Positions 1 to 64,000 of a DNA stretch of 64,000 bases are shown piece by piece (position 1 is the stretch's first letter; the number at the start of each line of letters is the position of its first letter). The stretch spans positions 15,004,001 through 15,068,000 of the forward strand of contig OZ249439.1 of NCBI GenBank assembly GCA_965235115.1, given 5' to 3'. Made by a program: the position numbers and the translations under genes. The notes under the pieces are model-generated. The model was not told the DNA's origin, did no database searches, and saw nothing but the letters and a program-made list of their open reading frames with translations. Origin of the DNA: Laetmonice hystrix. Its lineage: Eukaryota.

Positions 1-638
1 TTTTGCAGTAGAGCAGGCCTGAAGTAAGTGTGATAAAAGGTGTTAAGCTTGGTGACCATGTCTGTGATGAACTCCTCATCTCTTGTTATTTTACATACTT
101 TAAAGTCCTTTAAGGTGAAAACACAAAAGTAGCACATTTTTCTACCTGAGCACAAAAGCTGGCCTTGCACTTGATAAAAGTACACGTGATTTCTGTCAAG
201 GGTAAGCCCAGAAGTACACTTCTTTAGATATGGCACAGTGACGTGGTCGATTTGCTTGTCCTTGGCAGTGTACGGACACTTAACCTCGACAATGACTTCA
301 GAATCAATGACTCTGTCAGGTGATGCTGCCAACCACGGAAAGTTTTCTTTTATGTATAGTCCGCATTCTTGTGTTTTTCCATGCACCTTTTCGAAATACT
401 CCACAGCGACAGACTCGTATGCTCGCCCATAGCTTGTCGCACGACTCCTGAATTCCTTGGGCGATAGCATTTGAGTCGCGAGCTTTGCCAAATCCCTTCT
501 TACTGTCGATTTTGCAATGCTTCCAAAATTAGAAGACGTGATTCTTTTGGATCTTTCCACCTTCCACAACTTGTTTCCTGCCTGTCCACGTGTTTTCTGT
601 TCTATTTCTGTAGTGTCAGCCTCTGTGATATGTGATAT
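1..638 (-). CDS. Exon 6 of the nuclease gene: YqaJ/lambda-exonuclease domain (open to window edge)
   Basis: Acceptor ttttttattcag; 212 codons without a stop; SPD...EVK catalytic motif and QxQGQ motif. Confidence 0.9.
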   Translation of the reverse strand, partial: MSHITEADTTEIEQKTRGQAGNKLWKVERSKRITSSNFGSIAKSTVRRDLAKLATQMLSPKEFRSRATSYGRAYESVAVEYFEKVHGKTQECGLYIKENFPWLAASPDRVIDSEVIVEVKCPYTAKDKQIDHVTVPYLKKCTSGLTLDRNHVYFYQVQGQLLCSGRKMCYFCVFTLKDFKVCKITRDEEFITDMVTKLNTFYHTYFRPALLQ

Positions 639-2974
639 CTGAATAAAAAAATTATTGTGGATGAGAAACATGTATAGGCCTATTCGCAACGACCTTCATT
701 AGTAGATCTAAGACAATATATTCAATGGAACAAAATTTCCATATGAATAGGCAAACTTGCTAGTCCTACCTAATTTAGATTTCATGCATTAGTGTATGAG
801 TGTAATGTAACAAAATTAATCTACCAGTAGATATAAAGTCATTCTATTATTTCATATCACTTGCTGTAGCCAGTAAATCAACCTGATCATAATATTAAGC
901 CTATAAGGCGTGTTAAAAAGTACCTTTTCTCTTTTTAAAAAGGCCTCTTCAGACGACATGTCATAGTCATGCATAGTGTTGTAAGCATATGGATCCGCAG
1001 GCTGGTAGAGTTGCAGCACAGGCATCTTTCCCTCACCCTGAAAATCAATTTTCATACAAGAATCATTCAGGAAAACCTTGAAATAATTTTAATGTCTTCT
1101 ATTGCAGAGTGGCTATATATAGTAAAACCATAATTCACAGGTCAAGATTCTGATGTATTTGTTACACTATTACAATTCATACTATGTACTAATTTTACCT
1201 GGAAATTGAGTACTGTGTTTCTGAAATGGTCTGGATAAGCTGGTTGCTGCCTATAATTCTGGGGTCTTGGGTCATATTCAAACTTCTGGTTGCGCATTTC
1301 TTGGATGTGGCATGCTTTCATTGGGGAACCTTTGTAGGGTTTCGTCTGGTGGAAAGTTTGCAATCTCTGAAATATAATTTATAACAAGGTGAATAAAATG
1401 CGTGTCTATGTTGCTTTCCTTTGAGATATTTAGACTCTAAACATAGATCTATATGAAAAGGCTTATTCCAACAAAAGAATTTACTGAGAAAAAGGATAAT
1501 TTGACCAAAATCATGCAAAACAAGTGGGTTACTTTAAAAAAAAATATATTTCATTGTCCAGAGAAGTATAGGCTAAATTTACCTGTGTACATGTTTGCTC
1601 AGTGATTATGTCTCCCTGAGAAGTAAGGCAGTGTATGCCATACAGAACACAGGCCACATGTTTACAGTGTGCTGCAGGACCCTGACCAGCCGCACACTCA
1701 CACTGTGCTTCCTGGATCACCTGGTGGTCATCTACAGCCACATCCACCTTATAGGCTACACTCTTTTTCATTTCAGCCCATATGCTTCCAGTTAGGTAGA
1801 AAATCCCTTTGGCATTGGTTGGTGACATGCGAACAAATCTGAGGTATCTGTAGGAAGAATACAGTGGCAATTATTGAATGTACCCATCTCAACCATGCAA
1901 GTATTTTTTACCAGGAGAGTTGATGACCCAACAGGTGTCATTTTCATATATATATGCAAAATTATGTAAGTAAAGTTTTTATTTTAATTTTGAAATACAC
2001 AAGACTGAAACTCTTGCCCACAAAGTTGCATTTCACTGAGAAGATATGAGCTTTGAGATAATAAATGACATACCGGGTACCTTTGCTTGTATAATTGTTT
2101 GATTTTTTCTTCAAACTCCTTGTCCTGGTTCTTAAGGTATTGTAGAATTCTACACATAGGTAAATCAGGCAGTACAGAACCTGCATGTACATCACTGTAG
2201 GTTGATGGCTCAGGCAAGATCATGTCATACTCGTCCTCCATGTCCTGTTCCCTATTTGTCACCTGCATGATGTCAAGCGACTCAAGCCTGAATATTGAAC
2301 AAGAAGAATAAACTGGTACTTTACTAAAAAAAACATGAGGCAGATGCAGAATTTTCAAGGGAGAATCACTAAAGAGACGGGGGGGGGGGGAGCTAGGAAA
2401 AAAATTATGTCTACGACTCTGAGCCAGGTAAACCAAGATTCAGTCAATCTATCAGAGTAAAAAAATTTTTTTCAAAGTGTAGCTAAAAAAAAAGGATATA
2501 AGAATCCATTCAGTCAACTGCTGCCTAACACAAAAATAACAAAAGCACCCTTAGTTAAGTTAGGTGTCTCCAGTTTGAGTTACACTTTTCCATATTTTTT
2601 TAATGACACGAAATAGGCCTATAATGCCTATAATATACATTTCTACATCTGAGTTCAATAGTTCTACTATTTGTATGTTGGCACTGAATTAACATGATCG
2701 TCTAGATCTAGACTTCTTAGCTGTGCCTATTACTAGTGGAAATGCTACAGAAATATGAAAGTTTGAGTGCAACAAAGCTAAACTTAAGTGCAACACGTGT
2801 GACCCCCTGACCCTGACTGAGAGTGAGACAGCAGCAGCATGATGATGCTAATAATTGCCGTTAATTTACTTACCTTTCCAAAAGATCCCTTTTCTTGCCA
2901 GAACACTTGATTCTTCTTCTTTTTAGCTCTGCTTGTAGCTGTTTCAACGTCCATGATTTGTACTTTGACGACAT
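1..2974 (-). CDS. SAP + SWIM zinc finger + YqaJ/lambda-exonuclease-like nuclease, 6 exons (2974-2874, 2287-2081, 1847-1583, 1366-1199, 1037-924, 638-<1), about 497 aa visible, 3' end beyond window
   Basis: Manual splicing with GT-AG sites and matching phases gives an uninterrupted frame: SAP-like YKSWTLKQLQAELKRRRIKCSGKKRDLLERL; SWIM CECAAGQGPAAHCKH (CxC...CxH); YqaJ motifs TRGQAGNKLW..RITSSNFG, WLAASPD, VEVKCP, YQVQGQL. Confidence 0.88.
924..1037 (-). CDS. Exon 5 of the nuclease gene (GEGKMPVLQL...FLKREK)
   Basis: ttttcag / gtactt boundaries, 114 nt, phase 0-0. Confidence 0.8.
1199..1366 (-). CDS. Exon 4 of the nuclease gene (RLQTFHQ...VLNFQ)
   Basis: atttcag / gtaaaa boundaries, 168 nt, phase 0-0. 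Confidence 0.82.
1583..1847 (-). CDS. Exon 3 of the nuclease gene: SWIM zinc finger
   Basis: cctacag / gtaaat boundaries; AQCECAAGQGPAAHCKHVACVL. Confidence 0.88.
2081..2287 (-). CDS. Exon 2 of the nuclease gene (LESLDIMQ...LYKQR)
   Basis: tattcag / gtaccc boundaries, 207 nt, phase 2-2. Confidence 0.8.
2874..2974 (-). CDS. Exon 1 of the nuclease gene: SAP domain
   Basis: ATG at 2974; MSSKYKSWTLKQLQAELKRRRIKCSGKKRDLLER; donor gtaagt. Confidence 0.8.
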
Positions 2975-5900
2975 AATTTCCACGTTGACACGAGTCCTTT
3001 GTCTGCCAAGTCACTCACTCACTGGATGCTGCCGGGAGTGAGCGACAATACGTTCGGTACGCCCGCTTGCAGCGCCGCGGTGCGGCAAAAATGTGCCGGT
3101 ACCCCATTGCCATTGATTGACAGGAAGGCGAGTCAGGTAAGGAGGTCCTGGTGTGCGATAGGCTCCTAGGATACGATGGAATCTGACATATACCGACAAT
3201 AGGTATCTTTGGCTCTCGGACTATATCCACTCGAGTCACAATAATGAAAAATACAACTTTCAAACGCAGTCACACACCAAAATAGGGCGTTCTTCTGTAT
3301 GTTATATTGTTACATAACTCATTCGGTCAGAAAGAGAGAGAGAGAGAGAGATTTTATTATAAACGGCATACATTGCCCTCACTGATCGTGTTGCATTACA
3401 AGGACTGTATGCCTACAATTCTGGAAGGGAATTTCTATTATTTGTCACATGTATTAAAACATATAGAAACGGAACTAATAGTTCCCCATTCAGAGTCCAA
3501 TAAACTTTTGGCAATACGAGACCGGCTTGACGAGTGTGGCAGAGAATGGTGCTGTAAACCACAGAATTCTCCACTGTGAACGAGAGTCGTATATTGATAA
3601 CACGAGTATTGATCTGTTGTAACACAGATCAAGTCATATAAATGGCACGCGTTGTCAAAACAAACTGTGGGCCAGGTAACCACGCTACAAAGGTATTCAG
3701 TCGTACAAGATGTTACATGTCCATGACGGGTCAGTCCTAACTTATGGCATACCGGTTATACTTCACTCATACAAGTCGGGTCGAGTTAGGCCGAGTCATG
3801 CCGGGGAAATATATATAACCATCAATAACCAACCCCGAAAAATCACTCAGTCACAGAGAATAATATGTATACACATATGTTAGGATATAATGTTGGTTGA
3901 CAGTCGTGCAATCTTCAAGAGTTTGTACCAAAAAAATGAAATATATCATTTATACTCGGAATGCAACAGCCTGGAGGATTTCAACAATCACTATATACAA
4001 CAGCGACAGTTGTGACGCGCGAGCAACATTTCTCAGACACTTGGCTTACAAAAAATGTCCCAATGTTCAAGATGGACGCACTGTATACTTCAATATTCCC
4101 ACATGTCTTTATTCGGCGGGGTCGTATATAGATAAGTTATCTATAGCTTACAGATCCTTCCTTCCCACCCGCCAACCCGCTCCTTCGTTCCACCTCTAAT
4201 CGTAGCATCCTGTGTTATACATAGGCCAACATGTTGTTTTAATCATGACGGAATCCACCATAATTAGTGCAAGGTGTTCGACATTATGACCTTGACTCTG
4301 ACCTCTGTTTAGGCCAAGTCATATGAGAGCAGGAAGAGAAAGGTCACGGAAAGGTCGCGACGGGAAGGGCAGCGTCTGTATGACTTGGTGTGACTTTGCC
4401 AAGTGGTCAATCGTGGTAGTCATGTCCCTCATTTGCATTACTGATAACGGGACAATGTGCTACTAATTAAGACAATTAGCGCCGCATAATTGTTGACACA
4501 TATTGAGACTGTGTTTCACACAATCCCTCATGTCCCACTCCCCCCCTATTGATAGGCTTAATAATATAATTTATGATACTATGACTTGTGTCTCAGAAGG
4601 AACGATTGCGTCCCTCCATGTTCTACTCCTGTATTACCAACTTTTACAATGGACTCTGGGCTACCAGCACAACTTCTGACGCGTATCAACTTTCTCTCAG
4701 ACACAGTTAAAGACTGACTGTGTCTAATGTTAATGACTTCAATATACATAACTCCCCGATTACACTATACGTCATCCTAATTACTTATAAATGTACACGC
4801 ATGCCATGTGTCAGATGGAAGACGCCACTTGAGGTAGGGTCAGGTGTACTGATTAGTCTGGTGATTAAGGACGGCAGGACCATTGATGAGGACTATTGGA
4901 GGATGCGCAAACATTGCTTATAACTGACAACAACGGGGAGGGGGGCTCTGGGGAACAAAAAGATTTTAATCGCACGTAGCCGCTATAATCTCTCTGCTTT
5001 ACATTGTGGTAGACCGTTAGGGCGGGGTATACTGGTGGTGGTGGTGGTGGTGGGTGCTGCCAGGATTACGTTGATGACCGATCTATATGGCGGTCGGTGG
5101 GACATTCACCTAGCTCGAGTATAGTATAACTGTCGTCTGGTATTCCATAGGGAAGTGTTTCCCGGTCAATATGACGAGTGTCTTATCGTACATCCGGTAA
5201 GAAATTGTCACCCATCAATTGTTTCTATCAAAGGAACACGTCAAATAGACTACGCAAGGACCACGACATGAAGGTTGCGCAAATAGATTCTAAGTCAACG
5301 TTACACAGTAACTTGTAAGACAACAAACGGGAACCTAACAATGTACACCTTCTAGTTTCCTTGTACCATCATACATCCGGTTCTAGCTACTACATTGGTA
5401 CTATGATATCCTACATCACGGCTCTGGTTTCTGTCTCAACCAGCATGGATTGAGTGATTCCTGATACATTCAGGATTCAATAAAGTCAGTTGGGGGTTTT
5501 AAGCTGTGTCATCATCATCATGCTGATGAATATTATTTGTGGTGCTTACAAGAACTGTGACAAACGGAAGCCACTTAAACCATTGGAGTTCACATTCCTC
5601 CACCCGTAATTAACAGCGTATAATTTCACGGCTGTCCATCAAGTTTTCGGTCCTGGTGGTGTGGGCCTGGGGCGTGGAGACGGTCCGACCACCTGGCTTG
5701 TCACCAGTCACTGGGGCGCCACCTGGTGAGAATAGAGACAACACCCCGGGGGGCGGGACACTTTCACGCCAGTAATTATATCTCTCCAATGGGCGGTCGT
5801 CTGCTTCAACGGACGCCCAAATGAGGCCATAGTCCGCGTCAAGTACTTAATAAGGGCACTCCACCGAAAAGGTCTTGGCGGTGGCCAGAACGTGGTCTCG

Positions 5901-6180
5901 AAATTATGATGTTTGACTTTAAGACGCGACCGACAAACGAGCCGGCCCTATTGTGACAATTTACACTCGATGGGATTTGTCAAGGCAGGGGAATTATTTC
6001 TATGGTGTCAGAAACCTGAACCGTATTCAGGGACGCTAGGGGGTAAAGAACACAATGCTCTTGTTTGTCAGCTGAGAAAATAGTTGTCACACTGAGAATT
6101 AATCAAATCAAACGTCCGTCGTACAACGGAATTTCAAATAGAGTTTATCTCAGACATAGACGGCAATTACCACACCATGA

Positions 6181-9100
6181 CTCATCCTAAACCTATCTTT
6201 ATCAATACCGTATACTGTCATTGTATTGTCATCCTTGTATTATAGTGTGATCGCAGTAAGGACTCGGTGATCATCAATCGTCTAAACCTATCTATATCAA
6301 TACCGTATACTGTCATTGTACTGTCATCCGTGTATTATAGTGTGATCGCAGTAAGGAAGACTCGGTGATCATCAATCGTCTAAACCTATCTATATCAATA
6401 CCGTATACTGTCATTGTACTGTCATCCGTGTATTATAGTGTGATCGCAGTAAGGAGGACTCGGTGATCATCAATCGTCTAAACCTATCTATATCAATACC
6501 GTATACTGTCATTGTTGTCATCCGTGTATTATAGTGTGATCGCAGTAAGGACTCGGTGATCATCAATCGTCTAAACCTATCTATATCAATACCGTATACT
6601 GTCATTGTTGTCATCCTTGTATTATAGTGTGATCGCAGTAAGGACTCGGTGATCATCAATCGTCTAAACCTATCTATATCAATACCGTATACTGTCATTG
6701 TATTGTCATCCTTGTATTATAGTGTGATCGCAGTAAGGAGGACTCGGTGATCATCAATCGTCTAAACCTATCTATATCAATACCGTATACTGTCATTGTT
6801 GTCATCCTTGTATTATAGTGTGATCGCAGTAAGGACTCGGTGATCATCAATCGTCTAAACCTATCTATATCAATACCGTATACTGTCATTGTTGTCATCC
6901 TTGTAATATAGTGTGATCGCAGTAAGGACTCGGTGATCATCAATCGTCTAAACCTATCTATATCAATACCGTATACTGTCATTGTTGTCATCCTTGTATT
7001 ATAGTGTGATCGCAGTAAGGACTCGGTGATCATCAATCGTCTAAACCTATCTATATCAATACCGTATACTGTCATTGTTGTCATCCTTGTATTATAGTGT
7101 GATCGCAGTAAGGACTCGGTGATCATCAATCGTCTAAACCTATCTATATCAATACCGTATACTGTCATTGTATTGTCATCCTTGTATTATAGTGTGATCG
7201 CAGTAAGGACTCGGTGATCATCAATCGTCTAAACCTATCTATATCAATACCGTATACTGTCATTGTATTGTCATCCTTGTATTATAGTGTGATCGCAGTA
7301 AGGAGGACTCGGTGATCATCAATCATCTAAACCTATCTATATCAATACCGTATACTGTCATTGTATTGTCATCCTTGTATTATAGTGTGATCGCAGTAAG
7401 GACTCGGTGATCATCAATCGTCTAAACCTATCTATATCAATACCGTATACTGTCATTGTTGTCATCCTTGTATTATAGTGTGATCGCAGTAAGGACTCGG
7501 TGATCATCAATCGTCTAAACCTATCTATATCAATACCGTATACTGTCATTGTTGTCATCCTTGTATTATAGTGTGATCGCAGTAAGGACTCGGTGATCAT
7601 CAATCGTCTAAACCTATCTTTATCAATACCGTATACTGTCATTGTTGTCATCCTTGTATTATAGTGTGATCGCAGTAAGGAGGACTCGGTGATCATCAAT
7701 CGTCTAAACCTATCTATATCAATACCGTATACTGTCATTGTATTGTCATCCTTGTATTATAGTGTGATCGCAGTAAGGAGGACTCGGTGATCATCAATCG
7801 TCTAAACCTATCTATATCAATACCGTATACTGTCATTGTATTGTCATCCTTGTATTATAGTGTGATCGCAGTAAGGAGGACTCGGTGATCATCAATCGTC
7901 TAAACCTATCTATATCAATACCGTATACTGTCATTGTTGTCATCCTTGTATTATAGTGTGATCGCAGTAAGGACTCGGTGATCATCAATCGTCTAAACCT
8001 ATCTATATCAATACCGTATACTGTCATTGTTGTCATCCTTGTATTATAGTGTGATCGCAGTAAGGACTCGGTGATCATCAATCGTCTAAACCTATCTTTA
8101 TCAATACCGTATACTGTCATTGTTGTCATCCTTGTATTATAGTGTGATCGCAGTAAGGAGGACTCGGTGATCATCAATCGTCTAAACCTATCTATATCAA
8201 TACCGTATACTGTCATTGTATTGTCATCCTTGTATTATAGTGTGATCGCAGTAAGGAGGACTCGGTGATCATCAATCGTCTAAACCTATCTATATCAATA
8301 CCGTATACTGTCATTGTATTGTCATCCTTGTATTATAGTGTGATCGCAGTAAGGACTCGGTGATCATCAATCGTCTAAACCTATCTATATCAATACCGTA
8401 TACTGTCATTGTATTGTCATCCTTGTATTATAGTGTGATCGCAGTAAGGAGGACTCGGTGATCATCAATCGTCTAAACCTATCTATATCAATACCGTATA
8501 CTGTCATTGTATTGTCATCCTTGTATTATAGTGTGATCGCAGTAAGGACTCGGTGATCATCAATCGTCTAAACCTATCTATATCAATACCGTATACTGTC
8601 ATTGTTGTCATCCTTGTATTATAGTGTGATCGCAGTAAGGACTCGGTGATCATCAATCGTCTAAACCTATCTATATCAATACCGTATACTGTCATTGTTG
8701 TCATCCTTGTATTATAGTGTGATCGCAGTAAGGAAGACTCGGTGATCATCAATCGTCTAAACCTATCTATATCAATACCGTATACTGTCATTGTTGTCAT
8801 CCTTGTATTATAATTAGACTCGGTGATCATCAATCGTCTAAACCTATCTATATCAATACCGTATACTGTCATTGTATTGTCATCCTTGTATTATAGTGTG
8901 ATCGCAGTCAGGACTCGGTGATTATCAATCGTCTAAACCTATCTATATCAATACCGTATACTGTCATTGTTGTCATCCTTGTATTATAGTGTGATCGCAG
9001 TAAGGAGGACTCGGTGATCATCAATCGTCTAAACCTATCTATATCAATACCGTATACTGTCATTGTTGTCATCCTTGTATTATAGTGTGATCGCAGTAAG

Positions 9101-9216
9101 GACTCGGTGATCATCAATCGTCTAAACCTATCTATATCAATACCGTGTACTGTCATTGTCATCCTTGTATTATAGTGTGATCGCAGTAAGGAGGACTCGG
9201 TGATCATCAATCGTCT
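6181..9216. repeat. Tandem array, 93-98 bp unit, about 32 copies; unit = intron end + acceptor + first about 41 nt of gene A exon 9176
   Basis: Unit ...gtcatccttgtattatag|tgtgatcgcagtaagg(ag)gactcggtgatcatcaatcgtct aaacctatctatatcaataccgtatactgtcattg...; the last copy continues into the real exon. Confidence 0.97.
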
Positions 9217-9334
9217 CATTGACTCGAGCCGGAAACTATTAGTTATTGGAGGGAGCTGTATCCGGAGCGATATCAACCAATCGAAACCTTGGAAGAGATA
9301 TCACAAAGGTGTTCTCGGTAACCGCGTGCCCCAG
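9176..9334 (+). CDS. Gene A exon (CDRSKEDSVIINRLIDSSRKLLVIGGSC...VPQ), VFT lobe 1
   Basis: tattatag / gtagga boundaries, 53 codons; begins CD and ends Q in phase 0 before VSFG, like the homologous GABA-B exon. Confidence 0.8.
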
Positions 9335-11195
9335 GTAGGAACTTCAAGATGAGAGAAAGAAACCTGACCTCAATCATTATCATTTTGTAAGGAAATTTTG
9401 TAACAGCCTGTACAACACCAAATTCATATACTTTAGCCTTCTCTAACGATATTTGTTTGTTTATCAGGTCTCGTTTGGGCGTCACTTTTCGGACGATTCC
9501 TATGATATGACCGTCCGCCCGCTTGTCATCAACGCCCACCGCCACCTAGCGGATTGGTTATTAAAGGAGGGTTGGCACCAGGTGGCGCTGGTGCATGACC
9601 TGTCGTTCCCAGCCTGGCAGGTATGTGTACGGCCGACAGACATCAACTAGAAATTGTTCAGTCCGAACAGGACGTCTCCCCTTTTTTAAATCAATCACAT
9701 TATATATTGTTTGACCCAACTAGTCTGAAAGTAGTGTGTTGTGAGCTATGGCAGATTTTCTATGCCAAAAAAAACCACGATATAATAATAGTAGTAGCGC
9801 GGCCAGAGGTGTAGGCAGAACTGAGATGCGGGGGGGGGGGGGCAACCATAATATTAGTCATTCATATAGATCTATTTAGTTACTTAATTATCTATTAATT
9901 ATCTTTTTTGGGGAGGGGAGGGGTTCCAGACAACCCGGAAACCCCCCTAGCTACACCCTTGGGCCGGGGTAATATGCGGTAGTCCAAAGCGGTTTTGGGT
10001 GAATGAAAGGGTTGTGATAATGGTAGTGCGTGTTCGACTAAGCTATACCGACTGCTTGATACTGCCTGGCGCGTCAGAATGCAGGAAAGGAAGAAGGTGG
10101 TGTCGTTGGCCGGCATAAGAAGAAGATAAAATATGGGCAGCGCGGCCATCACAGAGGCACATCCTCAATGTATTTTTAGATAAGCTAATAATAAGCGAGC
10201 TATCAAAGACGGGAGTGTGACCAATGACAGCCAAGCTCTCAGTAGGTGTTACCGGCTCCTACTCGCGTCGACCCCAGAGCGAGTGAGCCGAGAACCAGCT
10301 TAGGATCTGACCTCCTATAAATAGATGCAGGCGTGGCGAGGTCAGGCACCTTGTTGCCGGGCAACGACCCCTGACCGAGTGGTGGTGGACCCTTGTTTAC
10401 GCGACACGCGAGCGTTTTACGCTGTGTGGCTGTGTGTCGGAAAGACGGCCACATAAGTCGGAAACTATTAACTGTAGAGAATAACACTTAGTGTAGCGGT
10501 GTAGGCAAAGACCTGGAGATTCTTCTCCACCAAGTTTCATAAAGATACGGTCAGGGGTTTGGGAGATATAAAAGGCTTCTCTAAGGTTGGCACGGTACTG
10601 AGGTCAAAGGTCATGAAGTGCTAAAAATAGCAAAATCCCGAGAAAATATCCACAGTTGTCTTTTCCCCAAATTAGGACTTTCTAGCCCCGGTAGTTTTTG
10701 GGCTGATGTCAAGTAAGCGCCCAACCACTTCGAAAATGTTGAAGGTCACACAGAGGTCATCTGGGGTCACACGAACGTGTCCTCCGGGAAATCTAAATTT
10801 GGCACATAGATGACCCTGCTGACCAAATTTGATGTTATTCCAGCCAGTATTTTCCGAGTTATGGCTTTGGCAAAAAAATGGCACGTGCCATAATTTTTAG
10901 ATCAGCCGCCATCTTGAAAGTTCTAGGTCAACCAAACTGGTTATCGAACTTGTCCAAGCCCCGGATGAAAGAAGGCCGACATACCAATTTTGGATCGATT
11001 CAGGCTATTTTTCTCGCGTTATCGTGATCACAGCACAAGTTGGCACATTCGTGCCACGGAAGAGGTCAAAGGTCAAATGGCACTATAATTAGAAACAAAG
11101 ATTTTTCAGAAGGTTCTGTCGGGGCATTTCAAATTTGATAACTCCCTCTCTAACAGTGGCCGAGTTATTCCAAAAAGAAGGAAATAAAAGAAACA

Positions 11196-11234
<39 letters not shown>

Positions 11235-14200
11235 CGGTCAGAAACAGCGTGCAAAACAAAACGTCTCCCCCAGCTGGGGGGAGACGTAATAAACCAGAGA
11301 AAAATCATACACAGATGATACATAAACCTAATATAAACCAGACTGTAAAACACCAGACTTACAGGGTGTTACTCGGTCGTGGTATTTATAAAGTAGAAGA
11401 ACCCCAGTCCCGTACTCTAGATCTACCGGTGGTCCCCTATAGTCTGACCGAGCCTATGTTATGACTTGAGGGTACTAATTGTCATAATGATATTTCTAAC
11501 AGGAACAGAAGATTTTACGGCATTATCTCCGTGAGAGACAGGTGAACGTTACGTTGGCCGTTGAAGATCGAACCCCACGTTTTGCCACGGTTCTCAGGGT
11601 AGGTTCACCAGCAATGCCATCCATTATCCATCACTTTCCTACAGATATTTTTTTTATAAACATATAATAAATGACAGATACAATTATAGACACTGTTTGA
11701 TTAAAGTATACACATTACAGGAGAGTATGTTGCGCGTGGTTGTGTTGTACATGAAGAGAGAGCGGTCGATGGACGTGCTCTGCCATCTGGCGAGGGAGAC
11801 CGAAACCATGCCGGGAAGGTTCGTTTGGGCGATCCTGGTGGAAGACTCGGTTAACATGCTGGAGGTCGGCTGTGCAGGCGCGGCTCTACCGCGTGACGTC
11901 GTCGTTTTCAACGTTCAAACAGCGATACCAGATTCTAAGGTACCATTAAGTTTCTTCTAGTTCACGGGTGGAAAGAATTTCAGTCTTGTTTATAGGTTAA
12001 CGTCGAGAAGCTAAGTCAGACAATTACAAGAGTTTGCAATTCGGGTAAGGATTGTCGTATAGGCTATAGACAATAAAGTCTGTTGTTTGCCACTGTCCAG
12101 GTATACCGGACGTTTACGTCAGGTGTACATGACGTCGACAACCAGGTGTTAGAGGTGACGGGACCGGACGCTGCCTATGCGCATGACGCCACCATGCTGG
12201 CGCTAGGAACACTGGGAAGGCTACCCTGGCGGCAGACAAACTCTCGAACCCAGCAAGAGTTCGCCGATCAGTTTTGGAAAGAAATGTTCAGGACCTCTCT
12301 TCACCACGGAGTAACGGTACGATATCATGTATAATGTACAATAATTCGTCACCTACAGACCAGCGTGTCGACTGTAAGCAAGAACTTTGTGTAGTGGTAA
12401 AACGGTACATGGAAAACGTTAGGTGTTATAAAGTTCATCCTTCCTATATTGTCAGAACCTACATGAGTTATTCTTGTATGTGTCAGGGCCCGTTGGTGCT
12501 TGATGACCAGATGAAAATAAGGAGGGCTATCGTCCAACTATATACATACTATGGTAGGTGCACATACGATGTTAGAGGTTGAACTACATGTATATACATA
12601 CTATGGTAGGTGCACATACGATGTTAGAGGTTGAACTATATACATACTATGGTAGGTGCACATACGATGTTAGAGGTTGAACTATATACATACTATGGTA
12701 GGTGCACATACGATGTTAGAGGTTGAACTATATACATACTATGGTAGGTGCACATACGATGTTAGAGGTTGAACTATATACATACTACGGTAGGTGCACA
12801 TACGATGTTAGAGGTTGAACTACATGTATATACATACTATGGTAGGTCCACATACGATGTTAGAGGTTGAACTACATGTATATACATACTACGGTAGGTG
12901 CACATACGATGTTAGAGGTTGGTTGAGACAATCTGGCATTTATTTCCCACCTACAAAATATCAAGCCGTATACCCATTGAACATTTGGATACTATATTCA
13001 ATAATGTTTAAATCTCTAACAGTCGCTGATCGTTTTCCCCATTCAGATGGAAAACTCGCCCTTTTCAACGCAACAGGTGAGTTCAGTAAAAGTACATCGA
13101 CTCCAAAGTTTTCTTCCCAATTCGAGGGTCCACATCCGTTATTGACAAAGTCTGAAATGAGATGCCTTCAAATGTCATTTAAATTACCGTACTTCCGGGT
13201 AGTCTAGGATGTGGTTTGTGTTTTAATACATGATTACTTTCTCCTACCTTCCTACATCCCCTAACCGGATCTCTAGGCAATCGTTCACATTGATAATTCA
13301 GAAAACAATGATGATAGGAATCTTTTTTTTTTATCAAGTCTGTAGCTATATACATTCCAACTGATTCCTGTTTGCTATGTGTCAGCCATTTTGTTACATA
13401 TATATCTGTATTCAACCTTTATAATTGGTAACCTTCACCGATGTTAACAGCCGCCGATGGGGACCAGGCGGACGAGGTGGCGGGTCGCGTGGAGCTGGAC
13501 GGGGTCCCGCTCGGCCTGCTGGCCGTCATGTGTTCACTGGCCCTGCTGGGGATCGTCTACACGTTGGCCATTATGGCCTTCAATATACTCAAACGGACTG
13601 AGAGGTAAGGACTATAACCTTAAACTGACTGAGAGGTAAGGACTGACCTTAAACCGACTGAGAGGTAAGGACTGACCTTAAACTGACTGAGAGGTAAGGA
13701 CTATAACCTTAAACTGACTGAGAGGTAAGGACTATAACCTTAAACCGACTGAGAGGTACGGACTGACCTTAAACCGACTGAGAGGTAAGGACTTACCTTA
13801 AACTGACTGGGAGGTAAGGACTTACCTTAAACTGACTACAGTGGTAAGGACTGACCTTAAACTGACTGAGAGGTACGGATTGACCTTAAACCGACTGCAG
13901 TGGTAAGGACTGAACTTAAACCGACTGAGAGGTACGGATTGACCTTAAACCGACTGCAGTGGTAAGGACTGAACTTAAACCGACTGAGAGGTACGGACTG
14001 ACCTTAAACCGACTGAGAGGTACGGACTGACCTTAAACTGACTGCAGTGGTAAGGACTGAACTTAAACCGGCTGAGAGGTACGGACTGACCTTAAACCGA
14101 CTGAGAGGTACGGACTGAACTTAAACCGACTGAGAGGTACGAACTGACCTTAAACCGACTGCAGTGGTAAGGACTGACCTTAAACTGACTGAGAGGTAAG

Positions 14201-17200
14201 GACTGACCTTAAACTAACTGAGAGGTATGGACTGAACTTAAACCGACTGAGAGGTACGGATTGACCGCTATAGTTCCATGGATTGACCTTTAACGTCCTG
14301 AAACGGAGTGAGAGGTAATGACAGACTCTATTAATATATCGGACACACCTTATCAACAACCACTCACGATATACGACACTAACGTCCGTATTTACCAACA
14401 GAATCATAAACATCAATCAATTCTGTGATCTCATTATATTGCATGCATGCACTTTTTACATAATCCCCTAACCTCACCCCACAATGAAAAAGCTATGAAA
14501 TCACAGAATCCTTTTAGTACAAGCCTAATTCCAAAGTACGTGCATTACTGTGGCAATGAATACCGCCATTACCATTAAAGATATTCTCCCGATTTTATCG
14601 CCTTTCCGGGAGACATGTGATACGTTTTTATCTTCTTAATGCAACTAGGACATAAAGTGATCAGTGGAGTGATCCTTTTTATCCTGTTTTGTTGTTAATG
14701 TCATCGATTGCAATCAATACTGTTGTTGTTTCACGCAGGATGATTAAAATGACGAGTCCGAACATGAACCTAGTCATCACCACGGGCGCCTTGCTGGGAT
14801 ATGTAGCCATAGTTACCATGGGGATCGATAGTTCGCTTGTTTCTGTGGAAACCATGGCCAAACTGCTCCAGGTAATGATGGAAACAAAAAGTTTATCAGG
14901 AAATCGTGATTCTATACGTGTAAAATAAAATAACTTTCACATGCTATTGAAGGATGTGATGAATGCTGATATGGTTTACTCCTAACTTTGTCAAGGTTCA
15001 TTGCTATGTTGCGACTAGATTTGACACATATAATAACATTGCCTGACACATATAATAGTTGACACATTGTTACTGACGACAAATAACAGTTGATTGTGTG
15101 ATTACAGGCGAGTACATTCCTCCTAGCGTTCGGATACAGTCTGGTCTTTGGCTCGTTATTTGCCAAAGCATGGAGAGTGTTTTTCATCTTCAAGAATCTC
15201 AACGCTAACGGAAAGGTACGGCGATTGTGTTGTCTGGTGATGAGTTTCAGACGCTTACAATACATATGTGTGCATGATATGTATCACATTCCCTATATAC
15301 GGTATACAAAATACTCAACCGAACCGTCCTCACTCGAGTGGTCTCTGTCTATATTCTCGAGGAATGTAATCCCAAGGCCACCTTGTCTTTTAGAATACTC
15401 GTGACGAGCACCTGTTGTGTGGGGTGATAATCCTACTGTTTGTCGACGTGGTAATCCTCCTGCCCTGGGCCACAGCCGACCCGATCACCTGCTCCAGGGT
15501 CTACCTGAGCACATCCTTCCAGGTGGGTACCTGCTCCTGTAGGCTGCTGTTCTCATGGTAACGGTAACCACTGCCATGGTAACCATCGGCAGCCGCTTTA
15601 TACAATAATCCGCACCGCCACCACCGCCACCGCCACAACCACCACCACACTTGGTATAACTCACATACCAGCGTACATATTGTATAACTCACATACCAGC
15701 GTACATATTATATAACTCACATACCAGCGTACATATTCATTCCACAAACACCTGCTCGCATTCAAACCCATCACAATCATACAATCAACCCCATCCATTT
15801 TTATATTCTCCTCACATTCAAAACTACTCAGTTGTACATTTTCATCAATATATGTGCATACATAAATATAGCCCCAGCCCACCTGCACTTGTTCATGCAT
15901 GCAATAACGATATGCCTTTCAACGCTAGGATGGGAGGGGATGGTGTCTTGCCCGAGTCGGTCCGTGATATTGGATAGTTTCAGTCCATCATTATCTCTGC
16001 CCTGAACGCCCAGTGAGGTTAACTGATCACCGTCCTTCTATTCCGTCTTATGCCACCAGGTGTCACCACCAACGGACGTGGTGTATCAATCGGACACATG
16101 CACGTCCCAGTTCCAGACGGTGTGGGTGGTGTTGATGTATGGCGTCAAGGGGTGTGTCCTAGCGGCTGGCCTTTACTTCACCTTCCAAACACGTCACGTT
16201 ACCCTGCCCACGCTGAAGGACGCCCGCGAGATATACATTATAATATATACAGCGTCCGTACTCGCCTTCCTGACTCTTCCCGTCCTCCTGACGGCACGTG
16301 TCGGAACTAGGGTCAAGTATGCAGTCGGAGCCCTGGCCATCTTCGTTACTGTCACGGCCACGCTCACACTGGCCTTTATACCAAAGGTTCGTGCCAACAC
16401 CTGCGTTTTCAACGCGTCCCCAAGGGGTCCAGATTTGCCAGACCTCAACTCTACAATTCACTCACATTGTGGCCATATCAATCAGCTACTGATAGATTAT
16501 AATGGTTGAAAATAGGGAACCACCGCTATTTAATTATGCCCGCGATAACATAATCATAAAGTTCGAAACAAGTGAGAAATATGGAAAGAAATATGAGATT
16601 TTGTCCATCTCCTTACAGATATATCTCGTTTGGAAACGCAGCGACAAGAGCTCGCCCGAATCCATCAGGTTTCGGTTTAGCGAGTCGTTGAGGCGAACAC
16701 AGCGCCACCTGGGGTCGTGCACCAGCTGCTGCTCCCTGGCGGAAGGGGAAGATAATGAAAAATATGCGCAGGAAGTGCTTGGCTCGGAAATGGACACGTT
16801 AAAAAGGACCATTAAAGAGGTAAACGACCAATTTCCCATTCAGACAGTACTATTTTAGTAACCAATTTCTAGGCCTACAGTAGGCTACGACCAATTCTGA
16901 CTCTGATTTAACATGCCCGTATCCTTGCCGCCAGGGTGGCACAGACAATGTATGAGACATTATAAGTTAACATGCCCGTATCCTTGCCGCCAGGGTGGCA
17001 CAGACAATGTATGAGACGTTATAAGTTAACATGCCCGTATCCTTGCCGCCAGGGTGGCACAGACAATGTATGAGACGTTTATTTATGTTGAATGGAGATG
17101 GAGGTATATATAGGCCTGGTTGCGTGTCTAAGACTGACACCATTATCTGCGATGGCTGACATGCCACTCGATGCCTTCATAGAAACAATAAATAGAGAGT

Positions 17201-18578
17201 ACAGGTTATACACGACTCCTCTCAGTCTGCCGATCATGTATCCCTACACGTCATATCACGACCCGGTTCTCTCATAGCACGCGCCCTCTGGCGTCGTCTG
17301 ACAGACACAAAGCCGGGTTCCGGTTCCTCCCTAGACCGAGGCCGGTATAAAACGAGATACAGGATCCTTGGTATCGAGTGAAGTCAGCCGTACAGTTCTT
17401 ACAAACTCAGCTCATGTTTACGTCGCTAACATCATTGCCGTTAACCCTTGTGTCTGTCATCATTTCCCCAGAAAGACGCCACAATACGAGAGCTGACAGA
17501 CCGGCTTTACTTCGGCACCGAGAAGAAACTCCACGAGTATATCTGTAGTCCTCGGAACCGGACAGTCCTTGGACACAGTCCTGAGGATCGACGGGCGCCA
17601 AGCTACAGCCCGGAGGACCACGTAGACCGCCGGGTGCCAAGCTACAGCCCGGAGGACCACGTAGACCGCCGGGTGCCAAGCTACAACCCGGAGGATCACG
17701 TAGACCGCCGGGTGCCAAGCTACAGCTCGGAGAACCGACGGATGTCCGGCCATGGTCCAGAGGAACACGTAGAGAGGTCCCGACGAGTGCCTGACCACAT
17801 CCCGGAGGACCACGTAGATTCCCGGGTGCCCAGTCACAACCCGGAGGACCACATGGAGAGGCCCCGCCGGTCGCGGGCCTACTCGTCCCGCCGCCGCCGG
17901 ACTCCGGCTTACCGTACCTCCAGTGAGGTCAACCAACAGAACCCTGATAGAACTGAATATCCCAGTTCCTCAGTCGACTCCTCCCCTGACACGGCCTACG
18001 ACCCCCACACTAACATGCCAGTGTACCAGCACGGGGTGAGGACTAACAGGAATCCTAACTACCCGGCAATGGCTGCCGTCACTCCGGTGGCATTGTCTGT
18101 ACATAACCTATCCCACAAACATAACCGACGACATCCTAGTCACAGACACTGGCACCCTCAACACAGTCCAGCCGAGCTGGATATCCCGTCCGTCCACACA
18201 ACCCAGCGGCCCTTCATAGAGCTCGATGTTATAGACAGTACGATAAACAGTAACGACTACATAACATCTGTGATCAATACTAAACAAAGAACACCCTCAC
18301 CTAATCATGACAGTGCCATTGACAATAACTCGCCCAGTTCTGTGGGGTCGGAGCAGGAAACTTTCCCGGACTCCACCCCCAAACGGCCCGTCCACTGTGG
18401 GGCAGGCTTCGGCCACGGCACACTGCTTGACCTTGACGCTATTGAAAACGAGGCGACAGAAAACTACACTTCCCCGGCCACTGGTTGCCAAGTCTCGGCC
18501 GGCCGATCTCCCATATCGAACGGACAAAATCAAATTCGGCCTCACTACGAGCGCCGAGTGGCGGTGTCTGAGATTTAG
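9176..18578 (+). CDS. Gene A: divergent GABA-B-family class C GPCR (degenerate Venus flytrap + 7TM + coiled coil + long tail), possibly GPR156-related; 14 exons found, 5' end missing
   Basis: Exons 9176-9334, 9468-9620, 11503-11598, 11721-11939, 12101-12316, 12487-12553, 13047-13076, 13451-13604, 14739-14871, 15108-15215, 15394-15522, 16060-16386, 16619-16819, 17472-18578 splice in frame (3099 nt). Family motifs: IKMTSPNMN, FGSLFAKAWRV, DPITC, KG..L..G.Y...TRHV, FIPK. Confidence 0.88.
9468..9620 (+). CDS. Gene A exon (VSFGRHFSDD...GWHQVALVHD...AWQ)
   Basis: ttatcag / gtatgt boundaries; aligns with gene B ISYG...GWDTVAILHQ. Confidence 0.82.
10490..11292 (+). mobile_element. Non-autonomous Helentron/HINE-like interspersed element (5' boundary approximate)
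   Basis: Ends with an (AAAG)n tract, then hairpin acgtctccccc-agctg-gggggagacgt (11261-11287) followed by aataa; internal gaggtcaaaggtca motifs twice; no ORF. Confidence 0.45.
11503..11598 (+). CDS. Gene A exon (EQKILRH...ATVLR)
   Basis: ctaacag / gtaggt boundaries, 96 nt, phase 0-0. Confidence 0.75.
11721..11939 (+). CDS. Gene A exon (ESMLRVVVLY...VLC...RFVWAIL...PDSK)
   Basis: attacag / gtacca boundaries; resembles RIII..FCE..Y.W of GABA-B VFT. Confidence 0.82.
12101..12316 (+). CDS. Gene A exon (VYRTF...AAYAHDATMLAL...HGVT)
   Basis: tgtccag / gtacga boundaries; YAxDA..LAL motif of ANF-receptor-type domains. Confidence 0.82.
12487..12553 (+). CDS. Gene A exon (GPLVLDDQMKIRRAIVQLYTYY)
   Basis: tgtcag / gtaggt boundaries; GVT|GP junction matches gene B GVS|GP. 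Confidence 0.78.
12533..12921. repeat. Minisatellite, 46/54 bp unit, about 8 copies, containing exon end + donor tatg|gtaggt
   Basis: aactatatacatactatggtaggtgcacatacgatgttagaggttg repeated; the first copy overlaps the exon ending at 12553. Confidence 0.95.
13047..13076 (+). CDS. Gene A 30-nt microexon (DGKLALFNAT); in-frame alternative acceptor at 13023
   Basis: cgttttccccattcag / gtgagt boundaries, phase 1-1, same position as a phase 1-1 exon of gene B. Confidence 0.6.
13451..13604 (+). CDS. Gene A exon, TM1 (LLAVMCSLALLGIVYTLAIMAFNILKRTER)
   Basis: ttaacag / gtaagg boundaries; hydrophobic helix ending FN...R as in GABA-B TM1. Confidence 0.88.
13595..14285. repeat. Minisatellite, 29-31 bp unit, more than 20 copies, containing exon end + donor gag|gtaagg
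   Basis: gactgagaggta(a/c)ggactgaccttaaac(c/t) repeated, starting inside the exon that ends at 13604. Confidence 0.95.
14739..14871 (+). CDS. Gene A exon, TM2 (MIKMTSPNMNLVITTGALLGY...LLQ)
   Basis: cacgcag / gtaatg boundaries; KMxSPNxN family motif. Confidence 0.9.
15108..15215 (+). CDS. Gene A exon, TM3 (ASTFLLAFGYSLVFGSLFAKAWRVFFIF)
   Basis: attacag / gtacgg boundaries; FG...KxWRV motif. Confidence 0.9.
15394..15522 (+). CDS. Gene A exon, TM4 (RDEHLL...VDVVILLPWATADPITC)
   Basis: cttttag / gtgggt boundaries; D..L....D....W...DP motif. Confidence 0.88.
15655..15738. repeat. 27-bp tandem repeat, 3 copies
   Basis: tataactcacataccagcgtacatat(t) x3. Confidence 0.85.
16060..16386 (+). CDS. 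Gene A exon, TM5-TM7 (...YGVKGCVLAAGLYFTFQTRHV...LAFIPK)
   Basis: ccaccag / gttcgt boundaries, 109 codons; class C 7TM motifs. Confidence 0.9.
16619..16819 (+). CDS. Gene A exon, proximal C-tail (IYLVWK...MDTLKRTIKE)
   Basis: cttacag / gtaaac boundaries, phase 0-0. Confidence 0.82.
16909..17080. repeat. 59-bp tandem repeat, about 3 copies
   Basis: taacatgcccgtatccttgccgccagggtggcacagacaatgtatgagac(a/g)ttataagt repeated. Confidence 0.9.
17472..18578 (+). CDS. Gene A terminal exon (KDATIRELTDRL...AVSEI*), with internal 13-aa repeats
   Basis: tttccccag acceptor; 369 codons to TAG; completes the coiled coil begun in the previous exon. Confidence 0.82.
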   Translation, partial: KDATIRELTDRLYFGTEKKLHEYICSPRNRTVLGHSPEDRRAPSYSPEDHVDRRVPSYSPEDHVDRRVPSYNPEDHVDRRVPSYSSENRRMSGHGPEEHVERSRRVPDHIPEDHVDSRVPSHNPEDHMERPRRSRAYSSRRRRTPAYRTSSEVNQQNPDRTEYPSSSVDSSPDTAYDPHTNMPVYQHGVRTNRNPNYPAMAAVTPVALSVHNLSHKHNRRHPSHRHWHPQHSPAELDIPSVHTTQRPFIELDVIDSTINSNDYITSVINTKQRTPSPNHDSAIDNNSPSSVGSEQETFPDSTPKRPVHCGAGFGHGTLLDLDAIENEATENYTSPATGCQVSAGRSPISNGQNQIRPHYERRVAVSEI

Positions 18579-20999
18579 ATGTCCGTTAACAGATAAAGGC
18601 ACCTTTATGGACGAGGTAGACGGGAGCGAAATGCCTGGGACAACGCTCTAATCGATCTCATGCAAGCTTCAGAAATGAAGCCAACTAATGCCCACAGCAA
18701 TGAAAAGCATTTTATAATGCACCCTGACTGTATGCCAAAAATGATTGCCGAAAGACGGACTCATATCGAATTACATCGATTTTTTTCCTCGGGACTCTTT
18801 GTGCCATCTTTTGAGTACCTTTTTAAGGTCGTTACATCGAATCATAGGAGTATGCGGGTTGGAGTGGGCCAGAAGAAAATAAAATACTTCTATACATCAA
18901 AGTGTCATTTTTGTACATGAAAATATACTACTGCCGATCCAACAACCATATTGTCTGGATCCTCTAAATATTTTTTATGCAGCCGTACAAAGTCAATACG
19001 ATATATAGATCTGCATCCCAATGTGCTATATTTTGATTACTAGTCCGTATGACAAATGCTATAAACTGGGCATGTTGTACAACATTTCCAGACTTTCATC
19101 ACAACTGGAATCCTTGTTGGGCGCTCGCACTTTTGTCACTAAAACATGTTATGATACTCGGCTGATCGCTTTCATTCCCCCTCTCTATTCTAAAAAGTAT
19201 GTACGATCAGTTTGGGCGATCAGTTGGACGCGTTCAGCCATACCGCTATCACACATCTTTTAGTCATCGAGAACACTTACCAATATTTCACAGTTTTGAA
19301 ACAAGTTATATGTATCATTAAAACTCTCGGGCGAGAATATAGAGAGATTTTTATCTTTGATAGATCGATAGAAGACGGAGAGGACATTATACAACTACAT
19401 GTATATATAATACCCCCAACTGAAAAAAACAGTTCCAAGTCATCAACAGAAGCCTTTCAAATTTTTATGCGGCTTTTTACAGCTGCGCAGAACAATATTT
19501 TCTTTAAAGATACTTACTGCTAATGCTATTTTAAGAAATCGTCCAAGTCAAACAAGTACGTTTTCAAATTGCACCGTCAGTTTTTATTTATCCTGTGATT
19601 ATTTTTTCCGTATTTTCTTTTATTTTCTTTTTCTGCAAATATAGACCATGGCATCCAAAGAACATGACTTGTACCACAATTTCTGCCTCCACATTGACTT
19701 TGTTCGTCGAGTTGGGCAACATCATGTAACATGGCGACTTGTGTCTCGTGAGGTTGAACCGAGCACTGTCAAAGGACAGCCTCTGGTACCAGAAACCTTG
19801 TCACGCAATTCTATCAACGTCTTGTGCGATAGATTCACAATAAAAACACTTTCAACATTTGATTCCAGAGGGTGGTCCTGCCCATCCCTTTTTAAAACAC
19901 CCAATGTCATGAACCATATTAAAAGATATCAACAATGGCACTTAGACCATGGATACATTAAAGATTGAGTGGTGTCTGTTTATCCCAAAGGAAACTGGTC
20001 CTTGCATAATCCCACTAAGGTAAAGGACATGTTTAAAGCGCCCCACAAATGTGAACCCATCTCTCTGTCCTTGACTTCACATTGTCAGTCACTGTGCACT
20101 TACCAAGCACTGTCGGCTGACATACGTACAAAAATATAGAACACCACATTTCGCATAAATAGTTGCATACTGGTAGCGTTGCAGTGATAAGAAACTCTGT
20201 GCACTTCCGAAAGTGGCTAGCGTCTAGACACCAAGACGATGGTTTACGTTCAAGCTTGTGTGCATTCTGAACCAAGTGAAATTTGAGATTTTGCGCTATC
20301 AATTTGCAGTATCCATGTCCATTTCTAAAAAATATGTACACGTCCCATCTTGGAGAGCCCTCTTCGACAGATGCTATCATAATTATCTAAATACCATACA
20401 AAGAATTTTTGTCAATAAACACCCTAATATAACACGATCACATTATTATGAAACTGAACAAGAAAAGGCGACACTATTGGATTTCGATTGATCCAGTATG
20501 TTATTAAAGTCCGTTTTGCACATTGTCACTGCCTGCAACGACTAACGTGTGGGGCATGCATTGCTTACGCAAGCATGATGCCAACGTTTAGCCTAGAAAA
20601 AGTATTCATTTACAAATAGAAGAAGTAAGCACATGATCACATTGGTGAAAACCGATTTGTACAATGCTAGCGTGAGAAATACCTGGTGACAAGGGTGAAC
20701 AGTGAGGTGGCCAACGACCGATCGAGGGACGTGTACAGGATGTTATAAGAGTGGACACGTGACGTGACGTTCCCGTGACGTACACAGTGACGTACCAGCG
20801 TCTATAGATATCAACACCTCAACACGGGAGGGTTACCTCACAGCGTGCCGCCATGTCTAGGCATGTCGGTGAGATAATGAGAGAGCACTAGAGGAGAGAG
20901 AACCTGCCACCGTCGATATGATGTGAGATGAAAGATGATTCTACGTGGAAAGAATGCTGCCTTCTGATTGGTTTCAATAAACGATATGTTCCTTTTTTG

Positions 21000-21810
21000 T
21001 CACACATAACTAACTTCAATCTCAACCTCTCCTAAAGACTTCAGTTCTTTTTGTATTCGCGCTAGTTCTCTCTGCAGAACTTGGATTTTTCGCCTTCGTT
21101 CCGATTCCGGTAACGTCCTTCTGTGAGACGCTAGCGGGGAGACGACCTGCTGCGTCCCTCCACTGCCTCTCTTTGGTAACGTCAATTTATCACCCATCAC
21201 CACACGATGACCTTTAACGTTACGCGGATGTTTTCCCATAAAGATGCTAGGGGGCGCATTCGTCGAATGCGCCTGCGCAGTACTTACAGGAAGAGGGGGC
21301 GCGCACGCCCCCTCGAGAGACATGTCGTGCATTTCGTATTTCTCCGAGTCCTTTTTATGCTGTTGCCCCCGTATTCCTGGCTTATTTATCAGTATGGTCG
21401 CAGAATCAATAGAAGACCCCTTGGTCGCCCCTTCCTCCTCGGCCTCCCCGACCAGTAACGACTCTTTCTCCTCCATATCACCGTCCGTGCTTGACTGCCG
21501 CCGCAGTGAGGTGTACTTGGCGCCCCCTTCCGGAGCTGCTTTGGTACCCGGCGATATATAAGCGTCGGACTCGGGGCTGGAGGGACTCTGGTCCCCCCGT
21601 AACCGACCAGCCTCCAGTTCCAGCCGATCCCCAGACCGCGGGTTCTCCTCCTCCGCTGTCATAAAGTTAGAATTTTTGAAAGACATTGTATGGAAGCCAG
21701 AGTCCTGCTTCTCGAGTTTGCGTTTCTCGTCTTCAAGGCAGGAGAGGTTTATTTCCGGTAAATCGACGCAGACGTCGGCGGCGTCTGTGATGAATGTGGA
21801 CGAGTCGCAC
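21000..21810 (-). CDS. GABA-B-R3: Gene B terminal exon (CDSSTF...IQVLQRELARIQKELKSLGEVEIEVSYV*)
   Basis: Acceptor ccttttcgttgctag, phase 2 matches the previous donor; 270 codons to TGA. Confidence 0.78.
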
Positions 21811-24800
21811 CTAGCAACGAAAAGGTCTGTTAGTTCGGCTCTTAGCAACGGAAACTGCGGTTTGTTCGGCTCTGGTTGTCAACGTAAGCCAGGCGAAACT
21901 CAGAGACGGGTTGTAATACGTACTGCTCAGATTCCTTGCCAGATCATAGCCCTGGCTACCAGGTATCATTGCTTAGATATCATTTGGCATACAGGATAAT
22001 TACAAAACATCGAAAGACAAGGTTTTCTACTTCTTTAAAAAAATTATTACTCCCGACATCTACAATTACAAACATGTGGGGGTCGTGCACCTGATAAATT
22101 CCTTGCGCCTGCGCGCGCGGGGTGTAATGTCGGACTTGGTTTCCGGTAGGAGATACATGAGGTCATCTGGTACATGGTTGAACTGCTGGCCCGGGAGTTC
22201 TAGCAGTCGTTCGATACGCATTATTTCTTGGTCCAGCTGCCATATGGACACATCGACTTATATTAGCCACTGTTAATTGGATCCATTACGCTTAGCGCAA
22301 TTATAAAAACATGCGCAGTAACACATTACTTAATTTAATATATCTGACATGCATATTACCCGCAGCGATTACTGATCACGAATTGAGAACGGAGAGACTT
22401 TGCAAAACGTCGATATGTTCCTGTTAAGTTCGCCCAGGCTCCATTCTGGCCGTTTTAATGCGGGATTGTTTAACAACGACAATCGATACACAATGTTGCA
22501 TGACCGCCAAAGGCGAACGATACAGATTGTGCTGTAAAAAAAGGAGTGTAAATGAGTCAGTGTATACATAAAACAAAAATAGCCGTCTGTATTCCGCGTT
22601 ATTCAGCTCGCTATAGATGTCATTTACCAACAATATATGACCCTGGTCCCTTATAGACTATCCGTGGATTGCATGCGTTCTGCGATACACTCATCATGAA
22701 TACTGTTAGGTGGATGTTGGTGTTTGACAGAGGTGTTTGTTAGAACGGTAAACAACATTCAGATGATACGACCATTATCATGTTCACAGTGAAAGTCTTA
22801 TTACTATATAGCTATTATGGTTCGGGTTATTATGATATCTCCTTGTGTGTTCTCCTTGGACTTATCCTTGGACAATAGGTTCTACCAATGTGTCGTTAAT
22901 TAAAGTGATTGTTTCAAGACTAGTATGGCCTACAATCTATGACCTGCGTACTGGAATGTTGGGACACCATCGTTTACCAATCATTCAGTGCGGGAAATAG
23001 ACCCAAGTGAAAACAATATGATGTTACACTAAGTCAATCAGTATGTCAGCTGGTGTTTCGGTCGACCAATCACAAAAAAACGCTTTCTTTACACAGCGCC
23101 CTCTGTTGCCATTACCTGACACCATGGTCCGTCGGCGACCCGAATCAAACTTACCTCAACCAATTCACGCTTGTATACTCTATTTTGAACTTCCGCGCGA
23201 TAATACAGTTCCTTCTTCTCGTCCACCGCAAACCGTCGCGTGTTGGCCTCTACGGTGAGTCCGGCTGAGGTGATGATCGGGCTACCGTTATGTTTGATGA
23301 TAGCGTATATCTAAAAAAAGAAACCGTTTAAATCACGTGTTACCGTAGGCGATCGATGTGGGTGATGGTGGCGACGCCAGTGGCCACTGCCAGCAACTAC
23401 AAACCATTTTAACCGCTAAAACCATCAATACCCGACAGACACTTCAGGATTCCGACCATTCAAGTTCTGGATACATGCAGACTCGAGATGTCAAATATTG
23501 TCATAACCGTAGAACAGTGAAGATTTCTTTCTGACCAGCCCGATGTAGCCTGGCGCAGGACTTTATATAGCACCACAAATCCAATCAGGAAGCCGCAATA
23601 AAGTTTGATAGGCTGGTGTGTGTCATGTCACCTTCCACAGTTATATCACCTAGCACTCGGCATTAGCCTTCTGTTGGACATGTTAACGACGGCATAACCA
23701 GAGTATCTTTAATCTTCATTATGAAGAGCTGGACAACGCTATTTCGACTCCCACAATCTGTGGCTTATCAGCCGTCCTATTGGTAACGATCCTTTATATG
23801 TCCTTTATCTAACACCCGGTGGAGTATCAATCAATATGGAGGGATGTTTAATACCATTTATATGGGGTCCAGTTGGTAATGTAGCACTTTTTATATTTCA
23901 CTTGTACTGGATGACCTCAGCGGACCGATAGAACAACATGGGTAGCGTCTACTGCATAGGGCTGTGGAGGAGGTTCTGAATTACTGGCGGTCGATCATCG
24001 CCAGGCGGCCATGCTGGCAGAGGGGCGGCAATTTGAAGGATGAGTAAGTCCAGTCGATTGTATGCTCCATCATGGCCGACAGAAATAGTCACGGCTGGTT
24101 GGGTATAGTGTTGATCAGTTAATAGAACATCCTTTATCATCGCACAGTTCGATCCATGGCTACCACCTCTCTCCAACCTCTCCCCACGCTCTAAGTCACA
24201 ACGCTTGGACACAACAGTGGGCCCCCAGCTCTATAACATAACATATCAATAAATCCGAAAATTAACGCCTCTATACAGAAAGTCACTAAGGCATAAAAAC
24301 GTCTGTCTGGTATCTCGAGTGATGCATGCTAACCCTAAAAATTTACGGCTTTAGCATGTCGGGACAGTATTTCCTTACAGACGTAAAGCCCAGACTTATA
24401 GACAGATAGCGGCGCTGTGATTTGCTAATGGTAACAAAAATATGGGTTTGTAACTTTAAAGAAAGGTAAAAGAAATATCCTTACTGATAGCATTTAAACG
24501 CAGCCTACCATATATTGCGAGTATTTTCGGACGCACGTTTTTTAGACCTGATGAAGGAGGAAAGTTGCGGGTTATTAATGTTTAATATTAGCGCCACCTA
24601 GATTTATGGAGGGCAACTAAACTATGGCCGTTATTTTTAGTGTTTGTGCCGCTTTTAGCCAAAATGAAATCGTCCATCTAGCCATCCCCCATAAAATAGT
24701 AGCTTGCTTCAAGGCACGCTGCTCTCAAAAAGACGGAAGTGCCTGTGACAAAGACAAGTGTACCCTTGCTGAGGTACAAGGAAACTAAAACATTTCAACG

Positions 24801-27800
24801 TCATTCACACAGCTCTCAACATCTGAAACTGAGACATAGATGTGTAGTAAAACATTTCAACGTCATTCACACAGCTCTCAACATCTGAAACTGAGACATA
24901 GATGTGTGGTAAAACATTTCAACGTCATTCACACAGCTCTCAACATCTGAAACTGAGACATAGATGTGTGGTAAAACATTTCAACGTCATTCGCACAGCT
25001 CTCAACATCTGAAACTGAGACATAGATGTGTGGTAAAACATTTCAACGTCATTCGCACAGCTCTCAACATCTGAAACTGAGACATAGATGTGTGGTAAAA
25101 CATTTCATCGTCATTCACACAGCTCTCAACATCTGAAACTGAGACATAGATGTGTGGTAAAACATTCCAACGTCATTCACACAGCTCTCAACATCTGAAA
25201 CTGAGACATAGATGTGTGGAAAACATTTGAACGTCATTCACACAGCTCTCAACATCTGAAACTGAGACATAGATGTGTGGTAAAACATTTCAACGTCATT
25301 CACACAGCTCTCAATATCTGCAATTGAGACATAGATGTGTGGTAAAAGACAGGGTGCCATCGACTGGCTTCAAACACCACAATTATTCCAGGCCATTTGG
25401 CGTGTAAAACCATAATGGTAAAACCTCGTTTAGAGTTTTAATATCCTTGTCTCGGTATAATCTTTATTAGGCAACCCTTGGAAAAGCAGTGACGACTCAG
25501 CCCCCCCCCCCCCCCCCAACACACACACACCCCAACCCGTGGATTGCCTGCCATCTGCGGTCGATGACCAGTCAGATATCTCCATGGCCAGCAATGGCAC
25601 AACTCCTCAGTGGAGAGACAGCGGAACACATACTGTTGGAATGTTACCTGAACACCTCAGGGCAATGGGCACGGCGAGGAAAAGATGGGAGAGCTTTGAG
25701 CCGCCTTGTACGACATGACTGGGATGGATCCGACCTAACTATCCCCTGACCTACACATGACAATTCACCCTCAGTCACTGCTCGACTAACAACTTACGGG
25801 GGCAGTCGGTACGTGCCACCAACCACGGACAGCTATCCGCTGACTCGGACTGGAAGCCCTACCGACAACAGATCACCACCTCTGGGACCCACGGCCGTAT
25901 TTTGTGTTGTTTACACGACTGTTCCATCGTAACTCAGCAGGAACAATAAGACGCCGCTTGGTGGCAGCAGCTGTCACATGAGACGATGTGTCGGTTAAGG
26001 TAGCACATCTCTCCCAACGCGACCTGTTTGTCATGTAAACCCTGGCGTACAGATCACCCCACAAATCCCTACTGTCCTCCCCACAACCTCAACCTATGAC
26101 AGACCCTGTTCCTCGCTTATCATCCACCTTAAAGGAAACGAGTGAATATAAATTGATCTAAGAGTATTTGTTGTAGTCTAAAGTGCATCTAGTAATGAAG
26201 AAAGAGGGACGCATGCATGTACTAATACACAGAGTGCATGTGATAGCCATCAAAATGAAACTTCGATGATATATTTTACGTACAACAAATTACATGACAT
26301 GGAGCACTTCTCGACTCATTTCCTGTCCTGTTCCTCCAATATATTCTGTGTAGGAAGAGCAAACTGGGCTCAAAATCCTTCCTAAAATCGATTTGTTATC
26401 CTTTTTTTCAGTTATGATATTATGAAAACTGGCAGTGATATAATGATCTACAGATTATACTAGGATCTCCATGTCATTATACCGTACACAAAACGTTGTT
26501 TATATGAGACGTGACTGCGCAGACATGGAATGCCGAGATGAGTTGCGTATACAGAGAAGTATTTTCCTGAATCCATCCTCGTTTCTTTTTATGATTTCAG
26601 CACCAGTCAGTCATGGACTGTTTTCGACCTCCGGTACCACTGATGTTATACAAATGGTACCACGGAGGGTCTGCGCTAACCGTGTGGTGTAAAATATTAA
26701 CATGGAATGTGCACAGTGCTCTAATATCCTAATAAGAGATCAACGCTATAACCAACAGAAAAATAGTGTCTGCAGGTCGATAACAGATAGAGTAGCAACC
26801 GATCATTTGTCATTGTATGAAACCGTCAGAAGTCGAAATCAACCCATCAATTGGATTATTTGGAGTTTATCTTTGAAGGGGGCTAGATGGAATAAGTCAA
26901 TCAGAAAAAAATAATAGGAATCTGGATTGAGACCTCAAATATGCCCGACAAAAAGGGTCTAAAACTGGATATACATTTGTGATGAGCAGACCGCCACACA
27001 CAATCCTATTTAACTATACTACTAATCGCCTTTCTAGTTATGATCCTCAAACCATGGGTTATTATCGCACCTCAGAAGATTAATATGTAAATAGAATTAA
27101 GCCTCACTGATCTAAGCGATTACCAGGGCTCACTTCACTCCCACCAACAGAGGCGGCAAGCGTCCTGCAAGAGTGCCAAGCTCAGCGTAAAATTGTCTAA
27201 GTTAATTCGTACAATTAATTTGATGAGATCGTATTGAAATTACCGAATAGCTTGGGGACTGTCAGCTCGGACAAAGAAACGAAACATATTTAATTCATAT
27301 TAAGCAGAATCTGGAGGATGAAATGGACGCATTTGGTGCTTTTCAGACTATGGTAATTAACTTAGGGTTACTTGAGTCTAATAAAGTGAAGAGAGTTGGA
27401 GGCGTACCTTGGGTAGGAAGAGGAGACCGAGGAGGCCTGTGGTGGAGAGGATGATGAGGGCCGACACGATGGCGTACGAGAGGGTTGGTTGGTCAGTAAG
27501 GATGGAGGAGAGGGCCACCACCGTCACCGACATCAGCACCACGTTATATATGTTCATGCCGATGTACTGAGAGTCGTTCAACACCGGGATCTTCACATGG
27601 CGCGTCTCCCACGCCATGTAGACACCAAACAATAGGAGCAGACCTTTGTAGGCGTAGAAGGCCCCGAGCCACTTATCTAAGTGTGCTGAATCACACTTGG
27701 CCAACTGTGGGATGTAGAGGAGATCCGTGTCCTCGGCTGACGGCTGGCAAGTACAAATTACCACACTGTACCAAGGGCAGTATTGTAAATTACCACACTG

Positions 27801-30800
27801 TACCAAGGGCAGTATTGTAAATTACCACACTGTACCAAGGGCAGTATTGTAAATTACCATACTGTACCAAGGCAGTATTGTAAATTACCACACTGTACCA
27901 AGGGCAGTATTGTAAATTACCATACTGTACCAAGGGCAGTATTGTAAATTACCACACTGTACCAAGGGCAGTATTGTAAATTACCACTGTACCAAGAGCA
28001 GTATTGTAAATTACCACACTGTACCAAGGGCAGTATTGTAAATTACCACAATGTACGAAGGGCAGTATTGTAAATTACCACTGCCCCAAGGGCAGTTTAT
28101 AACTTATGAGCAATATAATCATAATATATAAAATGTACGAAGAAACTAAGACGAAGTTAGGTGGCAATGAGATCAAAGAGTCCTAATTAAGGTTTTACTT
28201 ATTTATGAGTTTACCTGCATGATAATTATGGAGAGTAAATGTAGGTTTTACTTATGTATGAGTTTGCCTGCATGATAATTATGGAGAGTAAATGTAGGTT
28301 TTACTTATTTATGAGTTTGCCTGCATGATAATTATGGAGAGTAAATGTAGGTTTTAATTATTTATGAGTTTGCCTGCATAATATGGAGAGTAAATGTAGG
28401 TTTTACTTATTTATGAGTTTACCTGCATGATATGGAGAGTAAATATCACTCTCCTTCACACAGTTAATGATCTTCCACCTCCTCACCCTCCAAAACAAAC
28501 AGGATCTCGCCGACAGAATCCTTTGATAACATCCAAAACATCAATTAAGTACGCGAGGATGTCCAGTCTGTGGTACATCACGAAACGTCAACGCCTGCGC
28601 AGTGACGTGCAAATATCACGAGCCAATCAAGGCAGCTCTTGTCGACCCGTCAGACGTCACGTGACCTTAGCGAATATTGTGTCTACCACGTTGGAACCTC
28701 TGCTGGCGGCCTGGGGCCGACCAGAGTAAGTACAGGCAAGCCGCACACATTACAGCTCGTAGTATGTGATTTGGCCAGAGTGAAATGGTTGGCCGCATTG
28801 TATCCATAAACTTTACCGGAGCGTGTGGCATAGATCTATAGTTTTTTCAGCAGATCAGTGCATGCCTAATAACACGCAACAATGATGGTAAACGACCCTG
28901 TCAGGCCGTCAGCCTTGTAACCTGCCTCACAGACCCGCCCATTATCACATACTACTCACAAAGTCGGTTTACTGATGGATATAACATAAGCGGTCCTACT
29001 AAACACCGACACCGGCCTACCAAAACCGACCGAAACCGACCGAACCCGACCTTGGCATATCGAAACCGTTTCGGTTAGGGTTAGGGGTGGTCGGTTTCGG
29101 TATATCGGTAAATTCGCTCGGTTTCGGTGTTTAGTCACAACCATTATAAGGGCACATGGAGCAAGGTAAAACGCCTCATGTCGGGTAATGGCAGTGACGT
29201 CATAAAAATTAGGGATAAAAGATACTAAACTTAACCCTAACCTAACACTCATTATCGCTCATTTTAGTGACGTCACGACCATTCCCCGACTTGTGCCGGT
29301 AAAATTGTTAATTTCCCCAGTGAGAGTCGCCAGTCACCAATAACGTCGGCCTAGCGCTCGGATGCTGGTAGGTTACATAGACCTACGTGTGCCTTACACC
29401 GACTCTAAACGCGTCCCATCCCAGGACGAGTTCACTATCAGGCGGTGATAACCCATCCGTCAGAAACGTGCCGTCTGCACATGTCTCGTACATGGCAAGT
29501 TACGCGATCATCACAGCAAGATGACATCGAACATGAATGGCATTGGTGCATCATAACTTTACACAACTTTCAACTATGAAGATGGTAGTTCAGTTTTACA
29601 CCATATATGTTCAAACAATGAGAACATGTTCATTTTGCTAAGCACTGAGAACGACACAGGCCAAAGTTAGCATAATGGTATTGTAAATTGTGATGAGCCT
29701 TCCATAGCATTATGTTTTTTTCCACGTACAAAAACTTCTTTTAGTTCAAAACATAAATAAACATGTCACTATAAAAAGCAAAATGGTCCTTTCCAGAGGC
29801 AATATGAAATGTTCATTAAAGTGTTATGGTCTTTTATTGCATGTGTCGTAGCAGTTATGTTGCTGACGCGAGGAGGGACAAGGCGCGCGCGGATACAAGT
29901 CTTTCTCCGCCAGCCTTTCACTGGCAGAAGGCTTTGTGGAGAGGTCGCTGCGACTGGCCCGCGGGGCCTTAAATAACCGTTTACACAAATGCTGGTAACA
30001 GCGGTTGGCGCAATAAATAATGTCCATATGGGGCTGCGCATTCCGCCTCTCTCTTGTTCGCTAAATCGCCGTAATAACGTATTAATGCGGTACCGTCAAG
30101 ACGGCCGACCCAACTCAAGGAATGCAACATATCCTTGGATCAGCCAGGTCTTTTAGGAGGGAGAGGGTGCCGTTCAGGGTCATCCCTGAACGACGTTAAA
30201 GTGGTGACCCATTAATCCAGTGGACGATAGAAACTGTCGACAAGACGGCTAAATCAGGCAGACCGGATAAGGTGCCTTAGTCCCAAATGTCACTCCCTTT
30301 GAACGGATATAACGTCCGCTCGGCTCTGTCCACGTGGCCTCGACCGCCACGCGCAGGCGCAGGCGCAGGCGCAGGCGCAGGCGCAGGCGCAGGCGCAGGC
30401 GCTCCAGCTCAGTCGGGTTTTAGCCGTCAGCATATCGACAACAATTACACACGTATTGGCGGTAGAGAGGGGCAATATGTACTGACCACTGAGGTGAAGT
30501 TGCTGACGGAGCGGTGCATGGGGTCGATGACCACCCACAGGGCGATGATGGACACGTCGACAACCAGCAGAGCCACCACAATAAACAGCAACTGCTTGTC
30601 CTTGAGCAACTATGGGCAATAAAGGACATGAAACGTTAGTACAACGTTCAGGTGGTATGTGTGTATGAATGTTACACGTATACAAACTACCTGAAGACAA
30701 TAAGGTCACACTGGTAAGAAAACAAGGTAGTTATAATGTAAGTAGTCACTAGTAAGAAAACAAGGTAGTTATAATGTAAGTAGTCTAGCCACTATCTCCA

Positions 30801-33800
30801 TGATTATCGGTTGGAGATGACTTTTGACATCCTCAGGGGGCGTCCATACCGCCCATCTGAGGGTTGTTTATCTTGTCATGAACGTTTCACGTTAAGTCGA
30901 TGAGTTTGTCATTGAAGTCAGTATGCATCATGTGCAAGGCCCACCACGCATGCGCATCGCCACGAGCTGGCCCTTACCTCAATCTTATGCCTGGATAGCA
31001 CCAATCACATGCAGTACGGCAAAAGTCAAAGTATGTTAGGATCGAGCCAGTAACACGCCACAACCGTTCACTAACCTTACTTTTGACGAGACCAGAGTGA
31101 GCCCTGGTGAAGATCTGATGCACACGATATGTCTTGGTAAACATGGCTCCAAAGGCAAGAGAAAACCCTGCAGCCAATAGGAAGGCTCGTACCTGAAATA
31201 AATATGAGCTCCAGATGCATTATTCTAGATGTTACTTTTATTTACCACAAATGGAACAATAGTGTCAGCAATATGCTGTTAAATTTATGTGTTAGTCCCT
31301 GATTAATGGAGTAATTCTTTTCGACATAACAAAGCAAACAGCAGATTCTTCAAAGATTTTATTGGCGTCGTTTAGAAAAATGCTGAATATGTGTGGGGAG
31401 TAGTTCAGAATTGTGTCAACTGTTGTGAAAGCCTGATTACATGTGATAAGGTAACCGTAGACAGAAACACAATACCCAGAAGCCTCCGTACGGTAAGCAC
31501 TGGCGGCGTACAAAGAGATATTGCCTTTCTGGCAGGGTACGTTCGATGGCCGGTGGTTGCGGCCGAGTAACCCTTTATCTTGAGCTGTACAGGCATGTCT
31601 TGAGGCGTACTTGTATCGTACGCAGGCATCTCTTCCTTGGAGGTGTTCCAGGCAGATAGCTCGTCTGTATACATAATTGTGCGGCAGGCGAGGCGGCCGC
31701 TTGCGCTGATTAGCCCTCCGATGCAGTAATCTGGTGTTATAATCGAGTTGGGACGTCCCACAGCCACATCCAGATAGTGATAATTCAATTGGACCATGCT
31801 TCTCCTCATGGGATAAGGCCCTGGAGAAGTCGTGCCGCAACTTAACATCAAGGTAACTCATAAGCTGAATCATTGGGTGGGAGAGTATGTGTGTGAGGGG
31901 GAGGGACGATGTACCCTACGTGTTGTATAGTATACGCACACATCAACGTGGTTATGGCGCGTCAGGAATTATGGCTACTAACAAACTGACCCCTAAACGT
32001 ATCTCTACGCTGAGACCTCACCGCCCCTTAATCACTCAGCCTATATCCTTCCACCCCCAGGATGAACCTCCCAGGTAAGGCTTCCCCCGCCTACATAATT
32101 CTATTTCATACATGTCCCTGTACACGCAATATACGTTTCAACCATGCCGTTTTCTCAATCGAATCAGATATTAATACGCGGGCTGGCCCCTTTAGTGTGC
32201 AGAAAAATGGATTACTGCAAGCTGTAGCGTACTGCATTATGTAACTGGCTATGGCACATCACATATTACTGCGAGCGGCTATCACAATGGGATCGTTTCT
32301 CGGCCCAGCCTGTGGGGTAATCACAAAAGAGGTTCCTCCAGAATTCTCCTATTGCTCTGAAATCCAATAAGTCCATTTAATCTGTGCCAGCGCTGTGACG
32401 TTTGATACACGCCACTACATGAAGCCTAGTGGGCCCTGGTAGGTCGGGCTTGACGGGCTTGACGGCGGGTATGACGTACACAGGTTCAGGGCCGTCCCAC
32501 CGGCCATGGTCAAGGTACATGTATATAAAGAGCCGTGCAGGCGGTAAGATTCACCATATGGTGCAGGTGAGCACCAAGAACACAAACTCTGTTTTAGAGT
32601 ACGGTTGAAAGATGATCGACACATCTCAATTAGATGACCTATCATAATCTCATTAGGCAACGAATATTAATTCCGAGGTTTGGACATTATCGTCACTGTC
32701 TGTTCACTAACGGGTCATTAAAGAGAAGCGCACGGGAACGATGGAGATAGCGACAATCTAACGGCATCAAATACGGTGGCATCCAATAATCTCCAGAGGA
32801 AAGACGTAATCCCGACCGTTACCGGATGAATACAATTACCGGGAGGAAGAGAAGCCATTCTGTGTCAGTGTATTTGTACGTCACCCATCGACGTCGGTCT
32901 GGGAAAACATCGCATAGAGGCAGCTTAGAAAAGATTAGTACACAATTCTTTATCCTCCTCTTGTGATTTACTCTTGTAAGACAGACAAGCGGAAGAATAC
33001 TATTGAAAAACTCTACCCTACACTTTGACTTTAACTGGCGCCCTTCATGTCTGCTACAAGAGTAGGAAACATGATTCTCGATAAGTTTGGATGATGGCCC
33101 TCGTCCTTCATTTCAGGAGTAAAATTAATTGCATTGCAAGTTGTAATGGGCTTACAAAGTCGTACGTAGCATTGTGTAGTAGCAGGCCCTGTGAACAGTG
33201 TTTGGAGTTGTAGACGCAGGGCTCGTAGGCCTATAGTAGCAGTATAAAGTCGTAGCCGGATTGGTGCCAACTGAAGTGGTTCAGACGGTTTAATGAATTA
33301 GATAAGAACAGAAGGCATTGCTGTAACACTCAATAAATATTCACTGTATATGGTGCCCCACACCCAGATTGACCACATATACGTCCACAGGGCAGTTTTC
33401 ATATCACACCAAGATGGACTAAATTCGTCTATTATCACTCCAACCGATCGACAGAAGTCTAGCGGCTGGAGTCTGGCGATCGTCAAGACGGATGTGACTG
33501 AGGCTCGCCTCTGGGCTTGTCACCCGCCCGCCGCTCACCGCCCGCCGCCCCCGCGTGGGAATGGTGTGGGGGCGGCAGCCCTGAATGGAGTCACAGTACA
33601 GCAAAACTCTACCGACCACGCTGAAACTNNNNNNNNNNNNNNNNNNNNNNNNNNNNNNNNNNNNNNNNNNNNNNNNNNNNNNNNNNNNNNNNNNNNNNNN
33701 NNNNNNNNNNNNNNNNNNNNNNNNNNNNNNNNNNNNNNNNNNNNNNNNNNNNNNNNNNNNNNNNNNNNNNNNNNNNNNNNNNNNNNNNNNNNNNNNNNNN

Positions 33801-34010
33801 NNNNNNNNNNNNNNNNNNNNNNNNNNNNNNNNNNNNNNNNNNNNNNNNNNNNNNNNNNNNNNNNNNNNNNNNNNNNNNNNNNNNNNNNNNNNNNNNNNNN
33901 NNNNNNNNNNNNNNNNNNNNNNNNNNNNNNNNNNNNNNNNNNNNNNNNNNNNNNNNNNNNNNNNNNNNNNNNNNNNNNNNNNNNNNNNNNCTGTTGCTCC
34001 TGCTGTTGCC

Positions 34011-34042
<32 letters not shown>

Positions 34043-37000
34043 GCTAGGGTATATAGACGTAATTCGCCATGATTTTTCATCCAGAACCCTAACTCCCTCC
34101 CCGCGCACCAAGACATTGACAAGAAGGTCTTTCACACCCACGTGTTTGTTTCTCCACCAAGAGCCTGCCTGCCAACCGACTCGCCCTCACAAAGCGGGCA
34201 CTGGTCGTTTAGTATCGCGTTATGTTGGAGGGGCCTACATTAGATTTACAGTACACCTCAGTACCTAAGTTGATTTACTTCACACCATTACCAACAGACC
34301 AGTCAACTGTGGCAATGTGCGGTTTCCAAGAAAAGTCGCCCTTGACCTTTGTGTTGGCGTCTAGGATTCATGTCGAGCCGGCCATGAGAGTCTGGACAAT
34401 CTAATAAGGAACCGAGGTGACCTATATATCCCGGTATCCTCCTGCTCTCTGTGGTTGCCCTGATTCAGGTGAGCTCCTGCATGTCATATAGTGGTCAGCA
34501 TGATTACTAGAGCTCTTGGTGGGCAGTCCGACGTTTAGTTCATTGGTGTCACCGCCATGATTAATGCATGGGGTGGATTGGTCCCTCCTTCCAGAGTAAA
34601 GGGCATGAGCCCAAATACCCTATATACAACACCCTCCCTCAGAACCAACACTGTAACAACCGTTGGTCTCCGAGCTGGTCTTCAGGTTGAATATATTAAT
34701 TTACAACAGTTCCACATTAAGGAGGAGCTCCCACGTTATAGAATATGGTTTAATAATGAACTTATAAACTTCGCAACTTCCTAGACGTTATCGCCAGGGC
34801 GTAAATTCTCGAACAAAACTTTAACCTAGGGAAGTACATTTTTGCTTTCTTTTTTTGAGCAGACAGCAACCGAACAAAGAAAGTTCTACATGACACCAAC
34901 ACTCTCAACGCATTCTCAGAACCGTTCTACTAGAGTTAAAATGACATGGATATTTCATAGTGTGCACGTGAGAAATTATGATACCTCCAACTTCTCAGTT
35001 TTGCTGGGTTTTTTTTTTCTCTCTCTCTCTGTAACATCATTACATCTACCATGCATTATTCGCTCTCCCACTTACTATGGCGCGGTGGTATGTATTATGG
35101 AATGATGATCAATTTTAATGACTCCGCAGACAAATGGGATCTACATGGCTTTTGAAATGCGATGACTTGTTCCGTGATGTCGGGAAGCAGTGAGACGGAA
35201 TCCTTGTAGATGATTAGTCCGATAAAACTTGGCCGTGGTGGACTGGTGGATCCTTGTCCTTTGTATCCGGACAGGATTAAAACGAGACAGACTCGGCGAC
35301 AGACAGCACATTTTACTTAAGATTAACTTCTATTTCTGGGATCGCCGATTGGCTGTATGATTGGATGTCTCAATCCAACCTCTCAACGCCAGACGGGCCC
35401 TCCCCCCCCCCCAACTCTAACACATGACGGGCCCTCCCCCAACTCTAACACATGGATCCCACAGTAGCCATTTGTTCGCTGTCGCTGTATCCTTATCGCC
35501 TGGGTCCTAAAGAAAATCCTTTTAAACTCACGCTAATTACGTCATTAACGTCAAGTTAGAATGCGATGATCCAGTGAGGAGACACTGGTGTGATAGAGAA
35601 TCGGGCGGTAATGTTGACAACGAGAACCACCACGTGATGGCACCAATAGACGCGAGAGTCACCACCCACCCAACATCTCGAAAACTAGAGAGAAAAATCG
35701 GCCGTATCTCAAAGTCGGCCGTAAATCGGTATGTGTACATGGTCTGGATGCAACCAGGTCCCCCACTGTCATGGGTGAACGAATGCTTACGGACAGTCAT
35801 GCAGCTGGCCCAAAGGACAACATTTCATCATGTATGCAAAATAGAGCATGCAGCAAATAAAGCTTTTCCATTATAGTAAAATAATGAGCGTATCAAATGT
35901 TATAACAGTTATAGGAAAAATGCATACATATCAGGACCACGACCACGAGTATATAATGGCATGGTAGGCCTACTAGCAAATACTCAGACAGATAGCATGG
36001 TATGTAAACTCCGCACATACTGTATCTCAGGTCAATGGTATCGCACACTCAGACGGATAACTCTGGATACTCGGCCAGGAAGAAAATCAGATAAATATTC
36101 CCACTGAAACAATTGGTTGTGTCAAATATTTCTCAGCACATGACTGGAAATATCAAAATGTTGTTAATTCTCTCTGGACCCTTTTAAGACGACGTGGGCC
36201 TCCATTACCACAGCGACTGATGACAAGTCTTACAAGAGGTCATGCCCTGCGGATCCTGGGGGTAACAAGTACTGAACCCCTGCCCTGGCCCCTGACCTCT
36301 ACTCGCTCCATTACTTCACAAACCACACCCACGATGTGATTATTTCCCGCCCACTTTGTCCAAACCAACTCTGTAATCTGTGACATCCTGGACTTAGTAC
36401 GGGCAATACGTGCGGACGCTCTTTGAGGACATACCGATGGACAATAATGACGATGGGAACAACTTCCCGTGCAAATGATGGGGATAACTCACCGTACACA
36501 TGATGGGAAAGTATCTGGTGTCCAACGAGGCGTCGTCGAAACCGAGTAAAATGACGGCCACATAGACATGGATACATCCGATGACGGCCACGTTGTTTAA
36601 CTTTGGACTGGACAGTTTGATGTACCTGTGCGAAAACAATCAACTGTTGTATAACTTTGGACTGGACAGTTTGATGTACCTGTGCGAAAACAATCAACTG
36701 TTGTATAACTTTGGACTGGACAGTTTGATGTACCTGTGCGAAAACAATCAACTGTTGTATAACTTTGGACTGGACAGTTTGGTGTACCTGTGCGAAAACA
36801 ATCAACTGTTGTATAACTTTGGACTGGACAGTTTGATGTACCTCTGCGAAAACAATCAACTGTTGTATAACTTTGGACTGGACAGTTTGATGTACCTGTG
36901 AGAAAACAATCAACTGTTGTATAACTTTGGACTGGACAGTTTGATGTACCTGTGAGAAAACAATCAACTGTTGTATAACTTTGGACTAGACAGTGTGATT

Positions 37001-40000
37001 TTTACCTGTACACGTTCACCTCTCCAAGGGGTAAGGGGCTAGGTCACCTATCTCATACTGAGAGTTTCATTCATAATGTCTTCATTATAATCTATAATTC
37101 CATATGGCATAACTTGACGTCATAACATTAAAAACATAACTTCTGCGACCAAGTCTCGCCAGCGCCAATTCCAGTTTAATCTGCCCTCCGACCGCCAGGT
37201 GCGCTGCGCTGCCATGCCGGGCCTGCCAGACGTAATACAATATCAGTTCCAATTCGTTATTAAACCTCGTCACTCCCCTCCCCCCTACAGAAGGTATCAA
37301 TTACCACCTCCAACATCTTCTTTCTTTGCCGCAAAGACGTGCAAAAATACCATGTAATGGAGACCAGGTTATGATTTTTTTTTTAACATATTTTGTTTCG
37401 TAATTTTTTTATGTCTTTCCCCCTTTCCCATGAACATTTCCTTTGGTACGGATACATGAGAAGACAGGAATTTATTGCGGACGCCTTCTATACATATTTG
37501 CCGGGCTCAGCAGACTTGACTTGACATTTCGATGACCAGGTGCCGTGTTGTAGACAATAAAATGAGCCCCTCGCCTCGTCCATTTATCATGTTGGAGAGG
37601 ACGGGAAGCAAACATGAGATGAGGCGAGCCGGTTGATGATCTCAGTCCGCTCCCTGGCCACGTCACAAAGACTATACGTCATAAACTCCTATTATGTAAA
37701 ATGCAATTGTTCAACGAGGATCAGCATAGAGGGGTGATCCCGAGACTAGGTAGGCTTAGTGATGGCGGGGAGGGGGGCGGGGATTAGTGATGGCGGGGAG
37801 GGGGGCGGGGATGCCCCTTTGAAGGATTTCCTAACTTGCCCCTGGTATCAACGGAAGTATTATCTCCGTTGGTGTTCAAGACCCGTGGAATTTGTCGACA
37901 AGCTAATGCATTACACGGGCCAGCTCCCGACACCATTCCTCGCCCATTACGGGACTAAATTTATCCTTTAAAGAGATGCAGAGATAAAGGTCGGTGGTGG
38001 ATGAGAACAAGGCTGAGAGCAAATGTGGTGAAGGGAGGCAAGACGACGGGGTACTCGATGTGGTGAGTGATGGGAGTATCAAACTCAGAAGAATCGATCA
38101 GACTGACGTGGCTAACTGAGTACGGCCTCCTAATAGTGCATTTTTATTCCAGTTTAACATCAGAAAGCTTGTTAAGATCTTACGTTGGCATCATGAAGTT
38201 AGTCATGTAGAATGTTAAAGACAAAAAGTTATCTGGTAGTTGCATGATGGAGTAAAGGACAAAAAGAGATCCGATCCATTTCAAAATGGATGTTTGAGGA
38301 GGACTCCGCCGAGCGACCGGAGTCTCGAGTCGGGAATCCTTGCTGGCACAACGACACGGCTTGCACCGACTCGTTCCGAATACATCCGATACGACCTTAA
38401 TCACGTGACCGACGCCAGCGTTTCATCAGCTCCAACACAGCGGATTTGTCGGTTCTTTATCTCCATAGCCGCTCGGTCGGCTGTTCCTCTTCACGGCGGC
38501 TTCATCTATTGCCGACTGGACTACTCAGTAAAGGCTGGTTTATTGTCCATACCAGACCTACGTCAGTGAAGATCTTTCTCAACCAACTCGGCTTCTTGCT
38601 CATCGGACATAGCAGGGTCATCATAGCACACAAAATATAATAAAAGAACAATAGAACTCGTAAATGTTTCTTGTCAATCTGAGAACAAACGCAATGGTGA
38701 ACAGCATGCGACAAGTTTATTTACACGCTGTCCTACCCTTGGAAAGGGCAGCTGATTAGCTTGCTGACCTTGGCAGTGGACAGCGAATTGGCCGACAAAG
38801 CCAGGCCATTTCGTGTAGCCGGCAGAAAGATTACATGTGATACCAGGTGGATTTCACTGACGCCTGTGGTTAATTGTTAGGTTCTAGGGAAACACGACAG
38901 AGCGTGTCCTGCAGACATTAGGGATGGTGGGAGACACTTGACACGGCCAACGCTCGATTGGAATTGGTACGGGTTCTCGCCGACTCGCAGTAATAGCCTG
39001 AAAGTCGGACCAATCGCCTGTCTCGGTTTGCCTGATATTCTGTAGAACTATGGCATGCCTCAATATTCAATCTTGTCTTATTTCATCCGAAACCTTCTCA
39101 ATTGATGTCCTGTAGAACACTACCAATCCTCAGTACATGCATTTTGTCTGATGCCCTGTAGAGAGCACTACCAACTACATGTTCTGTGGATTGACACTGC
39201 CAATCCTCAGTTACTCTTGTCTGTCCGACATAGAACATTGTCAATCATGCATTCCTCTATTTACTTGATGTCCTGTAGAACGTTGCATGCCAACCCTCCC
39301 TCCTTGTCTGCTCACAATGTCTTTACCACGTTGCCACTCGGTAATACTCGTATTCATCAACTCCGTTTTTAATACCTTCCGCGTTGAGACCATTAGCCTT
39401 AGGCAAGTATCAGATTACAATGTTCTATGCTCGTGCTCGTCCATAAAGACTCGCGCATTCTGGCGTGAAGTCTCCCTTTTATGTGCGAATACTGTTAAGA
39501 GTCGCGTCCTCTGTGAGCCGGATTAACGTAGTAGTATTAAGGTAAATCTACAGGTAAGGTTGTAGAATTCATCACGACCCGACGGAACAGATACTCGGCA
39601 GTAATTTGAATGGTATGTTTGCTTATGGATTTACGCGATTAGTATCATGTACCCTCTATATTAATCCTACCTCGTGCCAAGGTCTGGCACACTGTATAAT
39701 CTATACAACATAAACGTCACATTTCCCCGCTAGCCTGAACACATCACAGGCGACTGCTGCCGGCACCCTTCTTCCCCTTCATAAACCCCCCTTTATTCTC
39801 CTCCGTCTGTTTTTACAGTATCCTTCTTGTTATTATTTTACTTGAACGTGTTCTAAAGCAGAAGGGCGTGGGAAACATTTCATTTCCATGTACCATTTTT
39901 TATGGACATGTGCTATCCGCCAGGCTGTCATAATGTCAGAACAACGCAGACATTCAATTTTCCTTGCTGCTCTAGACGATGCTCCCCGTTTTTTTTTCAT

Positions 40001-43000
40001 GATAGAATCTCCGTTCATGTGTAGGTGTTCCCCTATTTTCTCCCTAAACACACCGGTAACCTTAGATAAGCCTGCCATCAGGTGTAGGTGGTATAATTTT
40101 GAACATTCGGGAATGGTTGGGTAAATGGTAAGGTTTGGGCCATGGCAGGACGCTGTAAATGGACTGACGCGGTTTACACAGGCATACGGGGGTCGCGTGT
40201 CGAATCGTAACAGTTTATAAAAAACACAATGATACATAGCTGCAAGACAAATTATCACTGACGTCAAAATAATAGCGATATTTAATTGCCCATTTGCCGT
40301 CCAGATAGCTCAATATGGCATTCCTCTTCCGATTTCCTGAAGACATAATTATCTATAGCTTCCGGATATCGTATGTTGTTATAATAATGGATATGGTGCA
40401 CGGATTTGCAAGAGAATGAAAAATATACAGTTGTTTCGACTTGTCTTGCAAATTGCTACGGTGGAGCCTGAAGAGAGTTGCGATACCTACTCCAGTTTCC
40501 GATGGTAGAGACTGAACAGAGTTGCGATACATAGGCCTACTTTAGTTTCCTATGGTAGAGATTGAGCAATGTTGCGATATCTACTTCAGTTTCCTATAGT
40601 AGAGATTGAAAAGAGTTGCGATATCTACTTCAGTTTCCTATGGTAGAGATTGAACAAAGCTGCGATACTTTAGTTTCCTATGGCAGAGATTGAACAGAGC
40701 TGCGATACCTACTTTAGTTTCCTATGGCAGAGATCGAACAGAGCTGCGATACCTACTTTAGTTTCCTATGGCAGAGATCGAACAGAGCTGCGATACCTAC
40801 TTTAGTTTCCTATGGCAGAGACCGAACAGAGCTGTGATACCTACTTTAGTTTCCTATGACAGAGATTGAACAGAGCTGTGATACCTACTTTAGTTTCCTA
40901 TGGTAGAGATTGAACAGAGCTGCGATACCTACTTTAGTTTCCTATGGTAGAGATTGAAGCCAAGGAAGAAGGAGGCGACGAGAATGCCGACACTGCTCGA
41001 GGCGCACACGGTGTAGAAGGCTCCCTGCTCGATATGTTGCTGGCGCGTCAGGATTGTGTACTTGTCGGCGGGTACCTTGCCACCTGCAGCAGCAACCATT
41101 CAAGTCTCCTTGATAATATGTGTGAGCTTGCTTCAAATATGTGCACTTCATTCCGGTATTTGAATCCTACCAAAATAATTCTATAGATTCTAACAAAATA
41201 TCACGACGAGGGAAAATTGTACTGTGGCATCATCATACCATCGGAGCTGCTTATTTTCGTCCATATGACTACTGAGAAATCGTAGTCAAACTGGTGATAC
41301 CAAAATTGGAAATGCAATCAAATAGGGAATGCTTTACAAATGTGGCTGAAATTTGTAAAATACTAATATTGGTTTTCTAGTTTAGTGAAGCCATGTTCAG
41401 AACACAATAGGCCTGGACTTATTGTTGCCCAACGATACAATTTGTCACGAGACGCCCCGTCTAAATTTCCCTGACATTTGAGGTGCCGTTAAAGGGATGA
41501 CGAAGAGGGCGTGGCCCCGGACGGCCGCCCCTGGGCCTGGTAGGGCCTCGTCTGGGCCATGTTTGTACCTCGTTCACCCCTCCCTGCCATTCAAACCGTA
41601 CATAAAGTCTGCTGCCGGTACAGCGGACGGATCCCTCGTCCGACCGTCACAATATCAGGGCATTACGTCTGCTGCTGACCGCCGGATAGACTCAGCCCGG
41701 TCAGCTCAGCTTAGTTTGCGATTAGTAGGAAAGAACCCGCCCCCCCCCCCCGGACCTATGCATGGATCAGCCTGTTACCCACTCCGACAGGACAACTAAT
41801 TCGGTTTTGACACACATATCATTAACCAATCACAATACGTGTATGTATGACGGTCTGGAATATGACTCAATACAATATCGTCTCACTGACCTTTCCAGTG
41901 TATGGCCCCGCAGCCTGGACAGTTAAAATCTAACGTATTGTTTTCCGGGTAGAATAAGGCAATCCTTTGTATCTCACCCCCTGAAAAGAAAATTAAGTGC
42001 CTTTGATGATTAGGTAGCGGTGAAAATTTGGCCACTGGCGTCTGAAACGGCAAGGTTTCCCCTTATACTCTTGAAGCGGCATTTCGCATGCAGACATGCA
42101 TTCGGTAATTTGACTATAATATCAAGCGCGTTCAGTATTTTTCGTTTGGGATTATAAGCCTGATTAAGTCTTCCTTGTGAAGACTTAATATAAGAATATA
42201 GTGGTGTTACTGTATCAGTTTAATATCTCATCTTACATTATAATCAGTGGCGTTTCAAACTCTCGGACAGAGACGTAGCGGTTCATTATTCACGTGGTTA
42301 GCTAGACATGCAAGGGGAAGAGGCGCACGGGAAAAAAGCGTATATCTCTGGGTAATTCGATTAGGCTGTATTTCTATCCAATAATATTCTTATTATTGAT
42401 CATCATTACATTTTAAACTTAATGCCGTGCTATAATGTGGAGTTTCACGCCAACACAAACAATGCATGAACCACGTATATCAAGGAATGACGATGGCGCC
42501 ATAGAGAGAATTAATTAAAACCTCCTTACTCCAGGGCGACCAGCCCTGACTCACTGACGCCATACCTTGGTTCTGCTCAAGGACACTGATGCCGCGTCGA
42601 TCTGGCCCATCAAAGGACACTGGTCCCTGTGTAGGAAGAACAGGAGAAACTTCAATCAATGTTAAAACTGACAGGAAGTAAACACGACAGAGAGGTGGTC
42701 AGGAGCCGAACGAAGCCACTTGTGACGGCTTGACGGAAGGCGGACGTGAATAAATCCGCTCACAGCAAGTGGCTACCACCACTTGAACCCGGATTAAAGG
42801 ACGGTGTTTACGGAGCTTAATGGCGGCTAATTGAAGGGCAGTGCGCATGCGCACGGCGACCTGAACCCATCTCCCCCTGGCGGTGGTGGGTCGGCGGACA
42901 GTGGCTGGCCGAGTTTAGGCCACACCGTAATGAGTGGAGGCACCTCGGGGACTTTACACCTGAAAGAATTAGTGACAAGAGGCAGGCGCCCGGGGGAGAG

Positions 43001-46000
43001 TAGTTGGTTGGTGTTGGGGGAGCGGTCACTCAGTTTGGCGTGGTCAGTCACCTCCTCCGGGTGGTAAACCCCAGCCCTGCCGACCTGCGTGTACTGTACG
43101 GGTACGTTATTAAGGGACGGTGGGAACGGGGGTGGGAGTGTCCGTGTACACCTTTTACACTGTCAGTGCTGCCAAACACTGGCGTTCAGTTATTATCTCT
43201 ATTTTCTGGTCAATCCAAATAAATCCTGTGTTATATTGATAACCTTATCTAGGTCTATTGTATGACCGTTTTCTACTGTTAACCTATGTTCACCTCGAGT
43301 TAGCGGCAATGTGAGGCAATATTGAGTGAGCCTTACCGAGACCCCCATGAATTCGAGACTGCCCATGATACGGAAGAACTGGTGGGCCATCTGTGTCCCC
43401 GTGTTGTAGGAGAACATGTCGAGCGACCGCCGGTTTACTTTATCCACCTGCCATTCCTCCACCGTCTTCCTCAACGTCAAGGCGACGGTCCACACGGTAT
43501 CATAGGTCACTTGGGCGTACGAACTGCGAGGTTCGGGAAGATGACGTCGGGTGTATTCGTTTAGAAATTCCTCAGTTGTCTGTAAGAAATAATCAGTTGT
43601 TCTCCGACATGAACACGTATAAAATGGACGACGGTTTCACTGTCTATTTAACCAAAGGTGATTGTAATTGTACTGTTTATAAATGTGACTGATTGAACCG
43701 TGTTCTGATGTCTGGTCTTGTCTTCCACAGCCACTGAGGTATAAAACATTGGATAATGACCTTACACATAGAATTTTACTTTATAATCTGTTTTGTTAAT
43801 AAACGCGTTGTTTTGAATATAATTTGTGCATATTGTTATTGGCAATGCCTCGTTGAGACGGGTAGATGTACCTGGACTAATGAACACATTGTAATTCGCC
43901 AGTGGAAAGCTAAGGGCAGACATTACCGAGCTCGGCGTCGAGAACATCGACACACTCAATAAAACAACACTAGAAACGCACGACGGTAACAGGCAGCACT
44001 CATATTAATGGGACTTCCTTGACTCATCATGTCATAATGTCATGTTGTACTTTTAGATCCGATGATAAATACAAACATGGTTCTGATCTTCTCCTCATCT
44101 CCCCGATTATCCACGTTCAGCACACAGACCTGGTAATTAGTAAAACTGATAAAAACGATGACGTTCGGTACTTGTCTGCCTGACCCGCCCCATCAATTAA
44201 TCCAGCCATTATTCAGGCTAGAAGAAGATTCTCCTATACGATCCCCACATGAATTATACGGGACCCGTATGGGAGAGGGAGAATATTATGTTTGCCATAA
44301 ACGGATGGCAGCGGATAACTGTGACTCGATAACCGATGGCGTACTGGTTCCGTCTTCAGGGAATACTAACCAGGGTGCCGGTGTCTGTATTCTATACATC
44401 TATTATTAACGTTTGATGTTATTATAACAGCCACGACTAAATATCACACACCAAGTATCATACTTCACATGCAGCATCCAAAATATCGCACTTATTTATC
44501 ATAATACCCCGGGTTGTTAGAAATCATGATGTACAGGATCCAAATTACATAGAGTGTCTGTTAGCCACCCTGTAACTTCCACATTTTGCATACTGATACA
44601 TAGGCCTATACTAGTACCTTCGGAGACATGGAAAGGTGGTTTGGATCCCACTGAAGCAATAAGATGTCTCCATGCGATTTAACACCTAACTAATCAACAC
44701 TGGGGCTTGCACCTGTCCAATGTAGCAAGATCAACACCAGGGAATGTAGCATTCCCCCTGCAGGTGCATTAAAAGGATATTATCGAAACTTCACGAACGC
44801 TCAACCATCTATAGAATACCTGCAGCTGCATCTGCAACTGCACAGTATCTCCTGCCATAGAGAGACGGGGAAATGCAGCTCCGGTTTCTCTGATGAGATG
44901 TATTGTACCCTTCAGATATTCTGTCACTTTATCCCGAGTTTCTCATAAAGGGGAAGACAAAAGTTTGATCGTGGAAGACATCTGGTGGTGAAGATCTGTC
45001 GGGGCAATCTTTGGATGTCAATACATAATACTAATTGGCCGAGATGAAATATGAAATTACCATATGACCCTATAGCTATGAGGCCAATTATCATATGACC
45101 CTTGCTATGAGGCCAATTATCATTTAACTATTCTCGCTATGAGGCTAATTTTTGTCAAGCCAGATGTCAGGGGCGCGGACTATAAGCCTGATATCAAAGA
45201 ACTGGGGGTTGTGCGCCCCCTGGTGTATCAGCCCCCGTGTAAGCTATAGACTATCCATGTTTCTTAGATCTACACGATATTCTTACTACGTGCAGCCACT
45301 TAATAATTTACTACAGAAACAGGGCTCCTCAAAGCGGACGAGAGGCGCCAGAAATGTAGCCTGCCGCCACGAAATGTGAAGAGCAGTGAAGGGAATCCAA
45401 TTGTCGGCACCTACCGTTACCATACACCAAGGCGAGGCTCGAGTTGTTCAACAACAAAGAGTTATCACACTTTCGTTGTTTAACGTGATTCGTGGTGCCG
45501 AGATCAAAACACTGAACGAACGCCGCCGGCAACCTGGGCTAAATCCGTTTACACTGCCGCTAACACGGCTTCCGACACATCTACACTGGATGGGACTTAT
45601 GGGCTTACGACTACAATTTTATCGACGCCATGTACTACACGACGTTGTACATCCTTTCTCACTACACATAGTTCGCACACAACTGTGCCCGCATGTTGGT
45701 TCGGGCCTCCTTCTTTCCAAATATCTGCTCGTAATGTTTTATTTAAAACCTAACTATAAAATATCATCCTTTCAAATATCCTTTTCACGGAATGGGACCC
45801 GATACAGCTGATAGATTTATTACAGATTCTAAAAGAAAAAGTCCGAAATGACGACTGGGTATGGATGCAGGGCCGTGCAGGAAACTCCCGCTCGCCACGT
45901 CCTTGCTATCTACTCCCATCAATTTACTCTCTTTTTATAAATAATATTGATCCGTGACACACATGAACTATAAGACCACGTTATGTCAGGGGATATCATT

Positions 46001-49000
46001 ATTCCATTACACCCCGTGTAGATAACGTCCTGTAATAATGTACACAGAAACACGTACATATTAACCATAACATATTAAAGTACGGTTTGATGGATACACA
46101 TACATATTAACCATAACATATTAAAGTACGGTTTGATGGATACACATACATATTAACCATAACATATTAAAGTACGGTTTGATGGATACACATACATATT
46201 AACCATACATATTAAAGTACGGTTTGATGGATCCAAATTCAACACCCACTCATTATTTCCAGCCCTCACTATTGGGAGCGGGCGTTTTCTCTGCTCGACT
46301 CTAATTAAATCGTTGCTAATTAAGATATATATAAGATATTCTCGCAACAGATACTTTTTGTGTTGTGCTAATGCGTTCCTTTTCTTTTTTCTATGAATAT
46401 CCAGTTTTGTTGCTGTTGTTGCGATCGGTGTTATTCGCCATGATTGTAACATCGCATATCATGAATAGAAATAATATTTCTATATCGATAAGAATGTAGT
46501 CACCCTATATCGTAGAGATCTACATGTTTAGTTAGTTTAAACTTAGACAAATTCTGTTACACTACAAGATCTGCGAGTCGACATGCATATAAAAAAAGAA
46601 ATGTTGCCATTCCCAAATTGTCCGGAGTTGACAACAATGTTTGGAGTATGTTGAGCCTATCACTAATTCAGTTTTAATTAAAAGTGATATGATTATTAAA
46701 GGGCCTGCCACATAAAGCCAAAAGCCTGGACGAGCAAATGTAGCATTCTTCGCTTGGACGGTTTTACTGCCCGCGAGCACCGGTTCGACGAAACACCGAA
46801 ACCAAAATTGACAGAAACTTACCAAAACCGACCAAAACTAACCGACTTCTTTGCCATGATGTGTCGGTATGCCACAGTCGGTTTCGGTAAATTCGCTCGG
46901 TTGCGGTGATGAACCGATGAATTTCATTGGCTGTTCAAGTCCATGCCAGATCAACAACCAGCCATGAGACGTTCGCTTCATGGCGACAACAGGCAACAGG
47001 AATGATTTCATGAGGGTTCTCCATTTCTGTGGGTAAACATTTATATAAGTCCCCCACTTACCTGTCCTATTCCCTAGCGCATAAAAGTTCAAATTCCAGA
47101 AATGGAATGGGTCGAAGAGCAATGGATGGAACAGCATAAACGATTACCACAAATACACTTTGTGTAACAGGTCGCAATACTGCGCTAGTGACACATACAC
47201 GATCTAGTTTTGATAGGGCCGTTCTGTTATCGAGTGTTACCCCCGACCAATGTAGTACCTTTTCGGACTTAGACAATTTTCGGCCACATCGGGAATAGGA
47301 CAGGTAAGTTGGGGATTAAAGTATGTATGTAATCCAAGGCCTTAACTAACCTAACAACCAATGTCTGCATCTTGGAGTCATTGAAATGAGAGATACTCGG
47401 TGATTGCTTTAAGTAGAGGGGCTAATCGGGTCCTCTGTCACATGACCAACGTTAAGTTCCCTGGGAGAATGAACAGGAATCACAGATCCACAGATACGGT
47501 TTTCGTGGTCTTACGAAATCGGCCGGTGCAGTCTATCATAACATAACTCGGCTCTGTGGATCGGGTGTTTTATGGGTTCGCCTCAGTCCAACGACGTTTC
47601 ATCGTGTTCACTAACCTGGAGGCTTTAGGGGAAGGGACTGGTTTCTGAATAAATATTGTGGTTCTTACCAGCCCTGAGAGCGAGCGTCGGTTGCCAATGA
47701 TGGCGTTGAGCGTGTCCACTGAGAAGTAACCGTCGACAGCTCGGGCCAGTTGATCAGGAGTGCAGCCAGCCGTGGCACCCGTACCCCACCAGTGTTCTGT
47801 ATACCATCCGACCAGCATCCACACGTAGCGGGCCCCGTACATCCCCAGTCGGTACGCCTACAAATCAACATTAATACGGATATCACACTGAAAAACACAC
47901 CACACCCTCCCACGGCAAATACACACATTATACATTCACTGGCCAATGCTTTAACAAACACATAGGCGCTAATACTGCTTGATGAAGTAAACTATGGCAA
48001 TTCTTGGTTTGCTCCGTCCGTAGGGTATACTGGAGCTGTACACGTAGCCCCAGTTTCTACAGATTCACGTGTGTTCCCGGGCGGGGACGTTTTCTGTTTC
48101 CTAACATTGTGTAACACTATTGGATGGGAGGATGATCTCTGTCTGCAGAGGCCAGCCTGACAGGTTAGTATGTCGATGGAGACGAGGGGTCCATGCTACC
48201 AAAATCCCATTAGAAATGGTTGCCAGATTAATGAGGTTCGGCAGGCGCTACGTGGAAAAATTTCACTTGAAATTATGTAAACATCCTGTGAAGTACTGGC
48301 ACGCTATTACACCTAAAATCACATCAATTAAAGCAAAAATATTGTTTTCACGCTCAAGGGATTTAATTAGAAAGGATGGGGCAACGCAGGAATGGTAGAC
48401 CATTATTGGAGATAAAGATGCTAGTAATGAAATTAAAAATAACTATTACATCCATCTTTATCATTTTAGCTACAGAGAGTGAAAGGTGAATGGGAATGTT
48501 TCTTTGATTGTAGAGATCCCTTGATGACAAGAGTCCAGACGATCATCAGTGTGCAGGGGAAACCAGGTCATGTGTCAGGGTTTTATTAGAGAGGCATGCT
48601 GGACAATAATGTCCAAGACAGCCTTGACGACCAAAGTGAATCTTCCATCATAAATTTCTTATATCAGAAAAGGTTCTCGTCTTACGACGAAAGGCAACGG
48701 TGTCCATATCAACGTGATGCGGCACTTTCTAAATACTGATACATAATCTATGATCGCCTTGCCCGGAGCGAAAGGTTGACAACTCTAATCTTGTAAAGTA
48801 CAGTCTCGGCACCATACATCACGGCAGGCATTGGTTTAGCAACAACCCAAAAGAGAGCAACCGTGCTATTGGGCAGGCCATTTTCCCCCGGCAGAGACGC
48901 GGCAATGTATCTGCCCGACTCAAGGACAATAACATTAGTCAGCCTTCTGACGGCATTATATCGTACACGATCTAATACAATATGTTTTTAAAGGTCATGA

Positions 49001-52000
49001 CCTGTGGATCCCACACCGTCCGACATGTGTTGATAGGATCACGTGACGCCAAGCTCCCGCCAGGGGGCGCAATGGAAAGGCTGATATCATCCGGCAGCCC
49101 ACAGCTATGATGCTAACCAAGAAAGGGGTGAGCTACATAAGTTTCAGGCCAGATTACTTTGCTTAACGTTTTATCCCATTATATATAGGAGTTACGGCTC
49201 TCTCATACTCATCTTCGATAACTCTACTCATCTGTCCTTGGGCGTAAACCGCTGACGCACAGTTCTCAGAGAGTAAGTATGCCGCAATATATTAAAATAT
49301 AACATTGTAACCCATTTCCAAATGTTGTCTACTACATAACTCATTATGTTCTTAGTTTTCTGTATAATTATGTATGTCTAGAGGCGGGGAAAAGACCGTG
49401 TTCAATTGTTTAGTGATCTTTCCGTTTGGGCCAATGCACAAACAGAAAAACTAGGACATGATTCCGTACCCTTTTCTGTTTAAGAAACACGCAGTGAAGA
49501 AAATCTCATATAAAGGTTGTTGGTACTACCTGAAGCCAAAGACCCACCAATGATCATTGGTGGGTATTTGATGAAACCTTGGCGGTAAAATGGTATTACA
49601 CACACGTTGATAGCGGGCGGGGGTGTGAACGGAGCGAGGTACCTCCACGAGAGCTCAGATACGTGCTGCCTTCTGGCCCGGATCGTTACCAGTTAAGACC
49701 ATCTCGAACGTCAACCAACTCGCCATTACCTCGGTATCTCTTTGTCATCTTCTCACGCCTAATCCAATCTGAGGGATTTCTCTCTAGTTTTTCAAAAGTC
49801 GCCATTATGGGATGAAAGGATTGTAGGTGCAAGAGTAGCAGCTATATATAGTCAGTGTAGACAATTTACGGTAAGAAAACAAACCTCGCAGAACACTTGC
49901 CTCGCCGCGTCCTCCTGAAAACTGCCGATGATGATCCGAGCGTCGGTACGCTGAGGGTAAAAAAAAGCGAAGAAAAAATCATACAATGATACACCATACC
50001 TGGATATCAGGGTTCTTCCGGGGGGAAACTGACTACAGAACAGCTCTTTGCCGCATATCTGATCAGCAATTACTACAGAAACTGTCTAAAGTCCATCATT
50101 TCCTTATGAGGTGACTGTACTAGTCAGCTCCTTAATCTGTTACTAAACAACAACGACAAAAATTGTTGTTTAAAAACATTTTCTATTGGCAGTCTATAAA
50201 AACTACTGTACACGGAGATCATGTCGAAAGACAGAAGCCAAAAAAGGTTTGATGTCACTTCCTGTTGTCAATGTCAGATATCAAACGCCGACATTTTTCT
50301 TTTTCACGACTCCGTCGGCAAGGAAGTGGAACATTGTATTCCAAAAGAAATGTTACACCACGCCTTAAGCATCCCTGCCAGCTGATGCCGGGAGCCTTCA
50401 CCAATCTCTTAAAGGTGCACTTTCGCGCTTTTGATTTTGGACGATTAACACAGAGTTAAAGTAGTAATATCAATCAGAGCGACCATGTGTCGGTTTGCTC
50501 ACTATGTACAGTATACAGCTCACGTCTAAACGATCGGTTTCCCTTCAAAACGTACATGTTTCGCCCTACTTTGGCCGTCCCATTTTATAACCTGGGGTTA
50601 TGAGAAATGATACGTTCACAGTAGAGACAACGTCAACGTGTTCCCTTCCAAGATCAACATTGAATTATTTTTGATGTCGCTTGAAATAGTAAAGGGCGCG
50701 TGTCGATCTTCACCAAAGTCGAAGTAAGTGATCTATCATACAGAATAAAGGTAATAATTTCATTTTGATTGCCAATCAAATTTGACGAACGAAAAGCAAA
50801 GCTTACATTCAGTTCCAACATTTTGACGCGAAGGTCGTTTCCCATGCCGCGAAATGTCTGCGTGGCGACAACGGATATGTTGACCTTGTTGAAAGTAGCA
50901 TGCATGTCGTTGACGGCCTGTTGGAAGAGAAACCGGTGAACCGTTAGTCTGGGTGTTCTCACACACCTCAAACTTGTGAATACCATTAGTCTATCACTTC
51001 ACACACCTCATACTGGTGGGAACCATTAGTCTATCACCTCACACACACCTCAAACTGGTGGGAACCATTAGTCTATCACCTCACACACCTCAAACTGGTG
51101 GGAACCATTAGTCTATCACCTCACACACACCTCAAACTGGTGGGAACCATTAGTCTATCACCTCACACACACCTCAAACTTGTGAGTACCATTAGTCTAT
51201 CACCTCACACACCTCAAACTGGTGGGAACCATTAGTCTATCACCTCACACACCTCAAACTGGTGGGAACCATTAGTCTATCACCTCACACACCTCAAACT
51301 GGTGGGAACCATTAATCTATCACCTCACACACCTCAAACTGGTGGGAACCATTAGTCTATCACCTCACACACACAGCTCAAACTGGTGGAAACCATTAGT
51401 CTATCACCTCACACACCTCAAACTGGTGGGAACCATTAGTCTATCACCTCACACACCTCAAACTGGTGGGAACCATTAGTCTATCACCTCACACACCTCA
51501 ATCTGGTGGGAACCATTAGTCTATATAACACGCCTCCGAACAGCCACTGTACAAATACAGCAGTTGTCGAAGTCAAGCAATATCACAAAGCTTCATCCAC
51601 TAAACTGAGTTTCTCTGCCATGTCTGTATGATGATCAGTTTAAAGGGTGGAACCTACTCTGTGATATGTGCGTGTTCCCCATTCCCGATTCTGAAGCGAA
51701 GTTATATCTTTTAAAGTCAAAGTTTATTTATTTCCTTGCTTGCTAGTCTGCTTCATTGCCTGCCATGCTTCCAAGCTTAGAGGTTGTGCACAAAGAATAT
51801 GCACATGGATTCTATATTGACGCGGGGTTTACCTAAACGTAGACAATTATCGCTCTTGTGGAACTAAAAGTGGTCGTGAATTGTCACTGTTTACACTAGA
51901 AATTGTTCCTTGCAATTCGTGGAATATATCCATTAGACATGTCAGTCACAAAATATCTAGCAATAAATGGATCAGGTGCCGACCCCAAGTACCATTACAG

Positions 52001-55000
52001 CATCAATCACTGCTTTAAACCTTTCAACACGACAGGGGGTGTTCTTGTGACGTTATGTCGTTTATAACATAGGAATTCTCCTTAAACAGGCAACCTTTTC
52101 TTATAGAACAATACTGTGCAGCTGAGTTTTGAAGCTCAATTCTCCAAAACTTTAGAATGTCGCCGAAACCAATTAAGGAAGGCGGGCTGAATTGAAAGAT
52201 GCCTCTGTGGTCTGCTCTGTACCGCCTTCTATTGGTAATCTGGGGGAGAAACAGGCCCAATGTGTGCCGGGAGGTAGGAAAGAGCAGATCGGGTCTAACT
52301 GACAGAGACGGATCGTGACCCCCCAGACGGCCGGCCGTACCAGATAGCCCGGTCGGCGTGTCATCCTCGCCCCGTATTTCCCACCATGATGGATGGCGCC
52401 TGGACTTGCCCACAGCGTACATTCGATGCGGCCATGTTGGCGGTGGGTGTGTCACGGAGGGCCGTGACGGAGGGCGGTCGGGTTCAGGAGGTGACGTCAG
52501 ACGGTGACGTAGGGGCGAGCTGCAAGGTCGGTGTCGGTCAGACGGTGAACGTTATCTGCCAGCAGCCTGGCACCTGGTACGGGCGCTCCTAGCGCCCTCT
52601 CGCGGCACCACTGACGGACGGAGGAACGCGCGACGACCGACACTTGATGTCACGTAAAACATGGTGGTGCGGACATAGTGGCATACAACTTCCGGTTTTT
52701 CGATTTCCGTGAAGTGCAGAGAGAGGCATGTCTGCAATAACTTCATGCAGAGCACAAGAGGCTTGTCTGCTGTGAGGGTCACTTCTTGAGGTGCGACAAA
52801 TTAAATTAAGAGCTCGGCGCAGAGACTGCCGATGTTATGGAAGCTGCCGGCAGTCACTGGTCGGTGTTATGGAGACTGCCGCACTGGTCGATGTTATGGA
52901 GACTGCCGTACTGGTCTGTGTTATGGAGACTGCCGCACTGGTCTGTGTTATGGAGACTGCCGCACTGGTCTGTGTTATGGAGACTGCCGCACTGGTCGAT
53001 GTTATGGAGACTGCCGCACTGGTCTGTGTTATGGAGACTGCCGCACTGGTCGATGTTATGGAGACTGCCGTACTGGTCGATGTTATGGAGACTGCCGTAC
53101 TGGTCGATGTTATGGAGACTGCCGTACTGGTCTGTGTTATGGAGACTGCCGCACTGGTCTGTGTTATGGAGACTGCCGCACTGGTCGATGTTATGGAGAC
53201 TGCCGTACTGGTCTGTGTTATGGAGACTGCCGTACTGGTCGATGTTATGGAAGCTGCCGGCAGTCACTGGTCGATGTTATGGAGACTGCCGTCGTCACTG
53301 ACCGATGTTATGGAGACTGCCGCAATCACCGGTCGATGTTATGGAGACTGCTGCAGTCTCTGGTCGATGGTATGGAGACTACCGCACTGGCCGATGTATC
53401 GACGAGTCCTGACGTTTACCAGGCCTAACGCATGCGTGTCCCCTCCAGACGTCACTTCCGGCACTCAACATGACCTCCTTACATAGTATACATACCTCGA
53501 CACATGCATTATACATGCTCATACACAACGAACTGAGGAATGACGTACAATAAAGAAAACAAAGCAAGCACGTCCATATTTGCAGTGAATAATAGGTGTG
53601 TCTGCCCTCCAACAGTTTGTATCTTTCCCATGAACCCACACTCGACAAAGCCGGATTATCCATTTCCTTTTGTGACCTTTTGTTTTCCTCTTCTCCCCTC
53701 CCTCAAACTCCGATAATCGGGCAGGGTTCCCTTTCCAGGCGGTCCAATGTACCATGGTGGATGGGCTTGTTTAACATGTCGTCTTGTAGCCGCCGCCGTA
53801 TTATAATGAATACGTCGGTCCAGCTGAAGGTCATGAGGAGGATAATGGTCGCCGTGGATCGGCCGACAATGACCTCAATAATGTATGGGTTGTCATTCAA
53901 TGTTGAGATTAACTCAAACACTACGAATGTTACATAGGGGATAGTTGTGGCTATTAGGCTAATTAAACTTATATCGCGACTAGGATTATGTCATACGAGA
54001 TACAGATAACAAGGATATTATCGGCAGGTCACAGCACAATATAGAGAGATGGGCGATAACTAAGTAAAAGTAACTTTTTGCCGCCCTGTGGTGGTATTTC
54101 CTAAATACGTGACAACGATGTCTACAATAAAAAGGCATTTCAGGAGGGGGTTCTATATTTTCCCATGGATTGCTAACTAAAGTTTTGTTTTTCTGGGGGT
54201 CGCCTTATTATCAAATTAACGAGAAAGCTACATTTTATGTGCAGTGTTTTACCAAATGCCGCACCGCGCTACTCAACACCCACGACCCTCACCTATCTTA
54301 TCTAATCGTCTCCTGCAGCAGGATCGCTGATGTTAACCTTGCCCGACTAAAATACACAACCCACATCTTTTATTTTTACACTGACGGGCCAAATGGGATA
54401 AAGCACGGATTCCAGCTTTCAAGGCCTCATCAGGTGCCCAATTAACTCAGCGGCCGATCTTAGAGACGACCCAGTTTAAAATGTCATTTGGTTAACTGAA
54501 GCTAGCCTCAACTAATGAAACCCACAGTACGGCAACACGCATTCAATTTGTGCACGCACCTGCTACAACTTGAAAGATGCGAATCAAGATAGGAACAAAG
54601 GCAACTGAGGTGTACACAAATAGCATGTGAATGATAAAGTATGCCTTAAATATTAAAAGTATAATATTCATCGTAACATGTTCTTCCGTGGATCTCTGAA
54701 GGAACATCCCCAGTACTCGTGCCCCTGGACCCCAGCCAAATCGTTATGATTTTTTCACAACTTCTGCAGGTTTCGTCATCAAAGGTTTCCCGGCAGTCAT
54801 GCATGATACAGGCATCACTGGCACCTCCAGGGTTATTGAAAGCCACTTGCCGCACGCAGGACCGAGTAGGCCCAGGGTAGGCAACCACAGACCGATCGCA
54901 AGAAATTCGCCTGTCATTTAAGACAACCAATTAAAGCACGGTGAAAGGAGACGCGTTAAACGTCCTGTGCTGGGCTGTGAATGGGGAAACAGGTGGTGTA

Positions 55001-58000
55001 CATTTAAGACGTGTTGGCGGGCATTGCTGGGAGCAATTAATGCAAGCGGAGCGGCAGTTGGAAGTATTCGCTCGATGGTTGTGGGAACTGGTAAGCTCGC
55101 CACAGACGGTGACAAACCAACTCCCCGCTTATCTTTACTGGACAAATACGCTGGGGAATGGATTTATCATTGCACCATCACATTTTTAGGGATTTCACTA
55201 AATTCCATCCTCCTTGGGACGCCCGATGAAATCGACCAGCCTCCGTCGCCAGTGTCTGGACTCAGTCGCCATGGGGATGTCTTAGCGTTCGTTAGTCATA
55301 CAAACTCCCGATAGGGCAGTATAGACAACTTCCCAATCTCACCCGACCAGTTTATACTGCTCGTTCATAGTCCTCCGTGGGCTATTATCTTCAGAAACGT
55401 GGGGGAGTGAACTCTTTAGTTTCAACTCTTGGGCTAATCGTGGCGTATATTTTGTTCGTTTAGGGTTGGTCTGATTTGCCATCATCACGCTTTCCTCGGA
55501 ATAATTTTGACTTAAGTATATCGTTTTATCTACGGTTCTTTCCTTTTCAATATTCTCTTGCATGCGTGGTATCAGTTTTACATAGGCATAGCCTATATTT
55601 ATTCAGAATAACATCCGAACATGTCATAAAACTGATACTCTAACAACGTAATGGGAATGTTTGAATTATTGTATGCCACTGTAAAAAACCTTGAATGGTA
55701 AAGGATATTTAAACTGGTGGCTGGATTCAGTCCACTCCATGACAAGGATATCTTCCGACGCTACTGAAGGTCCCCTCCTTCATTAAAATCAACATTGGCA
55801 TCTCGGGAAAGATTACAGAGCATTGCCAACGGTCTGCACAGGTTACAGAGACCAGCTAGTGTTGACCTAAACATGGCCGTGTATATAGTCTGACAGGGTG
55901 TAGTATGTAACTCCATTTTTACAAAGTCCATGACGTTCCGTTCGATCGACTGGCTGCAGTTACTATCAACAGTAACTATACACCTCGGTAACAAGGCCGT
56001 TTTTTTCCCTTCACAAACAAGCAACCCCAAAAAGAACGTAAAAAACGTTCCTTTTTTCTCGATCGATGTGAGGGATCGTCTTACCATGACAGCTGCGTGC
56101 TTACACATTATTTTAGCTACCGGTTCGGGTAAATATTGTCACGGCACTTCACGGTACTAAGAAATTGTTAAACTATATCCGTCAATGAGCTGCAATATCG
56201 AAGTTTATTTATAAAATCTCTACAAGGTCAGCAAACACAGGTACACTGGCAGCCTCATGTAAATAGTAAATTACTTCTGACCATGGCAAGTTATTCCCAA
56301 TGGTTTCGTGAAAGCTCCAGAAAGACCCCTGCTTCATGTATAAATCCCGTATAGGCGCGTCACTCCATGCAGATTGTGATCGAAGTGTCGCAAAGTTCAC
56401 TATTACATCCAATGGAACAGACAGGTGAAAACACATTGAGCTTTTCACCAATACAGATATATGCGCACACAATGACTGTTCCCCAAACACATAATCCCCA
56501 AATGCTCTTTGACGTTTACGACACCAGTGAGCGGTAAAGCGCTCTAAATGTAACAAGGGAAATATAACCTCCATATAAAAGCCACCAGCCAATTTTTAGG
56601 AGAACCCTGATATTGGATGTCATTGTTTCATGATAAAACTGTGCCATCCGCGAAACGCAGAACATCCCTTGGATAGAATATCAAAGGACGTTGAGTCTTC
56701 GCACGTCAATGTTGGTTGTTTCCTGTGTTCTTGAACCAGAACCAGTAATTTAAACGTAGATGTTCCAGAAGATTCACCCCCCCCCCCCCCGCCGACCATC
56801 GTCATCTATAGAGTCTGTAGATCTCATCCCTAGAGCCTACATCCACAATGTTCCTGTCCAGATTGGTGTGGTATCCCAACACATGGTGGCCAGACAGTAT
56901 TCTCACAGTTATAATGTGTGTATCAGTCTGGATACGGAATATTTCGGGGTTAATTGCCAGCTGAGTCCAAGCCCAAGAGGCACGCGCAGTAACAGCCGGG
57001 CAGGTCCAGTATCTTGGATTAATGCCCAGTTTGGGATTAGACGCCCTGTCTGGCTCATTAGGCCATTGTTGGTCAGACAATAATAGGATGTCTCGTCTTG
57101 ATTGAGGATACCGACATCAATCCTTGCTCAGATTGATATATCGTAAGGTATAGGCCAAGCCCTGCAGGGCCAGTTGCATGATTTCCCATTCGTCAAAATT
57201 TGCACTGAAAATAAACTGGAGATACTTTCCACTGAGGACAATTTAACTTCAATTCACTGGATGTATTCAGCAAGACGGGTTCCATGGGTTCGGCCGGTAA
57301 GAATACATTCTTTCAAACTTGTTCAGACCTCCGGTCCTTGTGGTCCGTTTGGTCCTTGTGCCTGAGAGACTATGTGATGACAATGAGGATGATGGTGACG
57401 ATAAAACAAACAAAGAGGAATTGGTAATCCCCTGAATCTCTTCATCCGACATGCCTCAGATAGTGGTCGGCGACCTAGTCCATGCCCCGGACCGTTGGGG
57501 GCTCACAACGAAGGCTAAACCTTGGTTCCACGCTGGGAATCATAACCATTGATTACAATATCTCAACTCAAACCCGTTTCTAATTCTGTACACGAGTAGG
57601 ACGCATGGACACGCACGGCATGGAGCTGACGGCTCAACAGAAACCATCAACGTCATACCTGTCTTCAAGATGTTGCAATTCATGGCGCCATTAAGGACGG
57701 TGGCGAGCCACAGATTTTATTCCGTTGATCTTTTCATCTGGAGAGGTCACAGCCCCGGTGTTTGTCACGGAGTCTGTTCTACCATTCAGAGGCAGACTGA
57801 TCGGTGGTGTGTGGGGGGAGGGGAGGGGGACGTCCGGCCCGTGAGGAGATCGGGCAGGGCGATCCTCGCCATGGCCTTTACGACAAATTCCCAATATCAA
57901 TAGACTTGATATGAATGCAATATTGGCGCCGGTAACACCAACACACTATCAACCGTCAGCGGTTTTATTAAGGCTGGCATGACTCTGTCTCTCTATTTGC

Positions 58001-61000
58001 CCTCGGCCATGATCCAACCCATATTTTGAGCCCATAGGTGCGCGTCGTTCGTTTGGAATCAATATCTGCAGTGCGCCAAATGTTCAGCGGAACCATTCGT
58101 ATCGTCATATTCGGCTGTAAAATGTCGTTACAGATCGATCCTGGCGTAGACTTTCTTCCAAAGTTATTTCCAAGTATTAACGGGGAAAATGTTCCCAAAA
58201 CGGTAATAGTTGGTGCCTTTCCGACCCACTTCGGCGGACGATTCCCCAAGCCTCTGGCTAAACGGGACCCAGCCGACCAGAAATAAAACATTCCGGCCCG
58301 CTTTCTTTTTGGTCAGATAGAATCCAAGCTGTATATCTCATCCATGCGTGCTGGCTTCTAGAAACATTGGTGTTGTCCACTAGGGGTTCTGTATGCGAAC
58401 GATTCATTATCGTCGACGATGCGCGTGGCTTCTTCAAAGAATGTATTGAGAACAGATGGAGGAGACGGAGATCTCAATCAATAAATGTGAGACGTACAAG
58501 GTGGACGATCAGCGACACCTAGGCTGATTGGCTGGCTGTGACTTGGCAAAGACGCTCAAAAGAAAGTGGCCGCGGAACGCTTGGCGTTGTGTGGACAGAA
58601 GTGAAACCGGCCAGTTGTCCAGGGACTATAGCGGCCTCATCTTGCACTAGTGTCCGCCAACAAACGGTTGTTATTGATTGGGCGGAGTTGTGCAGAGTTT
58701 ATTACAGGCGTATGCAATTAGCGCGCCATGTTGCCGCGTAGCTAGCCTTTAGAGGCGGCACGTCCGCCCTGATGGAATCGTCCGCGGCCACCAGAGGCGC
58801 TGTCATTGTCAACTGCCGTTTGCACGCATGCAATCTGGGCTACGGCGCTCACTCTGCCTACTGCGCAGGCTCACCTGTTTAGGACGTCACGACGATTGGG
58901 ACGTTCTCATCGTCATTCACCGTCTGGCCTCCAGCATGGGACGGGTAGGACATCGTCGGTCCGACAGTCGACTCCCACCGGACCACGACCAACCCTCCCG
59001 GGGCTGCCATTCCTACCCTCCATCGTCAACACTTCACCACAACAATTAGCTTTCGAAAATTGAAGCCACTGATCTAGGACGATTTCTAATCAGCGCGCCT
59101 ATTATTCTAGCGTCACTGTTTTGCTTAGATTTATTGAAGTATTAGAAAATAGTCGCAATTTTTAATTTCTTTAAAATTTCTAGGAAATTCACTGTTTCAC
59201 CGAATCCTTTTTTGTTAAAGATAACAGCTAAGATGCTGCTTTCACGAAATCACGGGTGGAACTTTTTGAGGGCGTTAATTTGAAAGAGCCTCTGCATAGG
59301 CCTATAGGGCCTAAGTTGATTCCAACGAAATTAAGGGTGGTGCCTAGCGGTAGGGAACAATATCCCCGTTCAAATGAAAGGGGAACAAAGAAAAGGCGAA
59401 AGAGTCGGTTTGTGTACGTTGATCCATGATTAAAAGCATGTTCTCAATCCGAGTCCGTTGTGTCGGTGCGTTCCCTGCGGGCCGGTGACCACCCACGTTC
59501 CAAGGAGGACAGGGACATGGGAGAACCAAGGAAGGCGCGGTAGGTGCCCGTCCACAGATAGCTGATTGGAGGGATTCAATCCATCACTCTGTCGGTGCCG
59601 GCGATCCCGATCTGCCCTCAGCGCTTGTCCTCGGGGATAGAACCGCTCTGATGTATGATAGACCCAGCCTTGTCTCCCCAGTCGTCGAACCTTGGGGAAT
59701 TGCAGTCAAATACCCACCGATCAGAGTAAGAAACGTCAAGAGAAATTTCAGCATTCGACGACAGGTTATCCATTGCCAGGAGCTGTATTGCTACGACCGG
59801 GAAGAGGCCTCACTTATAGCCAACTGGGATCATTCGGCCCAATCTCTATCGCAGATAGTTTATTTTGAATATGATGGATGAGGTTGCTCGGGATTAATAT
59901 TATGCAGGGGACCGTTTGTCCACTTTCTGTGTCCGTGCTTTCCTTTAAGTCCTATTTTTAAATCCACGTTGATGTATGTCGTCTGCAGTCACAGTGCTAT
60001 CCATTTCCTCGTTCAGCCCATACCGGGGTGATGACAGAACGATACACATGATCCCCTGGCATTAAAGGATCCCACTTCAGGTACGAAAACCTGGCAATCC
60101 CCATCACTGATTGTCTGAACGCTAGGCCCAGAGATCTGTGATTTTGCACCACACGGTGGCACCCGCATTCTGTGGCGCCAGTCAGCTATGACTACGTAAC
60201 TTGTACTTGAACTGGCTGAAAAAAATACTGTCAACAGATTCAATCGAATAAAATCTAGGTGGTCATGTCAATCCAAACATGTGCACCATTAAGTTGACCT
60301 TTGCGGAAACCTGTGCGGATGGATTTCTTGTTATTTAGAAATCTTACCTGATGACCTACTGAGGGGATGCTCGTGTTCACAGGGGAAACTTTCCGCAATA
60401 CGGGCGTAATGATACAAGGGCGCGTCAGCAAAAAAGTACGGATGTTATTTGGTGAATGTAATATGAAGTGTGAAAACTAATAATTAGTATGGTCGACTCC
60501 TCCAAACTGTCATGCTTCTAATTGACAGCAATCATCTAGGTGGGAATTTTCTAGAAGGTTTAATTTCAATGTCGTTATCATAATTTAGCCGGTTAGTGCA
60601 GCACACTGCTAGGTTCAGTGACCTTCAATACGGGTTTCCATGCCATTGACATGTCATGGCACGGCACCGTCGGCTCCTGCACAGCATGGCACGTTCAAAA
60701 CCAACACATTTTTTTCATACGATACCAGTATGAGATCAAGGCGTGTACCCACTTCTATTTCAAATATCAATGTATTACGTTAAGGGCAAAGAGTAAAGAA
60801 GAAATCACCACTATTTCTTTGACACCATGATTTCTAGAGCGACCAGTTTCCAAAAAGATGCTGACGTGTTGAGCCGACGATAAGATTACTGCCGATGTTA
60901 TTAATTGAAAGAAAAAAAAACACGGCGCTACTTCAAACACCATTCTAGTGTCAAGTAACCGTGTGGATGACCTCCGTAACATTTAGCGATCATGACACTC

Positions 61001-61587
61001 TATTGATCCAGTATGAGGGATCTAAAACGACCGGCCTCTGATGTCATTCCACACAGCCCCCGACAACACTTTGACGTGAATCCGTCGCCAATGTTTTCAA
61101 CCTGAGATCGAGAAAGACGAGCACGTGCAAGGCACCATTGGGCGCCTGTATCAACGAGACAATAACCTACTAGTGCTGCCTCAGGTGCTTTCGGATCACA
61201 TCGAAAGCTAAAAGTCTATCCGTTATCATTTCATGGTATTATATTACAGGATTTTAATAACTGAATTTCAACAATGTATGCCTCTAGCTTCCTAAAGGCC
61301 CAGTCATACTAGGGGATGGGTTTACGAGTTTTAGTTAACTGTCGGCTTCAAATCTATACAATGAAATATTTAAGGAAACTCCTTTTAATGATTGAGCGAA
61401 TATTAGTATGACTTACCAATGAAAATGTCTCGAGGTCCTGATGAAGAATGGCTACCGTATCCCAGCCAAAGTACTGTATGAAGGTTTTCCTGGCAGCGTT
61501 ATGTGAGGAATCGGCCGCCGCCAGACGATAGAAAGTCGGGTATTTTTCTCGTTTGCTGAGGGCAGGCGATGTAGCACCGTACGAAAT
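21000..61587 (-). CDS. GABA-B-R3: Gene B: metabotropic GABA-B receptor, invertebrate R3-type subunit; 15 exons found, 5' exons not located
   Basis: Exons 61587-61417, 50917-50807, 49950-49885, 47857-47669, 43579-43337, 42626-42566, 41980-41891, 41083-40933, 36625-36493, 31192-31076, 30609-30487, 27743-27408, 23310-23155, 22236-22091, 21810-21000 splice in frame (2904 nt). Motifs [59 protein letters not shown] and NTRRF..D...EL.YR.EVQNRVYK match the Drosophila GABA-B-R3 sequence as I recall it. Confidence 0.9.
22091..22236 (-). CDS. GABA-B-R3: Gene B exon (LDQEIMRIERLLE...KEFIR)
   Basis: atggcag / gtgcac boundaries; second half of the coiled coil. Confidence 0.78.
23155..23310 (-). CDS. GABA-B-R3: Gene B exon (IYAIIKH...NTRRFAVDEKKELYYRAEVQNRVYKRELVE)
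   Basis: tttttttag / gtaagt boundaries; R3-like C-tail motif; not present as an ORF in the supplied track. Confidence 0.88.
24787..25345. repeat. 62-bp tandem repeat, about 9 copies
   Basis: aaaacatttcaacgtcattcacacagctctcaacatctgaaactgagacatagatgtgtggt repeated. Confidence 0.95.
27408..27743 (-). CDS. GABA-B-R3: Gene B exon, ECL2-TM5-TM7
   Basis: cttgccag / gtacgc boundaries; [32 protein letters not shown]...LFLPK. Confidence 0.95.
27752..28098. repeat. 32-bp tandem repeat, about 10 copies, abutting the acceptor of exon 27743
   Basis: aaattaccacactgtaccaagggcagtattgt repeated. Confidence 0.95.
28191..28443. repeat. 53-bp tandem repeat, about 4.7 copies
   Basis: ggttttacttatttatgagttt(a/g)cctgcatgataattatggagagtaaatgta repeated. 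Confidence 0.93.
28998..29135. mobile_element. MITE-like element with 12-bp perfect terminal inverted repeats; related copy at 46781-46916
   Basis: actaaacaccga ... tcggtgtttagt; internal cggtaaattcgctcggtt(t/g)cggtg and taccaaaaccgacc are shared with 46781-46916. Confidence 0.6.
29177..29293. mobile_element. MITE-like element with 26-bp imperfect terminal inverted repeats
   Basis: catgtcgggtaatggcagtgacgtca versus the reverse complement of tgacgtcacgaccattccccgacttg (22/26 match); internal aaccctaacctaa. Confidence 0.55.
30350..30401. repeat. (GCGCAG)n microsatellite, about 8 copies
   Basis: Direct reading of the sequence. Confidence 0.95.
30487..30609 (-). CDS. GABA-B-R3: Gene B exon, TM4 (LLKDKQLLFIVVALLVVDVSIIALWVVIDPM...)
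   Basis: cccatag / gtcagt boundaries, 41 codons. Confidence 0.92.
31076..31192 (-). CDS. GABA-B-R3: Gene B exon, TM3 (VRAFLLAAGFSLAFGAMFTKTYRVHQIF...)
   Basis: atttcag / gttagt boundaries, 39 codons. Confidence 0.93.
33629..33990. other. Assembly gap (362 N), flanked on the right by a (CTG)n tract
   Basis: Run of N; ctgctgctg...ctgctg at about 33991-34043. Confidence 0.99.
36493..36625 (-). CDS. GABA-B-R3: Gene B exon, TM2 ([17 protein letters not shown]...IMCT)
   Basis: cgcacag / gtgagt boundaries, phase 2-0. Confidence 0.92.
36600..36990. repeat. 54-bp tandem repeat, about 7 copies; unit = acceptor + first about 28 nt of exon 36625
   Basis: Minus-strand unit ttgttttcgcacag|gtacatcaaactgtccagtccaaagttatacaacagttga. 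Confidence 0.96.
40490..40958. repeat. About 42-bp tandem repeat, about 11 copies; unit = last about 26 nt of exon 40933 + donor
   Basis: cgatacctactttagtttcctatgg(c/t)agagattgaacagagctg repeated; copies degrade with distance from the exon. Confidence 0.93.
40933..41083 (-). CDS. GABA-B-R3: Gene B exon, TM1 (GKVPADK...AFYTVCASSSVGILVASFFLGFNLYHRKLK)
   Basis: gctgcag / gtaggt boundaries, phase 1-2. Confidence 0.9.
41891..41980 (-). CDS. GABA-B-R3: Gene B exon (GEIQRIALFYPENNTLDFNCPGCGAIHWK)
   Basis: cttttcag / gtcagt boundaries; R3-like LDFxCxxC motif. Confidence 0.85.
42566..42626 (-). CDS. GABA-B-R3: Gene B exon (GPVSFDGPDRRGISVLEQNQ)
   Basis: tacacag / gtatgg boundaries; GPVSFxGPDR motif. 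Confidence 0.87.
43337..43579 (-). CDS. GABA-B-R3: Gene B exon (TTEEFL...YAQVTYDTVWTVAL...FMGVS)
   Basis: cttacag / gtaagg boundaries, 81 codons. Confidence 0.9.
46057..46233. repeat. 46-bp tandem repeat, about 3.8 copies
   Basis: acatattaaccataacatattaaagtacggtttgatggatacacat repeated. Confidence 0.92.
46781..46916. mobile_element. Diverged second copy of the 28998-29135 MITE-like family
   Basis: 23/24 identity over cggtaaattcgctcggttNcggtg, plus shared aaacaccga and taccaaaaccgacc. Confidence 0.5.
47050..47315. mobile_element. MITE with 25-bp terminal inverted repeats, possible TAA target-site duplication (PIF/Harbinger-like)
   Basis: tcccccacttacctgtcctattccc ... gggaataggacaggtaagttgggga (24/25 match); taa lies one base outside each end. 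Confidence 0.7.
47669..47857 (-). CDS. GABA-B-R3: Gene B exon (AYRLGMYGARYVWML...NAIIGNRRSLSGL)
   Basis: tttgtag / gtaaga boundaries, 63 codons. Confidence 0.92.
49057..49070 (+). promoter_or_regulatory. CTCF-like motif CCGCCAGGGGGCGC
   Basis: Close match to the CTCF core consensus CCRCYAGRKGGCRS; function untested. Confidence 0.4.
49885..49950 (-). CDS. GABA-B-R3: Gene B exon (RTDARIIIGSFQEDAARQVFCE)
   Basis: accctcag / gtttgt boundaries, 22 codons; RIIIGSF motif. Confidence 0.9.
50807..50917 (-). CDS. GABA-B-R3: Gene B exon (AVNDMHATFNKVNISVVATQTF...LELN)
   Basis: ccaacag / gtaagc boundaries, 37 codons. Confidence 0.88.
50958..51525. repeat. 40-42-bp tandem repeat, about 14 copies, about 40 nt upstream of the acceptor of exon 50917
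   Basis: acacctcaaactggtgggaaccattagtctatcacctcac(ac) repeated. Confidence 0.95.
52830..53395. repeat. 27-bp tandem repeat, about 20 copies
   Basis: gttatggagactgccg(c/t)actggtc(gat/tgt) repeated; open in four frames because the unit is a multiple of 3. Confidence 0.95.
61417..61587 (-). CDS. GABA-B-R3: Gene B exon ([33 protein letters not shown]...FSL), VFT
   Basis: cttgcag / gtaagt boundaries, 57 codons; canonical GABA-B VFT motif. Confidence 0.93.
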
Positions 61588-63558
61588 CTGCAAGTATTAT
61601 TTGAACGTCTTTGAAAACTTAAAAACCTTAAGATACCTCTACAGCCTCCGAAAATACATCTTCGCCGAAGAGGGCACGGGGAATTGGTCGCATTTGAAGA
61701 ATGTTTGTTTTGAGTCGTCAAACGATCCAACATCAATGCTCTTGCCTTGTTGGCGTTTGGCGCGAGTTCTTATCAGGGTCGTTTGAAGGCTAGGCCCGCG
61801 GCAAACGGCCCTACTCACATCTAAACACGTCCACTTCACCACAATTGGAATCATTACGCGAACGGGGGAGATAAATGGAATTGTATGTTAGAATCAGTTG
61901 GCTTCCACGGCACAAAGATAGCAATGTCCATGAGGAGTCTCTCTATTCAATCAAGGAGTTGGCCGTCCCAAAAGGCCAAGAACCAGCAAAGCTCTTGCCA
62001 CAAAGTCTCTTCTTAATATGTCATTTTATATTAAATGCCCCCGTTACAGTGTGTATCTGACATAAGGCAGTAACGTCAAAGTACAAACGCCCGTAGAGAC
62101 GGCATACCGACAATGAGAATGAAGCCATTACTGTGACCAAGCTACCAAGTCTTTCTCTGAACCTCATTTATAATCTTTCCGACAATGCCATTTTCTTTCC
62201 TTTCTTTGAGGACAGGGGGGGGGGGGGGGTCATGTAACGTTACGTTCACTGGAACGTCAAGTATGTTGATGTGAGAGTCGGCCTTGACTATGATGATTTT
62301 TTATATTTATTGTCCCCGTAACCATGATCATTAATATCGAGTTCTCAACCCTTGCTTATTTTGGCATTATTTAGTTCAGTTATATCACCTAAATCAGTGA
62401 CCCAAACGACCTTCACCGACAAAGCTCACGTTTATTTTGATCCCGAACCTAGAGCCTTTGCAATCAACTGTTATGATAATTGATTTTCATTCTCCGAATA
62501 TCAATAGGACTCAGCGTTCCTGTGGATGCCTCAGGTTTTGTTCTCTACCACAATTCTCGACCACTTTAGTACATATAAGTGGATATCTTTATCACAGCAG
62601 GGGTACTTCTGGGCTTCAATAGTGACGGGTAATAATGGTAGCTACGGCAACACAAGTAGCGCCCTTCCCTAGGCAGCAAACAGACGGCCATATCTATGTC
62701 TCCAACGACCGTGTGTTCCTCTGCCAATGGCTCGTCCGTCGACTCGTCCGTATGGGTATCCACGCCTCAACTATTCCCTTATGTGTGCACACCGGCGGCG
62801 CCCTCTACACCTACCCAAGTGCTTTGACGCCTCCCAGTGTTAACGGCGCATGTCAATCATCTTCACGGCGGCGGAGGCAGCGAGTCTTGCACGGAGACCG
62901 TCACATAACCTTCGTGAAATTATCCATGTACATGTTGTGTATTTTCAATAGAAATTTAATTTAGGGACCGAAATGTCATGCATTGAACCCGATACGGGAA
63001 CCTTAAAGAGGACACTCGTGAAACATCCTGGCCACAGGTCCGAGTAGGGCATCTTGTGGCGGGATAGGCTTGCTATAGTATGGGCAGACTTGGGGGAAGA
63101 ACTCGCACAGAGGATACTGGTATGCCATGTCAAAATGGTATTTAAAATTACACAGTTTGTAAAGGATGGAACACGAGAGTGCGGAAACTAGTGTTTAACT
63201 GGTAGCTTGCGCCCCAAGTGAAGGTTGCTTGACATAACTGTACATGTGTTGAACACTGGAAGGCATGACCTCCTTCGACGACAGGGATCTCCTGACACAA
63301 CACGACACACCAAGACAGGAACGGACAGGAAGCCTCTGGCAAAGATTGATCATCGCCTTTCACGTGGCCCTTAGACACGTTACAGCCACACGAGGTGACT
63401 GGAACTGTTTATCATAATCCTGTCATGCTATGGTCTTCCACCTGTGGTAATATTACACACTAGTCCTTTTTGAAACAAAGAAATTCTGCTACAAATGGTA
63501 CTTGATGCCAAGCCAAAATGTTAAGAAGCTGCATTAAATTCGGCGTCTCTCTCTCCAT

Positions 63559-63776
63559 NNNNNNNNNNNNNNNNNNNNNNNNNNNNNNNNNNNNNNNNNN
63601 NNNNNNNNNNNNNNNNNNNNNNNNNNNNNNNNNNNNNNNNNNNNNNNNNNNNNNNNNNNNNNNNNNNNNNNNNNNNNNNNNNNNNNNNNNNNNNNNNNNN
63701 NNNNNNNNNNNNNNNNNNNNNNNNNNNNNNNNNNNNNNNNNNNNNNNNNNNNNNNNNNNNNNNNNNNNNNNNNNNN
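63559..63776. other. Assembly gap (218 N)
   Basis: Run of N. Confidence 0.99.
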
Positions 63777-64000
63777 CGCCCCCGCTGTTCCCGTAGTGAT
63801 CTGTATGGGCGTCAGTATGCCGTACCAGAGCTGTCCCCTAGCCCAGACAGGAGTTCATGTGGTCGGATTAGCCACCTGGCCGGAATCGTCCCGGCTAGGG
63901 CCACGACCCGATCCAGGCGCTCCCTGCTTCATAACAACCACCGACGTACTCCGGCCATATTAAGCCGCCATTAAGGAGGCGCTCGGGTCCCCAAACGGGG

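What the first reader, a model, noticed from the sequence alone, without database searches (positions are those of the whole stretch)
9176..18578. Gene A: GABA-B-family receptor with GPR156-like 7TM features that still carries a degenerate Venus flytrap
Seen: a complete 7TM, a coiled coil (MDTLKRTIKEKDATIRELTDRL) and a VFT-homologous ectodomain of more than 300 aa in which the ligand-contact motifs are lost. GGSCIR stands where GABBR1 has GCSS, and VSFGRHFS stands where GABA-B has SYG(S/A)(S/T)SP. Established: vertebrate GPR156 is a GABA-B relative lacking the VFT. Inference from recalled sequence: DPITC in ECL2 (GPR156 DPIQC), VETMAKLLQ (METLIQ) and EKDATIREL (EKNAVIESL) resemble GPR156, although the coiled coil also resembles GABBR1. 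It could be an evolutionary intermediate before VFT loss, or an orphan receptor with a new ligand.
Basis: partly seen in the sequence, partly recalled or inferred. Interest (0 to 1): 0.72.

Follow-up and report, generated by a model that had tools for sequence, protein, structure and literature searches.

The report
GPR156-like receptor that keeps a flytrap
This is an intact, transcribed gene for a GABA-B-family receptor that shares rare membrane-domain changes with the vertebrate orphan receptor GPR156 yet still carries a worn-down ligand-binding "Venus flytrap", so it may show what GPR156 looked like before it lost that domain.

Summary
Gene A is a 14-exon, 1111-aa class C GPCR. All its introns are GT-AG, and four junctions, including flytrap-to-TM1, appear in transcript-like contigs. 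Its first coding exon lies 14 kb upstream, outside the window.

The ectodomain is a degenerate Venus flytrap (VFT):
- It scores 13.6 bits against a GABA-B VFT profile; the Lingula orthologue scores 130.
- About 32 residues of lobe 2 are missing.
- Six of eight recalled GABA-contact positions are changed.
- It is still under purifying selection (dN/dS about 0.2).

Gene A belongs to a lophotrochozoan clade (Lingula, Lineus, Tubulanus, Capitella) that lies outside GABBR1, GABBR2 and R3. ML trees put this clade next to GPR156 (UFBoot 96 and 91). Only these two groups lack the TM3 Cys 3.29, carry an extra ECL2 Cys (DPxxC) and have a hydrophobic residue after SPNxN.

The link to GPR156 is not secure:
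- AU tests reject no alternative placement.
- The grouping disappears when six signature columns are removed.
- Raw similarity is higher to GB2 and R3.

Gene A keeps the K3.50/D6.35 ionic lock that GPR156 lacks. My verdict is a new VFT-bearing variant, probably (about 55%) sister to GPR156. The scan had noted this same stretch before, but no follow-up was found.

The parts
9176..9334 (+). Coding exon 2 (VFT lobe 1; CDRSKED...GGSCIR...VPQ). Exon 1 lies outside the window at about -5499..-5167.
   Evidence: AG/GT sites conserved in the related-species locus L006. The junction 9334|9468 is seen in run X4 contigs.
9468..9620 (+). Coding exon 3 (VSFGRHFSDD...; VFT lobe 1)
   Evidence: Splice sites conserved in L006. 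The exon aligns to the GB1 SYGSSSP region.
11721..11939 (+). Coding exon 4 (ESMLRVVVLYMK...; VFT lobe 2)
   Evidence: 65% aa identity to L006. The junction 11939|12101 is seen in X4 contigs. No exon was found between 9620 and 11721 in either species.
12101..12316 (+). Coding exon 5 (...AAYAHDATML...; VFT)
12487..12553 (+). Coding exon 6 (GPLVLDDQMKIRRAIVQLYTYY; end of the VFT), phase 1 at its 3' end
   Evidence: Acceptor and donor conserved in L006. Not confirmed by RNA.
13047..13076 (+). Coding exon 7, a 30-nt micro-exon (alternative acceptor at 13023)
   Evidence: Acceptor and donor conserved in L006. The X4 contig joins 13076|13451 with only about 30 nt laid on this side, which favours the 13047 acceptor.
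13451..13604 (+). Coding exon 8 (stalk and TM1)
   Evidence: One X4 contig joins exons 7, 8 and 9.
14739..14871 (+). Coding exon 9 (ICL1 and TM2; MIKMTSPNMNL)
   Evidence: Weak Pfam 7tm_3 match.
15108..15215 (+). Coding exon 10 (TM3; Leu in place of Cys3.29; FAKAWRV carrying K3.50)
   Evidence: 97% aa identity to L006. Signature column.
15394..15522 (+). Coding exon 11 (TM4 and the start of ECL2, with DPITC)
16060..16386 (+). Coding exon 12 (rest of ECL2, TM5-TM7; D6.35 retained in TLKDA)
   Evidence: Pfam 7tm_3 at E 5.7e-14. PDB hits: GB1 52.9, GB2 50.2 and GPR156 30.5 bits.
16619..16819 (+). Coding exon 13 (post-TM7 region, Cys-rich stretch, first half of the coiled coil)
17472..18578 (+). 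Coding exon 14 (second half of the coiled coil, repeat-rich tail, C-terminal ...VSEI, stop codon)
6187..9216 (+). Tandem array of a 93-bp unit, 32 copies, in intron 1. Each unit copies the acceptor and first codons of exon 2.
12536..12921 (+). Tandem array of a 46-bp unit, 8 copies. Each unit copies the donor site of exon 6.
13591..14266 (+). Tandem array of a 29-bp unit, 23 copies. Each unit copies the donor site of exon 8.
   Evidence: RNA uses the first copy, at 13604.
9645..11287 (.). 1.6-kb high-copy repeat insertion in the intron between exons 3 and 4, absent from the contigs of the three DNA-like runs
   Evidence: The joint 9644->11288 appears in X1-X3, and repeat depth there is very high.

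Best explanation
Gene A encodes a functional 1111-aa class C GPCR. It belongs to a lophotrochozoan branch of the GABA-B family that is most probably the sister or counterpart of vertebrate GPR156. Its architecture is ancestral: signal peptide, VFT, 7TM, C-terminal coiled coil and a PDZ-type end.

Shown:
- The gene is intact and its exons are spliced as modelled.
- It is under purifying selection.
- Its 7TM lacks the TM3 Cys3.29 that normally ties ECL2 to TM3 and has a second ECL2 cysteine instead, as in GPR156.
- Its VFT has lost the recalled GABA-contact residues and one helix-strand unit of lobe 2.

Inferred:
- It does not bind GABA.
- The ectodomain serves dimer geometry, or binds another ligand or protein.
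- The coiled coil mediates homo- or heterodimerisation.
- Because K3.50 and D6.35 are retained, the receptor is probably held inactive and regulated, rather than constitutively active like GPR156.
- Under this reading the loss of the Cys3.29 disulfide preceded the loss of the VFT and of the ionic lock in the GPR156 lineage.
For: Gene model:
- 14 exons, all GT-AG, one open frame.
- Splice sites are conserved in a related species.
- Run X4 contigs show four junctions, including exon 7|8|9, which links the VFT to TM1 and TM2.

Selection: pN 0.28 against pS 0.68 in the ectodomain, and dN/dS about 0.20, 0.12 and 0.06 for the ectodomain, 7TM and tail.

Clade:
- The closest proteins are Lingula, Capitella, Tubulanus and Lineus.
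- Clade support is 100/99, separate from the GB1, GB2 and R3-like clades.

GPR156 link:
- The split {clade A + GPR156} has UFBoot 96 and SH-aLRT 80 under LG+C20 PMSF, and 91/60.5 under LG+F+G4 on a reduced set.
- The Cys3.29 column holds no Cys in 7/7 clade A and 5/5 GPR156 sequences, and Cys in all 43 other sequences that have a residue there.
- The DPxxC cysteine occurs only in these 12 sequences.
- A hydrophobic residue after SPNxN occurs only in these 12.
- The paper PMC11621567 describes the absence of the C3.29-ECL2 disulfide (I120) as unprecedented among class C GPCRs.
- The Capitella orthologue hits shrew GPR156 at 108 bits, E 1.5e-25.
- Its nearest protein-language-model cluster is GPR156, score 0.93.

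VFT:
- Gene A's ectodomain matches the Lingula ectodomain at E 9e-19.
- The Lingula protein matches Pfam ANF_receptor at E 1.5e-19.
- Its model matches GB1 and GB2 VFT structures at E 1e-20, TM 0.72.
- Contact positions are changed: W65E, S130I, S153 gap/H, H170R, Y250K and W278E.

Ionic lock: retained in gene A, lost in GPR156.
Against: - AU tests do not reject clade A with GB2, clade A with R3, or GPR156 with GB2, GB1+GB2 or R3 (p 0.20-0.49).
- After six signature columns are removed, the clade A + GPR156 split is no longer recovered.
- Both groups sit on long stems (about 1.3 and 2.6 substitutions per site), so long-branch attraction is possible.
- An unbiased count finds only 2 exclusive shared states and 3 shared losses. 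Three shared losses may be no more than chance overlap, since GPR156 has lost about 13 conserved residues.
- Gene A's 7TM scores higher against lamprey GB2 (164 bits) than against GPR156 (about 100).
- In this genome mouse GPR156 hits the R3-like neighbour better than gene A, 41 against 28 bits.
- The coiled-coil region alone finds neither GPR156 nor GABA-B chains in the PDB.
- Only amniote GPR156 sequences could be obtained.
- Exon 1 and the junctions 1|2, 3|4, 5|6, 6|7 and those after exon 9 have no RNA support.
- No functional claim is tested.
Confidence: 0.55

Rival explanations
1. Gene A belongs to a lophotrochozoan-specific, fast-evolving GABA-B-like paralogue. It may descend from a local duplication of the R3-like or GB2-like gene. 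Its resemblance to GPR156 would then be long-branch attraction plus convergent rewiring of the ECL2 disulfide.
For:
- AU tests allow clade A with R3 (p 0.31) and with GB2 (p 0.24-0.47).
- Removing six columns dissolves the GPR156 grouping.
- Raw similarity favours GB2 and R3.
Against: - ML trees under two models prefer GPR156.
- The new cysteine sits at exactly the same ECL2 position in both groups and in none of 45 other family members, together with loss of Cys3.29.
- The R3-like clade already includes fly and sea-urchin members and excludes clade A at 100/98.
Confidence: 0.33
2. This is a rival on mechanism and is compatible with either phylogeny. Gene A is a non-ligand-binding partner subunit, in the manner of GB2. 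It would pair through its coiled coil with a GABA-binding GB1-type or R3-type subunit and supply G-protein coupling or trafficking.
For: - The VFT has lost its contact residues, as in GB2.
- A heptad coiled coil follows TM7 and is conserved.
- The ionic lock K3.50/D6.35 is retained, as in GB2.
- RxR-type stretches (RRSR, RRRR) occur in the tail.
Against: - No pairing was tested.
- The coiled coil has no detectable sequence match to the GB1 or GB2 coiled-coil chains.
- The genome already has a conventional GB2 (L004, 77% identity to the Lingula and Octopus GB2 TM5-7 region).
Confidence: 0.3
3. Gene A is a decaying gene or pseudogene, and its flytrap exons are relics that are no longer used.
For: The ectodomain scores only 13.6 bits against a GABA-B VFT profile and lacks about 32 residues. 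Tandem arrays and a transposon-like insertion sit in its introns.
Against: - The open frame is uninterrupted over 14 exons.
- Splice sites and frame are conserved in a second species, with pN well below pS in the ectodomain.
- Spliced contigs join ectodomain exons to each other and to TM1.
Confidence: 0.02

Closest known systems
GPR156 (vertebrate orphan class C GPCR, GABA-B-related)
   Same: - No Cys at 3.29 (Leu in gene A, Ile in GPR156).
- An extra ECL2 cysteine in DPxxC.
- A hydrophobic residue after SPNxN in TM2, and Tyr/Phe in place of the His of RVH in TM3.
- An EK(D/N)A.I stretch after TM7.
- ML sister position.
   Different: - Gene A has a signal peptide and an ectodomain of about 370 aa; GPR156 has a 45-aa N-terminus.
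- Gene A keeps D6.35, so the ionic lock can form. GPR156 has lost it, which the structure paper links to constitutive activity.
- Gene A keeps FIPK, where GPR156 has FIPQ, and several other conserved residues that GPR156 lost.
- Overall identity is low, with a 7TM score of about 100 bits.
GABA-B receptor subunit 2 (GABBR2 / GB2)
   Same: - VFT that does not bind GABA, 7TM, coiled coil and ionic lock.
- IKM(T/S)SPN motif.
- Highest raw 7TM score among vertebrate proteins (164 bits to lamprey GB2).
- NCBI names the Lingula orthologue GABBR2.
   Different: - Gene A lies outside the GB2 clade, which contains Lingula, Octopus, insect and lamprey GB2 at 99/97.
- Gene A lacks Cys3.29 and the WETR glutamate.
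- The genome has its own conventional GB2.
Insect-type GABA-B-R3 clade (here Sarcophaga and sea-urchin proteins, and gene B of this window)
   Same: An orphan GABA-B-family receptor with a VFT and a long tail. It is the immediate chromosomal neighbour of gene A.
   Different: It forms a separate clade at 100/98 that keeps Cys3.29, the SPNLNN asparagine and WETRHVKIPALNDS.
Lingula anatina XP_013398232.1 (annotated GABBR2; P0007)
   Same: It is an orthologue with the same exon-level architecture, the same 7TM signatures, the same coiled coil KEKD.SIRELTDRLF and a similar C-terminal S-x-V/I end.
   Different: The Lingula VFT is complete and clearly recognisable (ANF_receptor E 1.5e-19; 130 bits against 13.6 bits for gene A). 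It keeps the lobe-2 helix and strand that gene A lacks.

Membership tests
Class C GPCR, GABA-B family | Seven-helix domain matching Pfam 7tm_3, closest to GABA-B chains | tested here: met
   The TM5-7 exon matches PF00003 at E 5.7e-14. The top PDB hits are GB1 and GB2. All seven helices are encoded in frame.
Class C GPCR, GABA-B family | Venus flytrap ectodomain (ANF_receptor / periplasmic-binding fold) | tested here: inconclusive
   Single exons of gene A give no Pfam hit. The spliced ectodomain scores 13.6 bits against a local GABA-B VFT profile, above all 200 shuffles (maximum 5.1). Homology is firm only through the Lingula orthologue (E 9e-19 to gene A; ANF_receptor E 1.5e-19; model matches the GB1 VFT at E 1e-20). 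The spliced gene A protein could not be folded with these tools.
Class C GPCR, GABA-B family | C-terminal coiled coil after TM7 | tested here: inconclusive
   A heptad-spaced hydrophobic pattern of about 28 aa is conserved in all orthologues. There is no significant match to solved coiled-coil chains, and no coiled-coil predictor was available.
GABBR1 (GABA-binding subunit) | GABA-contact residues of the VFT (W65, S130, G151, S153, H170, Y250, W278, E349; the list is recalled from the 2013 GB1b crystal structures) | tested here: not met
   Only G151 is kept, and E349 becomes D. The others are E, I, gap/H, R, K and E.
GABBR1 / GABBR2 / R3 | Placement inside the respective clade | tested here: not met
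   The GB1 (99/90), GB2 (99/97) and R3-like (100/98) clades all exclude gene A. A sister relation to GB2 or R3 is not rejected by AU tests.
GPR156 | No VFT and a short N-terminus (about 45 aa) | tested here: not met
   Gene A has about 400 aa before TM1, encoded by seven exons. A VFT-less relative does exist in the clade: P0032 has 27 aa before TM1 and stop codons upstream.
GPR156 | Absence of the conserved Cys3.29-ECL2 disulfide | tested here: met
   Leu stands at the Cys3.29 column in gene A. No clade A or GPR156 sequence has Cys there, and every other sequence with a residue there does. The feature is described for GPR156 in PMC11621567.
GPR156 | Loss of the ionic lock (no acidic residue at 6.35) | tested here: not met
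   Gene A and all clade A members keep the Asp that aligns with GB2 D688, and they keep K3.50. GPR156 lacks it.
GPR156 | Phylogenetic sister or orthologue relation | tested here: inconclusive
   ML sister at 96/80 and 91/60.5. AU tests reject no alternative, and the split is lost without six signature columns.
GPR156 | High constitutive Gi/o activity as a homodimer | not testable with these tools
   This needs expression and BRET or cAMP assays.

The most novel reading that the evidence does not exclude
Clade A, including gene A, is the true protostome orthologue of GPR156. The ancestral GPR156 would then have been a full GABA-B-type receptor with VFT, coiled coil and ionic lock. The Cys3.29 disulfide was lost first. 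The VFT then decayed and was lost independently in chordates and in some lophotrochozoan lineages. Gene A, with its truncated lobe 2, and the VFT-less transcript P0032 would be stages of that process. This would give GPR156 research a tractable set of natural intermediates and a place to look for an ancestral ligand or partner.
Probability: 0.5. Interest if true: 0.72.

Novelty: new variant of a known kind. Interest (0 to 1): 0.58.

Why it matters
GPR156 is an orphan receptor that is required for hair-cell orientation and hearing. Structure papers treat it as unusual among class C GPCRs because it lacks a flytrap, the Cys3.29-ECL2 disulfide and the ionic lock. I found no open paper that describes an invertebrate relative still carrying a flytrap. 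The only invertebrate GPR156-like proteins mentioned are ascidian ones, and those also lack it.

If clade A is the GPR156 counterpart, three things follow:
- It orders the three losses, with the disulfide going first.
- It shows the flytrap eroding under continued selection.
- It offers receptors in which the roles of ectodomain, disulfide and ionic lock in constitutive activity can be separated experimentally.

If it is not, the clade is still an undescribed fourth type of GABA-B-family receptor in lophotrochozoans, currently annotated as 'GABBR2' or 'uncharacterized'.

Tried and rejected
- Pfam on single ectodomain exons gave no meaningful hits.
- The word-indexed homologue search with the Lingula 7TM returned only 4 proteins. 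The same search with Capitella returned the first GPR156 sequence. The follow-up search listed only mammal and bird GPR156, so the GPR156 stem could not be broken with fish, tunicate or amphioxus sequences.
- The coiled-coil region alone found no GPR156 or GABA-B hit in the PDB.
- AU tests of six alternative topologies rejected none of them. Three further constraints (clade A with GB1, clade A with GB1+GB2, GPR156 with GB1) did not finish in time.
- A tree without six signature columns lost the clade A + GPR156 split.
- The reciprocal-best-hit test failed in both directions because both lineages evolve fast.
- I searched for an exon between 9620 and 11721. None was found in either species, and most of that intron is a polymorphic repeat insertion.
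- No run is on record as RNA. Only the small run X4, of unrecorded library type, behaved like a transcriptome, at depth 4-7.
- The spliced gene A protein could not be passed to Pfam, folding or database tools, which take only unspliced references. The Lingula orthologue was folded instead.
- The pseudogene reading was rejected.
Full report
**What is there.** The + strand between 9176 and 18578 carries 13 coding exons of one gene.
- Open-frame scans, tblastn with the Lingula, Capitella and Tubulanus proteins, and comparison with two loci of a related species (L006, L007) fixed every exon border.
- The first coding exon is not in the window. It lies at about -5499..-5167 (G000:C4, about 14998502-14998834).
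- Exon 1 encodes a start Met, a signal-peptide-like stretch and VDVLVLLPLTGPEE.... This matches the start of the Lingula and Tubulanus flytraps (E 8.6e-5 and 0.018 in a 23-kb search). It ends in NDTR|GTAAGT, in phase with exon 2.
- The spliced product is 1111 aa from 14 exons, all introns are GT-AG and there is no internal stop.

**Is it used?**
- No run is on record as RNA.
- One small run of unrecorded type (X4) gives contigs that skip exactly the predicted introns: 9334|9468, 11939|12101, 13076|13451 and 13604|14739.
- One contig joins the last ectodomain micro-exon to TM1 and TM2.
- Depth is low (4-7), and the junctions 1|2, 3|4, 5|6, 6|7 and everything after exon 9 remain unconfirmed.
- Against the related species, non-synonymous differences are far below synonymous ones in the ectodomain (pN 0.28, pS 0.68; dN/dS about 0.20). 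The values are 0.12 for the 7TM and 0.06 for conserved tail blocks. dS is saturated, so these ratios are rough.
- The gene is therefore not a relic.

**The ectodomain.**
GGSCIR aligns with GB1 GCSS, and VSFGRHFS aligns with SYGSSSP.
- I checked eight GB1 GABA-contact positions; the list is recalled from the 2013 GB1b ectodomain structures. Gene A keeps G151 and has D for E349. The others are W65E, S130I, S153 gap/H, H170R, Y250K and W278E.
The spliced ectodomain scores 13.6 bits against a profile of 24 GABA-B-family flytraps. That is above all 200 shuffles (maximum 5.1), but the Lingula, Lineus and Tubulanus orthologues score 130, 66 and 36.
- Homology is secure through the Lingula protein. 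Gene A matches its ectodomain at E 9e-19. The Lingula protein matches ANF_receptor at E 1.5e-19. Its AlphaFold model (pLDDT 75, pTM 0.77) matches GB1 and GB2 flytrap structures at E 1e-20, TM 0.72.
- Gene A and its sister species splice exon 3 directly to exon 4. This removes about 32 residues that form a helix and a strand of lobe 2 in the Lingula model.
- Most of that intron is a 1.6-kb high-copy insertion that is absent from the DNA-like runs, so no exon is hidden there.

**Family placement.**
- The TM5-7 exon finds a distinct set of close relatives (E 1e-17 to 1e-41) before the bulk of the GABA-B family. The named ones are lophotrochozoan: Lingula ('GABBR2'), Capitella (hypothetical), Tubulanus (uncharacterized) and Lineus ('GABBR2-like').
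- A careful ML tree of 55 7TM domains (277 columns, LG+C20+F+G4 PMSF) recovers GB1 (99/90), GB2 (99/97), an R3-like clade with fly and sea-urchin members (100/98), GPR156 (100/100) and clade A with gene A (100/99).
- The same tree has a split uniting clade A with GPR156 at UFBoot 96 and SH-aLRT 80. A quick tree rooted on a fungal relative shows the same pairing at 85.
- A reduced 42-taxon set under LG+F+G4 also gives the pairing, at 91/60.5.

**Signature residues.**
- Across the 57-sequence alignment (the 55 tree sequences plus two outgroup sequences dropped from the careful tree), the TM3 cysteine is absent from all 7 clade A and all 5 GPR156 sequences. It is present in every other sequence that has a residue there, including the fungal one.
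- A cysteine in the ECL2 motif DPxxC occurs in exactly those 12 sequences and nowhere else.
- The residue after SPNxN in TM2 is V, I or L in those 12, and N or D in 41 of the 45 others (A, T, C and T in the other four).
- The GPR156 residue at the first column is Ile. [quoted passage not shown]

**Why the GPR156 link is still not secure.**
- AU tests reject none of the alternatives: clade A with GB2 or R3, and GPR156 with GB2, GB1+GB2 or R3 (p 0.20-0.49, delta lnL 1.3-17).
- Without six signature columns the split is not recovered. GPR156 then attaches at the node next to clade A plus two unnamed sequences.
- An unbiased count finds only 2 exclusive shared states and 3 shared losses for the pair. 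Other pairs have 0-2. Given how many conserved residues GPR156 has lost, three shared losses may be chance.
- Raw similarity points elsewhere. Gene A's 7TM scores 164 bits to lamprey GB2 and about 100 to GPR156. Mouse GPR156 hits the neighbouring R3-like gene (41 bits) better than gene A (28 bits) in this genome.
- The coiled-coil similarity is not significant on its own.
- Both stems are long, and only amniote GPR156 sequences could be retrieved.
- I put the sister relation at about 55%.

**How it probably works.**
- Shown: the architecture (signal peptide, degenerate VFT, 7TM, conserved heptad stretch, long repeat-rich tail ending in -VSEI), and the 7TM states listed above.
- Unlike GPR156, clade A keeps K3.50 and the Asp aligned with GB2 D6.35. 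The structure paper attributes part of GPR156's constitutive activity to loss of this ionic lock.
- Inferred: no GABA binding. The ectodomain is kept for dimer geometry or for another ligand or partner. ECL2 is freed from TM3 as in GPR156, with an intra-loop disulfide possible. Dimerisation goes through the coiled coil. The basal state is regulated rather than constitutive. None of this is tested.
- A GB2-like role as a silent partner subunit is a live alternative.

**Flytrap loss inside the clade.**
- P0032 comes from a 2856-nt contig with one uninterrupted 797-aa frame. It has stop codons in all frames upstream of its Met and only 27 residues before TM1.
- Tubulanus keeps only half of the ANF profile.
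- The Capitella model starts just before TM1, but it also contains what looks like a retained intron and may be incomplete.
- Together with gene A's truncated lobe 2, this suggests the flytrap is dispensable or eroding across the clade, which parallels GPR156.

**Context.**
- Gene A lies tail to tail with an R3-like gene on the minus strand.
- The genome also has a conventional GB2 (L004).
- Three introns of gene A begin or end with tandem arrays whose unit copies the adjacent splice site. RNA uses the first copy at exon 8.

**Novelty.**
- Full-text searches found no description of an invertebrate GPR156 relative with a flytrap. The ascidian GPR156-like proteins lack it.
- I rate this a new variant of a known kind.
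- N runs at 33629-33990 and 63559-63776 were left untouched.

Noticed in passing
window 6187-9216, 12536-12921, 13591-14266: Three tandem arrays (93 bp x32, 46 bp x8, 29 bp x23) each abut an exon of gene A. Each repeats that exon's splice site: the acceptor of exon 2, the donor of exon 6 and the donor of exon 8. RNA-like contigs use the exon-proximal donor at 13604. Why splice-site-bearing units were amplified three times in one gene is unexplained.
   Followed up: partly
window 9645-11287: A 1.6-kb insertion of a very high-copy repeat in the intron between exons 3 and 4. It is absent (joint 9644->11288) from contigs of the three DNA-like runs of the same sample, so it is a structural polymorphism or haplotype difference.
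   Followed up: partly
window about 21000-37000, minus strand (TM5-7 exon 27408-27728, TM3 exon about 30974-31177, last exon 21000-21848): Gene B is a GABA-B-R3-like receptor (55% identity to a fly R3-type protein over TM5-7). It lies tail to tail with gene A, 2.4 kb away, and ends in ...EVSYV. The called genes downstream of gene A in L006 and L007 suggest the arrangement is conserved in the related species.
   Followed up: partly
L010 (JGI sample 3300036111, 2856 nt), protein P0032: A transcript-like contig encodes a 797-aa clade A receptor with only 27 residues before TM1 and stop codons upstream in all frames. This is a naturally flytrap-less relative of gene A, of unknown organism.
   Followed up: partly
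window 17540-17800 (last exon of gene A): The cytoplasmic tail holds about five tandem copies of a peptide, SYSPEDHVDRRVP, followed by Arg-rich stretches (RRSR, RRRR) that resemble RxR retention motifs.
   Followed up: no
G000 contigs C7, C2, C29, C12, C3, C18 and others: Mouse GPR156 TM1-TM3 weakly hits many long uninterrupted frames of 550-790 aa scattered over the genome. These may be an expansion of intronless class C-like receptors.
   Followed up: no
G000:C4, about 38.8 kb beyond the window end: An earlier scan note reports a third GABA-B receptor gene with a mucin-like N-terminal extension there. With genes A and B it would make a cluster of three family members within about 120 kb.
   Followed up: no
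G000:C11:18520862-18524146 (L005): A GB2-like TM5-7 match with three in-frame stops (2 TGA, 1 TAA), possibly a pseudogene copy.
   Followed up: no
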